A DNA stretch of 63,427 nucleotides, counting the filler, from an uncultured archaeon (lineage in GTDB: Archaea; Iainarchaeota; Iainarchaeia; Iainarchaeales; 1-14-0-10-31-34): NCBI GenBank assembly GCA_964442255.1. It is 3 parts of 3 records of this genome, joined end to end, with 100 filler letters (N's around TTAATTAATTAA, not from the genome) between each part and the next. Parts side by side here need not be neighbours in the genome. Positions count along the whole stretch, not along the records: positions 1 to 27,888 come from CAYTYC010000017.1; 2 more parts are not named here. One strand, 5' to 3'. Of the stretch, positions 1 to 63,427 are shown one piece after another. Position 1 is the stretch's first letter; every line of letters begins with the position of its first letter. The notes under the pieces are model-generated. The model ran no database searches and was not told the origin of the DNA. It saw nothing but the letters and a program-made list of their open reading frames with translations. The translations under genes and the position numbers were made by a program.

Positions 1-120
1 TTCTCCGCCGAAGGCGGCCCTTTTTAATCAAACTTTTTGGAAAAAAGTTTGTTTTGATAAAACTTTTGGAAAAAAGTTTTTTGGCGAAGCAATCCGCAAA
101 CCGCTGCCTGAAGGCAGCGG
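1..120. repeat. Cluster of palindromic hairpin repeats at contig start
   Basis: CCGCCGAAGGCGG, AAACTTTTTGGAAAAAAGTTT, AAACTTTTGGAAAAAAGTTT; bases 1-41 are a near-exact reverse complement of 55756-55795. Confidence 0.85.
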
Positions 121-315
121 ATTTCTTTGGGTTGTTAAAATCAATTTTTTTGGCGCCTTACGCAAGAATTATCCCGATGCATCTGACAATAATTTTTGGG
201 GGAATTTTCCTTGCGTCAGGAGTGGGCGGAACCGTTGTGCTCGTGTTCTTCCTCCTGCTTAACTGCCGCCGACGCGGGAATGCATGCGCTGAAGCACGCC
301 AACAAAAAGAATTAA
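121..315 (+). pseudogene. C-terminal fragment of a DUF6498-like membrane protein, frameshifted
   Basis: APYARIIPMHLTIIFGG motif plus TM segment; a frame change near 262 gives TAADAGMHALKHA; no N-terminal part. Confidence 0.5.
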
Positions 316-323
316 ATAGAGTT

Positions 324-445
324 ATAGCCATGGACATAAATAATTGAACTTTTGTACATTAGGAAATGCTTTAGTTTGCCAAAATGCAGGCAAAAAACAA
401 GGTTCCAAAAACCAAAAAGTTTCCAAAACTTATGTCCGATACTAT
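324..445. mobile_element. ~122-bp MITE-like element, copy 1
   Basis: Imperfect terminal inverted repeats ATAGccatGGACATAA...TTATGTCCgataCTAT; near-identical copy at 55531-55653. Confidence 0.7.
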
Positions 446-460
446 TAAACCAAATATTCT

Positions 461-940
461 GTGTTTTACATGGAATTCAGATGGCTATCGGAAGTAAAAA
501 GAGGCTCTCAGGGCTTCCAAAATCTGGTCAAGGATTTGGCGGAAGCGGGAAAGGGCCGCGAAGGAAACTGGAATGAAGAAAAAATAATCGATTACCTTGA
601 AAGGCATTCCTATGATTGCCTGCTTGCGCTCGACGGAAAAAAGTTTGCAGGCTTTTGGGCGGTGAACAAGGACAAAGAATCAGGAATAATGAAAGGGTTT
701 ATGGTTTATGTTTCCCCAGAACACCAGGGAAAAGGGTTATCCAGGGCTCTGACCGTGGAGCTTGCAAAAAGGGCGCATTCAGAAGGCTTCAGCCACGGGC
801 AGCTTGGCTTGGGCAAAGGAAAAATTTCAAGGGTTCTTGCAAGTACACAGAGAAAAAGAAAAGAACTTGGGGCAAGCGGATTCAGTTTCAACCATAAAAC
901 AGGGAAAGTGGTCTTTCCTAAGAGAAAAATAAGGGGTTAA
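461..940 (+). CDS. GNAT family N-acetyltransferase (5' end possibly disrupted by the MITE)
   Basis: VYVSPEHQGKGLSRAL acetyl-CoA binding motif A. Confidence 0.75.
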   Translation: MFYMEFRWLSEVKRGSQGFQNLVKDLAEAGKGREGNWNEEKIIDYLERHSYDCLLALDGKKFAGFWAVNKDKESGIMKGFMVYVSPEHQGKGLSRALTVELAKRAHSEGFSHGQLGLGKGKISRVLASTQRKRKELGASGFSFNHKTGKVVFPKRKIRG

Positions 941-1184
941 GAAGTGTATTGGTACAGAGATCCCACAGAAAGCTTTATAAATCCGCATATTAATATATAT
1001 TATAGAAATTCTCATTTCCAGAAGCCCTGAACCGGGTTTCGAAAATAAGCAGTTAATGCTTAATTGCCTCCATCCATTTTTATGGGTGCAAAGAAGCAGG
1101 CCTCTGGCGTGCCTCCCGCACCCAGAAAGGGATTCAAGCTTTTTTGAATCTAAGTGGTTTGATTCATTTCCATTTCCTTTTCAG

Positions 1185-1425
1185 GTTTTGGGAAAAGTTT
1201 GCAGGCTAAGCCAGGTTTTGCAGAATCTTTTTTTTCAAAAAGTTTGTCGGCGAAGCCGAATTGGCAAAGCCGGTTTTGATGAAACTTTTTTGAAAAGTTT
1301 CTTTTGGCGGAGCCTTTTTTTGATGAAACTTTTTTGAAAAGTTTCTTTTGCTCAAGCTTTTCTTAAAAGCTTGTCCGGCGAAGCCGGGTTTTTTGATCAA
1401 ACTTTTTTTCCAAAAAAGTTTGGCT
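1185..1425. repeat. Array of TTTTGAT-footed palindromic hairpins upstream of 16S
   Basis: Repeated TTTTGAT-GAAACTTTTTTGAAAAGTTTC units interspersed with GGCGAAGCC mini-hairpins. Confidence 0.85.
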
Positions 1426-1452
1426 GAAAGGAAATCTGGAGTTGAATTTCCC
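1420..1452 (+). other. 5' arm of the pre-16S BHB processing stem
   Basis: TTGGCTGA-AAGG-[AAA]-TCTGGAGTTGAATT pairs with 3228-3259 AATTCAACTCCAGG-CCTT-[TAA]-TCAGCCAA: 4-bp helix and two 3-nt bulges. Confidence 0.85.
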
Positions 1453-1480
1453 ATCCAATTTCATTAAGTATTCCAAACTG

Positions 1481-3155
1481 ATTCCAGCTGATCCTGCTGG
1501 AGGATACTGCTATTGAAGTTCGATTTAGACATGCAAGTCCCAAAGGCAAAGCCATGATTGCTTTTGGCGAACGGCTCAGTAACACGTAGGTAACCTACCC
1601 TTGAGCGGAGCCAAACCCGGGAAACTGGGCATAATGCTCCATAGGCGAAGGCAACTGGAAGGTGCCTTCACTGAAACGCAAGCACTTCATGCTGTGCAAG
1701 CGCTCAAGGATGGGCTTGCGGCGGATTAGGTTGTTGGCGGGGTAACTGCCCACCAAGCCGAAGATCCGTACGGGCTTTGAAAGAAGTGGCCCGGAGAAGG
1801 GAACTGAGATAAGGTCCCTAGCCCCACGGGGTGCAGCAGTCGCGAAACCTTTACAATGCGCGCAAGCGTGATAAGGGAACTTCAAGTGCCGGCAATGCCG
1901 GCTTTTACGGAGTTTAAATCGCTCCGTGAATAAGTGGGGGGCAAGATACGTGCCAGCCGCCGCGGTAACACGTACTCCACTAGTGGTGTCCACTAATATT
2001 GGGCCTAAAAAGTTCGTAGCCGGTTCAATAAGTCTTTGGTGAAAGCAGTGGGCTTAACCCATTGAAGCGCCTAAGATACTGTTGGACTCGGGACCGGGAG
2101 AGGTCAAGGGAATTTTCGGGGTAGCGGTGAAATGTTGTAATCCTGAAAAGACCACCCGTAGCGAAGGCGCTTGACCAGAACGGCTCTGACGGTGAGGAAC
2201 GAAAGCTGGGGGAGCGACCCGGATTAGATATGGAATTGAGGAAAGAGACACCAAAAGAATTAAATAGAAAGAATGAAGCGAGCTGACCGAGGTGAAATAA
2301 GCATAAGGGAAATCGCAGCCAGTGCGATGTTAAGGAAAATAATTGGTGCCAAGGAAAAAGGCAAAATTTAATTTTTTTCTCTTTTGGCTGTTCTCTTTCT
2401 TCTTTCCACTAAAAACCCGGTTAGTCCCAGCCGTAAACGATGTGGACCAGGTGTCGTAATACCTTTAGGGTACAGCGGTGCCGAAGGGAAGCTGTTAAGT
2501 CCACTGCCTGGGGAGTACACCCGCAAGGGTGAAACTTAATGGAATTGGCGGGGGCGCACTACAAGGGGTGGATGCTGCGGTTTAATTGGATTCAACGCCC
2601 GATAACTTACCAGGGGCGACAGCAGAATGATGGACACTCTGAAGGGGTTTCCTGACGCGCTGAGAGGTGTTGTATGGTCATCGTCAGCTCGTACTATGAA
2701 GCGTCCTGTCAACTCAGGCAACGGGCGAGACCCATGCCCTTAGTTGCTATTTCCAAAAATTTTTTGGGGAGCACTCTAAGGGGACTGCCGAGGCAACTTG
2801 GAGGAAGGAGTGGGCAACGGTAGATCTGTATGGCCCGAATCTCCTGGGCAACACGCGGCATACAATGGCTGAGACAATGGGTTCCGAACCCGAAAGGGCT
2901 AGGTAATCTCCTAAACTCAGCCTCAGTTCGGATTGAGGCCTGTAACTCGGCCCCATGAAACTGGAATCCCCAGTAATCGCGAGTCACGATCTCGCGGTGA
3001 ATCAGTCCCTGCGCCTTGCACACACCGCCCATCAAGCCAGTTGAGTAGAGTTTGGATGAGTTTCATTTACAAGAATGCAACGATTCTGAGTTCTGCAAGA
3101 CGGGCTAAGTTGTAACAAGGTGTCCGTAGGGGAACCTGCGGACGGATCACCTCCT
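1481..3155 (+). rRNA. rrs: 16S rRNA (archaeal), interrupted by an intron at 2230-2414
   Basis: ATTCCAGCTGATCCTGC start, GTGCCAGCCGCCGCGGTAA, GGATTAGAT/ACCC, CACACACCGCCC, GGATCACCTCCT 3' end. Confidence 0.98.
2230..2414 (+). other. 185-nt BHB-type intron in 16S (between E. coli 793/794)
   Basis: TTAG/CTAA helix, bulges AT^A and AA^A, TGGAA/TTCCA stem; removal restores GGATTAGATACCCGG. Confidence 0.9.
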
Positions 3156-3156
3156 T

Positions 3157-3620
3157 CAAAAAAACCTTTTTAGAAAAAAGGTTTACCAAAAAAGTGTGGC
3201 TTACGCCACGCCCTTTTTGGAAAAACAGGGAATTCAACTCCAGGCCTTTAATCAGCCAAGAAAGCTTTNNNNNNNNNNNNNNNNNNNNNNNNNNNNNNNN
3301 NNNNNNNNNNNNNNNNNNNNNNNNNNNNNNNNNNNNNNNNNNNNNNNNNNNNNNNNNNNNNNNNNNNNTTGGAAAAAAGCTTTAGCAAAAAGGAGGCTTA
3401 CGCCAAGAAAGCTTTTTGGAAAAAAGCTTTAGCAAAAAGGAGGCTTACGCCAAGAAAGCTTTTTGGAAAACCTTGTAAATGCTTTGCGTCGTTAAAAAAC
3501 CTTTCGGTTTTTTGACGCGTCGGAAACCTGCAGGTTTCCAACGTTACGAGGCCCCGCAAACCTTAAGGTTTGCAAGGAAGCTTTAGCAAAAAGGGCCGCC
3601 TCCGGCGGAAAAACTTTTAG
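3157..3620. repeat. ITS hairpin repeats including a ~47-bp tandem unit; contains an assembly gap
   Basis: AAACCTTTTTAGAAAAAAGGTTTACCAAAA; AAAAAAGCTTTAGCAAAAAGGAGGCTTACGCCAAGAAAGCTTTTTGG at least twice. Confidence 0.8.
3228..3259 (+). other. 3' arm of the pre-16S BHB processing stem
   Basis: Complementary to 1420-1452. Confidence 0.85.
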
Positions 3621-3790
3621 GGAAAGAATCAAGCCGCTAAGTTAAGGTAAAAAATCTAACGGGCAATTAATTCCCGTGGTAGCGAGCCCTTTAGGGCGGT
3701 CCGCTTTCTGCCGAACGAAAGTGAGGCAGGCTTACCCCCGGAATGGAGTGAAGGGGGTAGGGCACTGGTGCGAGCTGACAACGGCAGCTC

Positions 3791-3863
3791 GGGCCCATAG
3801 CTCAGCTGGTAGAGCGTCCGGTTTGCAACCGGGAGGCCACGGGTTCGAATCCCGTTGGGTCCA
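3791..3863 (+). tRNA. tRNA-Ala(TGC) in the 16S-23S spacer
   Basis: GGGCCCA acceptor with G3:U70, anticodon loop TTTGCAA, GTTCGAATC T-loop. Confidence 0.97.
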
Positions 3864-4215
3864 ATTCTATTTTTGCCTTAATTTCTTACCTTTATTTCCC
3901 TCCATATGTTGAGGGTTTTTTTTGCGAACCCTTTAGGGTGAGCATTTCTACCTCCGAAGGAGGTAGTGATTCGTTACTGCCGCACGAAAGCGGCAAAGCA
4001 CGTCGCAAGTTTTTTTGCGGGGGAAGCACAATTGAATTGCGGAAGAAGACATTCCTGCGAGCACGCAAGTGCGAGCAGATCTACTACCGAACGCAAGTGA
4101 GGTGGTACTGTGTCAACCGAAAGGGGTTTCCGAGCGTTAGCGAGGAAGATCTACCTCCGAAGCGTAAGCGAAGGAGGTAGGACACGGGTGTCAACTGACC
4201 GTGACAGTTGTGGTG

Positions 4216-4245
4216 CAGAGGCAAGTCTATCATGTAAAGAGTTCC
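4216..4245 (+). other. 5' arm of the pre-23S BHB processing stem
   Basis: CAGAGGCA-AGTC-[TAT]-CATGTAAAGAGTTCC pairs with 7210-7239 GGAACTCTTTGCATG-GGCT-[TCA]-TGCCTCTG. Confidence 0.85.
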
Positions 4246-7217
4246 GTAAGCCAGCTAGTGGATAACTAGGCTTAAGCGTCGAAGAAGGGCGTGGCAAGCT
4301 GCGAAAAGCTTTGGCGAGGCGCATGCAGCCGTTGAGCCAAGGATTCCTTAATTGTTCCGAAAGGAATGGCGACGCAGGGAATTGAAGTATCTTAGTACCT
4401 GCAGGAAAAGAAAGCAATTGCGATGCCGTTATTACCGTCGAGGGAACACGGCACAGGGCAAACTGAATCCCCTTCAGCAATGAAGGGGAGATGTGGTGCG
4501 GCCCGGTTAATGTCCTGAAAGCTAAACCGAAGTCTCTTGGAACAGAGCGCCGCAGGGGGTGAAAGCCCCGTAGGTGAAAGCCGGAGGGATAATTTCCGGA
4601 GTCCATGAGTACCATGCATTGGGTATTGCGTGGGAATATGGGAGTATTAGGTCCCAACCCTAAATACGTCTTAAGTCCGATAGCACACTAGTACTGTGAA
4701 GGAAAGTTGAAAAGCACCCTTAACAGGGGTTGAAAAGCACTTGAAACTAGCTGGTTACAGTAAGGCACGGCCTGAAAGAGGAGACGTTTTTTGAAGGAAG
4801 CACTCGCAAGGGTGTTGTACGAGGAAAACTGATCGGGGTCGTGCCGTTCGTCTTGAATCACGAGCAAGGGAGTTTGCGTGTGTGGCAAGGTTAGGCCGTT
4901 CAGCGGTTAAGCCAAAGGGAAACCGAGTCCACGCATTCCGAAAGGTTGAGGTGGAGAGTGCGAATAACGCTTGAGTCACACGTGCAAGACCCGAAGCCAG
5001 GTGATCTACTCCTGGGCAAGGTGAAGCCATTCAACCGAATGGCGGAAGCCTGCTACCAGTGCTAGTCTATCTGCTTGGGTGACCTGGGAGTAGGAGTAAT
5101 ATGCCATCCGAACCTGGCGATAGCGGGCTCCTTCCGAATTAGCCCTCAGGCTAGCCTTGCCGGAGAGCGGCAACGGGGTAGAGATACTGATTAGAAAGTA
5201 CTGGTTGGAAACTTCCAGCTTTCTTGTCAAACTCCAAATCCGTTGCCCTCATTGAAGGCAGGAGTAGGGGTTAAGGGGTAAGCCCTTAATCCAAGAGGGG
5301 AACAACCCAAACCGAGGTTAAGGCCCATAAATGCTGGTCAAGTGTAAATGGAAAAGAGTCTTCACCCTAAAACAGCGGGGAGGTTGGCTTAGAAGCAGCC
5401 ATCCTTTAAAGAAAGCGTAACAGCTCACCCGCCTAGGTTGAAGGCCTTGAAAATAAACTGGGCTCAAACCAGCTGCCGATACCCCGGGGATTTCTCCGAG
5501 GAGAAAGATTCAGTAGGAAGGTGTTCCGGTGGAGCAGAAGCAGGTGCGAGAGGACCTGTGGATCCTCCGGAAAAATGGATCCTTGCGCCAGTAATAACCA
5601 AGAAGGGTGAGAATCCCTTCCGCCGAAAGGGCTAGGGTTCCTTAGCGCTGATCGTCAGCTAAGGGTTAGTCGGTCCTAAATGCGCCCCTAACCGGGAGCC
5701 GCATGAAAGGGAAACAGGTTCATATTCCTGTACCGCGTGAATACGTTTTCGGCAACGATTGGCGGAAAGCTGACACTTTGGGCTAGGCAAAGCATTCTTG
5801 TCTGAATGCTTAACCGGAATAAGTCTCTGGAGAACTGTAATGGTGAGAAAGAGATTAAATCCGGGAACAGGCGCAAGCTTTTGCTGAGGCCTGGAGTCCT
5901 TGAAAAGGTTTTCCGCAAGGATTTCGCGCGTCCGTACCAAGAACCGGGAAAGGTGCCCCTGGCTGAAAAGGCCTAGGCGTAACAGGATAACTAAACCAAG
6001 GGAATTCGGCAAAATGGCCCCGTATCTTTGGTATAAGGGGTGCCTGCAATTGCGTAAATTGCAGGTTGCAATGACAAAAGGAGTCCGACTGTTTACCAAA
6101 AACACAGGTCCCTGCCAGCCAGCAATGGTGTGAATAGGGGCTGACTTCTGCTCACTGCCAGTACGTCAAACTCTCGTTCAAGGGAGCTAAGCGCTGGTGA
6201 AGAGCGGGCCTAACTCTGAGGCTCTCACGGTAGCGTAATACCTTGCCGGTTTAATGCCGGCTTGCACCAATGAAGCAACGAGATTCCTACTGTCCCTGGT
6301 TTAGACCTGATGAACTCACTGCGTGGTGAATATGCCACGGATTCCCAATGGGAAGAGAAGACCCCACGGAGGTTTACTACAGTCTGATGCTGGGGTGTGG
6401 TTTTTGTTGTACAGCGTAGATGGCAGGCTTCGAAGCAGTTTCGTCAGGAATTGTGGAGCCGCCAATGTAACACCATCCCATAAAAACCGCACTTCTAACC
6501 CGCAAGGGAACAACATTTGATGGGTAGTTGGACTGGGGTGGTACGCCCCTGAAAAGATATCAGGGGCGCCCAAAGGTTTGCTCAGGCGAGTCAGAAATTC
6601 GCCGTAGAGGGCAAGACCAAAAGCAAGCTTGACCGTGTTCAGCAAAGCAATGAACGCGGATTCGAAAGAAGGGTCTAGCGAACGTCAGTGCCCTTTTAAT
6701 GGGGGCCTGGACTTACAGTGAACTTATCCTGGGGGTAATTGAGTGGTAGCGGGTGAGAGTACATATCGACCCCGCTGTTTGCGACCTCGCCGTCGTCTCA
6801 AGGCATCCTGGCCGTGCATAAGCGGCCAAGGGTGGAGGTGTTAACTCATTAAAGCCTTACGTTAGTTGGGTTAAGAACGGTGCGAGCCAGTTTGGATACT
6901 ATCTATTGGGGATGTGGATTGCTTGAGGGTAAGATCCGATGAGTACGAGAGGAACGTCGGGTCGTGGCCTCTGGTGTGCCAGTTGTCTGACAAGGCACTG
7001 CTGGGTAGCTACGCCGCACAGGGATAAGAGCTGAAAGCATCTAAGCTCGAAGCCCCTCCCGAAAATAAGCAATCATTCCTGAAGGCCCTTGTTCTGCGGA
7101 ACAGGGGAGATAGGGACAAGAGCTCCGGTAGAACACCGGTTTGATAGGCTGGAGGTGTAAGCAAAAAGCTTCGGCGATTTGTTCAGCCCACCAGTACTAA
7201 ACGCTCAAGGGAACTCT
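4238..7217 (+). rRNA. rrl: 23S rRNA (ends approximate)
   Basis: CCGATAGC..AGTAC.GTGAAGGAAAG, GAGAAGACCCC, P-loop GACTGGGGTGGT, sarcin-ricin loop AGTACGAGAGGAAC at about 6942. Confidence 0.97.
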
Positions 7218-7281
7218 TTGCATGGGCTTCATGCCTCTGAATCAACGCTTTCAAAACGTGCACACTAAAAAGTGAATTTAA

Positions 7282-7563
7282 ATGAAGATTCCAAAGGAAG
7301 TAAACACGTACTGCCCAAAATGCAAGGCGCACAAAAAGCATAAACTCAAACAATACAAGACTGTCGGGTTTGGGGGAATGCGCAAGGACGCGAAAGGAAA
7401 CCGCGTGAAAACCCGCGGTCGTAGTGGGTATGGCGGACAGTACGAGTTTGTGGGAAAAGTGAAAAAGCAAACCAAAAGGCCTGCATTTCTGGCAACCTGC
7501 TCTGTCTGCGGAAAAAAGCATTATTACGTTTACAAGGCGCGGATGAAGTTTACAACCGAATGA
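7282..7563 (+). CDS. rpl44e: 50S ribosomal protein L44e
   Basis: MKIPKEVNTYCPKCKAHKKH, GYGGQ, KQTKR, second CxxC. Confidence 0.93.
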   Translation: MKIPKEVNTYCPKCKAHKKHKLKQYKTVGFGGMRKDAKGNRVKTRGRSGYGGQYEFVGKVKKQTKRPAFLATCSVCGKKHYYVYKARMKFTTE

Positions 7564-8111
7564 TGCTAATTTTTTTATAATCCTTAAACTATTTTAGAAA
7601 CTTAACTTTATTTTCATAATCGTAAATCATGTTACATCAACGGTATTCAGAAAAGGGTATGTGTTCTTTCTGCACAGTATTAACCCACAAAGGCTTCCCA
7701 CTTGAGCCATAAAAAACAGTTATGGCAGAGGTAAATTTTTTCATTGGTTGATAATATTCAACTTTGTAAACTGCCGGTTCGCCTACCCCGCTGCGATGCA
7801 GTTCCCCAATAAAGGTGAGTCTTGCATTCTTTCCAGAAACCAAAAAAGGCAAGATGGCATTTTTTTCCCCGCACCCCCTGCCTAAAGGTTTCAGGTAACT
7901 GCGACAAAATAGCAAAACCACGCCTTGTAAAAACTCTTACTCCCTGATCATATTTAAAGGAGGATTCACCTTCACTTCCCCTTGTCTGCCCCTTTCGCCT
8001 TTTCCCGTGTCCCAACTTTCTACATCTTATCATAGATTAGTTCCACCATAACTACCATAATACTCTTTAAGCTTTTTGCAAGTAAGAATAAATAAACTTA
8101 CGATAGAATAG

Positions 8112-9209
8112 CTATTTCCATTTCCTGAAAAGTTCGCTGAAAACTTTTTCCCCTTTCTCCAGCTCCTTTAATGTGATGTGCTCGTCTGCCCTGTGCGCCT
8201 GCCTTAACTTTGCCTGCCCGTAAATTATTCCCTGAATTCCATGAAAAGCCATTTCCGAGCACTCTGAAGCCGCGGTGAAGCCTGTTAAAGCGGGGTTCAT
8301 TTTCAGTTTCCGCAGGGCTGCCTGCATTTCCTCCACTATTTTAGAGTTTTTCGGGGTTTCACAGGGATCCACCAACTTTAAAAGCCTGCAGTCAAAGTCC
8401 GAAAAAAACGCAATAAAGTCCCTTGCCTCTGCCTTCGGGTCTTCATTGGGCAGAACTCTTCTGTCAACGTGGATTGTTGCCCTGTCCGGGACACTGCTTG
8501 TTGTCCTGCCTCCCTCAATCCATCTCACGCTTATGGAAGCGTTTCCAAAGAGAGGATATGTTTTTTTGCTTAAATCCTTGTTTCTTTTCTCTATTTTGTG
8601 CACAAGCCCCGCAATCTTGTAAATCGCGTTTTCCCCTTTTTGCGGGGAACTTGCGTGCGCGGATTTTCCTTTCGCTGTTGCCTCCAAAAGGTATTGCCCG
8701 CGGTTTCCAATCGCGATTTTTCCGCCGGTCGGCTCAAGTGAAATGGAGTATTTGATGTTCTTCAGTTTTGTTTTCCTCAGTTTCATTGCCTTGCTGATGC
8801 CTTTCCAGGTGGTTTCCTCGTGGGTGTTAAACAAATAGACAATGTTTTCGTTGAACTGTTCTTTCATTGCAGCCAAAACGCAGGCAATGTTTCCTTTTGT
8901 GTCCGCCGCCCCCCTTCCGTACAGTCTGCCTCCGGAAATCTGCCCCAGTGGATTGTACTTCCATTCCTTTTGGGTAAACGGAACAACGTCCATGTGCCCG
9001 TTTATGAGCAAATCCGCTTCCTTGCCCCCGTAAACAAAAATATTGTAGAGCTTTTTTTCCCTGTCCACAAACTGCCTCCGCGGATTCAGGCCCAAATCCT
9101 TCAGATAAGAGAAAATGTATTCCGCTGTCTCCAGCTCGCCGTGCTCCGGCCTGTCGGAAAGCCTTGAAACAAGGCCTTTAGCCAGCTTCACAACCAATTT
9201 TGAGGGCAC
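8112..9209 (-). CDS. M20 family metallopeptidase (ArgE/DapE-like)
   Basis: NGHMDVVP, LYGRGAADTKG, HEE, EPT, GKSAHAS, AHRADE motifs. Confidence 0.9.
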   Translation of the reverse strand: MPSKLVVKLAKGLVSRLSDRPEHGELETAEYIFSYLKDLGLNPRRQFVDREKKLYNIFVYGGKEADLLINGHMDVVPFTQKEWKYNPLGQISGGRLYGRGAADTKGNIACVLAAMKEQFNENIVYLFNTHEETTWKGISKAMKLRKTKLKNIKYSISLEPTGGKIAIGNRGQYLLEATAKGKSAHASSPQKGENAIYKIAGLVHKIEKRNKDLSKKTYPLFGNASISVRWIEGGRTTSSVPDRATIHVDRRVLPNEDPKAEARDFIAFFSDFDCRLLKLVDPCETPKNSKIVEEMQAALRKLKMNPALTGFTAASECSEMAFHGIQGIIYGQAKLRQAHRADEHITLKELEKGEKVFSELFRKWK

Positions 9210-9308
9210 ACTAAACCTAGCGTTCCCGCCCTATTTATTTGTTTCTTTGCAGGAACAAAGCCTTTTATACCAGAAGCCTTTTATACCGGTTTTCCCCTTA
9301 GTTACCCC

Positions 9309-9608
9309 GTGAACTGGAAGGAATTCCTTAAGCCAAATAAAGAGAAGGCTATCGGCTTTGTGATTCTGTTTTTGGCCTCAATTGCGCTGCATTCCCTTTA
9401 TTTGAATTGCCCCCCAACTTTGGAGCCTTCTCATTGTACCAACTGGCTCAGCTTTATTGGGCTGGTTTTTGAATGGCCTGGCCTGGTTGCTGCCTCGTTT
9501 TTTGGGCAAACCGCCTTCTTCAATTACGTTTTCTTTTCGGTTGACATTATCTACAGCTACCTTTTGTCCTGTTTAATCGTTTTCACCGTAAAAAAAGCGA
9601 AAAAATAG
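9309..9608 (+). CDS. Small membrane protein
   Basis: 99-aa ORF, MNWKEFLKP start, three hydrophobic segments. Confidence 0.65.
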   Translation: MNWKEFLKPNKEKAIGFVILFLASIALHSLYLNCPPTLEPSHCTNWLSFIGLVFEWPGLVAASFFGQTAFFNYVFFSVDIIYSYLLSCLIVFTVKKAKK

Positions 9609-9650
9609 TCTCTGCAAACCTTTTTATTCTTCTTCCTGGGCTATTATTAC

Positions 9651-9927
9651 AGGAGTAGCGGGCAGGCAGCCAACGGTTTTTCCGCAAGGAAAAACTGAGG
9701 AAAGTCCGTCCACCCATTAACTCGAAGGGCTGTCCGAAAGGGCGCCTTTGGGATCAGAAACGCTACTGCCCCAAGCAACACGATGATTGAAGTTGAGTTT
9801 CCTTGGGAAGCAGGTGAAACGGCTCAAAGGCAAAAACCCCTCCGCAAGGAGGGGGAGGGTGCAAGCCGAAAGGCGCTTAGGCGAATGCTGCCGCAGTACA
9901 AAAGACGGCTTATTGCCCGCTGCCCCT
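9651..9927 (+). ncRNA. rnpB: Archaeal RNase P RNA
   Basis: GAGGAAAGTCC and ACAAAAGACGGCTTA (P4), CAGAAA, GAAACGG, GGGTGCAAG; terminal P1 AGGAGTAGCGGGCA/TGCCCGCTGCCCCT. Confidence 0.93.
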
Positions 9928-9998
9928 GTTTTTGAACTATTTCTTGAACCAAAAGGCTTTATAACAGGATATTAATACTTTATTAATGTGGTGATAAT

Positions 9999-10241
9999 GT
10001 GCCCACTGCAATAGTTAAACTGGATGAAGAAGCCAACCGTGTGCTGAACATAATTAAGGCAAAATATGGTTTGCGTGATAAAAGCCAGGCGATTAACCGG
10101 ATGGCTGAAGAATACGAACACGAATTGCTTGAACCCGAGCTCAGGCCTGAGTTCATAGAGAAAATGAGGCAAACCGGGAAAGAGAAAACCGTCAAAGTCA
10201 GGGACATAGACGAATACTTTGAAAGGCTCAAGAAGAGATGA
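9999..10241 (+). CDS. Putative antitoxin (DUF2683-like)
   Basis: NRVLNIIKAKYGLRDKSQAIN..LEPELRPEF; ATGA overlap with the downstream RelE-like gene. Confidence 0.75.
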   Translation: MPTAIVKLDEEANRVLNIIKAKYGLRDKSQAINRMAEEYEHELLEPELRPEFIEKMRQTGKEKTVKVRDIDEYFERLKKR

Positions 10242-10513
10242 TTCTCTTGGCTTACAGACTGGAAGTAAGGAAGCACGTGGAAAAAATATTTGAAAAAATA
10301 GCGAAAAAAGACCCTGCACAGGAAAAAGCCGTAAAGAAAAAAATAAGGCAAATCCTTGAAGACCCTTACCGGTTCAAGCCCTTAAGGAAACCACTGGAAG
10401 GCAAAAGAAGAGTGCACACATTCGGGCCGTTTGTGCTTGTCTACTCGGTTAGAGAACTGGAAAAAACCGTGATACTGGAAGACTATGACCACCACGACAA
10501 CATTTACAGGTAA
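10238..10513 (+). CDS. RelE/ParE family toxin
   Basis: PYRFKPLRKPLEGKRRVH..FVLVY..DHHDNIY. Confidence 0.85.
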   Translation: MILLAYRLEVRKHVEKIFEKIAKKDPAQEKAVKKKIRQILEDPYRFKPLRKPLEGKRRVHTFGPFVLVYSVRELEKTVILEDYDHHDNIYR

Positions 10514-10560
10514 GCCAGACCGCAACATTTAACTATTTCTATTTTCTTATAAATACGCTT

Positions 10561-13224
10561 ATGGCAGACAAAAACCTGCTTCGGAAACGCTTTTCCGGGG
10601 ACTGGAAAAAGCACTACAAAACCGAGTTTCTGGTGAAAAAAGGCTTTACAAGGAAAAAGTGCGCGAGCTGCGGAAAATTCTTCTGGGCACTGGATTCCGA
10701 AAGAAAAAAGTGCGCGGATTCAGGTTGCGTGGGATACGAATTCATCGGGAAAAGCACGAAAAAACTGGATTACGTAAGCACATGGGAGGAAATTGAAAAA
10801 TACTTTAAGCGCACAGGGCACGGCTCAATAAAACGCTATCCGACTGTGTGCAGGTGGAGGGATGATTTATACTTTACAAATGCCTCCATTATCGACTTCC
10901 AGCCATACGTGGTTAACGGCGAGGTGGAACCTCCCGCAAACCCGCTGATTGTTCCGCAGGCATGCATAAGGTTTGGGGACATAGGAAATGTCGGGGTGAC
11001 GGGAGCGCATTACACTTCCTTCATAATGTTCGGCCAGCACGCATTCAACTCCAGGAAAACCGGAAACTTTTACTGGAAAAACGAGGCATTAGAGCATGAT
11101 TTTAATTATTTAACCAAAGTGATTGGGGTGAAGAAAGAGGACTTGGTTTTTCTGGAAGATGTTTGGGCAGGCGGCGGAAGCTTTGGCCCGAGTTTAGAGT
11201 ATTTATCCAAGGGGCTTGAGCTGGGAAACTGCGTGTTCATGCAGTTTGAGGAGCTTGAAAAAGGCAGGCACAGGGAACTGAAAACAAAGGTAATAGACAT
11301 GGGCGCGGGTTTAGAAAGGTTAGCTTGGTACACGAACGGAACCCCCACATCCTACGACATCACTTTCAGGGAAGTTCTTGGAAAACTCAAGAAAGACACC
11401 GGCGTAAAGGTTGAACAGAAACTGTTCACGGAATACGCAAGGCTTGCCGGCGGAATGAATCTGGATGAAGTGAAAAGCCTTGGAAAAGAAAAACAGATTA
11501 TCTCAAAAAAGCTTGGAGTGGAATGGGATGAACTGCAAAAACAGCTTGCGCCGATGCAGGCTTTGTACGCAGCCGCAGACCACCTGAAAACCGTTTTGTA
11601 CGCCGTGACAGACGGAATGCTTCCCTCAAACTCCGCTGGCGGCTATAATTTAAGGATGATTTTGCGCAGGGTTTTTGGGTTTGAAGAGGAATTCGGATGG
11701 AAACTTGATTTGCGTTCCGTGAATGAAACCCATGCACGAAGCCTGAAAAGGCTGGACTCCCTGCTTGGGGAAAGCGTTGGCACAGCAAACGAGATTCTTG
11801 GAGAAGAAAAGAAAAAGTTCCGCTCCAGCCTGGAAAGGGGAAAGAAAAAGGTTGATGCAATGGCAGGGAAAGAAAGGATTGGGGCGAAAGAATTGAGAGT
11901 ATTGTATGAGTCGGACGGAATTCCCGCCGAAACAGTGAAAGAAATCGCGGAAAAAAAGGGCGTAAAGGTTGAAATTCCGGAAAACTTTTACGCAAATATT
12001 GCGAAGAAAAACGAGGTAAAAGAGGCAAAATTAAAGGTTTTGAAAAAGCCCTACCCGCAAACAAAGGCACTGTTCCATGAAATGCCTTACGTGGACGAAT
12101 TCACTGCAAAGGTTTTGGGCGTTGAAGGAAACTCCGTTGTCCTGGACAGGACGCTTTTCTATGCGGAAAGCGGCGGGCAAATGCCTGACTTGGGGCAATT
12201 GAACGGAGTGGAAGTTGTTGACGTGGAAAAAGCCGGTGGAGTTGTTCTCCACGAAGTGAAGGCGCCAAGAAAATTCAGGAAAGGATTGAAGGTTTTCGGG
12301 AAAATTGACTGGGTCAGGAGGCATGATTTGATGCGCCACCATACCGCCACGCATTTGTTGAATGCGGCTGCAAGGGAATTGTTCGGAAACCATGTGTGGC
12401 AGGCGGGGGCGGAAAAAAGGCCTGACTCGGCCCACATTGACTTGACGCACTTCAAAAGAATTTCAGGCCAAGAAATTGAAAAGCTTGAACTGCTGGTAAA
12501 CAAAATGATTCAGGACAATCTAGGGGTAAGGGGCTTTTTTATGGACAGGGGCAAAGCCGAGCAAAAATTCGGTTTCAGGATTTACCAGGGCGGCTTTGTC
12601 CCCGGAAAAGAGCTCAGGATAATTGAAGTCAAAGGAGTTGACGTGCAGGCCTGCGGGGGAACGCACCTCAAAAGCACGGGGGAAACAGGCTTCTTCAAGA
12701 TAGTGAAAAGGGAAAGCGTAAAGGACGGGGTGGAACGGATTTACTTCAAGACAGGCGTGCATGCGCTGCAGCTTGCCCAGAAAACTGAACAGGTGCTGAG
12801 GGACAGCGCAGGAATTTTATGTGTTCCCGAGGCGCAGCTCACTGAATCAACGCAGCGTTTCTTCAACGAATGGAAGAGCTTAAGAAAACAGCTCAAGCAA
12901 AAGCAGAGGGAACTTATTTCTTTTTATTCGGAAAAGCTCACGGAAAAAGAGCGGGGCGGAAAAATCAAGGCATTCATTGAGGGAATGGATGGAAACGAGT
13001 TGATTGAGCTTGGAAACAGGCTGCTTTGCAAAAACCACGGCCTTTGCGCTGTGCTCGGTTCGGGAGAGGAAATTGTTGTTGTGAGCGGAAAAGATTCAGG
13101 CAAAAACGCGCAACACATCCTGGACGAAATTTTGAGGAAATGCGGCGGGGTAGGCGGCGGAAAGGAAAGGCTTGCAAGGGGAAAAGTGAAGAACACGGAA
13201 GCGCTGAAAAACCTTTTGGATTAA
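10561..13224 (+). CDS. alaS: Alanyl-tRNA synthetase (archaeal type)
   Basis: RWRDDLYFTNASI, IDMGAGLERL, HHTATH and CGGTH editing motifs, C-terminal GGG. Confidence 0.97.
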   Translation: MADKNLLRKRFSGDWKKHYKTEFLVKKGFTRKKCASCGKFFWALDSERKKCADSGCVGYEFIGKSTKKLDYVSTWEEIEKYFKRTGHGSIKRYPTVCRWRDDLYFTNASIIDFQPYVVNGEVEPPANPLIVPQACIRFGDIGNVGVTGAHYTSFIMFGQHAFNSRKTGNFYWKNEALEHDFNYLTKVIGVKKEDLVFLEDVWAGGGSFGPSLEYLSKGLELGNCVFMQFEELEKGRHRELKTKVIDMGAGLERLAWYTNGTPTSYDITFREVLGKLKKDTGVKVEQKLFTEYARLAGGMNLDEVKSLGKEKQIISKKLGVEWDELQKQLAPMQALYAAADHLKTVLYAVTDGMLPSNSAGGYNLRMILRRVFGFEEEFGWKLDLRSVNETHARSLKRLDSLLGESVGTANEILGEEKKKFRSSLERGKKKVDAMAGKERIGAKELRVLYESDGIPAETVKEIAEKKGVKVEIPENFYANIAKKNEVKEAKLKVLKKPYPQTKALFHEMPYVDEFTAKVLGVEGNSVVLDRTLFYAESGGQMPDLGQLNGVEVVDVEKAGGVVLHEVKAPRKFRKGLKVFGKIDWVRRHDLMRHHTATHLLNAAARELFGNHVWQAGAEKRPDSAHIDLTHFKRISGQEIEKLELLVNKMIQDNLGVRGFFMDRGKAEQKFGFRIYQGGFVPGKELRIIEVKGVDVQACGGTHLKSTGETGFFKIVKRESVKDGVERIYFKTGVHALQLAQKTEQVLRDSAGILCVPEAQLTESTQRFFNEWKSLRKQLKQKQRELISFYSEKLTEKERGGKIKAFIEGMDGNELIELGNRLLCKNHGLCAVLGSGEEIVVVSGKDSGKNAQHILDEILRKCGGVGGGKERLARGKVKNTEALKNLLD

Positions 13225-14918
13225 ATGTAATTCGCGTTTGCCTCTGAAACATCCGCCACTTTTTTCAGGTCTTTAACCATTTTGTCCAGCTCTGCGGACG
13301 AATGGCCGTCAACCACCAATACTGCTTTCACTAACCTGTTTGGGGTTGGGGGCTTCACGTCAACTGAATGAATGTTGAAGTTGTGCTTTGCAAGCACCTT
13401 TGTGATGTCCCTGAGCATTCCAATCCTGTTTTTCATTAAAACCGAAAGGTTAACCAGCCCGCCTTCGCTTACTTTTGGGGACTCCTTTTTCCCAAGCGCC
13501 TTTTTTATCCCGGAAATCGCCTCATAGCTTTTGGCGTGCTTCAGCCAATCCGGTTCCACGGTGCGCTTTTTTAATGGAATCAATTCCACTATGTCGCCGG
13601 ACTTCATGGCATGGTTTAATGGAACGGATTTTCCGTTGACAACCGCTTTTGCAAGCTTTTCGCCCATTGCCTCCGAAATCTCAAATGCAAGGTCTATGGG
13701 CGTTGATTCCCGCGGCAGTTCATACATTTTTCCTTTCAGGGTGAAAACGTAAATTTGTTCCTTCAAGAAATCCTCCCTGAGCACGCGGACAAATTCCTCT
13801 GTTTTAAGCGGCTTGCGCTGTGCCGAAAGAATCTGGTTTAAAAGGGAAATTTTCAACCGCTTGTCCCTGCTTTCCCTGGAAAGAAGCGCAAGCACCCCGT
13901 TTTCAGCCAGCTCATGCATTTTTTTTGAGCGAATGTAAATCTTCAGTGCCTTTCCTTTGGGGCCCATTACGCTTGTGTGGATTGACTGGTAAAAATTGGG
14001 GTAAGGGGCAGCAATGTAGTCCTTAAGCTTCAGGGGAATGGGCGTGAAAAGGTTGTGGATTTCACCGAGAACCCCATAGCATTCCGCCATGTTTTCCGTC
14101 AAAATTATCATTATTTTGTAATCATAAATTTCATCCGGTGTCTTCAGTTCCCTTGAAAGCTTGTAAAAAATGGTGTAATAAGTTTTTTCGCGGATAATGA
14201 ATTCAACTTTTTTCCTTTTCTTTGAAAGGGCTTTGAGAAGGGTTTTTTTCAGTGCGACGAGCTCTTCATGCTTTTTTCTTCTTTCCTCGTCAATTTTTGG
14301 GCGCCATCTTTTTGCTTCAGCCGGAAACGCAAAAGGAAAACAAAACTCCTTCAAGGTTCGCTCAAGGGATTTTATCCCCAAATGGTGCGCTATGGGGACG
14401 TAAATTTCAAGAGCCTCCCTTGCGTTCTCCATTTGCTTTTTTTTTGAAAGCGCCTTCAGGGTTTTAATGTTGTGGAGGGTGTCTGAAAGCTTTATGAGAA
14501 TAACCCGGATGTCTTTTGAGGAAGCCAACAGCATTCTCTGAAGGGCTTCCGATTTTGTCCCCGCCCCTGATTCCCCCACCATTTGGTCGAGCCTTGTAAG
14601 GCTTTTCACTATTTCGGAAACCTCTTTCCCGAATTCTTTCCTCAAAACCTTTGGCTCAAGCTGCGTGTCTTCCAAAACGTCATGCAAAAGCGCGGCTGAA
14701 ATTGTCGGCGAACCCAACCCAAATTTCGCGAGATACATTGCGGCACTGTAAGGGTGGACAAAAAATTTTTCACCGCTTTTCCTGAACTGGTCTTCGTGGG
14801 CTTTAAAAGAGAACTCGAACGCCTTTTCAACCAGCGAAGTGTCCCTTTTTGGGCCGAATTTTTTTATTTCCCTGAGAAGCGCCTTTAATGCCTTCTTTTT
14901 GTTGAACCGAACCCCCAT
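13221..14918 (-). CDS. Long RelA/SpoT homologue (HD hydrolase, degenerate synthetase, TGS, ACT)
   Basis: RKSGE..HP, LLHDVLEDT, KDYIAAP..YQSIHT, IYVFT..ELP..STPIDLA, NRIGMLRDIT. Confidence 0.9.
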   Translation of the reverse strand: MGVRFNKKKALKALLREIKKFGPKRDTSLVEKAFEFSFKAHEDQFRKSGEKFFVHPYSAAMYLAKFGLGSPTISAALLHDVLEDTQLEPKVLRKEFGKEVSEIVKSLTRLDQMVGESGAGTKSEALQRMLLASSKDIRVILIKLSDTLHNIKTLKALSKKKQMENAREALEIYVPIAHHLGIKSLERTLKEFCFPFAFPAEAKRWRPKIDEERRKKHEELVALKKTLLKALSKKRKKVEFIIREKTYYTIFYKLSRELKTPDEIYDYKIMIILTENMAECYGVLGEIHNLFTPIPLKLKDYIAAPYPNFYQSIHTSVMGPKGKALKIYIRSKKMHELAENGVLALLSRESRDKRLKISLLNQILSAQRKPLKTEEFVRVLREDFLKEQIYVFTLKGKMYELPRESTPIDLAFEISEAMGEKLAKAVVNGKSVPLNHAMKSGDIVELIPLKKRTVEPDWLKHAKSYEAISGIKKALGKKESPKVSEGGLVNLSVLMKNRIGMLRDITKVLAKHNFNIHSVDVKPPTPNRLVKAVLVVDGHSSAELDKMVKDLKKVADVSEANANYI

Positions 14919-14944
14919 ATTCGTATATAGAACCCAAAAAGAAA

Positions 14945-15044
14945 TAAAAGGATTTACATTCGCTCAGGCTAAAAGGATTTACATTCGCTCAGGCTAAAAG
15001 GATTTACATTCGCTCAGGCTAAAAGGATTTACATTCGCTCAGGC
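14945..15044. repeat. 25-bp tandem repeat x4 covering the argS stop codon
   Basis: TAAAAGGATTTACATTCGCTCAGGC, four exact copies. Confidence 0.95.
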
Positions 15045-16732
15045 GCCCCGATATTCAGGAGCCCAAGGCAGTTGCCCATCACCGTTTTAAATGCCTTAAC
15101 CAGCTCAATTCTTGCCCTTGCCGCTTCCTCTTCCGCGTTTAAAACCGGAACGTCCCTGTAAAAGGCGTTGAAAGCCGAAGCAAGCTCCAATGAAAAGTGC
15201 ACAAGCCTGTGAAGGCTGCGTGAAGAAAGGCTTTCCTCCACCTCCTTTGGGTAGCGCACCATAAGTGAAAGCAGCCTTTTCTCGGTTTCATGGTTAAGGG
15301 CAGAAAAATCCGGCTTTTTTTGCTTTTTCTTTGACTTCCTTAAAATGCTGGCCGCCCTTGCAAAAGAGTACTGCACGTGGGGAGCGGTTTCGCCGTCAAA
15401 TGAAACCGATTCCATGGGATTGAATTGAATGTCCTTGAACGGGTCAACCTTAAGGAGCTGGAACTTTATTGCCCCAAGTCCTATCAGTTCCGCGCGCTTT
15501 TGCAGCTCTTTTTTCGGGATTTTTTTGTGCCTTTCCAGTATTTCCTTTTTTGCCAACTCAATGGTTTCATCCATCAATTCATCGGCCTCCACCACTTTTC
15601 CCTCCCTTGACTTCATTTTTCCTTCCGGAAGGTTGACCATCCCGTATGAAAGGTGTTCGCAGTTTTCCGCCCAATTGTATCCAAGCAAGTCAAAGATTTT
15701 GAACAACTGCTTGAAATAAAATTTTTGTTCACTGCCCACAACCCAAACCGCTTTATTCAATTTGAATCTTTTGAATTTTTCCAGAGTCAGGGCCAAATCG
15801 TTTGTGATGTAAATGGATGTCCCGTCTTCCCTGACAACCACTTTTTTTCCCAGGCCCTCTTTTTCCAGGTCCGCGACAATCGCCCCACTGGAAGTTTTAT
15901 TGAAAACCTTTTTTTTGAGTGCCTCCCTTATTATTGGCTCTGATTTCCCGTAAAAATCCGATTCCCTGAATTCAACGTCAAACCTTGAGCCAAACCGTTT
16001 ATAGGTTTCCCTGAAACCCTTTATTGCCCATGAATCCATTTTTTTCCACAAAGCAAGGGTTTTTTTGTCGCCTTTTTCCCAAAGCGCGAGAAGCCTTTGC
16101 GCCTGGATTTCAAGGGAAGGGTCTTCTTTGGATTTTTCATTGAATTTCACGTAAAAATCGCCCACAAAGTGGTCTGGCTTTCCTTTCGGCTTTTTTCCTT
16201 TCCCCCAAAGCAGGTAGGCAAGCATGGACTTTGAAATGTGGATTCCGCGGTTTGAGTAAAGGTTTGCCCGCACTACACTAACGCCGTTTGCCTCAAACAA
16301 ATTGGATAAAGCCATTCCGATTGAATCATTCCTCAAATGCCCCAGGTGCAGGGGCTTGTTTGTGTTGGGGGCCGAGTATTCCACCATTACCTTGCTTTTT
16401 TTTCCTTCCCTGTTTTGCCCGAATTTTTCTTTTTCTTTCAGTATTTTCGGCAAAAGCCGTGAAGCAATCCGGGAATAATTTAGGCGAAAGTTCAGGTAAG
16501 GCCCAACTGCAGAGGCTTTTTCAATCAGTTCCGGCGCCAAAATTTTTCCGCTGAGCTTTTGCGCTATTTCGTTCGGGTTTTTTTTCCATTTTCCGGCAAG
16601 AAGGTGGCAGGGAAAAGCGTAGTCCCCAAGCCTGGAGTCGGGGGGAACCTCAATCATTGATTGAATCTTTTCTTTAGGCAAATCCTTTTCAGAAATGGCT
16701 TCATTCAACAGCACCGCAATTTTTTCCTTCAT
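15029..16732 (-). CDS. argS: Arginyl-tRNA synthetase
   Basis: EYSAPNTNKPLHLGHLRN, KMKSREG, QYSFARAASI, C-terminal PERM. Confidence 0.97.
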   Translation of the reverse strand: MKEKIAVLLNEAISEKDLPKEKIQSMIEVPPDSRLGDYAFPCHLLAGKWKKNPNEIAQKLSGKILAPELIEKASAVGPYLNFRLNYSRIASRLLPKILKEKEKFGQNREGKKSKVMVEYSAPNTNKPLHLGHLRNDSIGMALSNLFEANGVSVVRANLYSNRGIHISKSMLAYLLWGKGKKPKGKPDHFVGDFYVKFNEKSKEDPSLEIQAQRLLALWEKGDKKTLALWKKMDSWAIKGFRETYKRFGSRFDVEFRESDFYGKSEPIIREALKKKVFNKTSSGAIVADLEKEGLGKKVVVREDGTSIYITNDLALTLEKFKRFKLNKAVWVVGSEQKFYFKQLFKIFDLLGYNWAENCEHLSYGMVNLPEGKMKSREGKVVEADELMDETIELAKKEILERHKKIPKKELQKRAELIGLGAIKFQLLKVDPFKDIQFNPMESVSFDGETAPHVQYSFARAASILRKSKKKQKKPDFSALNHETEKRLLSLMVRYPKEVEESLSSRSLHRLVHFSLELASAFNAFYRDVPVLNAEEEAARARIELVKAFKTVMGNCLGLLNIGAPERM

Positions 16733-16809
16733 TTTTTCTCAGCCAATTCAAATCTTGCATAAAAGTTTTGACCAAAAAACCTCAAAAACCCACCGAATCC
16801 CTTATTTAA

Positions 16810-16953
16810 CGGACCCGAAAGTATTCGAACAGCCTTTTAAAAAAAAAGCTGGCCAAAATGCCGAATCCCTTTCCTTTTTAACGGACCCGAAAGTATTCGA
16901 ACAGCCTTTTAAAAAAAAAGCTGGCCAAAATGCCGAATCCCTTTCCTTTTTAA
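16810..16953 (-). repeat. Two 72-bp units downstream of tRNA-Arg, each with a copy of the tRNA 3' end plus a hairpin
   Basis: CGGACCCG...ATTCGAAC at 16810, 16882 and 16954 (period 72); degenerate extra unit at about 16745-16809. Confidence 0.9.
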
Positions 16954-17128
16954 CGGACCCGGAGGGATTCGAACCCTCGATCCTCAGCTTTCCTCCAGCG
17001 CATTAAAAAAAAACGCGCAACAAATATTTATAAGGGGTTAACCAAAAAAAAACCCCTTGACGTATCTCGCCGCACGCGGGCAAAACCGCGTTAGAAGGCT
17101 GATGCCTTATCCACTAGGCTACGGGTCC
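16954..17128 (-). tRNA. tRNA-Arg(TCT) with a 102-nt intron at 37/38 (16990-17091)
   Basis: GGACCCG acceptor, TCAGC-CTTCTA^A-GCTGA anticodon arm, CTTC/GAGG central BHB helix. Confidence 0.93.
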
Positions 17129-17186
17129 AATGGAATAGAATTTAGGCGCACTTCATATTTAATATTTTTGCGGACACAGTTTCCGC

Positions 17187-17672
17187 CTATTTTTCCACGT
17201 TAAAGGCTTTAGCGAAAAGGGATTTTTCCCCAAACCTTCCTGCCTTCACGTCAAGCAGCCAGACAAAAAGGTTTTTTCTGTTAAATGTTTTTTCAAAGAA
17301 TTTTGGCCTGCTGTTCTTGTGGAAAACCTTTTTCTTTGGTTTCCTGTAAAATTCAAGGCAGTTGTGCGGCAAAACGAAAACAAACTCGTCCACCTGGTCG
17401 GCGTACAAAAGCTTTTCCTTGAGCTTTCCCTTTGAGGGCCTGCTTAAAACCTCCATTCCCATGAACTTTCCCCCCGCAAGCGCCACCAAAAAATCGAATT
17501 TCCCTTTTTTTCCGTTGCAATACACGGAAGAGTTTTCAAGCAAAACGTCTTTTTCCGGGCAGATGCGAAGAATTTTCAGCTGCTTTCGCATGTGCTGCCT
17601 GTGAAGCTCGTGCAGGGTGTGAAGGTGCATTAAAACTGTTTTGCTTTCACCGGAAGCGGAAATTAATTTCAC
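17187..17672 (-). CDS. Hypothetical protein, possible PD-(D/E)XK fold
   Basis: 161-aa ORF overlapping the tal stop; FDFLV...GMEVL...KL..Y pattern. Confidence 0.55.
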
Positions 17673-18319
17673 CTTTTTTTGACTTTTTCCCAGTCCTCTA
17701 AAAATTTTTTTATTCCCTTGTCCGTCAATTCATGTTTCGCGAGCTCCTTCAAAACCTTGAACGGGGCTGTTGCGATGTGCGCCCCGCATTTCGCGGCACG
17801 CAAAACATGCCCCGTATTCCGCACGCTTGCAACTATTACCTCTGTTTTGAAGGGGTAACGGGAAAAAATTTCCATTGTTTCTTCCACCAGTTTCATTCCG
17901 TCTTCATTGATGTCGTCCAGCCTGCCCACAAAAGGGCTTACAAATGTTGCACCGGCTTTTGCCGCCAAAAGCGCCTGGTTTGCGGTGAACACAAGCGTCA
18001 CATTTGTTTTTATTCCCCCTGAATTCAATTGCTTTACCGCCTTCAATCCCTCTGTTGTCATCGGAATTTTTACCGCAACGTTTTTGTGGATTTTCGCCAA
18101 CTCATTTGCCTCTTTAATCATTCCTTCGGCGTCCACTGAAACGGCCTCCAATGAAATGGGTCCGTCCACCAGCGAAAGAATTTCTTCAGCCATTTCCTTG
18201 AAAGATTTTCCCTCCTCTTTCGCCATAAGCGAAGGATTAGTGGTTACGCCGTCAATTATTCCCCATGAAACTGCTTCCCTTATTTCCCCAATGTTCGCGG
18301 AGTCAATGAAAATTTTCAT
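17669..18319 (-). CDS. tal: Transaldolase / fructose-6-phosphate aldolase (type 3B)
   Basis: [39 protein letters not shown]. Confidence 0.95.
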
Positions 18320-18468
18320 TTTTTTGCCCCCTTTTTCTTCAAGCTTTTTTCCGGAAATTCGTTTTCCGTTTTCCCGGATTTCGGCTGGTAGGCGGGATTC
18401 CTTAAAAGAAAGTAAACCGCAACCAAAATAAACACGACCACAATGCCAATTATTATTTCCTTAAGCAT
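18316..18468 (-). CDS. 50-aa single-TM protein (not in the ORF track)
   Basis: [25 protein letters not shown]...; its stop overlaps the tal start (ATGA). Confidence 0.6.
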
Positions 18469-18502
18469 TCCTTCACCAATTCAATTTATTCCCATTATTT
18501 TT

Positions 18503-18973
18503 TTAACCCAAACCCTTTTTTTTGCTTATTTCTTCCGCGAATTCATGCGCTGAAACAAGCCTTTTTTCGCTCAGGCTTAAAATGCTTTTGAATACTCGTG
18601 AACCGAGAACAGTTCCCCCGCGCGAGGAAATGTGCGAGGAAAGCTTTTTCACGGTTTTTCCCGGAAAACCCATTCCAGTCACAAACAGCGCCACCTCTTT
18701 TCCTTCAAGCGAGCATTCCTTCAGGTATTCCCTTATTGCCCTGCTTGGGCGGAGGTTCCGCGTCGGGGTTCCCAAAAACACCAAATCAAAGTAATTAAAG
18801 TTTGTGATGGTGTTGTTCAATGAAAGCCTTTTTCTCCTGAACCTGGACTGCCTCAAGGTTTTCAGCCTCTGCATCGTCACTTCCGCCTTTTTTTCCCTGA
18901 AAACCGAGGCAATTGCTTCAGCCACCGCCTCAGTGTTGCCTGTGTGCGAGTAATAGCTTATCAGCACCCTCAT
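18503..18973 (-). CDS. Flavodoxin-like protein
   Basis: YYSHTGNTEAVAEAI, DLVFLGTP, VALFVT. Confidence 0.85.
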   Translation of the reverse strand: MRVLISYYSHTGNTEAVAEAIASVFREKKAEVTMQRLKTLRQSRFRRKRLSLNNTITNFNYFDLVFLGTPTRNLRPSRAIREYLKECSLEGKEVALFVTGMGFPGKTVKKLSSHISSRGGTVLGSRVFKSILSLSEKRLVSAHEFAEEISKKKGLG

Positions 18974-19070
18974 TTTTTTTTCCCCACAAATTATTCATTG
19001 AACGGAAATAAAAAGCTTTCAGGAGCGCAAGGCTTAAATACCTCAAAGCATTTAATTTAATGGATTTAAA

Positions 19071-20150
19071 ATGAGGAACGCCTTTATCCTGCTTTTTGCC
19101 CTGATTTTGGCGCAGGGCGCAAGCGCATTTGAGGTTTCTGCGCCTTCGGAAATCATGCCCGGAAGCAACTGGAGCGTTTGGGTTAAACTGGATGCAACAA
19201 ACGCCTTCACGGAAACAATTTTAATTTTGGACGGGGAGGAAACCGTTTCAGTCAAGCCCAGCGGAGACATTTTAACGAAAAGCAAAAAAGTTTCCAGCGC
19301 GTTTGTGACGGATGAAGACCCTGAAAGCTTGGGCGGATTGACGCTTTACGTTTCATTTATCGGCTTAACAGGGGGAAGCCACACACTACGGGTTGAATCC
19401 TTTCACCAGGGAAACTTAACGCAAACAGAAACCCGGGGCATTACTGCAACCCAGTTTTCCCAAAAAAGCTTTGAAGAGCAAATCACTTCCCGCGTGAACG
19501 GCCTGGAAGAGCAAAAGAATTCCCTTGACTCCAAGGTTTCCGGAATTGAGGAAAAAGTGAAGGAAGTTTCCTTGCTGCTGGATGAAAGCTCCTCAAAGGC
19601 AGGCGAAAACAGCGATGAAATTGCCGCGGCAAAACAGTTGCTGGATGAATTGAAAGGCGATTTGCGGGGAGTGAAAGAGTCACTGGACCTGTTTGCGGAG
19701 GAAACTGAAATCCAGAACCTGACGCAGGATTTGGTGAAGCTGAACCAAAGGGTGAATGCCTTAAGCCCGGCGCTTGCGTTAACTGAAACCCCTTCTCACA
19801 ATGCGCTGCCCCCTTCCGGACTGGTTTCCTTGCCTGCGGGCAGCAGGCAGCTTATTGCGTTGATTATTGGAATTGCTTTGATTGTGTTAGGCGCTTACCG
19901 TTTCAGCGGAGGCTTCAATGGTTTCAGCGGATTCCGTGACTTAGGCTTAAGCGGAAGGGGAAAGCAGTTGTTTAAGGCAAGGGAAGGCTTTTCCGCTGAA
20001 AAGGCAGCAAAACCTGTGGGAAAAGGTAAATGGAGTTACGGGGAAGAGGCACTGAATGAACGGGCGCCTGGAACGGAAGGAAAAGAAGTTTTGCGCCGCC
20101 CTCCGGCCAAAAAAAGAAAAATCAATTTCACTGATTTGCTGAAAAAATAG
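19071..20150 (+). CDS. Secreted, membrane-anchored coiled-coil protein
   Basis: Signal peptide, heptad region, PSGL motif before a TM helix, basic tail. Confidence 0.75.
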   Translation: MRNAFILLFALILAQGASAFEVSAPSEIMPGSNWSVWVKLDATNAFTETILILDGEETVSVKPSGDILTKSKKVSSAFVTDEDPESLGGLTLYVSFIGLTGGSHTLRVESFHQGNLTQTETRGITATQFSQKSFEEQITSRVNGLEEQKNSLDSKVSGIEEKVKEVSLLLDESSSKAGENSDEIAAAKQLLDELKGDLRGVKESLDLFAEETEIQNLTQDLVKLNQRVNALSPALALTETPSHNALPPSGLVSLPAGSRQLIALIIGIALIVLGAYRFSGGFNGFSGFRDLGLSGRGKQLFKAREGFSAEKAAKPVGKGKWSYGEEALNERAPGTEGKEVLRRPPAKKRKINFTDLLKK

Positions 20151-20155
20151 CTGTT

Positions 20156-20431
20156 TTGCTTATGGCTTCACTTCAGGAACTTGAGAAAGACTTAGGGAAA
20201 CTTAAAGAACGCAACAAAAACGTGGAGGCAGACAAGGCCTGGGAAACCAGCTGGGCGAGAAAAATAGTTATTTTCCTTTTGACTTATGCGGCAATCACGG
20301 TTTACTTCTCAGCAGTTGGCCTTCCCGACCCTTTTTTGAATTCTTTTGTGCCCGCGCTTGCATTCGTCATCTCCACCCTCACCCTCCCCTACTTCAAGGA
20401 ACTCTGGGCGAAATACTCGTACAAGAAATAA
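20156..20431 (+). CDS. Conserved small membrane protein
   Basis: ERNKNVEADKAWETSWARK followed by two TM helices. Confidence 0.75.
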   Translation: MLMASLQELEKDLGKLKERNKNVEADKAWETSWARKIVIFLLTYAAITVYFSAVGLPDPFLNSFVPALAFVISTLTLPYFKELWAKYSYKK

Positions 20432-20477
20432 CTGCGGGAAAAGCATTAAATATCAGAAAATGCATCTGAATAACTGA

Positions 20478-21079
20478 ATGAATTACAAGTTCCTTTCACT
20501 GGCCGGCTTGATTTGGCTGACTGCTTTGGCTGGGTGCATTAACCCCGCTGATTTCATGAAATTTGATTTGACTTCCGCCTATTTTTTTGAGGAAAACAGG
20601 GGAATTGAGCACTTTTAAGTAACCCAAACGCATTGCAGTATTATAATTTCTGCATTTCTCAAATTGCATTTTTCCAGCAGAACCCGGAAATCTGCAGTAA
20701 AATCAACCCGGAATACGAGGCAACTCCTCCAACAAGCGATTTGGTGGGGGAATGCATTAGCCGCATATCGGCTTTTCATGATGCAGTGACAGAAAAGCCT
20801 GAACAGAATTACCTCCCTGAAAATAACCCGATTGGGGACTGGACCGAGTGCATTGAAAAGAAAGGAAAAACCTGCGCTGAAATTTGTTCCCAGAAAGGCT
20901 TAACCTGCTCCAACACCTGCACTACCCGCACCGGGCTGAAGAATTGGGGCGCTGAGGCATGGTTTAATTCAAGCACCTGCAGGACTGGATTGGAAGGCAG
21001 GGGGCAGACTGACTGTGAACACATCGGCGACACGCTGGGAGTTGAGCCAAGGTGGAGATGCTGCTGCGCAAGTGACTAA
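20478..21079 (+). pseudogene. Split Cys-rich lipoprotein
   Basis: Lipobox ORF MNYK...LAGC (20478-20618) stops; the Cys-rich body continues in another frame (20633-21079). Confidence 0.5.
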
Positions 21080-21105
21080 TTACAATATTACCTCAAAGAA
21101 AACAG

Positions 21106-21403
21106 TTAATCAAGAAGCTTGATGAAATCTTTTTTCTTCATTTTCAGGTCCTGCTTAATGATTTTGTTCAGCAGGCCCGGCCCAATTGGTTCAGTGCCGT
21201 GAACCGGCACACTGGTTTTTCTTCCGTCCGGGTGAGCAAAGCGGTGATAGGCTATATTGCCACCGGCAGTCAGGATTTGGTGAACTGGTTTTTCTTCTGT
21301 CCGGGTGAGCAAAGCGGTGGTGGCTTCCAGTCACACGGCTTTTCTTGAAGCCCGGTTTTTCCAACGCGGCAAGCAGTTTTTTGGGCTTAACCTGCTTTGC
21401 CAA
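21106..21403 (-). pseudogene. hicA: HicA family toxin frameshifted by a 73-bp insertion/duplication
   Basis: GF..RVTGSHHRFAHPD and ...GRKTSVPVHG..IGPGLLNKII lie in different frames. Confidence 0.85.
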
Positions 21404-21407
21404 AGAA

Positions 21408-21626
21408 TTACACCTCAACCATTTGAATGCCTACAAAGTGGTTGGAGGATTTTTCTGTCCGCTCTTCCGAGCACAATCCAATTACTTCCTTGACTCTTTT
21501 AATCAGTTCGTCCATGGACTTTGCCTGGGTGTGGCAGCCCTGCAGTTCCGGAACATCAGCCACAAGCCAGCCGGCCTCATCGCGCTCAATTACAACCGTA
21601 AAAGCCTTTTTTCCCATAAACTTCAC
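21408..21626 (-). CDS. hicB: HicB family antitoxin
   Basis: FTVVIERDEAGWLVADVPELQGCHTQAKSMDEL. Confidence 0.9.
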   Translation of the reverse strand: MKFMGKKAFTVVIERDEAGWLVADVPELQGCHTQAKSMDELIKRVKEVIGLCSEERTEKSSNHFVGIQMVEV

Positions 21627-21765
21627 CTAAAATAATAGTGCCTGAACCCGGATTTAAACCTATTGCCCGGGTGGTTTGCGGTTTCAATTTTTTGTAATGC
21701 CTTCATTTCATTTACCCCCTTCTTTTGCTTCTGTTCCTTCTATTTTCCTTTTGCTTCTGTTCCTT

Positions 21766-22707
21766 CTATTTTCCTTTTACAAATGTTTTGGCCTGCCTTA
21801 AGTATTCCTTTAAACAAAATTCAACAAGCAAGCGTGGCTTTTTCTTTTCGACTGAATCAATGAGTGCTTTGAAGTAGGTTTCTCTTTTTTCGGAGATGTT
21901 TATTAAAGGAAACCCCGCATCCAAAAGTGTCTTGTTAAATAATAGCCTGCAGATTCTTTTGTTTCCGTCCAAAAAAGGATGAAGTGCATAAATTCGGTAA
22001 TGGGTTAAAGCTGCTTTTTCAACAGGGTTTAAGCTGCTTTTTTTATGCCATTCAATAAACTGCTTCAGCAATGAAGGAACTTCCCGGTGCCCGGGCGGCC
22101 TGTAAGCGATTTCAATGCTGAGCGGGTTTTCTTCATCTCTTTTATGCAGGTAAACCTGTCCTTGCCTTAGCTTTCCGGGTTTTTTTGTTTCAAAGTTTGC
22201 CATTATTGTTTTATGCAAGCCAAGCAAATATTGCTTGCTTAGTTCTCTTCCGCCCTTAATGGACTCAACCGCTTTGAGCATGCTTTTGCCAATCTGTTCT
22301 CTTAAGGAAAGATTTAAATCTTTCCCGTATGCTCTCTCCACGTCTTTTAAGCTGACATCAACATCTTCAGTGGTTAAAGTGGTGAGAGTAAAAAGAATTG
22401 TTTGGTCAACCTCAAATTTCCTTTTTTTTGCCGGGCTCAGCGACTCAAGTTTTCTGTTAAACGCTTCTTTGAAAAGCAGTGTTTTTATTACTTCATCTTT
22501 TGAAATGTTTTCAGCATCGTACTCTTTTCCTGAAATCCTCTTTACAATTTCGTCCTTAAAGGCTTCAGTGGTTTTCTGAACTGCTTTTTTCGTTGGCTTT
22601 TTTGGCCCAAAGTATTTGCTGAACTTCTTTGACTTGCTTACTACAAAATAGCTTAGCTCCAGATAATAGTAATTTTTTCCTTTAATTTTCTTTTTTCTCA
22701 AAACCAT
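21766..22707 (-). CDS. Fic domain protein
   Basis: HPFLDGNKRICR motif. Confidence 0.92.
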   Translation of the reverse strand: MVLRKKKIKGKNYYYLELSYFVVSKSKKFSKYFGPKKPTKKAVQKTTEAFKDEIVKRISGKEYDAENISKDEVIKTLLFKEAFNRKLESLSPAKKRKFEVDQTILFTLTTLTTEDVDVSLKDVERAYGKDLNLSLREQIGKSMLKAVESIKGGRELSKQYLLGLHKTIMANFETKKPGKLRQGQVYLHKRDEENPLSIEIAYRPPGHREVPSLLKQFIEWHKKSSLNPVEKAALTHYRIYALHPFLDGNKRICRLLFNKTLLDAGFPLINISEKRETYFKALIDSVEKKKPRLLVEFCLKEYLRQAKTFVKGK

Positions 22708-22802
22708 GCAATAGTTAGGCGGATAAAACTATTTAAATATATGCGCCTAACCAGTTAGGCGGAGAAGCAAACCAAAAAAATGGCGGCTAACCGCCTTTTT
22801 GT

Positions 22803-23360
22803 CGCGTGAAAGTTTGCGGGGTGGAGGATTCGAAGAACCTTTTTAGAAAAAAGGTTCATCAAAAATACCAAAAACACGAATCCTCCGCAAGGAAGGCATC
22901 GGAACAGCATATTTATGAGGTATTGAGCGAAGCGAAATACCTTGACGTATCCGCATGTAAAAAAACAAGAACCCTCCGCAAGGAAGGCATCGGAACAGCA
23001 TATTTAGAAGGGGTTGACCAAAGGGAAACCCCTTGACGTATTCGCGTGTAAACTTCGCGTGAAAGTTTGCGGGGTGGAGGATTCGAAGAACCTTTTTAGA
23101 AAAAAGGTTNNNNNNNNNNNNNNNNNNNNNNNNNNNNNNNNNNNNNNNNNNNNNNNNNNNNNNNNNNNNNNNNNNNNNNNNNNNNNNNNNNNNNNNNNNN
23201 NNNNNNNNNGGATTCGAAGAACCTTTTTAGAAAAAAGGTTCATCAAAAATACCAAAAACACGAACCCTCCGCAAGGAAGGCATCGGAACAGCATATTTAG
23301 AAGGGGTTGACCAAAGGGAAACCCCTTGACGTATTCGCGTGTAAACTTCGCGTGAAAGTT
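22803..23360 (-). repeat. Tandem ~162-bp units (one 253-bp variant) downstream of tRNA-Leu, each with the tRNA 3' end plus hairpins; spans a gap
   Basis: TGCGGGGTGGAGGATTCGAA at 22815, 23068 and 23361, partial at 23210. Confidence 0.9.
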
Positions 23361-23444
23361 TGCGGGGTGGAGGATTCGAACCCCCGTAGGCACTAAGCCA
23401 CAAGGCCCTCAACCTTGCCGGTTTGACCGCTCCCGCAACCCCGC
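23361..23444 (-). tRNA. tRNA-Leu(GAG)
   Basis: GCGGGGT acceptor, CAAGG-TTGAGGG-CCTTG, long variable arm, GTTCGAATC. Confidence 0.96.
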
Positions 23445-23504
23445 AAAAGCATAAGGGTTTCTGATGCGAAAGGTTTAAATTGAATAAATTCCAGTGTTTA
23501 AAGG

Positions 23505-23897
23505 ATGAAGAAAAAAATTGTTTTCGTGGCGCTTTTTTTAGGGCTGGTGCTGGTTTTTGGCTGCCCGCAGCAAAACGGCCCGCCTTCAAACGGCGGCCAG
23601 CCGACTTTGCCTGAATCCACGGACGGAAACCTGACTGTAAAGGTTTTGAAACTGGAGGACGAGTTTTGGGTGTTGGATGGAACGGTTACAGTGCGCGGGC
23701 CGGTAACCGAAACAAAAGCAATTGATGCGGGGTTTGCAGAGTTTGAAATCTTGGAAGGGCTTTACTCTGTGACAGTGGACGCGCCGGGCTTTGTCTCTGA
23801 AACCGAAGCCGCGGAAGTAATTGCCGGCATTCACCGGCAAATCAATTTCTATCTGGAAAGGGCGGAAGATAAGCGAAACTGGGGCACAAAAGAATAA
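23505..23897 (+). CDS. Lipoprotein with a carboxypeptidase-regulatory-like beta domain
   Basis: LVFGC lipobox; EGLYSVTVDAPGF. Confidence 0.7.
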   Translation: MKKKIVFVALFLGLVLVFGCPQQNGPPSNGGQPTLPESTDGNLTVKVLKLEDEFWVLDGTVTVRGPVTETKAIDAGFAEFEILEGLYSVTVDAPGFVSETEAAEVIAGIHRQINFYLERAEDKRNWGTKE

Positions 23898-23951
23898 TAA
23901 AAACAAAAAGAGCTGATGTTTTTTCAGGTTGATGTGATATCTTAAGAAAGC

Positions 23952-24569
23952 TTATTTCATTATTATGATTTTAGCATCAGGAAAATGCCTCTTAATACCT
24001 TCTTCCCATTCCTTAAAGAGTTGGGAGTTTGCTTTCAACTCAAATAGAACCGCTACAAAGTGATTAAAGTGAATACCGTACCGCATCATCTTATCTGCAA
24101 TAGTAGCCAGTTCACTGTTCCCCGTTGGGCCTTTAATCTCAATTGCAATTCTTTCTCCGTTTTTTTCAACCACTATGTCTGGTCTTGATCTCCCGAATTG
24201 CGCTTCAATTACCGTATTTGGAAAGTCTTTTTTCAGTTCCCTAGCTAAATCAATTTGATACGCATACTCCCAATGATGTTCCCTAAAGGGTTTGAAGTTT
24301 TTAATGATGTTTTCAATTTCCTCCAAAATAGGAAGATGTCCTCCTTTCCTTTCCACTCTCTTTTTGTTTACCCATTTAGCCAACCCTTTGGATCCCTTAA
24401 ACAATCCTTTTCCTGCAACCAAAGCTCCCTTTCCAAAAGCAACAGAACCTTTAACAATCAGCTCATCAACAACACCTGGCTGTCTTGTACGTCTGATCTT
24501 TGGGCGTCTTCTTTTTTTTCTTCTTTTTTTCCTCCGTTTTTGGTCGTATTGGTTAGGAAAATCAAACAT
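23952..24569 (-). CDS. PD-(D/E)XK nuclease-fold protein
   Basis: E..YQ..L, RPDIVV...IAIEIK; Arg/Lys-rich N-terminus. Confidence 0.7.
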   Translation of the reverse strand: MFDFPNQYDQKRRKKRRKKRRRPKIRRTRQPGVVDELIVKGSVAFGKGALVAGKGLFKGSKGLAKWVNKKRVERKGGHLPILEEIENIIKNFKPFREHHWEYAYQIDLARELKKDFPNTVIEAQFGRSRPDIVVEKNGERIAIEIKGPTGNSELATIADKMMRYGIHFNHFVAVLFELKANSQLFKEWEEGIKRHFPDAKIIIMK

Positions 24570-24727
24570 AATTCAACCTTCAATTTCACTTAAAATTATT
24601 CATAACGAGAGTAAAAACTCTTAAATATTGTTTCTTACGGTAAAATAGACAAGATTAGCTTATCGTTCTATGCGGAAAAATCTTCTTCTCAACTTTTATA
24701 TAAGTGCGTTCTGGAATTAGAATGCAT

Positions 24728-24816
24728 CGCAGCGGGTGAGATTCGAAGAAACTTTTCAAAAAAGTTTCATCAAAACATGAATCTCACACAGGGTCAGGGG
24801 CTTTCAGCCCCTGTCA
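24728..24816 (-). repeat. 89-bp unit downstream of tRNA-Ser with an exact copy of the last 20 nt of the tRNA plus a hairpin
   Basis: CGCAGCGGGTGAGATTCGAA at 24728 and 24817. Confidence 0.9.
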
Positions 24817-24976
24817 CGCAGCGGGTGAGATTCGAACTCACGTGCCCTTTCGGACACCAGCTCTCTTGACATCTTCTGGAAAAAGCTTTTCCGGCGAAAC
24901 CGGTTTTTTTTGATCAAACTTTTTTCCAAAAAGTTTGACTCAAGGCTGGCGCGTTTAACCACTCCGCCACCGCTGC
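24817..24976 (-). tRNA. tRNA-Ser(TGA) with a 76-nt intron at 37/38 (24863-24938)
   Basis: GCAGCGG acceptor, CCAGC-CTTGAG^A-GCTGG, CTTG/CAAG helix, long variable arm, G73. Confidence 0.93.
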
Positions 24977-25234
24977 ATTGCACAGTATTAAAGGGTGCGT
25001 TTAACCTTAAAAAAGCTGTTCATCAGGGAAAAGAATAGAAAAAAGATAAAAATGAAGGCATACCAGGGATCTGCACTGCAGTATGGCATGCCTCCTTAAC
25101 TCCCAATACGCTTTAATGAATGTGCAGAACTTTTTAAAAACGTTTTTCCCCGCGAAAGTCTACATAAGTTGGAAAAAAGGTTGGAATGATTGAACCGAAA
25201 ACATTTAATAAGGAAAAGAAAAACATTAATACGA

Positions 25235-26929
25235 ATGAACAAAAGTTTGCTGGTAATTGCTTTTGCCTGTTTGGGTTTGCTGTTCAGCGGATGCACCCAG
25301 GAAAACGGCCCCGAACCCTCTCCCGCTGCAGGCAACATCCCTGAACAGGTTTTAGGGGAATACGGAATTCCGGGAAACGGAAAAGTTGAACTGCACTGGA
25401 ACGCGGTTGAAGGCGCGCAGGGATACAAAATTTACAGGGCGCTTTCCACTGGGGGAGTAAAAACCGATTTCATTGCATTGAATTCCGAGCCAGTAACAGG
25501 AACAAATTATTCTGACGCAGGGCTCGCAAACGGCACAGCCTACTTTTACGCGGTCAGCGCAGTTAACTCAGCCGGAGAAGGGCCAAAATCAGGGGAAATA
25601 ATAGCGGTTCCATTCAAAACCGGGGGAGAACGCGAACCGAACGCGACCGGAACAGTCTGCGACCAGGAAAAAAACGAATTAAAGGTTGACTTGTGCCTAA
25701 AGAATTTGGCTGTTGCGACGGAAGACCCGCTAATGTGCAAAAAAATTACCACCCTTTCAATTGACGACTGCCTTTATGATTTGGCTTTAAACGCAAACAA
25801 GGCCGACTATTGCGCCGACATAATGGATTCCGTGAAAAAAAACAACTGCCAGAAAGAAACTGTGTTGAACCGCGAAAAAATAACCGAATGCATGGACATT
25901 GAGGCGGGCTCAACGGAAAGAAACGACTGCCTGAAGGAGCTTGCGGTTTTACAATCCAATACGGCTGCATGCGAACTCATTGAAGACCAATTAACAAGAG
26001 ACGAGTGCTTCAAGGAAATTGCGGTAAAGCTTGAATCTTATTTCCTTTGCGGAAGCGTTTCAAAAACCCTGGTGGCAGGAAACTACCTCAGGGACCTCTG
26101 CTACTCGGAAATACTTGAAAAAAAGAAGGACCTGGAAATTTGCGGGCGTTTCTTGGAACAAGAAAAAGAGATGAAATGCCTCCATGAAATGGCCGAAGAA
26201 TTAAAGGATTTTGGGGTTTGCGGCGGCATTGAAGCGGATGAAAACAGGTTTGAATGCATTTCAAATGTCGCGGCAGTTACCGCAGACCCTGATGCCTGCA
26301 TGGAAATTCCTGGTAAAGCCCTGCAGCAAAAATGCCTGATTTTGGTTGCGGAGTCAAGCGCCACAAGCATTGAAACCTGCCTGCAGATATTCAGCCACAT
26401 TGAAAGAAACAACTGCCTTTACGACATTGGAACAAGCCAAATGGACGTCAACGCCTGCATGGAAATAACGGACCGCGACCTTCAAACCGGCTGCCTTTGG
26501 ATGATTGCCACGGCAACCAATGACACGGAAGTCTGCGAAAAAATCAGGTTTGACATGAAAATGAAGCAAAACGAGTGCTTCAAGGAAGTGGCGGTCAGCT
26601 CTTATGAAATGGAGGGCTGCGACAAAATAGGTTCCCGGGACCTGTACATTGAATGCTATTCCGATATCGCGCGTGAACTCCAAGACACGGGAATCTGCGA
26701 AAACGTCACAAAAAAGTTTTTCCAGGAAAAAAACATTGCCCGCGACGACTGCTACTATTATTACGCCCTTGGAACGGCTGACACGGAAATCTGCGAGCTA
26801 ATTTTAAGCCAGAGCCTGAAAGACAAATGCTATTACGATTATTTCGTGGAAACGGATGACGACAGCGTTTGCGATGAAATAGTGGACGCAAACCTTAACC
26901 TCGTGTGCAGGGGCTGGAACGAAGCTTAA
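25235..26929 (+). CDS. Lipoprotein with an FN3 domain and Cys-rich repeats
   Basis: LFSGC lipobox; WNAV..YKIYR..YFYAVSAVNSAGEG; many C..I......RD.C repeats. Confidence 0.85.
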   Translation: MNKSLLVIAFACLGLLFSGCTQENGPEPSPAAGNIPEQVLGEYGIPGNGKVELHWNAVEGAQGYKIYRALSTGGVKTDFIALNSEPVTGTNYSDAGLANGTAYFYAVSAVNSAGEGPKSGEIIAVPFKTGGEREPNATGTVCDQEKNELKVDLCLKNLAVATEDPLMCKKITTLSIDDCLYDLALNANKADYCADIMDSVKKNNCQKETVLNREKITECMDIEAGSTERNDCLKELAVLQSNTAACELIEDQLTRDECFKEIAVKLESYFLCGSVSKTLVAGNYLRDLCYSEILEKKKDLEICGRFLEQEKEMKCLHEMAEELKDFGVCGGIEADENRFECISNVAAVTADPDACMEIPGKALQQKCLILVAESSATSIETCLQIFSHIERNNCLYDIGTSQMDVNACMEITDRDLQTGCLWMIATATNDTEVCEKIRFDMKMKQNECFKEVAVSSYEMEGCDKIGSRDLYIECYSDIARELQDTGICENVTKKFFQEKNIARDDCYYYYALGTADTEICELILSQSLKDKCYYDYFVETDDDSVCDEIVDANLNLVCRGWNEA

Positions 26930-27573
26930 AGAGACTTAAAGAATTCAATTGTTTTTTTCGCGTCTTTCGAATTAAAAACCGTGGAGCCGGATACAAGGAT
27001 GTCCGCCCCGGCTTCAACCGCCAGGGGGGCGTTTTCTTCATTCACCCCGCCGTCCAATTCAATTTCAAACTTCAGTCCATTTTCTTCACGAAACTTTTTA
27101 AGCGCGCGCACTTTTTCCAAAGCAGAGGGCGTGAATTCCTGCCCGGAAAACCCCGCGTTAACGCTTAACACCAAAACAAAGTCAACTTTATCCAGAAACT
27201 TCAGCCCTGGCTCAATGGATTCATTCAAATTAAACGCAAGCCCTGCTTTCACCCCTTTTTCGTTTGCCTTTTGGAAGAGTTTTTCCGGGTTTTTTGTGTT
27301 GGGAAGATGAAAGCAAATCATTTCCGGCTTAAGCTCCAGGAATTTTTCAAAGAGCTTGTCCGCTTCCTTAATCATTAAATGGATGTCCATTGGAATGGAG
27401 GCAATTTTTCCTGCAGCCTGCAGCACGGGAAAGCCTATTGAAATGTTTGGCACATAACAGCCGTCCATTACGTCCATGTGAAGGAGGTCGGCGCCGCATT
27501 CCTGTATTCTTTTCACTTCCTTCCCTAACCTGGAGAAATCGGCTGAAAGAATTGACGGGGCAACCTTAACCAT
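26926..27573 (-). CDS. rpe: Ribulose-phosphate 3-epimerase
   Basis: APSILSADF, HMDVMDG, DIHLM, DGGVN, LVSGS. Confidence 0.96.
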   Translation of the reverse strand: MVKVAPSILSADFSRLGKEVKRIQECGADLLHMDVMDGCYVPNISIGFPVLQAAGKIASIPMDIHLMIKEADKLFEKFLELKPEMICFHLPNTKNPEKLFQKANEKGVKAGLAFNLNESIEPGLKFLDKVDFVLVLSVNAGFSGQEFTPSALEKVRALKKFREENGLKFEIELDGGVNEENAPLAVEAGADILVSGSTVFNSKDAKKTIEFFKSL

Positions 27574-27769
27574 GTTAGAAAAAACAGCCAAAAGGCATTA
27601 AAATCCTACTGCGGGAAAAGACGGTTTTCCATATTTATAACCCATTCCGGCAACCTTTTGAAAAACGGTTGATTAAAATTGGCTTACGCCAAGGAATGGG
27701 CTGACGTATTTTGTTGATGCCTGGCGAAGGGCACTGCAAGCGAAGCAAACAGGTTCCATGCGGAGCATT

Positions 27770-27888
27770 TGCCATGCAAAGCATGGCACTCTCTGCTGCC
27801 GCGAGCAGCCGGCAAAATGCGAGCGCGTTAGCGCGAGCAACTGCCATGCAAAGCATGGCACTCTCTGCTGCCGCGAGCAGCCGGCAAA
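27770..27888. repeat. ~47-bp palindrome-containing direct repeat x2 at contig end
   Basis: TGCCATGCAAAGCATGGCACTCTCTGCTGCCGCGAGCAGCCGGCAAA at 27770 and 27842. Confidence 0.85.
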
Positions 27889-27988
27889 NNNNNNNNNNNN
27901 NNNNNNNNNNNNNNNNNNNNNNNNNNNNNNNNTTAATTAATTAANNNNNNNNNNNNNNNNNNNNNNNNNNNNNNNNNNNNNNNNNNNN
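27889..27988. other. Artificial contig linker
   Basis: N run + TTAATTAATTAA (stops in all frames) + N run. Confidence 0.95.
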
Positions 27989-29373
27989 TGGTTCAAGTCA
28001 AACATTTCAACAACAGGGTCTGCCTCCAAAACATCCGGCCAATCCTCCCACTCACTGCTCTCAGTATTCCACCCCAACTGAGCCTTAGACCAAGCGTCAA
28101 GAACCCCATTAAAAGTTCCGCCATTCCAAGAATTCTGCATTGAAGTGCCTTCAGCCATTATAGAATCAACAATGGTTGCATCGCATTCCACCGGAACAGC
28201 CATGTCACAATTCTTGTTCGCAATTCCCAAATAACCGGACGTCTCTGTACAAGTGCAATCGCTTGAAGCCCCCTGATCCAAAGCATAAAAAATGTGCCCG
28301 GTTTCATGAGCAGAAAACATTCCAACAGGAGAAGAATTTGTCACCGCAAAATGCGGGCCCCCCAAATGCGCATAAGCCTCCGGTCCGGTTGGAGAACCAA
28401 AACCATCACCGCTCACAGAATTATCCACCGGAAAAATCACAAAACCCCACGGCCACTCGTCGCCGCCATAACCGGAATCCTTTCTCCAAAAATCAGCCGC
28501 ATGCCTCACCCTGTCCTTGCAATCACCAGAAGTCAAAGGAAAATCGTAATTTGCTTCAATATTATCCATTAACGGATCAATCCAGTCACACTCATTTTCT
28601 TTAGGGTAATCAATTGCTTCAACCGAAATAAAAGTAGCAGGGTCAACCTCCCATTCCTCCTCCCATAACTCCTTCTGGCAGTTGATGCACTCCGAATAAA
28701 TCTGCAAATCAAAAGGCGGGTACACTGCATTCCCACCAGAAAACTCGGCATTATAGGCGCCATTCCCCCACCAATAAAATGCATCCCATATCTCAGACGA
28801 AACAGTAACTATTTCATCAGAAGTCCAGCTGCCTTCATCACAGGTCCCACTGCATTCCGGGAAAATAACTGCAACCGCAACCGTCCCCACCATAAACTCT
28901 GAAGTGTCCTCCCACGTTGCCCCAAAAGGAAGCCGAATATCGGAAGCAATTTCCCTACGCAACCCTTTTTCAGGGTAAACCACGTCACCGGCAAGGGCTT
29001 CAGGTTCAACAGAATAAACCGGCTTTTCCCCAAACTGCTTATTCCAAGTTAAGGCACCCGCATAAGCATGCAAACCAAACCTCTTCAATGTCTCCGGTTT
29101 TTGAATAGAAGAAGTAAAAACCCTTTCAACAAAAAAAGACTTCCTGACATCTTTAACCACAGAACCAGGCACTCCCGCAAAAACAGCCTCAACCCCCAAA
29201 ACAAGATCAACATCAACCCCCATGACCTCCAATTCATCCACAGCTTTGTGCATGCACTCTTTAACATCACAATCCAAAACAACAAACGCCTTCGTGTAAT
29301 TCTCCTGCGTTTCCGCTAAACCAAACGGAACCAACAGCAACACCATTAAAGGAACCAGCTTCAAAAAATTCAT
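27989..29373 (-). CDS. Secreted zinc metalloprotease-like protein (3' truncated at contig end)
   Basis: Signal peptide, AYAHLGGP, AHETGHIFYALD (HExxH), downstream SIM Met-turn. Confidence 0.75.
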
Positions 29374-29604
29374 GCTTGGGAGCCACCTCAGGAATTGGGT
29401 AAAGCTAATATATCTCTTATTAAAGTATATTTAAACATAACTTTTCAGGCTTTTTTCGTTTTTTGACGAACCCGGGAAATTATGGGTTTGAAATTCGGGT
29501 TTCAGGTTAAAAAAAAACAGGGGATTGGGTTTCCGCAATAATTAAATATAAGAGTATTACTATTAGTTATGCAAGTTGTTTTGGCGGTGAAAAAAAAGGT
29601 GAAC

Positions 29605-32600
29605 ATGAAAACTCTTAATGGGCTGAATATTGTTATTTTAACGGCGTTTTTGCTTGTTTTTTCCGGGGCTTCAGTAGCCAAGATTTCGGCGATAATTGAC
29701 GATGGAGGCGGAGGAGGAGGTTCCGAGCCGTTAACCATAACCTCTCCGACAACTTCTTCGCCTGTAACCAAAAGCGAAGGGGAATCGGTTAACCTTGGCT
29801 TCACCTACAATTACACCTGCCCCACTGCCTACGGAATTGAGGTTTACGCCGACAACGACATCGGCAACCTGATTTGCTCAAAGTATGTGACAGACCTTGG
29901 GTGGACCGTTTACTACAGTTACGGTCAGCCTGTTTCCTGTGTGGATGATTCCGACAGCCACACCATAAGCGACGTGTGCGGGCTTTCAACAAGCACCCCG
30001 GGCGGAAGCTACACATCCAAGATTACCCTGTTTGACCGCTATGGAAATGTTGGCACAAGCGCCACCATGCCTTCCTCCGTAATAGTTGAAGCAACTGAAG
30101 CTAATTTGAAGGTGGACTCCGTTTCATTGAGCGCAACGGAAGTCAATGAAGGCGGCACAGTCACAGCAACCGCGGTTGTTTCAAACGACGGAGCAAGGGA
30201 CGCATCAAACGTGACTGTTACAGCTTATTACACTTCTTCCAGCATTGCGTTAACTTCCTTTGAATCAAAAAGTGTTGCCTCTCTCGCGGTTGGAACAAGC
30301 TCAACCCTAACCTTCACCTGGAACACTGAAGGCATGGAGCCAGACAATTACACCATTAAAGTTGAAGTTGACCCCGGAAACTCAATAGAGGAACAAAATG
30401 AAACAGACAACAACAAAAGGGCAGGGGTTTACGTTGCGGCCTCCGAAGATGACAGCCCTGACTTGGTTATTCAAAGCTTTTCTTCAGACAAATTAACTTA
30501 CGCTGTGGGAGAAGAAATTGAATTCACGGTGGTTGTCTTAAACCAGGGCAAGGCAGCCGCAGGAAGCTTTTATGTTTCAGTTGACACTTCCCCAATGAAA
30601 AGCACGAGCTTAAGCGGGTTGGGAGTCGGGGAGACAGGAACAGTAACCTTTACCGCAACCGCTTCATTGGACTGGGGCCCGGAAAAAACTTTCACCGCAG
30701 GGGCAGACTCAGGGGGTGTAGTGGCGGAAAGCAGTGAAACAAACAACCAGGCTGAATTAAGTTTGGGTTTCACGACGGCAATGGGAGTTCCTTTAAAGCC
30801 GCTGCTGACNNNNNNNNNNNNNNNNNNNNNNNNNNNNNNNNNNNNNNNNNNNNNNNNNNNNNNNNNNNNNNNNNNNNNNNNNNNNNNNNNNNNNNNNNNN
30901 NNNNNNNNNATTGAATCAGTTGAATATGCGCAGGGCACAATAGACAAAATGTGCCCGCAGGAAATAACTGTAATGGTGAAAAACACGGGAACAATGCCTT
31001 CCCCTGAAGTAAGCCTTGCAACGCATGGGCAGAATATAATGAAAAAGCGTTACTTTGATGTTCCGGCGCTTGAGCCAGGCCAATCCCATGAAATAAAATT
31101 TTACGCGGATTACTCGCTTACCGGAACCCCGGGCATTATTTACTATTCCCTTGACCCGGATGACGGGTTCCCGGAAGTAAACGACCAAAAAAGGGACAAT
31201 ACAGACAATGACCAGGTTACAAGATTAGGGTTAACGCAAAACAACACAAGCCGAAGCACAATCACGGCATTAAACCCATACCCTGACCTTAAAACAGACG
31301 GCCTTGAATTTGGCCGCAGCCCCGCAGTATTCAAGCCAGGGGAAAACATTTCATTTGACCTTTTAACGAAAAACGCCGGGCTCGGGGAAGCCCAAAGCGC
31401 GGAACTGGCCTTAAGCATCATAAAAGAAGGGGAAAAAGAAAAAATTGAATCAATGCAGCTGGATTACGGGGGAACGCCCGGCGCCGCAATACCGGAATGC
31501 GGGTTAAGCAATTATTCATCGGCTGCACCGATTCCCGCAGAATTAAGCGGAGTGGTTGACGAATTCAGGATATTCAGTGAAACCGGAACCAGTGCAGCAG
31601 AGTATTCAATCAGCAGGGTTGACTTTGAAAGGGAACCCACAGGAAAATGCTTCATTACAGCCGAAAAAAACGGAACAACCACGGGAATAGCTGAAATTGA
31701 CTGCACGGCAAGAACCTGCGCGCCAATATATGAAGTCAACGAATACAACAAGCTTGACGCATCCGACAACCGCACTAAATTAATGCTTGACTCAATTGGA
31801 AGGGTTTGCGCTGACTTCAGCAACTGGACAGGCGGGGAAAGCGCCACATACGGCGCGGAAAGCATTGAAACAGCCTTCTTTGGGGAAGCGGCAGTAACCA
31901 AAACAGCAGTTTCCTCAACAGGAATCAAAGAAAACGAAAGCACTTTCACCACGGCAGAAAACTTCAGGAGAATACAGGGAAACCTTGAGCTTCCCGGATA
32001 CGAGGGAAACATGGAATTTGAGGCATGCCTTGACCCCGAAAACGCGTTTTACGAATACAATGAAAACGACAACTGCATAATTCTGCCCATAACAATTACA
32101 AGCAAGCCAAACCTGAATTACGTGAGCGTGGACGCCATTATAGTGGATGAAGCTGACAGCGGCAGATTCCTCAGGGTAAAGGCAAAAGTCAAAAACATTG
32201 GGGCGGACACCGCGCAAAAATTCAAGGTAAGCGCCTTCAGGACATACTGGAAACGCACCCAAAAACTTACTACAATAATTGATGAATTGCCAGAGAATGG
32301 GAAAGAAACCACAAGACCCCGGGCAGGCGGAATCCGGGCACAGGAAGCAAGCGGCCGCGCAATTCTGTTCGCTGAAGGCGAAGAAGAAGGCGGGGAAATA
32401 GTGGAGGTAAGGCAGGAAATGCAGGAAATTGAGGCCTCAAAAGACCTTGAGCCGAATGACGAGGAAGAAATAATTATCAGCATTCCTGAAGAAGAGCTAA
32501 AGGACTCGGACAAAGTTCTTTTGCTGCTTGACTCCGAAAACAATGTTGAAGAAGCAAACGAAGACAACGAATACGGCTTTCCTGTCCCGGAAGAAATAAG

Positions 32601-33624
32601 GACAGAAACCTGCGGAAACGGAACAGACGACGACTGGGACGGGCTGGTGGATGAAGGCTGCGCTGAAATCTGCGGAAACGGAACAGACGACGACGGGGAC
32701 GGCGAAATAGATGAAGGATGCATTCCGTTTGAAGAAATATGCGGAAACGGAATAGACGACGATTTGGATGGATTAATAGACGAAGGCTGTGAAATATACG
32801 CAAGGCCAAAGGAAATATGCGGCGACGGAAAAGACAATGACTGGGATGGATACGTTGACGAGGACTGCGGGGAAGCAAAAGAGATTTGCGGGGACGGAAT
32901 AGACAACGACCTGGACGGGCTGGTGGATGAAGGGTGCCCGGAAAGCCGTGAACCGGAAGAAATTCCGGAAGAAGTGATTAAAGAAGCATACAAGGTAAAG
33001 CCCACCAAAGAAAACTCGGATTCAGAGGAAACAGAGTTTTCGGTCGGAGACAAGGTAAGGCTGGTGCTGGAGCACAAGGACTTAGGAAACCTCGGGCCGG
33101 GAGTGAGCGTTGAAATCACTGCACCGGACGGAACGGTAAGCGAATGCGTCACAAACGAAAACGGGGAATGCTTTGTGGACGCAACCCAGGTAGGGATTTA
33201 CACGGCAAAAGCAAACATTCAGGGATACGCAATTGAATCAAGGTTTGAAACAGGATACAGGAGCCAGTCCATTGTTGCCTCAATGGAGGAAGCCGTTTCA
33301 ATAATTTTTGGCTCAGGCACAACAGGGGAAGGCGCAAACATTCTGCCCATTCTTCTGATTTTGTCTTTTGTGGCTGCGGTGATAGCATACTTAAGGCTGG
33401 GGTATTACACGAAAAAAGAGGTTGTTCCGGCAGGCAAAAGAAACGCGGAAGGGTTTGTGAAGGCCGTGCTTGCATTGGTTTTCTTCGCATTGCCCTTGGC
33501 AGTGAACCGGTTCTACGGCTTCAGGCTGGCATTCATTGTGGTGGTGGCGGAACTGATAATAATTTTCGTGTACCATTACATGGTGCTGGGAAGAAAAAGG
33601 AAAAAGCGCACACTAAAGCTGTAG
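29605..33624 (+). CDS. Large surface protein with CARDB domains, acidic CGNGxDDDxDGxxDEGC repeats and C-terminal TMs (spans a gap)
   Basis: PDLVI..VDP.N.I.E.NE.DN motifs; five CG(N/D)G.D.D.DG..DE.C repeats. Confidence 0.85.
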   Translation: MKTLNGLNIVILTAFLLVFSGASVAKISAIIDDGGGGGGSEPLTITSPTTSSPVTKSEGESVNLGFTYNYTCPTAYGIEVYADNDIGNLICSKYVTDLGWTVYYSYGQPVSCVDDSDSHTISDVCGLSTSTPGGSYTSKITLFDRYGNVGTSATMPSSVIVEATEANLKVDSVSLSATEVNEGGTVTATAVVSNDGARDASNVTVTAYYTSSSIALTSFESKSVASLAVGTSSTLTFTWNTEGMEPDNYTIKVEVDPGNSIEEQNETDNNKRAGVYVAASEDDSPDLVIQSFSSDKLTYAVGEEIEFTVVVLNQGKAAAGSFYVSVDTSPMKSTSLSGLGVGETGTVTFTATASLDWGPEKTFTAGADSGGVVAESSETNNQAELSLGFTTAMGVPLKPLLXXXXXXXXXXXXXXXXXXXXXXXXXXXXXXXXXXIESVEYAQGTIDKMCPQEITVMVKNTGTMPSPEVSLATHGQNIMKKRYFDVPALEPGQSHEIKFYADYSLTGTPGIIYYSLDPDDGFPEVNDQKRDNTDNDQVTRLGLTQNNTSRSTITALNPYPDLKTDGLEFGRSPAVFKPGENISFDLLTKNAGLGEAQSAELALSIIKEGEKEKIESMQLDYGGTPGAAIPECGLSNYSSAAPIPAELSGVVDEFRIFSETGTSAAEYSISRVDFEREPTGKCFITAEKNGTTTGIAEIDCTARTCAPIYEVNEYNKLDASDNRTKLMLDSIGRVCADFSNWTGGESATYGAESIETAFFGEAAVTKTAVSSTGIKENESTFTTAENFRRIQGNLELPGYEGNMEFEACLDPENAFYEYNENDNCIILPITITSKPNLNYVSVDAIIVDEADSGRFLRVKAKVKNIGADTAQKFKVSAFRTYWKRTQKLTTIIDELPENGKETTRPRAGGIRAQEASGRAILFAEGEEEGGEIVEVRQEMQEIEASKDLEPNDEEEIIISIPEEELKDSDKVLLLLDSENNVEEANEDNEYGFPVPEEIRTETCGNGTDDDWDGLVDEGCAEICGNGTDDDGDGEIDEGCIPFEEICGNGIDDDLDGLIDEGCEIYARPKEICGDGKDNDWDGYVDEDCGEAKEICGDGIDNDLDGLVDEGCPESREPEEIPEEVIKEAYKVKPTKENSDSEETEFSVGDKVRLVLEHKDLGNLGPGVSVEITAPDGTVSECVTNENGECFVDATQVGIYTAKANIQGYAIESRFETGYRSQSIVASMEEAVSIIFGSGTTGEGANILPILLILSFVAAVIAYLRLGYYTKKEVVPAGKRNAEGFVKAVLALVFFALPLAVNRFYGFRLAFIVVVAELIIIFVYHYMVLGRKRKKRTLKL

Positions 33625-33643
33625 TCGCTCACTGAATTCGCTT

Positions 33644-34303
33644 ATGCTGGCAAAAGCAGTTATCTTTGACTGGGACGGAACACTCGCCGACACTATTCCT
33701 TTAACATTTAAAATCTACAAAGAAGTTTTCAGAAAACTGAAAAAACGCGGACTTAGCTTTGAAGACTTCAAAAAACTCTTCAGCAGGGAACATGAAAGGC
33801 TCTACAGTTTCATGAAACTCACGCCAAAGGAAAAAAGCAAGGCGGACAGGGCGTGGAAAGAGGTTTACGGGAAAAGGCAAAAGGAAATAAAGCTCTGCAA
33901 AGGGGCAAGAGAATTGTTAACTGCTTTAAAGGATTCCGGAATTAAAACCGCACTGGTTTCAAGCGGAAAAAAGCTTAGAGTAGAGCAAGAGCTGAAGCAG
34001 ACAAATTCAAGGAAATTCTTTAACGCCGTAGTAACGGCGGAGGAAATTCCAGAGCCAAAACCGCATCCAATCGGGTTGTTGTACGCCATAAAACTCTTGA
34101 ATGAGAAGCCGGAAAACTGCGTCTATGCGGGGGACATGGCTGAAGACATTGAAGCAGGAAAAAAAGCTGGAATGAAAACAATTGCAGTATTGCATGGGAT
34201 GCATTCAAGGGAAGCGCTTGAAACCTGCAGGCCGGATTTTTTTGCATGGAACCTGAAAGAATTAAAAAATCTGCTGTGCAATCAGCCTTCAGCCACGCCG
34301 TAA
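33644..34303 (+). CDS. HAD family hydrolase
   Basis: FDWDGTLADT, KPHP, GDMAEDI. Confidence 0.92.
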   Translation: MLAKAVIFDWDGTLADTIPLTFKIYKEVFRKLKKRGLSFEDFKKLFSREHERLYSFMKLTPKEKSKADRAWKEVYGKRQKEIKLCKGARELLTALKDSGIKTALVSSGKKLRVEQELKQTNSRKFFNAVVTAEEIPEPKPHPIGLLYAIKLLNEKPENCVYAGDMAEDIEAGKKAGMKTIAVLHGMHSREALETCRPDFFAWNLKELKNLLCNQPSATP

Positions 34304-35841
34304 ACAAAGAAAAAGCCGTTAGAGTAAAGCCTGTCCGCAAACCCGCACTTGAATTCCTTCTCCGAAAAAATGAAATCCGGACGGAATTCCTGGAGGTGAA
34401 GCTCTTTCCTTTCGCACCTCTGCTCAAGGAAAAAAACCATTGAATCCTCCGCAATCCCGGAGCCGGCACGCGTTAAAGGCGTGGCAAAAATTTTCCTTTC
34501 AGCGTAAGCGCGAATCACCAGAGAATACCAGGGCAAAGCAAAAACCCTTGCATTTTCAGGGGAGTTTGCCATAAGGAAATCCAGGGCGGGAATGCCTTCA
34601 TGCTCCAAATCCTGGTACAAATGGCTTTCAAACGCGAACGGAACCAAAACAAGCTGGGAAGAAAAAAACAGGGCGGCAATTGCAAGAGCGGAAAACTTCA
34701 CCAGCTTTTCTTCCCTTCCCCCCTCTGCAGAAGAAAAACCCCTGAAAGCGTACAGCAAAACATAGAAGCCGATTCCGGCAAACATCAGGAGAAGCGCCAA
34801 TTCCGACATGAAAAGCCTGGCGTAAGGAGCCAAAAAAGAAACGCCAAACAAATGGAACTGCACGTAAAGAACAAGCATTGCCGCAAACACTGTTACAAGA
34901 AGAATGCCTTGGTTGCGGAAAAAAAACTCGTCCCCAAACAGCCCGGACTTTTTGCGGAAAATTTTTGGAAGCGCCCACAAAGACAAAACAAATCCGAACC
35001 CAAAAAAGCCGAGGAAAAAAAGCATTGGCTGAAGGAAGTCAATGAAATAAAAAAGCGGATTCCAGCTGTAAATGGAGGAAAACGTGAGTTTTGAGAGAAG
35101 GTTTGCTGAAAGCGCTTTAAATGATTCAATTGAAAACGAGAATCCTCCGCCAAAAAATCCGAGCTGGAAAGCAAAAAACGGAAGAATCAACACAAGGACG
35201 ATTGCGCCGAACGCAAGCCGCATCTGGTTTGATGCAAACTTGCGCGGGTTAAGGGCAAGGAAAAGCACAAAACCGGGAATAAGGGAAATGGTGTAGGCTG
35301 GGTGGAAAAGCGTGGCTGAAGCAAACAAAAAGATGAAAAGGAAGGCGTGCTTCCTGCTCTCCAAAGCCCTGACAAAAAAATACAGGAGCATTGGCAGGAA
35401 CATTAGCCCAAGCGCCATTGGAACCAAAAACCAAAGCCCAAGGACAGTGGTGTTTGATGCTGTCAGCAGGACAAGGATTGCGCTAAACAGTGCGGGAACG
35501 GTTTCCTTAAAGAGGCGGCGGAGCAAAACAAAGGCTGAAAGCGAGAGCACAAGCGCAACGAAAGAGGGCAGGAACAGGGGAAACCAGAGAGGGTCAATAC
35601 CGGAGGCAAGGGAAAGGGATTTGAGCCAGGCGTGAAATCCAATCTCCCAGTTGTTTCCAATTAAAAGTTTGTTTCCTGAAAGGTTTTTCCCGGCTGTAAG
35701 CTCGTTTGTGAGCGCAATGTGGTCGAATTCCTCGGAATGGAAGGGAAGAAAGTAATTGAAGTGAATTGAGCCGACCGCATAAATGCTGAGCAGGAGCAAA
35801 AGAAAAAACAGGAGAAAAGAATCCCTGCGGGAGAGTTTCAT
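34282..35841 (-). CDS. Polytopic membrane protein, putative GT-C glycosyltransferase
   Basis: HSEEFDH after TM1, about 12 TMs, C-terminal AL.FL..NSP..ARV domain. Confidence 0.65.
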   Translation of the reverse strand: MKLSRRDSFLLFFLLLLLSIYAVGSIHFNYFLPFHSEEFDHIALTNELTAGKNLSGNKLLIGNNWEIGFHAWLKSLSLASGIDPLWFPLFLPSFVALVLSLSAFVLLRRLFKETVPALFSAILVLLTASNTTVLGLWFLVPMALGLMFLPMLLYFFVRALESRKHAFLFIFLFASATLFHPAYTISLIPGFVLFLALNPRKFASNQMRLAFGAIVLVLILPFFAFQLGFFGGGFSFSIESFKALSANLLSKLTFSSIYSWNPLFYFIDFLQPMLFFLGFFGFGFVLSLWALPKIFRKKSGLFGDEFFFRNQGILLVTVFAAMLVLYVQFHLFGVSFLAPYARLFMSELALLLMFAGIGFYVLLYAFRGFSSAEGGREEKLVKFSALAIAALFFSSQLVLVPFAFESHLYQDLEHEGIPALDFLMANSPENARVFALPWYSLVIRAYAERKIFATPLTRAGSGIAEDSMVFFLEQRCERKELHLQEFRPDFIFSEKEFKCGFADRLYSNGFFFVYGVAEG

Positions 35842-35905
35842 GGAGAATTAGTAGGGCTAAACTAATTTATATAAGTTCTCATATATTTAAAGTGGCTGAA
35901 AAGGC

Positions 35906-36268
35906 ATGGAACTGGAAAGGGTTAAAAGGGAAAAGCTTTTGGTTGCGGCAATAATCTGCCTTCCGGGGGCAGGAATATCGGTTTTCCAGGATTTTCCGGG
36001 AAGCTTTGTTTTCGTTGCCTTCCTGGCATACTTTTTTCCCGGATACGTGCTTGCATACCTTATTCTCGGGGAACTGGATTTCGTGGAAAGCATTGTGTAC
36101 GGTTTTGCGTTAAGCATGGGGCTGATTGTGTTCAGCATCCTGCTCCTGCAAACAGGGCTGGGTTTTTCTTTCACAAGGGAAACTGTTGCACAGGCCGCAA
36201 TCCTCAGCTCAACACTTTTCCTGGCTTTGTTCCTTTTAAGGAGATATCTTTCGGAGGCGTTTGTGTGA
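35906..36268 (+). CDS. Membrane protein (DUF1616-like)
   Basis: FFPGYVL...ELDFVESIVYGFALS. Confidence 0.65.
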   Translation: MELERVKREKLLVAAIICLPGAGISVFQDFPGSFVFVAFLAYFFPGYVLAYLILGELDFVESIVYGFALSMGLIVFSILLLQTGLGFSFTRETVAQAAILSSTLFLALFLLRRYLSEAFV

Positions 36269-36711
36269 AAAAATTCCTTCTGTTTTCCGCCCTGGTGTTT
36301 TCGTTTCTTTTGGTTGGCTCAATCCGCGCAGAGCCTTTCTCCGCCTTTCCCGGGGAAACGGTAAGCCTTTTCATTGAAGAAAAAGGGGTGGAAAGGGTTT
36401 CAATAACCCATTATTATTCCCTTGTGGAATTCGTTCCCTGCACAAAAGAACTGTGCCCCGTGTTTGAAAACGGGGAACTGGAGGAAAAAGGAAAGGCGCC
36501 CGGGGAGTACGGGGTTAAGGTGGGAAAGGAAAGAACGGGAAACTATTTGGTTAAGGTTGAATTCTTGGGCGAAAGAAAGCCCTTGTACACGTCTTTTGCG
36601 GTGCAAAGGGATTACAGCCTGCTCGGCATAATCGGGCCCGCTGTTTTGCTTGCGGCCCTCATAGGAGTTGAACTCAATGTTTTCAGGAAAAAACGTGCAA
36701 TTAAAGGGTGA
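36265..36711 (+). CDS. Secreted, C-terminally anchored protein
   Basis: Signal peptide, C-terminal TM plus basic tail; overlaps its neighbours. Confidence 0.7.
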   Translation: MKKFLLFSALVFSFLLVGSIRAEPFSAFPGETVSLFIEEKGVERVSITHYYSLVEFVPCTKELCPVFENGELEEKGKAPGEYGVKVGKERTGNYLVKVEFLGERKPLYTSFAVQRDYSLLGIIGPAVLLAALIGVELNVFRKKRAIKG

Positions 36712-38467
36712 AGCAAAATTCGCGCTGTTCTTTGCGGCAGTTATGGCTTCGCAGGCGCTTTTCCTTTTCATAAGGGAAGACATTCAAGCAAGCCTTTTCC
36801 AGTTTCTCCTTGTTTTCGGGATGGCCCTGGCTTTTTACCTTGTGCAAAGGAAAGTGAAATACGTTTTCCCTTTCGCGGTTTTTGCGTCCGCACTGATTGC
36901 GTTTTCGTTTTTCGGGCAAAGGTTTGAGGAGCACATCCACTACGCCCTCCCGTATTTCGTGGGTTTCTCCATTTTTATGGCTTCCTTCATGGCAGTGGTG
37001 CAGAAAAAAAAGTTCAGGGAGTTTGCACTGCTTTTGGCGGCGTTTTTTTTCCTGCTTTCGCCCGCTGTTTTGTCCCCACAAATAAGGACCGGGGACGACG
37101 GCGCTCATTTCTTCATCCTCCACCAGTTGCATTCCCGGGACATAACGCCAGAAGCACTGGGCGAGTCAAATTACCTGAACATAAGCCCGCTTTACTATTA
37201 CTTTTTTGTTTCAATCGCAAAAATAACCGGCACGGGGCTTAGCGAAATGTTTTTTGCGATGAAGCTGGTTGTTTCCGCCCTGATTTTTCTCTCCTTTTTC
37301 CTGATTGGAAGGCATTTTTCAAACACAAAATTCGGCATTCTTGCCGCGCTGCTTGCGTTTTTTCCGGTGGCAAGCCTGCATTTGGCTCCGCAGATTCTGG
37401 GAAGGCTTTTTCTGCTGAACGTGTTCATTTACACGTACCTGAAATTCTTCCACTCCCTGCGTTCCCGCATAATTTTATTGCTGCTGATTGTAAGCATTGT
37501 GTACGTCAACTTAACAACACTTTACATTTCCTTGTCGGTTTTCGCGGCGCTTGCCGGAATTTATTTCGTGAAAAGCCTTAGGAAAAAATTCCTTTACTTC
37601 ACGGATTTTGCGGTGCTGGCGCTCTTCATTCTCCTCACGGCGGGATACTTTTATTCGGTGAACATAGATATTTTCAGCGCCGTGCCGAGCTTCCTGACGC
37701 CGGTTGAGGAAGGCTTTGACCCCTCTGCTTTTGGGGGGGAAGCGGAAGGTGGGCAGATTAAGTCCCTGCCCGCCGAAGACCCTGTTTCATACGCGTTCTT
37801 GAGGGTAAAAAATTTTGTGCTGGGTTATGTGAACGCGTTCAGCCTCCTGCACCTCATAACATACGTTTACTATTACGCGCTGGTCGTGCTGATGGTTTTA
37901 ATTGTTTCCAGGAAAATGAACCGCGAGGATTTGGGCTACTATGCGCTGGGATTCATTGTGCTGATTTTCTTTTTGATTCTCATCGGATTCCAGCAGGGGG
38001 TTCACGCAACCCTGTGGACGCTGAACATAGTGTTCCTTCTCTCCATCATCATTATTCTGGCCAAACGCGAGTACCTTCTTGTGCCGCTGGTTTTGTTCAT
38101 GCTCTGTTTTAATGTAATGCCCGTCCATTATTCCGAAAACCAGTTTCAGCAGGCACAGGGGGAACTGAACAATGAATTCAGGGGGCTAGCGGAATTTGAG
38201 GGCAGGCTTACTTCATACTACCCGATAAAAGGCCACCAGGAAATAACCGGGCATTTGGGGGACGGAAACGCGTTCATTGCATTGAGCTGCTCAAAGGGAA
38301 AATACTTTGACGCAAAGCTTTATTTCCCTGACCACGGGGAGGTTGTGCTGGGCTGCACAAAAGAAGGAAAGCCTTTTGTGAACGGATTGAACGCAAGCAG
38401 GGAAAGAATTATTTACGAAAACGAATTTTCAACGACTTATGCAGTGGACTTGAAGAAATTTACCTGA
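36668..38467 (+). CDS. Polytopic membrane protein, putative GT-C glycosyltransferase
   Basis: GDDGAHF loop, PLYYYF, many TMs. Confidence 0.65.
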   Translation: MNSMFSGKNVQLKGEAKFALFFAAVMASQALFLFIREDIQASLFQFLLVFGMALAFYLVQRKVKYVFPFAVFASALIAFSFFGQRFEEHIHYALPYFVGFSIFMASFMAVVQKKKFREFALLLAAFFFLLSPAVLSPQIRTGDDGAHFFILHQLHSRDITPEALGESNYLNISPLYYYFFVSIAKITGTGLSEMFFAMKLVVSALIFLSFFLIGRHFSNTKFGILAALLAFFPVASLHLAPQILGRLFLLNVFIYTYLKFFHSLRSRIILLLLIVSIVYVNLTTLYISLSVFAALAGIYFVKSLRKKFLYFTDFAVLALFILLTAGYFYSVNIDIFSAVPSFLTPVEEGFDPSAFGGEAEGGQIKSLPAEDPVSYAFLRVKNFVLGYVNAFSLLHLITYVYYYALVVLMVLIVSRKMNREDLGYYALGFIVLIFFLILIGFQQGVHATLWTLNIVFLLSIIIILAKREYLLVPLVLFMLCFNVMPVHYSENQFQQAQGELNNEFRGLAEFEGRLTSYYPIKGHQEITGHLGDGNAFIALSCSKGKYFDAKLYFPDHGEVVLGCTKEGKPFVNGLNASRERIIYENEFSTTYAVDLKKFT

Positions 38468-38685
38468 TTTTTGCCATTTACGAAAACGAATTTTCAACGA
38501 CTTATGCAGTGGACTTGAAGAAATTTACCTNNNNNNNNNNNNNNNNNNNNNNNNNNNNNNNNNNNNNNNNNNNNNNNNNNNNNNNNNNNNNNNNNNNNNN
38601 NNNNNNNNNNNNNNNNNNNNNNNNNNNNNNACGAATTTTCAACGACTTATGCAGTGGACTTGAAGAAATTTACCTGATTTTTGCC
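38411..38685. repeat. 65-bp tandem duplication of convergent gene ends; spans a gap
   Basis: ATTTACGAAAACG...TTTACCTGATTTTTGCC at 38411, 38476 and ending at 38685. Confidence 0.75.
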
Positions 38686-39542
38686 CACCTAAAAACCAAA
38701 AGCCAGTACGCAAGGAAAAACGCGATGAACAAAAACAGGGCGCTTATTGGGTGGACGAATTTGACTGCAAAGCCTGTTGAAATGAGGTGCCCGGATGCGA
38801 CTATGATGTAGAGCCTTAGAACTGAAAGAAGGTAAATAAGCGCGGAGCCAAACAGCAAGGCGAAAAGCATTTTTTTTCTGTGCAGGGAAAAGAAGTCGGT
38901 AAGCCAGCCCGCAAAGAAAAGGAACACAAACAATATCAGCGACTCAATTCCCGCACAGTACTGGACTATTTTTACGCTGAATTCCTGCGTTCCCAGCACG
39001 GGAATTGCATCGGGCTTAAGGATTGCGGAGCCGAATGAGAACTCCAGCATTCCCTTCGCCAGGTATAAGCCGGGAAGGGAGAGTTCAAGCCAAAAGAAAT
39101 GCACCAAAAAGAAAACAAGGTGCAAAACGAAAAAAAATGCAAGCGAAAGCAAAACCTCTTTCCCGTATTCCCTTAAAATTTTCAGGCAGTTTGCAGGCCC
39201 GAAAAGGCTTAACGCAAGAAAAAATGCGGACAGCACAGTGAGCGTTTCCCGGAAAATGAGTTCCGCTTCAAGGAAAAGGACGCGAAGAAAAAGGAACAAA
39301 AGGAAAAAGGAGAACGCAATTGCGGCTGGAAGGAGGCAGTCTTTTTCCGGGGCAAACCGCAGAAGCCCGTGCCTGGAGACAAGGAAAAAAAACAATGCAA
39401 GCTCAAGCGGAACAGCGAAAGGGTAAAGAGAGTAAATGACTTTTCCGTGCGCAAGCGTTACAAGGAATAAAAGGAAAACCAGCCCAAAGTAAAAGAAAAG
39501 GAACCTGGTGAAAAGCGAGGAAAAGCCTTTGCTGAATTTCAC
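38670..39542 (-). CDS. Exosortase/archaeosortase family protein
   Basis: About 8 TMs; YCAGIES, LR, VHP as Cys/Arg/His catalytic candidates. Confidence 0.8.
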   Translation of the reverse strand: MKFSKGFSSLFTRFLFFYFGLVFLLFLVTLAHGKVIYSLYPFAVPLELALFFFLVSRHGLLRFAPEKDCLLPAAIAFSFFLLFLFLRVLFLEAELIFRETLTVLSAFFLALSLFGPANCLKILREYGKEVLLSLAFFFVLHLVFFLVHFFWLELSLPGLYLAKGMLEFSFGSAILKPDAIPVLGTQEFSVKIVQYCAGIESLILFVFLFFAGWLTDFFSLHRKKMLFALLFGSALIYLLSVLRLYIIVASGHLISTGFAVKFVHPISALFLFIAFFLAYWLLVFRWAKIR

Positions 39543-39547
39543 CTGAA

Positions 39548-40765
39548 TCAGTCCAGTTTCTGTTTTTTTTCCAGCTGGGAAATCCTTTCCTTTATTTGGT
39601 CAAGCTCGGAGTCATAGTTTTCAGACTGCTCCGAGAAAACCTTGTAGGATATGAGCTGCTTGTTGAAGTAGTCGTCCTGCAATTGCTTAATCAAAAGCAG
39701 GAGCCTTTTTTTGCGCCTTTTAAGCCTTACCCGCATAAAGAAAACCCTGGCTTCACGGAATGCAAGGAAAAAAATGTAGGAAAGAATCAGCACAGGCACA
39801 ATCCAGAAAACCGCGTTTTCCTTGAGAAGGTAAGTGTAGTAGCCGGAGGGCTGGAGGTAAAACCTTTCCTCGCCGCTGTTTCCGTGGGGGTCGTCGGCTT
39901 CAAGCACCACGTGCAGGAGTTCGTTGTTCAGGTCCGCGGTTGGAAAAACTGCCTGGAAAACCCCTGCATCAATTTCCTCCGCCTGCACCCTGTTTCCCGC
40001 AACGGAAACGAAAACCCTTGCCCCTTCCGCCGGCCGGCTGTTGAGGTAAAGGGGCCTTACCCTTACCGCAAGCTTTTCCCCGAACTGGAATTCCTTTGCC
40101 TTGGGGCTTAGCCTTTCAAAGGAAATCGGCGCCCCGTCAACGGTGATGGAAACCTTTCCCTCGCCCCCAAAAATTCCTTCAAGGGTTTTTTTTCCCGCAG
40201 TAACAACCAACTCCCACCTTCCCAGCTCCGCGTCAGCGGGAATTGAAAGGTTTTGGAAGAGGTAAAGGCCGTTTCCGCGGTGAATCATTTCCTCCCTCCT
40301 GCCTGAAGTGCCCCACAAAAAGACTTTCGCGTCCTTTACGGGAACCCTGTTGTCTTTCACCACCACGCTGACATTCATTGTCGAGGTTCGGTGGTAAACC
40401 GCCGGGCTGGGGGAATTGAATCCAATGGAATAATAGCCGCATTCAAGGGGCGGGAAAACCCTGAAACTTTTTTGCGCTGTTTCCCCGCGCTCTTCAGCCA
40501 AAACAATCCATTCCCCTGCGGGGTCGGAGCATGAAGTCGTGTAAGTGAAGGAAAAACTCCTGTCTGACTCAACCCTCACTGTTTTTTCCTCTATCTCTTT
40601 TTTTCCTTCAACCGAAAATATTTTCAGGCTGACGAAATTTGTTCCATTGCCTGAAACAATTATTTCGTCGCCTTTCGTGAAGGAGCCGCCGTTAACGTCA
40701 ACTGAAAGGGAAAAAACCGCGGGCAGCGCGCAAAGCAGGAAAACCAGCGCCAAAAACTTTTTCAT
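39548..40765 (-). CDS. Secreted Ig-like protein with C-terminal TM and cytoplasmic tail
   Basis: Signal peptide, beta-rich domains, LQDDYF tail resembling the next gene. Confidence 0.75.
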   Translation of the reverse strand: MKKFLALVFLLCALPAVFSLSVDVNGGSFTKGDEIIVSGNGTNFVSLKIFSVEGKKEIEEKTVRVESDRSFSFTYTTSCSDPAGEWIVLAEERGETAQKSFRVFPPLECGYYSIGFNSPSPAVYHRTSTMNVSVVVKDNRVPVKDAKVFLWGTSGRREEMIHRGNGLYLFQNLSIPADAELGRWELVVTAGKKTLEGIFGGEGKVSITVDGAPISFERLSPKAKEFQFGEKLAVRVRPLYLNSRPAEGARVFVSVAGNRVQAEEIDAGVFQAVFPTADLNNELLHVVLEADDPHGNSGEERFYLQPSGYYTYLLKENAVFWIVPVLILSYIFFLAFREARVFFMRVRLKRRKKRLLLLIKQLQDDYFNKQLISYKVFSEQSENYDSELDQIKERISQLEKKQKLD

Positions 40766-40794
40766 CCAAACCCCTTATATTAAGGAAAAGTTAT

Positions 40795-42807
40795 TTATAA
40801 CCGTTTCCCGCTTTTCTTTTTTTCGGTTTTTTTCTTTACAGTGAAAAGCCCGCCTTTTTCGCTTTCCCCCTGCGGACGGCTTCCCTTTTTGCCGAGCCTG
40901 AAAAGGGAAACCTTTTGCCCGGGGGAATCAACAATCGTGTCCTGCTTTTCCATTTCATCCTCAATCCTTTTCGCTTCCTCGCCTTCCATGCCTTTTTCCT
41001 TTCTTTTAAGGGAGGCGATTGTCGCCTCAATGTCCCTCAACTCCGAACTGTACTGGTTCAAAAGGCTGTAGTATTCCTCGCTTGTGATTGCCCCCCTGTT
41101 GAAGTACCTGTCCTGCAGCTCTGACTTGATTTTTTTGAGCTCTTCCGCCCTTTTCTTCAGCGAGCCCAATTTTCCCCTTCTTCTCCTGACAACAAGCAAA
41201 ACCAGGACAACGGCGGAAAGCACCACAAAAAATGACGCGGCAAGGAGGGGCTGCCTTCTCAAGAAGTAAAGGAAGGAAACATCGCGGTTGATTTCAAGGG
41301 AAATGCTTTCGGCCCCGGAGTTTCCGTAAAGGTCACTGAATTCCATTGCAAGCTCAAGCGAAGATTCAGAAATTTCTTCCCCGGTGAGGGGATAGCTTGC
41401 GGCGTAAACCCCCCCTCCGAGTTCCCTGACCTGCAGGCGCTCGTCATTTAGGTAAAAAAATGTTTCAGCATTTGCCGCCGGCTGGCCGGAGGAATAAGTC
41501 AGCTTAACCCTTGCCTTAATTTCCTCCCCTAAAGCGTAAAAGCTTCTGCTCGGCTCAATTACTTCGCTTCTTATCTGTGCCTTTTCCACAATCAATTCAA
41601 CAGGCGCAGAGCCGCTGTATGTCACGGCGTTGAAGTCCTTTTTCGCGAGAAGAAAAATGTTTTGGTCGCCCAACGGAAAGCCGACAGGAATGTTGAAGGA
41701 AAGGCTGTATTTTCCTTCCCGGCCCTCCCTTAATTCAAGGATTTTTTTGTCCGGAAGAATTGCCCTTACTTCGGCGTCCTTCACCGGCTTTCCCTCAAAG
41801 TCAAGGGAAACAAGGAGCTTCACTTCCTCGGCCCTTTCAAACACCTTTTCCCGGGGGCTTAAAACGCCGAGGTCCAAAAACCGTGTCAGGCCTTCAACCG
41901 AAAACGGCACTTCAAACTCCGCTTTGCCAAGGTTTTTTTCCCTGTCAAAGGCCTCAAAGGAAAGCGTCCAGGTTCCGGGGGGCTGAATCAGGCTGGAATG
42001 GTAGTCCAGGGAAAAGTTTCCGTTTGAGTCAGTGAAAAGCTGTTTCCCGTAAATCAGTTCACCTGATTCCGAAAAAATCTTGAATTCAGCCTCCCTTGAA
42101 AGAGGGGTTCCGCGCTTTGAAAGGTTTCCCTCCGCATAAACCACGTCCCCCATGGAATATGATTCGGAGTCAAGCTCAACCAAAAAGTCAAGGGACGGGT
42201 CTACCTTCACAACCAAAACGTTTTCGTCGCTCACCCCTGCAACGTCCGCAATTATTGGGACAGTGTAGTCGTTTTTTTCCGTGTATTCAGGAATTGTGAA
42301 GCCGCCGGCATAAATTCCGTCATTCGCAAGCACATCCTGGTGGTTTCCGTCGTCGTAAAGGTGCACGGTTCCTACAAACGTGTCTGCCCTGACATTCGCG
42401 TTTTTTGCGACCGCGCCGTCGCCCTTCACCCTTGCCCTGAACAAAAGGAAGTCCCCGCGCATGAAAACCGCGTTTGCGTCCGGCTTCAAAACCTCAACCC
42501 TGACCTCTTCCGGCGGGCAGTCCCTGGAGCAGTTCGCGTAGTCCTCCCCGGCCTCACACAAATCGTTTCCGCAGCAGTTTGGCTTGGAGGTTGCGCGGCA
42601 TGTCCCTGTAAGGCAGGTGTAATACTGGCACAAAACCCCTGGCACGTCCCCGCCGCAGGAGCCGCAGTCATTGGGGCAGCTGCACCTGTCCTCATTGGTT
42701 TCGCAGGTGCCGTTGTTGTTGCAGGCCTGGGCGGAAACGTCTTCCGGAATGCCGGCAAACGAAAAAAAAAGCAAAGCAAAAACCAAAACCTTCAGTTTGG
42801 GGTTCAT
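40795..42807 (-). CDS. Surface protein: Cys-rich N-terminus, LYDDG..D...NDGIY motif, Ig-like domains, TM
   Basis: Signal peptide, CPNDC/CSRDC repeats, LQDRYF tail. Confidence 0.8.
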   Translation of the reverse strand: MNPKLKVLVFALLFFSFAGIPEDVSAQACNNNGTCETNEDRCSCPNDCGSCGGDVPGVLCQYYTCLTGTCRATSKPNCCGNDLCEAGEDYANCSRDCPPEEVRVEVLKPDANAVFMRGDFLLFRARVKGDGAVAKNANVRADTFVGTVHLYDDGNHQDVLANDGIYAGGFTIPEYTEKNDYTVPIIADVAGVSDENVLVVKVDPSLDFLVELDSESYSMGDVVYAEGNLSKRGTPLSREAEFKIFSESGELIYGKQLFTDSNGNFSLDYHSSLIQPPGTWTLSFEAFDREKNLGKAEFEVPFSVEGLTRFLDLGVLSPREKVFERAEEVKLLVSLDFEGKPVKDAEVRAILPDKKILELREGREGKYSLSFNIPVGFPLGDQNIFLLAKKDFNAVTYSGSAPVELIVEKAQIRSEVIEPSRSFYALGEEIKARVKLTYSSGQPAANAETFFYLNDERLQVRELGGGVYAASYPLTGEEISESSLELAMEFSDLYGNSGAESISLEINRDVSFLYFLRRQPLLAASFFVVLSAVVLVLLVVRRRRGKLGSLKKRAEELKKIKSELQDRYFNRGAITSEEYYSLLNQYSSELRDIEATIASLKRKEKGMEGEEAKRIEDEMEKQDTIVDSPGQKVSLFRLGKKGSRPQGESEKGGLFTVKKKTEKKKSGKRL

Positions 42808-42877
42808 TTCATTTCACCTGGCTTCAGCCCATCCGCCAACTTTCGTTCCATTCGGGTTCCATCAACTAAAACTCCTT

Positions 42878-43795
42878 TCACTTTAATTTAAAGCCTTTGT
42901 CCTTTAACGCCTTTTCCGAGAGGATTTCAATCCCTGTTTTGGTTATCTGGTAGGGGACCAGCCTCTTTTCGTGGTTGGAACACCTTAATTTGAGGATTTC
43001 CAGCCCGCGTTCCCTGCTTCTCCCGACCTTGATGTTGTACAGCACAACAACGCCGTCCGCAAGGAATTCCTCAATCCCTGTCCTGCTGTAAACGCCGGGA
43101 TCCTGCTCTGTTTCGGAGATAACAAAGTTGACGGAATCGTACTGGTCAAGCGAGTCAAACATGTGCTTGATGTAGTAACGGTAGTTTTCGTTGTTGCCCA
43201 TGAACGCAACCGAAAGAGCGGACAAAGAGTCAACCACAATCCTGTCAGGAATAAATGGAAGCTCAAGCTGTTCCACCTGCACAAGCAGGGCGCGCCTCTG
43301 CTTAATCAAGGAGGCTTCAACGCTGCGCGCTATCTTGAAGGGATTTATTTTCAGTATTGCTAGTTTTCCTTCCCTTTCCAGCTTGTCCAAATCCCAGCCG
43401 AAATTCCGCTGCATATGCCTTTTCAGCTTTACGGGAGATTCCTCAAACACAATGTAAACCGCCTTCTCCCCGTTCATTATTCCGTTGTAAATAGACTGCA
43501 TGCAAAACGTGCTTTTTCCTGTTCCGCAGCCACCGGAAACAAGAAGGGTTGTGCCCCTTTCAACTCCCCTTCTTTCAACCAAATCATCAAACTTGCTTAC
43601 CCTTATGGGGACAAACCTTACTTCTTTCTCTTTTTTCCTGCCTTTTTCGGGTTCCCATTTTTTCACCGAAACCCCTTTCGGGACCTCAAGGCTTTCAGCT
43701 TCCGCCTGAACCGGCTTTTCCTTTGGCTTTCCTTTTGCGGGCTTTTCCTCGCGGATTCCGCCCGGGCGCCCCTTGAACCTGATTCCGAAAGGCAT
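42878..43795 (-). CDS. KaiC/RAD55-like RecA-superfamily ATPase
   Basis: GGCGTGKS, FEE, RIVVDSLS, LADGVVVL, ILKLR. Confidence 0.9.
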   Translation of the reverse strand: MPFGIRFKGRPGGIREEKPAKGKPKEKPVQAEAESLEVPKGVSVKKWEPEKGRKKEKEVRFVPIRVSKFDDLVERRGVERGTTLLVSGGCGTGKSTFCMQSIYNGIMNGEKAVYIVFEESPVKLKRHMQRNFGWDLDKLEREGKLAILKINPFKIARSVEASLIKQRRALLVQVEQLELPFIPDRIVVDSLSALSVAFMGNNENYRYYIKHMFDSLDQYDSVNFVISETEQDPGVYSRTGIEEFLADGVVVLYNIKVGRSRERGLEILKLRCSNHEKRLVPYQITKTGIEILSEKALKDKGFKLK

Positions 43796-43986
43796 GCTCT
43801 TAATATATCGCAGACCCCCTATTTAAACCTTCCGTTTTTATATAACATTTATATAATATAAAATTTATATAAAAATTGGTTTTTGGTTTTTTATTCCCTT
43901 CAACTGCGCCCCCGTGCGCCGGCACGCCTGTGTGCCTCCACGCTGTTTTAAATCCTTTTCCGCCCTTATCTCCTGAAAGTGGTTTA

Positions 43987-45132
43987 ATGGAAAGGGTTTG
44001 GGCAGGCGAAAGGGAAATTCTTCTGGTCGGCACCGCGCACATCAGCGAGGAGTCGGTTAAAGAGGTTGAATTGGTTCTTGAATCCGAAAAGCCTGACGTT
44101 GTGGGCGTGGAACTGGACGTTTCCCGTTTCCACCAGCTCAAGTACGGGAGAAGGTGGAGCGAAACAAATGTCGGGGAAATAATCAGGAGCGGGAAAACCT
44201 ATCTTTTTCTCCTCAACCTTTTGCTTGCAGGCATGCAGAGAAAAATCGGGGCAAGCGTGGGGGTTAAGCCCGGGGCGGAAATGCTTGCCGCAATCCGCCT
44301 TGCGGAAAAGCATTCAATTCCCGCCGTGCTGCTTGACAGGGACGTGCAGGTCACGATGAGGAGGGCATTCCGGCTAATGGGGTTGGGGGAAAAAATACGC
44401 ACCGGCCTGGAAATAATTTCCGGCTTCTTCGGGGAAAAGGAGCCTGTCACAAAGGAACTGATTGAGGAGATGAAAGGAAAGGACTTGATGGGAAAGCTGA
44501 TGGAGGAATTAAGCGAAAAGGCGCCCACAATAAAAAAGGTTTTGGTGGACGAAAGGGATGAGTTCATTGCGCAGCAAATTCTCAGAAGCCCCGGAAAAAA
44601 AATCCTTGCGGTTGTGGGCGCGGGGCACGTTGAGGGAATAAAAAGGCATTTGGCGGAAAGGAAAAACATTTCCTGCCTTCTTTCAGTCCCAAAAAAGCGG
44701 AGCACGCTGAAGTACGTTAAGTATTTGGTGCCCGGGGCTTTCGCCGCGGTGATTGCCTACGCGTTTTTTGTGAAGGGTTTTGCCCTGGGAATACAGGTTT
44801 TTGCGTTGTGGTTTTTGATTAACGGCTCTCTTTCCGCGCTGGGCGCGGCAATTGCGCGGGCGCACCCTTTTTCAGTCCTTGCGGCCTTCCTTGCCGCGCC
44901 CTTCACTTCCCTTCACCCGGCCATTGCGGCGGGATGGTTTGCGGGAATGGTTGAGGCAAAGTTCAGCCAGCCGAAAGTGAAAGACTTTGAGGCCCTGGGC
45001 GAACTGAACTCCTTCAGGGATTTCGGAAAAAACAAGGTCACAAAAATCCTTTTGGTTACGGCGTACGCGAACGTGGGCTCCGTGATTGGGACGGTGATTG
45101 CGCTGCCGTACATTGTTGCGCTGTTGTTTTGA
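43987..45132 (+). CDS. TraB/GumN family protein
   Basis: LVGTAHIS, VELD..R, KPGAEM, DERD, VVGAGH, C-terminal TMs. Confidence 0.92.
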   Translation: MERVWAGEREILLVGTAHISEESVKEVELVLESEKPDVVGVELDVSRFHQLKYGRRWSETNVGEIIRSGKTYLFLLNLLLAGMQRKIGASVGVKPGAEMLAAIRLAEKHSIPAVLLDRDVQVTMRRAFRLMGLGEKIRTGLEIISGFFGEKEPVTKELIEEMKGKDLMGKLMEELSEKAPTIKKVLVDERDEFIAQQILRSPGKKILAVVGAGHVEGIKRHLAERKNISCLLSVPKKRSTLKYVKYLVPGAFAAVIAYAFFVKGFALGIQVFALWFLINGSLSALGAAIARAHPFSVLAAFLAAPFTSLHPAIAAGWFAGMVEAKFSQPKVKDFEALGELNSFRDFGKNKVTKILLVTAYANVGSVIGTVIALPYIVALLF

Positions 45133-45260
45133 TCCCTTCCGATTTCCCGGGGAAGGCTCTTTCAGCCAACCCCCAAAAAGACTTTAAACGGGCGAGATAA
45201 ATAAAACAAGACTTAAAAGATGTAACACAACTAAGTTTTACGAAATAAATAAACGGTGTC

Positions 45261-46049
45261 GTGCGCATGGGCTTAAGGGAACTTGAACAGGAAAGCATTA
45301 ACTTACTGCGGGAAGCAAAAGCGGTATTTAACAATCTCTGCGTTTTGTGGAGCACGGGAAAAGACAGCACGCTCTGCCTGTATCTCTGCAAGAAGGCTTT
45401 TTTTGGAAAAATTCCGTTTCCAGTAGTTCACCTGGACACAGGATACAAATTTAAGGAAATGTACAAATTCAGGGACCGCCTGGCAAAGGACGGGGGGTTC
45501 AAACTGCTGGTAGCAAAAAGCGACAAAAGAATGTCCCCTGAAAAAGACGGAAAACTTGCGTGCTGCACCGAATTGAAGACAAACACCTTAAGGCGTTTGA
45601 TGAAGGAAAAAAAGTTTGACGCAGTCATCGTCGGAATAAGGCGAGACGAACACGGGGCCAGAAACAAGGAAAGGCTTTTTTCCCCGCGGGACAAAAATTT
45701 TGAATGGAAATACCGGGAACAGCCGCCCGAGGCATGGGGGCTGCTTTCAAACCACACAAAAAACCACATGCGCATCCATCCCCTGCTGGGCTGGACCGAA
45801 TCAGACGTGTGGGAATACATAAAAAAAGAAAGATTGCCTGTAAACAAACTCTATTTCGCTGTAAACGGAAAAAGACACAGGTCACTTGGATGCACGCCCT
45901 GCACAAAACCGGTAAAATCAAACGCCTCAACAGTCAAGGAGATAATAAAGGAACTTAAAAAAAATCAATCCCATGAAAGGGACGGAAGGGCACAAGACAA
46001 AGAGGAAGCCTTTGCAATGCAGAAGCTGAGGGCAATGGGGTACATGTGA
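45261..46049 (+). CDS. cysD: Sulfate adenylyltransferase subunit 2 (PAPS reductase family)
   Basis: WSTGKDS, HLDTGYKF, GIRRDE..RNKER.FSPR, QPPE.W, RSLGC, GYM end. Confidence 0.88.
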   Translation: MRMGLRELEQESINLLREAKAVFNNLCVLWSTGKDSTLCLYLCKKAFFGKIPFPVVHLDTGYKFKEMYKFRDRLAKDGGFKLLVAKSDKRMSPEKDGKLACCTELKTNTLRRLMKEKKFDAVIVGIRRDEHGARNKERLFSPRDKNFEWKYREQPPEAWGLLSNHTKNHMRIHPLLGWTESDVWEYIKKERLPVNKLYFAVNGKRHRSLGCTPCTKPVKSNASTVKEIIKELKKNQSHERDGRAQDKEEAFAMQKLRAMGYM

Positions 46050-47224
46050 AGGCGGGGCAAAAAAAAATGAACGTCCTAATGCTCTGTATTGATTCAATGC
46101 GGTTTGATTGCCTCAACCATTCAGCAGTTCCCTTCCTCTACAATTACACTGAAAAAAAAGGGCAGCTTTTTCCGGACTCTTTTTCCCATTCCTCTTGGAC
46201 ACGGCCAAGCATTGCAACTGTTTTAACCGGGCTGCTTCCCCAACAACACAGGGTAGAATTCATTGAAAGCAAATTAGGGAAAGAAAAACAACTGCCGGAG
46301 TTCTTCAAAGAAAAAGGCTACGCCACCGCCTGCTTCAGCGGAATCAACCAAATCGACCCGGTCTGGGGTTTCCGGGGATTTGACGAATTTTTTTCCAGCC
46401 AGGTTGACAGCGTACAGCTAAACAGGCGGCTGATGAATTTTGTGCGTGCGGCGAAGGAAAGCAAAAAAAAGTGGTTTGCTTATGTTCATTACGCTGACCC
46501 CCACTTTCCGTACAATATGAGCACCTCCTTTTTCAAGAGAAACCCAAAAAAAGAAATCAAAGAGCTCCTTTGGGACGCGTACAATAAAAAACTAAATACT
46601 ATTGACTGCTGCATCAACCAATTATTTGATTTTCTGAATGGCTTGAAGGTAATGAAAAAAACCCTGGTGGTTGTCTTTGCGGACCACGGCGAAGAGTTCT
46701 GGGAACACGGCCACAAAATTCACGGAGGTTGTTTGTGTGATGAAGTGCTGCACGTGCCTTTAATCTTTTTTCACCCAAAAATGCCTGCAAAATGCCGCCC
46801 AAAAGTTGCAGGGTTAGCCGACCTGGGGCCGACAATAACAAAAGAGGCGTTGAAGGAAAACCCCTTTAAAAAAGGAAAAAATCTTTTTTATTCGGGTGAA
46901 AGAAAACACATTTTTGCAAGGACATACCTGAACGCTCACCATTCTTTTGCTTCCGGTGAACTGCTTGAATGCGCAAGGACGAAAAAACACAAGCTTTTAA
47001 AAAAGAGGATGAATTTTCGTTTCAGGTTAAAGACAGATTCTCTCAGGGAACCGCATTACTGGATTAAGCTGGCTTATTCTTTGCCTGTTTTTTTCCTTTT
47101 CTTGTTAAGAAATCATTTCAAAAAAACCGTTTTTGAATTGTTTGAACTGCAAAAAGGGGAAAAACGGGTTTCAATTGCCGAAAACAAAGATGCTTTCAGA
47201 AAGCTTCGTTCCCTGCTCGAATGA
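46046..47224 (+). CDS. Sulfatase-like alkaline phosphatase superfamily protein
   Basis: IDSMRFD, WTRPSIATVLTG, HYADPHFPY, ADHGEE, HVPLI. Confidence 0.82.
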   Translation: MKAGQKKMNVLMLCIDSMRFDCLNHSAVPFLYNYTEKKGQLFPDSFSHSSWTRPSIATVLTGLLPQQHRVEFIESKLGKEKQLPEFFKEKGYATACFSGINQIDPVWGFRGFDEFFSSQVDSVQLNRRLMNFVRAAKESKKKWFAYVHYADPHFPYNMSTSFFKRNPKKEIKELLWDAYNKKLNTIDCCINQLFDFLNGLKVMKKTLVVVFADHGEEFWEHGHKIHGGCLCDEVLHVPLIFFHPKMPAKCRPKVAGLADLGPTITKEALKENPFKKGKNLFYSGERKHIFARTYLNAHHSFASGELLECARTKKHKLLKKRMNFRFRLKTDSLREPHYWIKLAYSLPVFFLFLLRNHFKKTVFELFELQKGEKRVSIAENKDAFRKLRSLLE

Positions 47225-47316
47225 TTCCCTGCCTGCTCAAGAAAGTAATCGTTTGGATACTCACTCAAATCAACAAACCTTTTTTGTTTGCATGCCCGTT
47301 TTCTTCCCTAAAGGAA

Positions 47317-47637
47317 CTATTCAACTTTTGTTCCGGGCGAAACCTTTTTGTCGGGTGAAAGCAGGGAAATGTTTTTTCCGTCCACTGCGGCGAGAAGCAT
47401 TCCGTTTGAGATAATGCCGGCGATTTTCGCTGGCTCAAGGTTTGCCACAACAACAACCTGCTTTCCGGCCAGCTCTTCCCGGGAATACGCGCCCTTTATT
47501 CCGGCAACCAGCTGCCTTTCCTCCCCGCCAAGGCTTACCCTCAATTTGAAGAGCCTGTCCTTTCCCTCAACGTCCCCGGCCTCCAAAATTTCCGCGACAC
47601 GGAACTCAAGCTTTTTGAAGTCATTGAATGAAACCAT
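47317..47637 (-). CDS. Stand-alone tRNA-binding OB-fold protein (MetRS C-terminal/CsaA-like)
   Basis: SFNDFKKLEFRVAEI, RQLVAGI, NLEPAKIAGIISNGMLLAA. Confidence 0.9.
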   Translation of the reverse strand: MVSFNDFKKLEFRVAEILEAGDVEGKDRLFKLRVSLGGEERQLVAGIKGAYSREELAGKQVVVVANLEPAKIAGIISNGMLLAAVDGKNISLLSPDKKVSPGTKVE

Positions 47638-47648
47638 TTTCCGCCACT

Positions 47649-48116
47649 TCAACCAAGGGAGCGAATCATCTTAAAAAACAATCCCGCGCAAACCAGCGCG
47701 GAAAAGTAAAGGGCCGCAGGCGGAAGAAATGCAACGAAAGGGCCTAACACAAGCGCAACCCCGAAAACACCGAGCCGGAGGGCGCGGAACTTGCTGTGCA
47801 CCGCATAAGGCATGCCTTTTCCCGTGAAATGCACGGCAAGAAAAACAAGCGAGTAAAGCATCAATGCAACTATTGCAGCAATCACGGGAATCGGGAACGC
47901 GGGAATGAAGCCTATGCAGCAGATTACCTCGGAAACGCGGGAAACAAACTGCCTCACAAACAAGTCTTTTTTTTCCGGGGAATGAAGCCTTAATTCAATG
48001 AACGCAATCGCGAGAACCGCAAGCCCCGAATTCAGCCACCCGCCGGAAAGCGCAAAGTAAGCCGCCGCAACGGAAAGGGGAAAAGTGAAAAGGAAAAATT
48101 TTTCTTTCAATCCCAC
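47649..48116 (-). CDS. Membrane protein
   Basis: 155-aa hydrophobic ORF in an operon. Confidence 0.6.
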   Translation of the reverse strand: MGLKEKFFLFTFPLSVAAAYFALSGGWLNSGLAVLAIAFIELRLHSPEKKDLFVRQFVSRVSEVICCIGFIPAFPIPVIAAIVALMLYSLVFLAVHFTGKGMPYAVHSKFRALRLGVFGVALVLGPFVAFLPPAALYFSALVCAGLFFKMIRSLG

Positions 48117-48126
48117 GGAAATGCCT

Positions 48127-48807
48127 TCATTTGTCGCTAATTAATTCGTTTTTAATCAAGGGAGTGTAAAGGTGGATGAGCATGGAGGACTTTCTCCCAA
48201 ATATTTTTGTCCGGCCTTTCTTTATTTCATTGTATGCTTCCTCAACCGAGGAGCAGTTGACTTCAGTGAAAGCCCTTCCCACTTCTTTTGGAAGGTGGCC
48301 GTCGCTTCCCGCGGTCTTCGGGAGAGAGTTTTTTTCCGCAAACTTTTCAGCCTTTTTGTTGAAGGAACTCAAATAGCAGCGCGAATTGAATGCCTCAATT
48401 CCGTCAACCTTTTTCTTCACTTTCTCCAGCCTTTTGAATCTTCTCCTGTAACGGTCAAAGGGGTGCGCAACAATCGCTAATCCTCCCTGGGCGTGAATTT
48501 CATTCAGCACTTCAAGATAGTTGCCTGGCCTGATTTCCTTGTTTATGAATAACGCGATGTACTCTCCCACTGCTTCCTCGCCGTCAAAGACCTGCACCTC
48601 TTCTCCCCGAATCCAGGGGACGCGCATTTTCCTGGACAATTTTTCCGCCTCCCCCCATGCACCGATGCTGTTGTGGTCTGTCACCGCAACCCCCATTCCA
48701 AGGGATTTCGCTGCCCGGAAAATCGTTTCCACGCGGTTCACTGAATCCGCGGAATGGACGCTGTGGGTGTGCAAATCCAGCCTCATTTTTTCACGGCCTG
48801 AAACCAA
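48127..48807 (-). CDS. PHP domain phosphoesterase
   Basis: DLHTHS, VTDHN, AHPF, GSDGH. Confidence 0.92.
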   Translation of the reverse strand: MVSGREKMRLDLHTHSVHSADSVNRVETIFRAAKSLGMGVAVTDHNSIGAWGEAEKLSRKMRVPWIRGEEVQVFDGEEAVGEYIALFINKEIRPGNYLEVLNEIHAQGGLAIVAHPFDRYRRRFKRLEKVKKKVDGIEAFNSRCYLSSFNKKAEKFAEKNSLPKTAGSDGHLPKEVGRAFTEVNCSSVEEAYNEIKKGRTKIFGRKSSMLIHLYTPLIKNELISDK

Positions 48808-48864
48808 AGCAAATAAAAGTGCATTTAAATTAATTACTCCTGGAACTATTATAAGGCAATTGCA

Positions 48865-49356
48865 ATGATCTGCGTTCTTGCTTTAATTGTTTTGGGAATT
48901 GCGTCCGTTTTTTCCGCCTCGCACAGGCCTTTGGCAAAAGAGGCATTCAACTGCGTTTTCCGCAGAGTTACGCTCAGAAAGTGCCAGACAGGCTTTGACA
49001 ACAAAATGAAAATGAAGATAACGGGAAAAATAATGAAAAGAAGCCCGAAGCTGAGCGGAATGGTTTTCCGGCATTTTGAGGCATTAAGCTGGATTTTCAT
49101 GATAATTTTTTTCGCAAGCCTGGTTTACTCCGCTTATTCGGCATACAACATGGTTGTCTACGGCTCCTGTGACCCCGAAAACCCGGAGCTGTGCGTGATA
49201 ACAAACGGCGTTTCCCCTGCGGCAGAGCTTTCCTCTGATGAAATGGCTGAAAGTTGCACCTGCGAATTCGGGACAGAAAACTGCACTGCATCCGATTATG
49301 CGGCCTGCGGCACGGACTGCGGGTGCCTTGAAGGCAGGTGCCGGAGCAGCGGATGA
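48865..49356 (+). CDS. Membrane protein with a Cys-rich tail
   Basis: LAKEAFNCVFRRVTLRKC; two TMs. Confidence 0.7.
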   Translation: MICVLALIVLGIASVFSASHRPLAKEAFNCVFRRVTLRKCQTGFDNKMKMKITGKIMKRSPKLSGMVFRHFEALSWIFMIIFFASLVYSAYSAYNMVVYGSCDPENPELCVITNGVSPAAELSSDEMAESCTCEFGTENCTASDYAACGTDCGCLEGRCRSSG

Positions 49357-49366
49357 GGTAAATTAA

Positions 49367-50590
49367 ATGGGCCTGGGGGAAACGCGCGCGGACTTCAAAA
49401 TACTTGAAAAGCAGAGGGAAGGACGGCCATTCATTTATTTTGACAATGCTGCCACCTCCTTAACCCCAAACCAGGTGGTTGAGGCAATGAACTCCTATTA
49501 CTTTGAATTCAATGCAAACATCCACAGGGGCGTGCATTCATTGAGCGAAAAGGCATCCGAAGAATATGAAGGCGCGCACGAAAAAATCGCGAAATTTGTC
49601 GGGGCAAAAAAAGAGGAATTCGTTTTCACCCGCAACACAACGGAAAGCGTGAACCTTGTGATGTACTCGCTTTTGTGCAGTGATTTCTTCAGTGAAGGCG
49701 ATGAAATCTTGCTCACGGCAATGGAGCACCACTCCAATTTGGTGCCATGGCAGTTTGCCGCAAAAAAATCCGGCGCATCACTGAAATTCATTGAATTGAA
49801 TGAAGACTTCACGCTGGATATGGATGACTTCAGGGAAAAGCTTTCCGACAAAACAAGGCTTGTTTCGGTTGCGCACGCGTCAAACACTGTCGGCACAATA
49901 AACCCGGTGAAAGAGATCGCATCCGAGGCAAAAAAAGCCGGCGCACTTTTTTTTGTGGACGCAGCGCAAAGCGTTCCCCACATGCCTGTCAGCTTCCACG
50001 ACATTGGCGCGGATTTTCTCGCTTTTTCCGGGCATAAAATGCTCGGCCCCACCGGAACCGGGGGATTGTGCGTGAAAAAAGGCTTAATGGATTCACTGAA
50101 CCCGTTCATTTACGGGGGAAGCATGATTGGCGAGGTAAGCAGGGAGAAAAGCTCTTGGGCCGGACTGCCCTGGAGGTTTGAGGCCGGCACACCAGACATC
50201 GCGGGCTGCATCGGGCTGGGAAAGGCTGTGGAGTATTTGAAGAAAACAGGGATGGAAAACATAAGGGCGCACGCCAAAAAGCTTTTGGGGCTGGCCGCGG
50301 AAGAATTGAAGGGAATGGAAAAGCTGAAAGTATTCAATTCACTTAACCCGGAAATCCAGGGGCCGGTTATTTTGTTTAATTCTGAAACATTGGGCGCGCA
50401 TGAGCTGGCGCTTGCATTGGATGAGGCGGCAAACATTGAGGTTAGGAGCGGAATGCACTGCGCTGAGCCCCTTATTTCAAGGCTGGATGAAAAAGGGGTT
50501 GTGAGGGCCTCATTCTATTTCTACAACACGGAAGAAGAGGTTAAGCTTTTCGCGGAAGAACTGAAAAAAATTCTGGCGGCACTGGGCTAA
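49367..50590 (+). CDS. sufS: SufS-type cysteine desulfurase
   Basis: YFDNAAT, EHHSN, FSGHKMLGPTG, EAGTP, RSGMHCA. Confidence 0.94.
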   Translation: MGLGETRADFKILEKQREGRPFIYFDNAATSLTPNQVVEAMNSYYFEFNANIHRGVHSLSEKASEEYEGAHEKIAKFVGAKKEEFVFTRNTTESVNLVMYSLLCSDFFSEGDEILLTAMEHHSNLVPWQFAAKKSGASLKFIELNEDFTLDMDDFREKLSDKTRLVSVAHASNTVGTINPVKEIASEAKKAGALFFVDAAQSVPHMPVSFHDIGADFLAFSGHKMLGPTGTGGLCVKKGLMDSLNPFIYGGSMIGEVSREKSSWAGLPWRFEAGTPDIAGCIGLGKAVEYLKKTGMENIRAHAKKLLGLAAEELKGMEKLKVFNSLNPEIQGPVILFNSETLGAHELALALDEAANIEVRSGMHCAEPLISRLDEKGVVRASFYFYNTEEEVKLFAEELKKILAALG

Positions 50591-51045
50591 GGCATGGTTA
50601 TTTCCGCGGGCTCCGCGTTTTCCGCGCATTCAACCAATTCTTTCACCGGAATTTTCAGCACCGAATCGCTTTCCCCGGTGCAGCAGAAAACTTCTCCCTG
50701 TTTCTCCCACACCGGAAAGTCAACCAGGGTTTTCACCCCGTAAACGCTTAACGGCGGAAGCAGTTCCGAAGAATAGCCCGTGACTTCAATTGTTTCAGCG
50801 GACTCCGCTTCCCTGATTTTTTTTCCGCCCAATGCCCCTGAAACCCTGTCCAGGTCAACTTTCCGGTTTAGCTGAAAAACGCATAATATTCCCGCGCCGT
50901 TTTCATCCAGAAACAGCCTGGATTTAAGGAAGCTTTCCCCGCTTGCCCCGGAAAGCCTCCTTGCGTCCTGCGCGGAGGACGCAGTTTCCTTCAGGCGCAG
51001 AATTTTTGCGTTCGGGCAGTTCACTTCAGCAAAATCGCGGAGCAT
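50587..51045 (-). CDS. YbaK/EbsC family protein
   Basis: SAQDA, LKS.LF, EVTGY...LPP. Confidence 0.75.
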   Translation of the reverse strand: MLRDFAEVNCPNAKILRLKETASSAQDARRLSGASGESFLKSRLFLDENGAGILCVFQLNRKVDLDRVSGALGGKKIREAESAETIEVTGYSSELLPPLSVYGVKTLVDFPVWEKQGEVFCCTGESDSVLKIPVKELVECAENAEPAEITMP

Positions 51046-51106
51046 TTTAAGTTTATAGGATTAGTTAAATTTAAATACAATTTATACTCTATTAAATCCG
51101 AAAATC

Positions 51107-52195
51107 ATGCGGAAAATTCCTGCGCTTTTTTTTGTTTTGCTATTTTCGTGGGCAGCGTCCGCGCAGGAAGGAACGCAGACAATTTCCTATGATTTCACGG
51201 AAGCCGGCGGCTTCAGTGTTTCCAGCGCTTCAACCGGCGCGGACGTGGTTGGGCTTCCCCAAGAAGGGGGGGACTGCAGCGGGGTCCTTGATATCGCATT
51301 TAATCTCCTCATCACTACACAGCAGCTTGAACTCGGGCAGATAGACGCCGACACCACGTTAAGCGGGGAGGAAAAAGCGGAAAAAAAGGCTGAAACTGCG
51401 AAGGCAATGAATGCGTTAAGCGCAATTAATGCAACAGACTCCTGCACATACAACCCTGAAACAGGTTTGCTGGAATTTTCTTTCACAAGTTCATACGAAA
51501 ACTATCTTGCGCTGAAGGCGGTTTCCTCTTACGCGGATTCAGGGCCCTTTGTTTCAAAAGATGGCGGAACAATTTCAGTGAATTACAGGGGTTCGGGAAA
51601 CCTTCCATTGCTTGACGGAATGGAAAGCCTTTCAGGGATAGGCGAAAAAACAATCAAAATAAGGGTTCCGGGAACTGTTTCCTCAGTCAGCCCTGAAACT
51701 TCGCCTGATGCAGAAGGATTTTACGTTTTCCCGGACCCTGAAACAGCGGAAATAACTTTTGCGCCGGCTTCTTCCCGGCCCCCAACAGGAGGAGGGCAGG
51801 ATAACGGGGGAAGCACAGTTGACGAAGGCGGGGAAGAAGAAAGCGTTTCCCTTATTCCCCCAATTATTTCCGACAACATGGTTTATATTCTCGGCGGAAT
51901 TTCCGCCGTGGTTGTTGTCATAATCGTGTTCAAAATCAGGGGCAGAAGCAAGTCAAGGGAGTTCAGGAAAGAGGAAAAGCTTGGGGCAGCGCAGAAGGAG
52001 CTAAAAAAAGGCGGAAAAGAAAAAACTTCCCGGCCAACGGAAGTCGGGGAAGACGAGGAAAGCATCCAAAAGCTTGTAAAGGTTTTAAAGGAAAAGTCAA
52101 AAGATTTTTCAATGGAGGAAGTCAAGGCCGCAATAATCAACCAGGGCTACAGCGAAAAGATTGCGGACGAGGTGCTGAAAAGGATTTACTCCTGA
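51107..52195 (+). CDS. Secreted membrane-anchored protein
   Basis: Signal peptide, Gly/Glu linker, TM, charged tail. Confidence 0.75.
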   Translation: MRKIPALFFVLLFSWAASAQEGTQTISYDFTEAGGFSVSSASTGADVVGLPQEGGDCSGVLDIAFNLLITTQQLELGQIDADTTLSGEEKAEKKAETAKAMNALSAINATDSCTYNPETGLLEFSFTSSYENYLALKAVSSYADSGPFVSKDGGTISVNYRGSGNLPLLDGMESLSGIGEKTIKIRVPGTVSSVSPETSPDAEGFYVFPDPETAEITFAPASSRPPTGGGQDNGGSTVDEGGEEESVSLIPPIISDNMVYILGGISAVVVVIIVFKIRGRSKSREFRKEEKLGAAQKELKKGGKEKTSRPTEVGEDEESIQKLVKVLKEKSKDFSMEEVKAAIINQGYSEKIADEVLKRIYS

Positions 52196-52248
52196 AAGGT
52201 TTTTTCCAATACGCACGGCGCATGGGCCCTTAAGCGAAAAAAAAAAGC

Positions 52249-53151
52249 TCACCATTCAAGCTTAAATGGCGGGGTGAACTTTGGTTCCCTGAAGGGAATG
52301 AAGGCCGATTTTTTTCTTTTTCTTCTTTCCCCTAAAATCATTTTCCATTCCCTTAAATTGCTCAAATACGCGCGCAAAAGCCATCCAAGCCTTCCGTCCT
52401 TAATGCTTTGCAGGAAAATTAATCCCATGCCGGGAACAAAGCGCAGGAGGTCAAAAAACCCGAGGTTAAAGAAAAAAGACCTAAGCCGGTGGGTGTTGAG
52501 GAGAATGTAATGGTTCCTTGCGCTTATCGCTTTTCCGGAATCCTTTGAGGAAAAATGCACCACAATGCATGCGCTGCACTCAATTATTTTGTAGCCCCTG
52601 CTTCGGGCCCTAAAATTCCAGTCGGCCTCCTCCCCGTAAATCGGGGAAAAGTGCTCCGCGTCAAGGAAGCCTATCTCAGTTATCATGCCTTTTTTTGTCA
52701 TCCATCCAACCGGAAGGGTGAGTTTTTCCCTGTTTGGCCTGCGCCTGGCTTCCTTGACGAATTTACTGTTTTTGAACTGGTGAGGGAAAACCTCCTTAAC
52801 CCCTGCAACCGCTATTCTTTCATCCGAATCCAGGGTTTTCATCAGGCTTTCCAGCCACCCTTCCGTGACAAATGCGTCGTTGTTAAGGTAGGCTATGTAA
52901 TGCCCTTTGGCTTCCCTGTAACCCTGGTTCAGCGCGTAGGGAAAGCCCTTGTTTGACCTGTTTTTGATGAACCTTGCGTTCCTGAATTCTTTTTCCAGTT
53001 TTTGGATGCTGCCGTCCCTGCTGCCGTTGTCAACCACAATCAGTTCCAGCGGGGAGTAACTGGTGCGGGAGGAAATTGATTCAAGGCACTGTTTTGTGAG
53101 CGCATAGGAATTCCAGGTGGTGACAATCACTGAAACAAGCTTTCCCATCAA
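52249..53151 (-). CDS. Glycosyltransferase family 2
   Basis: VSVIVTTWN, VVDNGSRDGS, LNND, EEADW. Confidence 0.92.
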   Translation of the reverse strand: MMGKLVSVIVTTWNSYALTKQCLESISSRTSYSPLELIVVDNGSRDGSIQKLEKEFRNARFIKNRSNKGFPYALNQGYREAKGHYIAYLNNDAFVTEGWLESLMKTLDSDERIAVAGVKEVFPHQFKNSKFVKEARRRPNREKLTLPVGWMTKKGMITEIGFLDAEHFSPIYGEEADWNFRARSRGYKIIECSACIVVHFSSKDSGKAISARNHYILLNTHRLRSFFFNLGFFDLLRFVPGMGLIFLQSIKDGRLGWLLRAYLSNLREWKMILGERRKRKKSAFIPFREPKFTPPFKLEW

Positions 53152-53158
53152 ACCACTT

Positions 53159-54448
53159 TCACAGCCCGGACTTTCCTTTCACTATCCTTGGAAAAGGCAG
53201 CGGAATAATGTACTGCCCTCCGCCCTCACTGTAATCCTTTGTTTTGTCGATCAGCTCACCCGCAATTGTCCAGGCAAACAGCGCAAGGTAATCCGGCTTC
53301 TCTGTTTCAAGCGCTTTTCCCGGAAGGATTGGGATGCGGTTTCCTGCAAACGCCTTGTTCTGTTTTGTGGGCGCGTCGTCCACAATGAACTTGATGTCCT
53401 CTTTTCCGATTCCGCAGTAATGCAGGAGCGTGCTAGCCTTTGCCGCGGCGCCATAGCCGGCAACAATTTTTTTCTCTTCCCTGAGCCTTGAAATCAGTTC
53501 AAGGAAAGCCTTTTTCACTTCCCTTGTTTTTTCCGCGAAATCCGCGTAAGTTTGCGGCTCGTACAATCTTTTTTTCCTTTCTTTTTCAGGGAATTCCGCG
53601 ATGTTTTTTTCCCTTGCCTTGATGGAATCGTTTTCTTTGTGCGCGGCAAAAACCCTTATGCTTCCCCCGTGGATTGCAATTTCCTTTATGTCAAATATTT
53701 TCAGGCCCTCGCATTCAAAGAGCTTAAGAAGAGGCTTCACCAGGAAATATGAGAGGTGTTCGTGGTAGATTGTGTCAAACTCGTTTTTTTCAACCAAATG
53801 CAATGCGTAAGGGAACTCAACAACAAAAACGCCTTTTTCGTGCAAAACCTTTTTTACCGCCTTCAGGAAGCCGTGGACGTCGTGCACGTGCGCGAAAACG
53901 TTTGAGGCGGCAACAAAATGCGCCTTTCCCTTTTTTTCCGCAATTTTTTCCGCCACGCCTTCATTCCAGAATTCCACGAGGGTGGGAACGCCCTCCCGTT
54001 CCGCGATTTCCGCAAGGTTTTTTGCGGGGTCAACCCCCAAAACTTTGAAGCCGGCTTTACTGAATTCCTTCAGCATGCAGCCGTCGTTGCTTGCTATGTC
54101 AAGTGCAAGGCATTGTTCGGGGGAGGAAAAAAATTTTTTCGCCTCCCGCGCCATTCCCGCAAAATGTTTTCTGAATGTCTCTGAAATGGAGGTGCGGTAG
54201 GCGTAATCCGAAAAAAGAAGTTCGGGGCTTACCACCACGCTTAACTGGGAGAGGAAACAGTTTTTGCATAAAAGAACTTCCAGCGGAAAAACCGGGTCAG
54301 GGCTTTCCTTCGCGGGATCAACCAGGTTGTTTGCGAGAGGAAGGTTTCCGAGGGAAAGGTATTTTTCCAGTTTACCCGAAGAGCAAATCCTGCACCGCCT
54401 TACTTCCGTGAACAAAAAAACCGCCTCCTGTTGAAAAAAGCCTATCAA
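53159..54448 (-). CDS. NDP-sugar C-methyltransferase-like SAM-dependent methyltransferase
   Basis: CRIC..CKNCFLSQL, DIASNDG, DTIYHEHLSYF, HGGSIR, GYGAAAK. Confidence 0.9.
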   Translation of the reverse strand: MIGFFQQEAVFLFTEVRRCRICSSGKLEKYLSLGNLPLANNLVDPAKESPDPVFPLEVLLCKNCFLSQLSVVVSPELLFSDYAYRTSISETFRKHFAGMAREAKKFFSSPEQCLALDIASNDGCMLKEFSKAGFKVLGVDPAKNLAEIAEREGVPTLVEFWNEGVAEKIAEKKGKAHFVAASNVFAHVHDVHGFLKAVKKVLHEKGVFVVEFPYALHLVEKNEFDTIYHEHLSYFLVKPLLKLFECEGLKIFDIKEIAIHGGSIRVFAAHKENDSIKAREKNIAEFPEKERKKRLYEPQTYADFAEKTREVKKAFLELISRLREEKKIVAGYGAAAKASTLLHYCGIGKEDIKFIVDDAPTKQNKAFAGNRIPILPGKALETEKPDYLALFAWTIAGELIDKTKDYSEGGGQYIIPLPFPRIVKGKSGL

Positions 54449-54496
54449 AAGAGGCTGGGAAGCATTTAAAAATATTTAGAAAATGATTTACTTTCA

Positions 54497-55432
54497 ATGG
54501 CGGAAAAAATAGTTGTCACTGGCGGAGCCGGATTCATTGGCTCAACCCTTGTTGAGGCCCTGCTGGAGAAAGGGGGTTTTGAAATAACCGTTCTCGACAA
54601 TTTTTCCACCGGCAAAAGGAAAAACCTTGAAAAAGCTTCAGGAAAGGTAAAGGTGGCTGAAGGCGACATCTGCAGCTACCAAGAAACTGTGAAGGCAATT
54701 GCCGGGGCGAAAACGGTTTTCCATATGGCGGCTTTCAGTTACGTTGGGGAATCAATCAGGGAGCCCGCAAAATACAACAGGGAAAACATTGACGGAACCC
54801 TGAATGTTTTGAAGGCGGCGCACGAGAATTCCGCGGAACGGGTTGTTTTTCCAAGCAGCTGCATTGTTTACGGCAAAACCGGCAAAACCCCGATTCCGGA
54901 AACCGAGCCCTTAAACCCGAACACCCCCTATGGTTTAACCAAGCTTGCCGGGGAATTTTACTGCAAATTTTTCACTGAAGTGCACGGCCTTGAAACCGTG
55001 TGCCTGAGGATATTCAATGCCTACGGCCCAAGAATGCAGAACCGGGTTTTGTCAATTTTCGCTGACTTAATCCTGCAGGGAAAAAGCCCGAAAGTAAGCG
55101 GGGACGGAACCCAGGCCCGGGACTTTGTTTTCGTTGAAGACATTGCGGACGGCCTGGTAAAGGCGATGGAGGCCGGAAGGAATGCAAGCGGAAAATCATT
55201 TAACATTGGAACAGGGGCCGGGACAAATTTGAATGAATTGATTGAAAAAATCAATGAATCGCTGGGAACAAGCGTTGAGCCCGAGCACGTGGAGGTTGCG
55301 GCAGGCGAAATTGACGAAATAATCGCTGACACAAGGCTTTCCAAAGAGGTTCTCGGTTTCACGGCAAGGCATTCCCTTGACCAGGGGCTTGAAAAAACAA
55401 TTTCGTGGCTGAAGGAAAAACAGGGCCAATAA
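54497..55432 (+). CDS. NAD-dependent epimerase/dehydratase
   Basis: TGGAGFIGS, YGLTK, FNAYGP, RDFVFV. Confidence 0.93.
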   Translation: MAEKIVVTGGAGFIGSTLVEALLEKGGFEITVLDNFSTGKRKNLEKASGKVKVAEGDICSYQETVKAIAGAKTVFHMAAFSYVGESIREPAKYNRENIDGTLNVLKAAHENSAERVVFPSSCIVYGKTGKTPIPETEPLNPNTPYGLTKLAGEFYCKFFTEVHGLETVCLRIFNAYGPRMQNRVLSIFADLILQGKSPKVSGDGTQARDFVFVEDIADGLVKAMEAGRNASGKSFNIGTGAGTNLNELIEKINESLGTSVEPEHVEVAAGEIDEIIADTRLSKEVLGFTARHSLDQGLEKTISWLKEKQGQ

Positions 55433-55530
55433 AATGGCTGTTCCCCTGCCTGAAGGCAGGGGCATCTGGTTTTTCATTTGGCAAAGTCAGTTAAACAATC
55501 GCCATCAAGGGCGAGGCATTAAACCACCTA

Positions 55531-55653
55531 ACAGCCGTGGACATAAATACTTGAATTTTTGTACGTCAGGAAATGCTTTAGTTTGCCAAAATGCAGGAAA
55601 AAAAACAAGGTTCCAAAAACCAAAAAGTTTCCAAAACTTATGTCCGATACTAT
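55531..55653. mobile_element. MITE-like element, copy 2 (contig end)
   Basis: Near-identical to 324-445. Confidence 0.7.
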
Positions 55654-55655
55654 AA

Positions 55656-55755
55656 NNNNNNNNNNNNNNNNNNNNNNNNNNNNNNNNNNNNNNNNNNNNT
55701 TAATTAATTAANNNNNNNNNNNNNNNNNNNNNNNNNNNNNNNNNNNNNNNNNNNN
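55656..55755. other. Artificial contig linker
   Basis: N run + TTAATTAATTAA + N run. Confidence 0.95.
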
Positions 55756-56030
55756 TCCAAAAAGTTTGATCAAAAAGGGCCGCCTTCGGCGGAGAACCTT
55801 TTAAAAAAAGTTTTACCAAAAGAAACTTTTTAAAAAAGTTTCATCAAAACAAACTTTTTAAAAAAAAAAGTTTTACCAAAATTCGTCTTCGGCGGAGAAC
55901 CTTTCAAAAAAAGGTTCACCAAAATTCGCCTCCGGCGGAGAAACTTTTTAAAAAAGTTTCATCAAAACAAACTTTTTGAAAAAAAAAGTTTGGCCAAAAA
56001 ATTGCCTTCGGCAAGTGGCTTACGCCATGC
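55756..56030. repeat. Dense array of about 7 hairpin repeats
   Basis: GAAACTTTTTAAAAAAGTTTC-ATCAAAA units alternating with CGCCTTCGGCG-type mini-hairpins. Confidence 0.9.
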
Positions 56031-56066
56031 GGTTTCGCCGTTAACGGGGAATTGACGTCCATGTTT

Positions 56067-56101
56067 GGGAAACCCCGCACTTCAGTGCGGGGAGGACGTC
56101 A
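56067..56101 (+). mobile_element. IS200/IS605-like right-end remnant
   Basis: GGAAA-CCCCGCAC-TTCA-GTGCGGGG-AGGACGTCA: subterminal hairpin followed by a TCA end. Confidence 0.5.
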
Positions 56102-56102
56102 T

Positions 56103-56211
56103 AAACCCTTTCCGGGAACCCCGCCCATTTCACTTGGTAAATGAACCGGAATTCCCGCAAGCCGTTTACGGGAAAAAAAAACCCGGCATGCTTTAACCCA
56201 CCGCAGTTTAA
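56103..56211. repeat. ~107-bp structured direct repeat, copy 1
   Basis: Homologous to 61715-61821 and 63210-63317. Confidence 0.9.
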
Positions 56212-56277
56212 GTAAAAAAAATCAAAAAAAAAGGGAAGGGCCAGGGCTTCGGTTAATCCAAAGCCCTGGAAAAAGAA

Positions 56278-58803
56278 TCACTTTCTTTTTTTGGAGGATT
56301 TACTTTTCGGCTTTGCCTTTCTGCTTCTCCTTTTTTTTGCCGGCTTTTTGCTTACTTCCTTTTTCAGTTCTTCAGCGGAAAGGCTTGGGGCCGAAGAAAT
56401 CTCTTCTTCTTCATGCTTCTTTTTTTCTTTCCTCCTTTTTTCCCAAAGGTTTGCAGCCAGCAAAACCAGGATCACCAGAAGCACGAGAATTGCCGCGTCC
56501 TTGGGGCCGGAAATCAAAGCAAACCCGGTGGGCCCGCCTTCCCCTTCATCTTCAGGCAGGGCTATGGAAAGCTTTTTCCCGTAAACCCCCTGGTTTGTTG
56601 AGATGACGACAGGAATTTCAATTGTTTCCCCTGCCCCGAATTCCGGGCCAACCCTTATGCGCATTCTTGCCCTGGTTGACTCCTGTTTTTTCAGCACTGT
56701 CTCCCCTATCTCGTGTTCAGCGTAAAAGCCCAGCACGTTTATGTCCAGTATTTTTGAGGTAAAATTTGTGTCGTTTGTCAGAGTAATTGAAAGGATTACG
56801 TCCTTTTCCCCTGTTTCGTTTACCTCTTCAACCTCAATTCCCTCAATTTCAAGGTCTGTTTCATCAATCCTCAGCCCGGGAACCCCGCCCAGGACTCTGA
56901 TGTCAACGTCCTTTCTTGCCTCAAACCCGTATTCGGAAACAGCCTTCACCGTCACTGTAATCATTTCCTCCGGAAAGTCGATTGGCGCAAAGAAGTACAC
57001 GTACACTTCCTGCTCTTCGCCTGGCGCAAGGGTAACCTGCTTAGGGTCAAACAAAACCCAGCTCACTTCATCCACTGAAATTTCAATGCTTTGCCCCGCT
57101 TTCCCGGCATTTTCAAGTTTCAGGGTTCCGATTGCGCCTGTGTCAACGTTTACATCCACTGAATCCTGCAAATCGTTGAGCTGAATCCCGAAGCACACTT
57201 CATCCGATTCATAAGAGATGCCCTTGGTTTTGAATACCTCGTTTTCCTCCGATTCAACCGTTATTGTGTAAGAGCCTTGCGTTGTCTTTGAGGGAGTGCG
57301 GGCAAGCAACCGCATTTCTTTTGCTTCCCCCGCCTCAAGGAAAACCGTTGCAGCGGAAAGCTCAACCCATTCAGGCACCGCAGCCAGACTGAATTCCTGT
57401 GCCTGTGTTCCGTGGTTTGTTACCCTGAATTTGTCTTCTGTTGAAATGCCCTTGCACAGCTCAAAGTCGTTCATTTCAATCCCCACATCAAAGCAGTCAA
57501 ACAGCTCCAATTCAAGCCGTTTTTCCGCGGAAAGCTGTTCCGCGTCCAAAAGCAGTGAAAACTTGTGCACTCCTTCTTCCAGTCCCTGCAAATCAAGGGA
57601 AAATGAAATGTCCTTATAAGAGTTTCCGGGAACAGTTAATTTTTCATCCGAAAGCCGTCCCTCAATTCCCGCCAAACTTAACTTTAATTCAATTCCTTGT
57701 GTTCCGTCGTTCCTTATCCTTGCCGTGAATTCAGGGCTTGCCTCAAGGCAGGAATCGGAAGGGAAATCAGTTTCCCCGACCTTCACATCGTAGCAGTCCA
57801 CCAAATCAATGCTTAACTCTTTTTTGTAAGAGGTGCCGAATTTAACGGATTCCACCACAATGGCCGCGGAATAATTCTTTTTTTCCGCGGAGTTTGCCTC
57901 CAAAATGAGGCCAATTGTTTCCTTTTCTCCCGGTGAAAGGGCAAGGCTTTCCCTGCTTAGTTTCACCCAATCCGGGCCTTCAACCCTTAACTCAATTTCA
58001 TCGGAGAGCCTTCCGGTGTTTTCAATTGCAACCCTTTTCTTTGTTGTTTCGTCTTCGCATGCCTGGAATGATTCGTCAACTGAAATTCCTATCACCTGGT
58101 CGTTGAAGACGTTGAAGTAAACGTTCTCTTCCTCTGAAACCCCTGCAAGCGGAATTGAAGCCTTCACAGTGATTTCACGGGATGTTATTTCTTCGTCGCA
58201 CGGAATCCTTACGCTTAACTCCTGCCCGCGGGTTTTTCCCTTTCCCAGCGTGAAAGAAGAGCTGTCCAGTTCAAACCAACCGGATGGAATGCCTTCAACC
58301 CCTACCTCGACTTTTTCATCCCATCTGCCCGTGTTTTCAACCATTACGTCAAAGCTTTTTTCCTCGCACTGCGAGGCAGCAAATTCTTTGGGCTCAACCC
58401 TTAAGTTCAGGGAATGGCCCTGCAATACTGTGAAATCAATTACCTCAAACCCGAGCTCTCCGCCCTCTGTTTCCAGGAAAATTTCGTGGTGTCCCGCGGG
58501 AGCATGCCTTTTGGGGGTCAAAAAAACAAAAATGTCTTCATCGCATTTTCCAGGGGAAAGCAGCTTTTCTTCCTGGCCTATGTCAACGTCAATCCAGTCC
58601 GTGTTTTCAGGCGAAGCCTTCACCACGTAAACTTCATGGGAAGACTTGTCATTGCATACAGCGTACCGCAGGGAAACAGTTTCCTCCTGGTAAGCCGCCG
58701 CAGAAAAATCCCCGTCCAGCTCAACCGCTTCGGCGTAGGCGCCAAAAACGGCAAGCGAAACCAAAAAAACCCCCAACAATATGTACTTGTTCATTCTTTT
58801 CAA
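56278..58803 (-). CDS. Surface protein with tandem Ig-like (COG1470-like) domains, TM and Lys-rich tail
   Basis: Repeated V.NTG...W......L.PGE units; PTGF before the TM. Confidence 0.82.
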   Translation of the reverse strand: MKRMNKYILLGVFLVSLAVFGAYAEAVELDGDFSAAAYQEETVSLRYAVCNDKSSHEVYVVKASPENTDWIDVDIGQEEKLLSPGKCDEDIFVFLTPKRHAPAGHHEIFLETEGGELGFEVIDFTVLQGHSLNLRVEPKEFAASQCEEKSFDVMVENTGRWDEKVEVGVEGIPSGWFELDSSSFTLGKGKTRGQELSVRIPCDEEITSREITVKASIPLAGVSEEENVYFNVFNDQVIGISVDESFQACEDETTKKRVAIENTGRLSDEIELRVEGPDWVKLSRESLALSPGEKETIGLILEANSAEKKNYSAAIVVESVKFGTSYKKELSIDLVDCYDVKVGETDFPSDSCLEASPEFTARIRNDGTQGIELKLSLAGIEGRLSDEKLTVPGNSYKDISFSLDLQGLEEGVHKFSLLLDAEQLSAEKRLELELFDCFDVGIEMNDFELCKGISTEDKFRVTNHGTQAQEFSLAAVPEWVELSAATVFLEAGEAKEMRLLARTPSKTTQGSYTITVESEENEVFKTKGISYESDEVCFGIQLNDLQDSVDVNVDTGAIGTLKLENAGKAGQSIEISVDEVSWVLFDPKQVTLAPGEEQEVYVYFFAPIDFPEEMITVTVKAVSEYGFEARKDVDIRVLGGVPGLRIDETDLEIEGIEVEEVNETGEKDVILSITLTNDTNFTSKILDINVLGFYAEHEIGETVLKKQESTRARMRIRVGPEFGAGETIEIPVVISTNQGVYGKKLSIALPEDEGEGGPTGFALISGPKDAAILVLLVILVLLAANLWEKRRKEKKKHEEEEISSAPSLSAEELKKEVSKKPAKKRRSRKAKPKSKSSKKRK

Positions 58804-60665
58804 ACCCCCGTTGTAGTTGAATGCCTCTTTGCAGAGGAATTGTTGCTTGGATTAAAGGCAATTAAAACCAATACAACCAGTAAAATGAACAGGGCAATAA
58901 CCCCTAAAAAGTTATCCCTGATGAAGCCGCTCAGGGAAGCCAATCCCGCAACAGCCCCGCCTTCGCCTTTTTCTTCATCTTTTCCGCTTTCTTCAGCCGG
59001 CTGGATTTCAAGCTCAAGCGGCACCGCAAAGTAAAGGGAAGCGTTTTCAGCAACAAGCCTTCCTTCGCTCAAGCCTTTTTCCGCGTCTTCGCCTGCCTCA
59101 AGTGGAATGAAAACCTCAACGCTTTCCCCTTTCCTTAAGCCTTCAACCATGACTTCGCATGATTCAACCCCTTCCGGAAGGCCCTCCAGTGAAACAAAGA
59201 ATTCCCCGATGCCTTTTCCGGAGGGATTGAAGAGCACCACAAAAATTTCGTCTTTTTCCCCCTGCTTAAGGAAAACCTTTTCAGGGAAAGAAAAAAACTC
59301 TATTTCCGTTTCACCCGCTTCCCGGTAAAAGGAAGCCGTTACCTCAAAGTAAACCGTGAGCCCGATTGTCCTGCTTCCCTTCACAAGGAGTTTGAGCTTG
59401 TGCTTTCCTGTTTCCGCGTCCAAAGAAGGGGAAACGCTTAAAAACACGCTTTTGTCCTCTTTTGCCTTCAGCCTCACCGTTTTTTCGGAAAACTTTGCCC
59501 CGATTTCCGGGTCAAAGGAAACAACCTGCAGGCCCACGCTTTCCTCAAAATCTCCGTTGTTTTGAATCAGCACTTCAACAAGCCTTGCGGAATCCTGTTT
59601 CACCGTGAAATTGTTTTTCCTGAGCTCCGCCTCAAGGGAATGCTTTCTTTCAACGTTCACGCACACTTTCCCATGCGCAGTGAATTCGTCGCTGAACGCG
59701 TAAACGCTTAACTCGTGGATTCCGAATGAGTCGGTGAGCTTCGGGGAAACCCCTATTGTCACAATCCTTTCCGAAAAGCTTTCCAGCGTAAGCCTTTCCC
59801 TGTTTAATTCGGTTAAAAGGCCGCCAACAACCGCAATCCTCACCTCATGGTCTTCGGCTGAAAGGTTTTCCAACTTGAAGTCTATTCTGGTTGTTTCATC
59901 CTTTTCGGCGTTCACGCACGCATTCGGCGCAACAACCCTGAAAGGGTTTGCCGGAGGAAGGGGAAAGCAGTCCCTCAGGGAAAAGGAAATTTTTTGCCGG
60001 AACAAGCCTTTCCGGGTTTCCGCCTCAAGTAAAATGCTGTAATCGCCTTCATTCAAAACAGAATTCGGGCTTAACCTCACTTCAACCCTTCTTTCTTCCC
60101 CGGGCAAAAGTTCAACGTAATCTGGGTTCACAACCGGCAGAAACGCTTCTGAGGGAGAGGAAAGCCTCACTTTTTGGAGGTATCCTGAAGTGTTTTTAAC
60201 CCAAACACGCATTACGGCCTCTTCGTTTGTGCAGAGGCTTTTCTCTGTCGCAGAGAATTCAATCCCGCCTTTTGGCTTTATTTCATCCAAAACCTCCACC
60301 TTAAATGTTAGCTCCTGCTCGACAAATTCAAACCAGTAATCGCTGTTGTAAATCACCAAACCCGGGGCGTAAAAGCCTTCCGGGGCATCCGCTTCCACAG
60401 AAATTTCAACCGTTGCTTTGGTTTTTTCCCATGCGTTTAAGGAAAAGCTTTCAACCAACGGCTTGACCGAAACATTGGGGTAATCCCCTGCCCCGTAAAA
60501 AGAAACCACTGTTTCATGGTCAGAGCCGTTGAAGAATTCAATTTGCGTGTAAACCGTGCTTCCCGGCTGCAAAGCGAAATTTTCGTTTTCCGGGATAACC
60601 GTGAGCGCGGAAACGCACTGCAAGGCAAACAAAAATCCAGCCAAAACCATTGCAATTTTTTTCAT
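58800..60665 (-). CDS. Surface protein with tandem Ig-like domains and C-terminal TM
   Basis: Signal peptide, repeated beta domains, VAGL before the TM. Confidence 0.8.
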   Translation of the reverse strand: MKKIAMVLAGFLFALQCVSALTVIPENENFALQPGSTVYTQIEFFNGSDHETVVSFYGAGDYPNVSVKPLVESFSLNAWEKTKATVEISVEADAPEGFYAPGLVIYNSDYWFEFVEQELTFKVEVLDEIKPKGGIEFSATEKSLCTNEEAVMRVWVKNTSGYLQKVRLSSPSEAFLPVVNPDYVELLPGEERRVEVRLSPNSVLNEGDYSILLEAETRKGLFRQKISFSLRDCFPLPPANPFRVVAPNACVNAEKDETTRIDFKLENLSAEDHEVRIAVVGGLLTELNRERLTLESFSERIVTIGVSPKLTDSFGIHELSVYAFSDEFTAHGKVCVNVERKHSLEAELRKNNFTVKQDSARLVEVLIQNNGDFEESVGLQVVSFDPEIGAKFSEKTVRLKAKEDKSVFLSVSPSLDAETGKHKLKLLVKGSRTIGLTVYFEVTASFYREAGETEIEFFSFPEKVFLKQGEKDEIFVVLFNPSGKGIGEFFVSLEGLPEGVESCEVMVEGLRKGESVEVFIPLEAGEDAEKGLSEGRLVAENASLYFAVPLELEIQPAEESGKDEEKGEGGAVAGLASLSGFIRDNFLGVIALFILLVVLVLIAFNPSNNSSAKRHSTTTGV

Positions 60666-60687
60666 TGTTTTTTTCCACCCCTTGTTT

Positions 60688-61530
60688 TTATGCCCCTGAA
60701 ATTCTCTGCACAAGCCTTGAAAGAAACGCTATGAGCAGAATTGCCGCCACAACCGCCAGCACCAAATCAATAAGAAAAATGCTTCCGCCTTCAGCAAACC
60801 CCGCCAAAAGGCCTGTAAAACTGAAAAATCCGGCTGAAGGGGTTTCCCCTTCAACGCTTACCTCAACGCTTTTCTTTAACTCCAAGCCGTTTGCCTTGAA
60901 TGCCGCCGTTATTTCGCCTTCAAAGCCGCCTGAAGGCTTTACGGTAATGAAGTAGTCGCCTTCCCCCCTGCCCCTTATGGAAAACGATTCCCTTTGCACT
61001 TCATGGCTCCAGCCTAAAGGCATTCCCTGCAGGCCCAAAAACCAGGCCTTGACTTCTTCGTTGGAATGGTTTTTAAGGTGCGCAATTATTTTGAATTCCC
61101 CTTCCTCAACCCCTGTTGCCTCAAGCGAAAAATCCACGGGGTTTGCCTTGAATTTACTGAAAACAAGCTCCACCTTTTTTTCCGTTTCCATTTCATCCAT
61201 TTTCACAATAAGTGTTCCGGTGTAGGCTGAATCTGAAAGGCTTATTTCCGGCTCAAGGGAAATAATTATCCTTGCCTTTTCCCCTGCCTCAAGCTTTTCC
61301 GGGGCCTTTGTTAAAAACGTTGCCTCAAGTTCCCTGGGCGCAAAAAACTCCACGCTTAAATCCTTGTCAAAGCCTGTGTCGTTTTCAACCGTAATTGTAA
61401 GCCTTTCCGGCGCCGGGCCTGAAAAATTCACGGTTTCAGGGGAAACCAGTACGCCCGCGTAGGCGTTTCCAGCTATCAGGCACAAAAAAACCAGTAATGC
61501 CGCGTTCAATGGGTGCATGGCGAAGTTCAC
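60688..61530 (-). CDS. Surface protein with two Ig-like domains and C-terminal TM
   Basis: Signal peptide, SAGFF/TGLL before the TM. Confidence 0.75.
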   Translation of the reverse strand: MNFAMHPLNAALLVFLCLIAGNAYAGVLVSPETVNFSGPAPERLTITVENDTGFDKDLSVEFFAPRELEATFLTKAPEKLEAGEKARIIISLEPEISLSDSAYTGTLIVKMDEMETEKKVELVFSKFKANPVDFSLEATGVEEGEFKIIAHLKNHSNEEVKAWFLGLQGMPLGWSHEVQRESFSIRGRGEGDYFITVKPSGGFEGEITAAFKANGLELKKSVEVSVEGETPSAGFFSFTGLLAGFAEGGSIFLIDLVLAVVAAILLIAFLSRLVQRISGA

Positions 61531-61714
61531 GCATTAACATTATATTGTTATTACTATTTAGATACGACATCATTTTTAAAGGTAGCGTTTGCCTCTTTTC
61601 AGGTGAAACGCCTTTTTTTGCCCCATTCCGCGGGCTTAAATTCAAATTTGACTTTTTTATTCCGGAAATATTATTAAAAGGATTCCCTTCTTCCTTCCGT
61701 TATTCAGTGTTTTT

Positions 61715-61821
61715 AAAAACCCCTTCCGGGAACCCCGCCCATTTCAACGGGCAAATGAATTGTTTCCGCAAGCCGTTTACGGAAAAAAAACCCGGCGGGC
61801 TTTTAACCCGCCGCAGTTTAA
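61715..61821. repeat. ~107-bp structured direct repeat, copy 2 (upstream of metK)
   Basis: CCGGGAACCCCGCCCATTTC...CCGCAAGCCGTTTACGG...AACCCGCCGCAGTTTAA. Confidence 0.9.
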
Positions 61822-61885
61822 CTTTAGGTTTTCTTTGGAAGAGGTTTTTGATAAAACTTTTTCCAAAAATTTTTAGAGGTGATAT

Positions 61886-63049
61886 GTGTTGAGAAAAGGG
61901 AATTTTACTTTCACGTCCGAGTCCATCACCGAAGGGCACCCGGACAAAGTCTGCGACCAAATCAGCGACACGGTATTGGATGAAATATACGGGCAGGACC
62001 CGACTGCCAGGGTTGCGTGCGAGGCAATGGTTGGAATGGGTTTTGTGGTAGTGACGGGAGAAATAACAACCAAAGCATATGTTGACATACAGAAAACCGT
62101 GAGAAATGTTTTGAAGGAAGTCGGCTACGACAGCCCGTCTTACGGCTTTGACTACAATACAGTCGGGGTTTTAACCTCAATAAACGAGCAGTCAGCTGAC
62201 ATCGCAATGGGGGTTAATGAAAAGGAAAAAGGCGAAACAGGTGCGGGAGACCAGGGAATGATGTCAGGGTATGCGTGCGATGAAACCCCTGAATTAATGC
62301 CTTTGCCGATAACATTGGCGCACAAGCTTTGCCTCCGCCTTTCGGAAGTGAGAAAGCAGAAGGTGCTGCCTTACCTTCGCCCTGACGGAAAAAGCCAGGT
62401 GACCGTGGAATACGTTGAAGGAAAGCCCAAAAGGGTTACCGCGGTGGTGGTTGCGGCACAGCACGACCCTGATGTGGAGCTGGAGAAGCTGCGCGAAGAC
62501 ATCCTTGAAAACGTGGTGAAGCCGGTGTGCGGGGACTACCTGGACCCCGAAACAAAGTACTTCATCAACAATACGGGAAGGTTTGTTATCGGAGGGCCGG
62601 TTGCGGACGCCGGAATGACGGGAAGAAAGATTGTCGCCGACACTTACGGGGGGGTGGGAAACCATGGAGGGGGAGCGTTCTCCGGAAAAGACCCCACCAA
62701 GGTTGACAAGGCGGCGGCTTACATGGCGAGATACATTGCGAAAAACATTGTGAAGGCCGGAATAGCGGAAAAATGCGAGGTCCAGCTCGCCTACGTAATC
62801 GGCGGAAGGGAGCCTTTGGGGATGATGATTGACACTTTTGGCACGGAAAAAGTGGAAAACGGAAAGCTGTATGGTTTGGTGAAAAAGCATTTCCAGCTCA
62901 ACCCCGGCGGAATAATTACCCAGCTGGATTTGAGGAGGCCTATTTACAGGAAAACAGCGGCATACGGCCATTTTGGGAGAGAGCTTCCGGAATTCACCTG
63001 GGAAAAAACGGATTTGGCGGAAACGCTGAAAAAAGAGGCAGGGCTTTAA
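61886..63049 (+). CDS. metK: S-adenosylmethionine synthetase (bacterial/eukaryotic type)
   Basis: [43 protein letters not shown]. Confidence 0.97.
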
Positions 63050-63050
63050 T

Positions 63051-63110
63051 CCCTTCCCCGCCCTTTTCCTTCCCCGCCCTTTTCCTTCCCCGCCCTTTTT
63101 CCGCCCTTTT
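63051..63110. repeat. 16-bp pyrimidine-rich tandem repeat after the metK stop
   Basis: CCTTCCCCGCCCTTTT x3 plus a partial copy. Confidence 0.85.
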
Positions 63111-63209
63111 TATTTCTTTTATTAATGTTTTTTTATTGGGGCTTCCGGCTTTAATCGATTTGGTTTGCACTCTTCTTTAATATGTTTTTTTATTGGGGCT
63201 TCCGGCTTT

Positions 63210-63317
63210 AAAAACCCCTTTTCGGGAACCCCGCCTGTTTCAACGGGCAAATGAATTGTTTCCGCAAGCCGTTTGCGGGAAAAAAAATCCGGCATGCTTT
63301 AACCCGCCGCAGTTTAA
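63210..63317. repeat. ~107-bp structured direct repeat, copy 3 (downstream of metK)
   Basis: Homologous to copies 1 and 2. Confidence 0.9.
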
Positions 63318-63427
63318 TTTATTTGGATTATGCACTTTTTTAAGTAATGTTTTACAGTGGCCTCCAAAATGCCTTAATGTAATTCGCTTTACGCGATTTT
63401 TGGTTAATGTTTTTGTGGGGGTTTTTT

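Follow-up and report, generated by a model that had tools for sequence, protein, structure and literature searches.

tRNA genes and their 3'-end copies

The window (the whole stretch of DNA that was analysed, 63,427 nt with filler letters) contains four tRNA genes, called with ARAGORN allowing introns and found concordantly with Rfam. Three of the four, tRNA-Arg(tct), tRNA-Leu(gag) and tRNA-Ser(tga), are followed by cassettes in which an insert is succeeded by a copy of the tRNA's own segment from T-loop to discriminator, with one to three such copies per tRNA (Table 1); the tRNA-Ala of the rRNA operon has no cassette. Distal to the last Leu copy, a terminator-like hairpin with a GC-stem and T7 can be read from the sequence, which fits an insertion between tRNA-Leu and its original terminator. 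The degenerate third Arg unit is at the same time the upstream region of the arginyl-tRNA synthetase gene.

Table 1. Positions of tRNA genes, cassette parts and M2 palindromes along the window
Feature	Position	Strand	Remark
Array of four TTTTG-prefixed T/A-run palindromes	1274-1422	+	upstream of 16S rRNA
M2 copy	3162-3191	-	directly 3' of 16S rRNA, within 16S processing stem
Degenerate third Arg unit (GGGATTCGG, TTTTGGT, half palindrome)	16733-16809	-	read from sequence
Arg cassettes, two identical 72-nt units	16810-16952	-	
Arg 3'-end copies	16882-16901 and 16810-16829	-	3 mismatches to the tRNA
Arg cassette inserts	16902-16953 and 16830-16881	-	
Arg cassette palindromes M2	16902-16930 and 16830-16858	-	
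tRNA-Arg(tct), 102-nt intron	16953-17129	-	ARAGORN and Rfam
Module M1 (hairpin and TATA-like NTAAATAT)	17024-17065		within tRNA-Arg(tct) intron
Leu cassette array	22802-23347	-	
M2 of Leu array	23219-23248 and 22835-22864		third M2, truncated by N gap, 23088-23110
M1 modules of Leu array	23293-23334, 23000-23041, 22909-22950		
100-N gap inside Leu array	23111-23210		
Leu duplicated segment X (last 20 nt and 13-nt trailer)	23348-23380	-	repeated at 23055-23087 and 22802-22834
tRNA-Leu(gag)	23360-23445	-	ARAGORN and Rfam
Ser cassette	24728-24816	-	
Ser 3'-end copy	24728-24747		equals 24817-24836, 20/20
Ser 69-nt insert	24748-24816		GAAA-loop hairpin, counter-strand 24779-24787, M2 24748-24775
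tRNA-Ser(tga), 76-nt intron	24816-24977	-	ARAGORN and Rfam
Antisense M2 in tRNA-Ser(tga) intron	24908-24937	+	
Array of five TTTTGRY-M2 units	55794-55999	-	at contig end
M2-like imperfect palindrome	61846-61874	+	S-adenosylmethionine synthetase (metK-like) gene

A preliminary description of this DNA had stated that the three tRNAs are trailed by their own 3' ends, and self-comparison of the sequence bears this out with a perfect match for Ser, a 33-nt match for Leu that runs from the T-loop through 13 nt past the tRNA, and 88% identity for Arg (16805-16830 and 16877-16902 against 16949-16974). The two mismatch-bearing Arg units of 72 bp were also described correctly, being mutually 100% identical (TRF period 72, 2.4 copies). 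The Leu unit had been put at about 162 bp and has to be corrected, as the assembled copies are spaced by 253 and 293 bp, and since the 293-bp interval contains the 100-N gap, number and size of the Leu units are uncertain.

Every 3'-end copy at the three tRNAs stands directly after TTTTGRY and a T/A-run palindrome (M2), and the layout proposed earlier as common to all units (TTTTGRY, T/A-run hairpin, TTCGAAT) is matched five times in the window and not once in 100 shuffles. The tRNA-specific counter-strand noted in the same description is likewise genuine: the inserts carry a stretch complementary to the GAAT and T-stem 3' strand of their own tRNA at 9 of 9 positions in Ser, 9 of 9 in Leu (with a G.T pair in one unit) and 8 of 9 in Arg, and the counter-strand of a further cassette, L049, is complementary to its tRNA at 9/9. 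The cassettes fold much better than their shuffles (z of -5.3, -3.0 and -5.7), and no T-run precedes the palindrome behind tRNA-Arg, -Leu or -Ser.

M2 sites are not confined to the cassettes, with 17 in the window against 0.47 expected. Upstream of the 16S rRNA, three of the four palindromes fit TTTTGRY and the fourth (1346-1373) has the prefix TTTTGCT, all of them interleaved with small GNRA-type hairpins; the processing stem enclosing the M2 copy 3' of the 16S rRNA pairs 1434-1452 with 3228-3245, as read from the sequence. The M2-like palindrome at the metK-like gene is centred roughly 27 nt ahead of the GTG start codon.

That the duplications are artefacts of assembly has next to no probability. 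The window does come from a metagenome bin that was scaffolded and includes N gaps as well as a stop-codon linker, the Leu array itself holds a gap, and contigs of a related genome (G210, see below) frequently terminate at tRNAs. Nevertheless, the junctions between flank and distal copy are spanned by independent Logan contigs from two runs of one study, probably of the source sample (16600-16834, 21749-22831 and 23388-24757), and the identical layout recurs across many independent assemblies. At the window cassettes the Logan contig ends fall within repeats, and one contig of run X2 holds an additional tandem Ser unit.

An element family in other archaeal genomes

The cassette layout also occurs on unrelated metagenome contigs, where it follows tRNA-Leu(caa), Ser(tga), Ser(cga) and Ala(ggc). 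A survey of tRNAs in related genomes from GTDB, as had been suggested, found it at 6 of the 19 tRNAs predicted for G210, at 4 of the 19 for its sister G502, at tRNA-Val (x3) in G488 and at tRNA-Arg in G489. When the G210 tRNA-Ile locus was compared by blastn with 28 genomes of the same family, the insert part had 9 additional matches in G210, 6 in G502, 2 in G488 and 1 in G489. This G210-type insert of about 75 nt has a hairpin, H1, on its upstream side, followed by a spacer and then by TTTTGRY with the palindrome M2, and an alignment of 19 copies from 17 loci in four genomes shows two defined ends, with loops and spacer in common and unrelated flanks. Both H1 and M2 show compensatory changes, the pairing of H1, a hairpin under selection, being kept by two-sided changes such as GTACAAC/GTTGTAC versus GTAAGGC/GCCTTAC. 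The window-type inserts, which are far more divergent among themselves than the G210-type copies, may be homologous to the latter, judging by the common layout and short motifs.

In G210 and G502 the element is also found at protein-gene ends and between genes, where the flanking duplications measure 31-118 nt: gene ends of about 90 nt in three copies (L173), 50 nt (L174), about 50 nt (L178) and 118 nt (L182), and 31 nt of a gene start (L176). The 16-118 nt that adjoin each insertion on its upstream side are repeated in direct orientation on its other side, with repeats of 16-65 nt at tRNAs, some of them below 30, and the duplicated segment extends 0-45 nt beyond the tRNA (45 nt at tRNA-Ile of G210). 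The copy begins directly after the last base of the palindrome in 11 of 14 cassette rows, a count that leaves out two further rows which are self-matches of M2 arrays in the window. Where Ser-tga and Ser-gga differ in the acceptor, their copies differ in the same way, so that each copy tracks its own tRNA, as local duplication predicts. Distal copies are degraded, with many mismatches in L049 as well as those in Arg, and the Arg, Leu, Trp and Val arrays have clearly grown in tandem.

An empty allele was found for the ribosomal protein L10e gene: G502 has copy, insert and copy, whereas in its sister G210 (amino-acid identity 89%) both the insert and the second copy are missing. In G502 the distal copy retains the ancestral gene end and the stop codon of the working copy is supplied by the insert. 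Turnover is also seen at tRNA-Arg(cct) and tRNA-Ser(gga), which carry cassettes in G210 and none in G502 although the tRNAs are near-identical. Such "empty" alleles could alternatively have lost the insert through recombination between its flanking copies, in which case no gain need be assumed. The protein-gene insertions and the empty site belong to the G210 family, the lineage of the window being represented by 63 kb of sequence.

A proposed insertion with target duplication and its alternatives

Given the L10e empty site, the turnover between sisters and the insertions at protein genes, the best reading of the tRNA 3' copies is that a small, non-coding insertion element, able to amplify in tandem, has left them as long target duplications. 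We give a probability of roughly 0.6 to the cassettes being copies of such an element, spreading within the genomes of some DPANN-type archaea. On this reading it is not tRNA-specific and the copies are not att scars of an integrase. Of the mini element targeting tRNAs that had been put forward, the small size, the non-autonomous nature, the duplicated tRNA 3' segment, the recurrence at tRNAs and across genomes and the amplification in tandem stand, and the restriction to tRNAs does not. As to the shared T-loop breakpoint, the T-loop is a preferred left boundary at tRNAs, with a range that extends from the 5' strand of the T-stem to the 3' half of the T-loop.

The element would consist, in order, of the upstream hairpin H1, the spacer, TTTTGRY and M2, and it sits at the ends of transcription units, directly after tRNA 3' ends and at protein-gene ends, as well as in tRNA introns and rRNA spacers. 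An enzyme encoded elsewhere may insert it at a pair of widely staggered breaks, or by a template switch, and filling of the gap would then duplicate the target. As the upstream copy remains attached to the gene, the tRNA or protein gene stays intact, and the downstream copy is a dead by-product, which at tRNAs spans about T-loop to discriminator because the left edge of the duplication lies in the T-arm. Once two copies are present, the units multiply in tandem. M2 is probably a two-way terminator-like or regulatory palindrome, a role that would let genes put up with the element behind them or even profit from it. One point against this reading is the tRNA-specific counter-strand of the window inserts, which a plain insertion model neither predicts nor explains; others are the missing terminal inverted repeats and the failure to tie any enzyme to the element.

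An unlikely alternative does without a mobile element: slippage or unequal crossing-over in terminator regions rich in hairpins would have duplicated the sequences locally and in tandem, and the hairpins would be ordinary terminators alike by convergence. Gene 3' ends are indeed duplicated in perfect tandem with no insert at the arginyl-tRNA synthetase gene (25 bp, four copies) and a Fic gene (26 bp, 2.2 copies), which indicates that the genome duplicates gene ends by another route too; the trailer of the metK-like gene (16 bp, three copies) is also repeated with no insert, comparable palindromes occur in unrelated AT-rich viral contigs, and the tandem growth of the tRNA arrays would be expected. 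However, convergence does not readily account for an insert of about 75 nt, loops and spacer included, that is common to 17 loci with unrelated flanks, nor for the new stop codon at L10e, and the last part of a single cassette is the copy, not the insert, which is the pattern of insertion with target duplication and not that of a duplicated segment. The counter-strand, the strong folding, the preserved pairing of H1 and M2 and the lack of a T-run ahead of the palindrome would suit a cassette that works within the transcription unit of its tRNA, as a structured 3' trailer or terminator in which an anti-T-arm and a spare T-arm and acceptor strand would steer folding, 3' processing or termination, or else a decoy shielding the tRNA gene from integrating elements. 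We consider this quite improbable, and not required by the data, given that only some tRNAs have a cassette, that its presence differs at near-identical tRNAs of sister genomes, that protein genes are followed by the same element and that the distal copies are decaying.

Duplication of a tRNA 3' part is the classic signature of integrase-type integration, and the preliminary description had considered a tyrosine-integrase crossover in the T-loop. The cassettes would then be scars of SSV- or pNOB8-like viruses or plasmids that integrated in the tRNA 3' part and later lost their interior, leaving attL and attR close together. The direct repeats do flank the insert, integrase genes are present in all five genomes searched, one of them beside tRNA-Thr(agt) of G210, and at L052 an orphan palindrome with a tRNA 3' fragment adjoins small element-like open reading frames. 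Still, scars of this kind are very unlikely. No integrase was found among 12 open reading frames scanned with Pfam across 10561-26929, as stated earlier, the inserts measure only about 50-250 nt, random internal deletions would not yield uniform, defined ends at many loci, and the same insert lies between duplicated protein-gene ends. A single att core fixed for each element type is not seen, as one family of inserts is bordered by duplicated sequences that have nothing in common, protein-gene ends among them; with a duplicated segment that differs at every locus and often runs well beyond the tRNA, the element would need another attP at each site.

In the genomes searched for recombinase, Y1 and reverse transcriptase genes, the element could not be linked to any transposase, reverse transcriptase, Cas1 or integrase. 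Cas1 is found in none of the five genomes. DDE_Tnp_1, a candidate for the parent insertion sequence that a MITE would require, is present in three of the four element-bearing genomes (G210, G502 and G488), at loci that have no insert-like ends in these incomplete bins. As for the reverse transcriptase that a SINE-like retroposon of TPRT type would require, RVT_1 occurs in G502, is broken in G489 and was not found in the incomplete bins of G210 and G488; G210 is the genome with the most element copies found. Y1_Tnp is limited to an 87-aa fragment in G210, absent from G502, G488 and G489 and present in the element-free control G495, so that a REP/RAYT system is not supported for the element-bearing genomes.

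A more speculative variant, to which we give little credence, is a self-propagating "terminator cassette" that chooses its targets by base pairing: the internal anti-T-loop GGATTCG (in the window a tRNA-specific complement of 8-9 nt) would pair with the T-loop of the tRNA gene or transcript and set one of the two widely spaced breaks, and members of this family would give rise to tRNA introns and to scattered fragments of tRNAs. Disrupted tRNA genes are a known feature of DPANN and other archaea, and such a cassette, if true, would be a working generator of them.

Relation to known insertions

A close likeness to the element proposed here is the "insertion with long target duplication" described for bacterial restriction-modification genes, where long direct repeats (>30 bp, their length varying) enclose a segment, are single copy in a related genome and may overlap gene 3' ends, with no mobility gene (Furuta et al., 2010; PMC2853133). 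At L10e the repeat likewise exceeds 30 bp in G502 and is single in the insert-free G210, and the inserts are too short to code for protein. In the account given there, however, the cargo comprises kilobases of restriction-modification genes and every event is unique, whereas the archaeal cargo is a hairpin element of about 75 nt that has defined ends and occurs in many copies, with an enrichment at the 3' ends of tRNAs and with tandem amplification. Highly variable target duplications of unexplained mechanism are also described for IS1634/IS1549, with 8-514 bp (PMC2266710), and for ISH2 of Halobacterium, with a 55-bp case (PMC7002104), but as presented in these sources they are autonomous DDE elements with terminal inverted repeats, unlike the present element, which has neither an ORF nor inverted termini. 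MITEs and REP/BIME sequences resemble the G210 family in being small, non-coding, multi-copy, dispersed, hairpin-forming, intergenic and arranged in arrays; MITEs differ in their terminal inverted repeats, of which none were seen by eye in the 19-copy alignment (the left TTGTTCG is no inverted match of the last bases of the palindrome), and in a short target duplication of fixed length, which does not agree with the variable 16-118 nt.

Among archaea, duplicated or scattered tRNA pieces adjoin a mobile insertion in Caldiarchaeum, where the element as described has 1.8 kb and a recombinase (Sugahara et al., 2012; PMC3293823), compared with about 50-250 bp, no recombinase and targets beyond tRNAs here. 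The tRNA-linked, "mobile" C/D box sRNAs of Nanoarchaeum equitans are small structured RNA-like elements in tRNA introns, trailers and gene borders of a DPANN archaeon and are suspected to be mobile, and the cited part of that account reports no flanking gene-end duplication (Randau, 2012; PMC3491384). A C/D box sRNA is not supported for the cassettes: Rfam gave no family at E<=0.1, the sole overlapping match being a chance-level lncRNA (E=0.14), so that no described C/D-box family is matched, and TGATGA, present in the Ser and Leu palindrome prefixes, is missing in Arg and G210-type copies.

If the preferred reading holds, the family is an archaeal insertion element of very small size, with target duplications of 16-118 bp and no inverted termini, and its insertions into tRNA and protein gene ends do no harm, as the gene end is restored by the duplication. 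With its presence in tRNA introns as well, it would account for stray tRNA 3' fragments, for tandem arrays of tRNA ends, for the cargo of introns and for assemblies that break at DPANN tRNA genes. For the long, variable target duplications of IS1634/IS1549 and restriction-modification insertions, the family offers many small comparable events. One of the cassettes is itself mis-called as a tRNA by ARAGORN.

tRNA cassettes of the window

The window, a scaffolded archaeal metagenome bin with 576 N and a stop-codon linker within one N run, carries an archaeal 16S-tRNA(Ala)-23S operon, an RNase P RNA and four tRNAs predicted by ARAGORN with introns allowed (see the table). Repeat analysis bore out the preliminary description in that the segments from T-loop to discriminator of tRNA-Arg, tRNA-Leu and tRNA-Ser are copied again downstream on the same strand. 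At the Arg locus, two mutually identical 72-nt units hold tRNA 3' copies with 3 differences from the tRNA, the Ser locus has a single exact 20-nt copy 89 nt downstream, and at the Leu locus the duplicated segment measures 33 nt (20 tRNA-terminal nt and a 13-nt trailer) and is repeated at 23055 and 22802. The Leu unit had been put at about 162 bp, a size that could not be confirmed because the array is interrupted by 100 N; its assembled spacings are 253 and 293 bp.

Every tRNA copy is found immediately 3' of TTTTGRY and M2, the T/A-run palindrome that this motif precedes. The common layout of motif, palindrome and tRNA piece was upheld, with 5 occurrences in the window as against 0 in 100 shuffles, and the cassettes (insert plus dead copy of the gene end, downstream of the intact gene) fold far more strongly than shuffled sequence. 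The counter-strand proposed for each tRNA also proved real, as the 9-mer just 5' of TTTTGRY complements the GAAT and T-stem 3' strand of its own tRNA (Ser 9/9; Leu 9/9, with one unit containing a G.T pair; Arg 8/9). Its sequence agrees more closely with an inverted copy of GAAT and the T-stem 3' strand than with the T-stem 5' strand copied directly, since an extra purine precedes TTC in all cases, and at locus L049 it matches the genuine tRNA rather than the distal copy, which has decayed. A separate hairpin module, M1, shows compensatory changes, is followed by a TATA-like NTAAATAT, and is represented by three copies in the Leu array and one in the tRNA-Arg intron.

Other explanations of the copies were weighed. 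With regard to an assembly artefact, two DNA runs from one study cover the region, and Logan contigs from both confirm the flank-to-copy junctions; these contigs break within repeats and do not report on empty alleles or copy number. One contig of run X2 joins 24816 back to 24728 (shorter side 48 letters, 20 letters common to both sides), which is an additional tandem Ser unit in that sample, while the short-sided joints 24775->24915 and 17072->24728 probably come from other loci. A T-loop intron of the bulge-helix-bulge type was rejected by eye: the 9-bp outer stem is continuous and has no 5' bulge, so that the canonical motif is not fitted. The 3' half of a split tRNA was likewise rejected, given that the copies equal the adjoining intact tRNA without providing a new acceptor.

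Features of the window and of loci in other genomes and metagenomes
Feature	Location	Description
tRNA-Ala	rRNA operon	ARAGORN
tRNA-Arg(tct)	c16953-17129	102-nt intron; ARAGORN
tRNA-Leu(gag)	c23360-23445	ARAGORN
tRNA-Ser(tga)	c24816-24977	76-nt intron; ARAGORN
16S rRNA match	1481-3155	1675 nt against a 1478-position model
16S processing stem	1434-1452 with 3228-3245	~17 bp; encloses one M2 palindrome
M2 copy within that stem	3162-3191	
Repeat and N gap	16S-tRNA(Ala) spacer, 3' of the stem	47-bp x2.2
RelA/SpoT-type protein	13221-14918	full-length (HD, RelA_SpoT, TGS, ACT); adjoins arginyl-tRNA synthetase gene
Arginyl-tRNA synthetase gene (- strand), end	14945-15044	perfect 25-bp x4 tandem repeat
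Fic-domain gene	21722-21778	26-bp x2.2 repeat across stop codon
metK-like gene	63052-63099	16-bp x3 repeat immediately 3'
~120-nt element, two copies	330-450; 55535-55655	inverted termini GGACATAA...TTATGTCC; second copy ends at contig end
~110-nt element, two copies	56100-56215; 61710-61825	GC-richer, structured
Insert	L173	protein-gene 3' end; ~90 nt duplicated, x3, two inserts
Insert	L174	3' end of transcription factor S-like zinc-ribbon gene; 50 nt duplicated
Insert	L178	3' end of L10e gene; ~50 nt duplicated
Insert	L182	protein-gene 3' end; 118 nt duplicated
Insert	L176	5' end of opposite-strand gene; 31 nt duplicated
Insert	L180, L181	intergenic
Insert	L177	antisense within tRNA
False intron-containing "tRNA-Thr" (ARAGORN)	L151 (G210:C15), 1759-1906	tRNA-Gly 3' part plus cassette copy
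Orphan palindrome and tRNA 3' fragment ending CCA	L052 (metagenome), 1501-1555	GC-richer archaeal contig; adjoins TATA-binding protein gene; no tRNA within 1.5 kb upstream

A dispersed insert and its probable target duplications

The window pattern gave at least 120 matches in metagenome contigs; it required TTCGAAT and is uninformative on non-tRNA targets. Among the 120 matches listed, 9 show a perfect hairpin of 9 bp or longer, the other 111 being hairpin-less chance matches, and four of the 9 lie directly 3' of a tRNA (Leu-caa, Ser-tga, Ser-cga and Ala-ggc); the metagenome contig L050 also carries M1. In GTDB genome sets, a strict window-derived pattern that demanded TTCGAAT and a T4/A4 palindrome was found in 1/401, 0/61 and 1/61 genomes, and missed the cassettes of genome G210 because the T-loops there read TTCAAAT. 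A direct tRNA survey of G210, the one genome that this pattern had picked out, revealed a downstream copy of the last 16 nt at 6/19 predicted tRNAs, one of the 19 predictions being itself a cassette artefact. Its sister genome G502 has cassettes at 4/19 predicted tRNAs, G488 has three units 3' of tRNA-Val (one with a GC-rich hairpin replacing the T/A-run palindrome) and G489 has one cassette 3' of tRNA-Arg. Each copy tracks the tRNA that it follows: Ser-tga and Ser-gga differ in the acceptor, and the respective copies reproduce this difference. A search for close relatives with the arginyl-tRNA synthetase yielded none, the best identities being 41% (one partial match) and 40% over the full length.

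When the tRNA-Ile locus of G210 was compared by blastn with 28 same-family genomes, the insert was matched at nine further places in G210, six in G502, two in G488 and one in G489. The alignment of 19 copies from 17 loci spans about 75 nt, from a conserved left end (TTGTTCG) through the upstream hairpin H1, a spacer and TTTTTGRT to the palindrome that forms the right end; H1 has a conserved loop and remains paired through two-sided changes. The insert occurs as a dispersed element that is not tRNA-specific, its contexts comprising tRNA 3' ends as well as the other targets in the table, and partial copies at L175 and L179 lack both palindrome and duplication. In all complete cases the insert is flanked by an upstream and a downstream copy. 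The latter begins immediately after the final base of the palindrome in 11/14 scored cassette rows, two rows that are M2-array self-matches in the window having been left out.

A comparison of the sister genomes provides an empty site. At the L10e locus, G502 has duplication and insert and G210 has neither (L10e amino-acid identity 89%). The distal copy in G502 retains the ancestral gene end common to G210; the end of the working copy comes three bases sooner, with a stop codon supplied by the insert, as predicted by an insertion 3 bases before the stop with a target duplication of about 50 nt. The near-identical tRNA-Arg(cct) and tRNA-Ser(gga) have cassettes in G210 but lack them in G502.

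The best reading of the tRNA 3' copies is that they are long target duplications flanking a small non-coding insertion element, with units growing in tandem once two copies are present. At tRNAs, the right break falls 0-45 nt beyond the discriminator and the left break within the T-arm, where it remains even with a long duplication (65 nt at the G210 tRNA-Ile), so that the T-loop region is a preferred site. Placement is also explained by selection, the survivors being only those insertions whose duplication restores the gene end.

Partial analogues have been described. Restriction-modification genes show "insertion with long target duplication", among them 46-bp repeats overlapping gene 3' ends (Furuta et al., 2010; PMC2853133). 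IS1634 and IS1549 have direct repeats of 8-514 bp by a mechanism called unknown there (PMC2266710), and one 55-bp case is given for ISH2 of Halobacterium (PMC7002104). Further examples are the tRNA-linked, possibly mobile C/D box sRNAs of Nanoarchaeum (Randau, 2012; PMC3491384), a MITE-like sRNA element of Pyrobaculum (Lui et al., 2018) and a 1.8-kb recombinase element that left behind a tRNA fragment (Sugahara et al., 2012; PMC3293823). In the relevant passages, none of these papers reports a hairpin element shorter than 100 nt that is associated with long duplications at the ends of tRNAs. Full-text searches outside the subscription journals brought up no account of the element, nor of any DPANN mini-element duplicating tRNA 3' ends.

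In agreement with the preliminary description, no integrase or transposase occurs among 12 scanned ORFs spanning 10561-26929 of the window. Nor was an enzyme tied to the element found among the families searched in the incomplete bins of G210, G502, G488, G489 and the element-free control G495. Phage_integrase is present in all five genomes and Cas1 in 0/5. DDE_Tnp_1 was found in G210, G502 and G488, with no hit in either G489 or the control, and the ends at its loci bear no resemblance to the insert. Among element-bearing genomes Y1_Tnp is limited to a fragment of 87 aa in G210, and it is also present in the control; RVT_1 is absent from the searched, incomplete bins of G210 and G488.

Sites and possible role of the M2 palindrome

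The pattern of TTTTGRY and M2 alone, with the tRNA piece no longer required, has 24 matches in the window, at 17 sites against 0.47 expected, and at 12/17 sites the outer arms are 5/5 complementary, with six different 5-mers. Outside the cassettes, M2 lies 5' of the 16S rRNA gene, where it forms arrays, just 3' of that gene and at a contig end, and an antisense copy is located inside the tRNA-Ser intron. An M2-like palindrome has its centre about 27 nt 5' of the GTG start of the S-adenosylmethionine synthetase (metK-like) gene, and a half-copy lies 5' of the arginyl-tRNA synthetase gene.

M2 may have a terminator-like role, as suggested by its T-runs on both strands and by the lack of a T-run between the three tRNAs and M2. 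That M2 is an efficient terminator everywhere is doubtful, because the copy within the 16S processing stem must be read through. A promoter-like role is another possibility: the positions upstream of the metK-like, arginyl-tRNA synthetase and 16S genes speak for it and the TTTAAATA-like boxes against it. M2 as a general promoter was rejected, since window protein genes mostly carry such boxes; M2-like upstream sequences are found only at the metK-like gene, the arginyl-tRNA synthetase gene and the rRNA operon.

In viral contigs, the window-type palindrome has 9 matches, on AT-rich contigs with no tRNAs and no duplications, and the G210-type palindrome has 0. The viral-classed L236 (GC 0.30) and L238/L241 carry arrays of TTTTGNT and T/A-run palindromes that closely resemble the array 5' of the rRNA in the window; these contigs may represent DPANN DNA or a virus infecting DPANN hosts.

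Insert-free repeats and further observations

Gene 3' ends in the window are also repeated perfectly in tandem where no insert is present, the repeats at the Fic-domain and metK-like genes being further tandem duplications at gene ends. The repeat unit at the arginyl-tRNA synthetase gene consists of 15 terminal ORF nt (stop included) and a 10-nt trailer, and therefore the gene end was duplicated without a hairpin insert. Of the two-copy elements in the table, the ~120-nt one looks like a MITE or small RNA. One copy of the ~110-nt element lies directly 5' of the M2-like palindrome and the start of the metK-like gene; the element may be a leader/riboswitch-like RNA or a small RNA gene, and Rfam gave no match at either copy at the gathering score.

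The 16S match exceeds its model and therefore the gene contains ~200 nt of extra sequence (insertion or intron). tRNA cassettes can give rise to annotation artefacts, such as the false tRNA-Thr. A 27-nt intron interrupts the tRNA-Arg(cct) of G210 (L161) and is missing from that of G502 (L218), the exons being almost identical; the intron was gained or lost between these sister species. The RelA/SpoT family, of which the window encodes a member, is rare in archaea.
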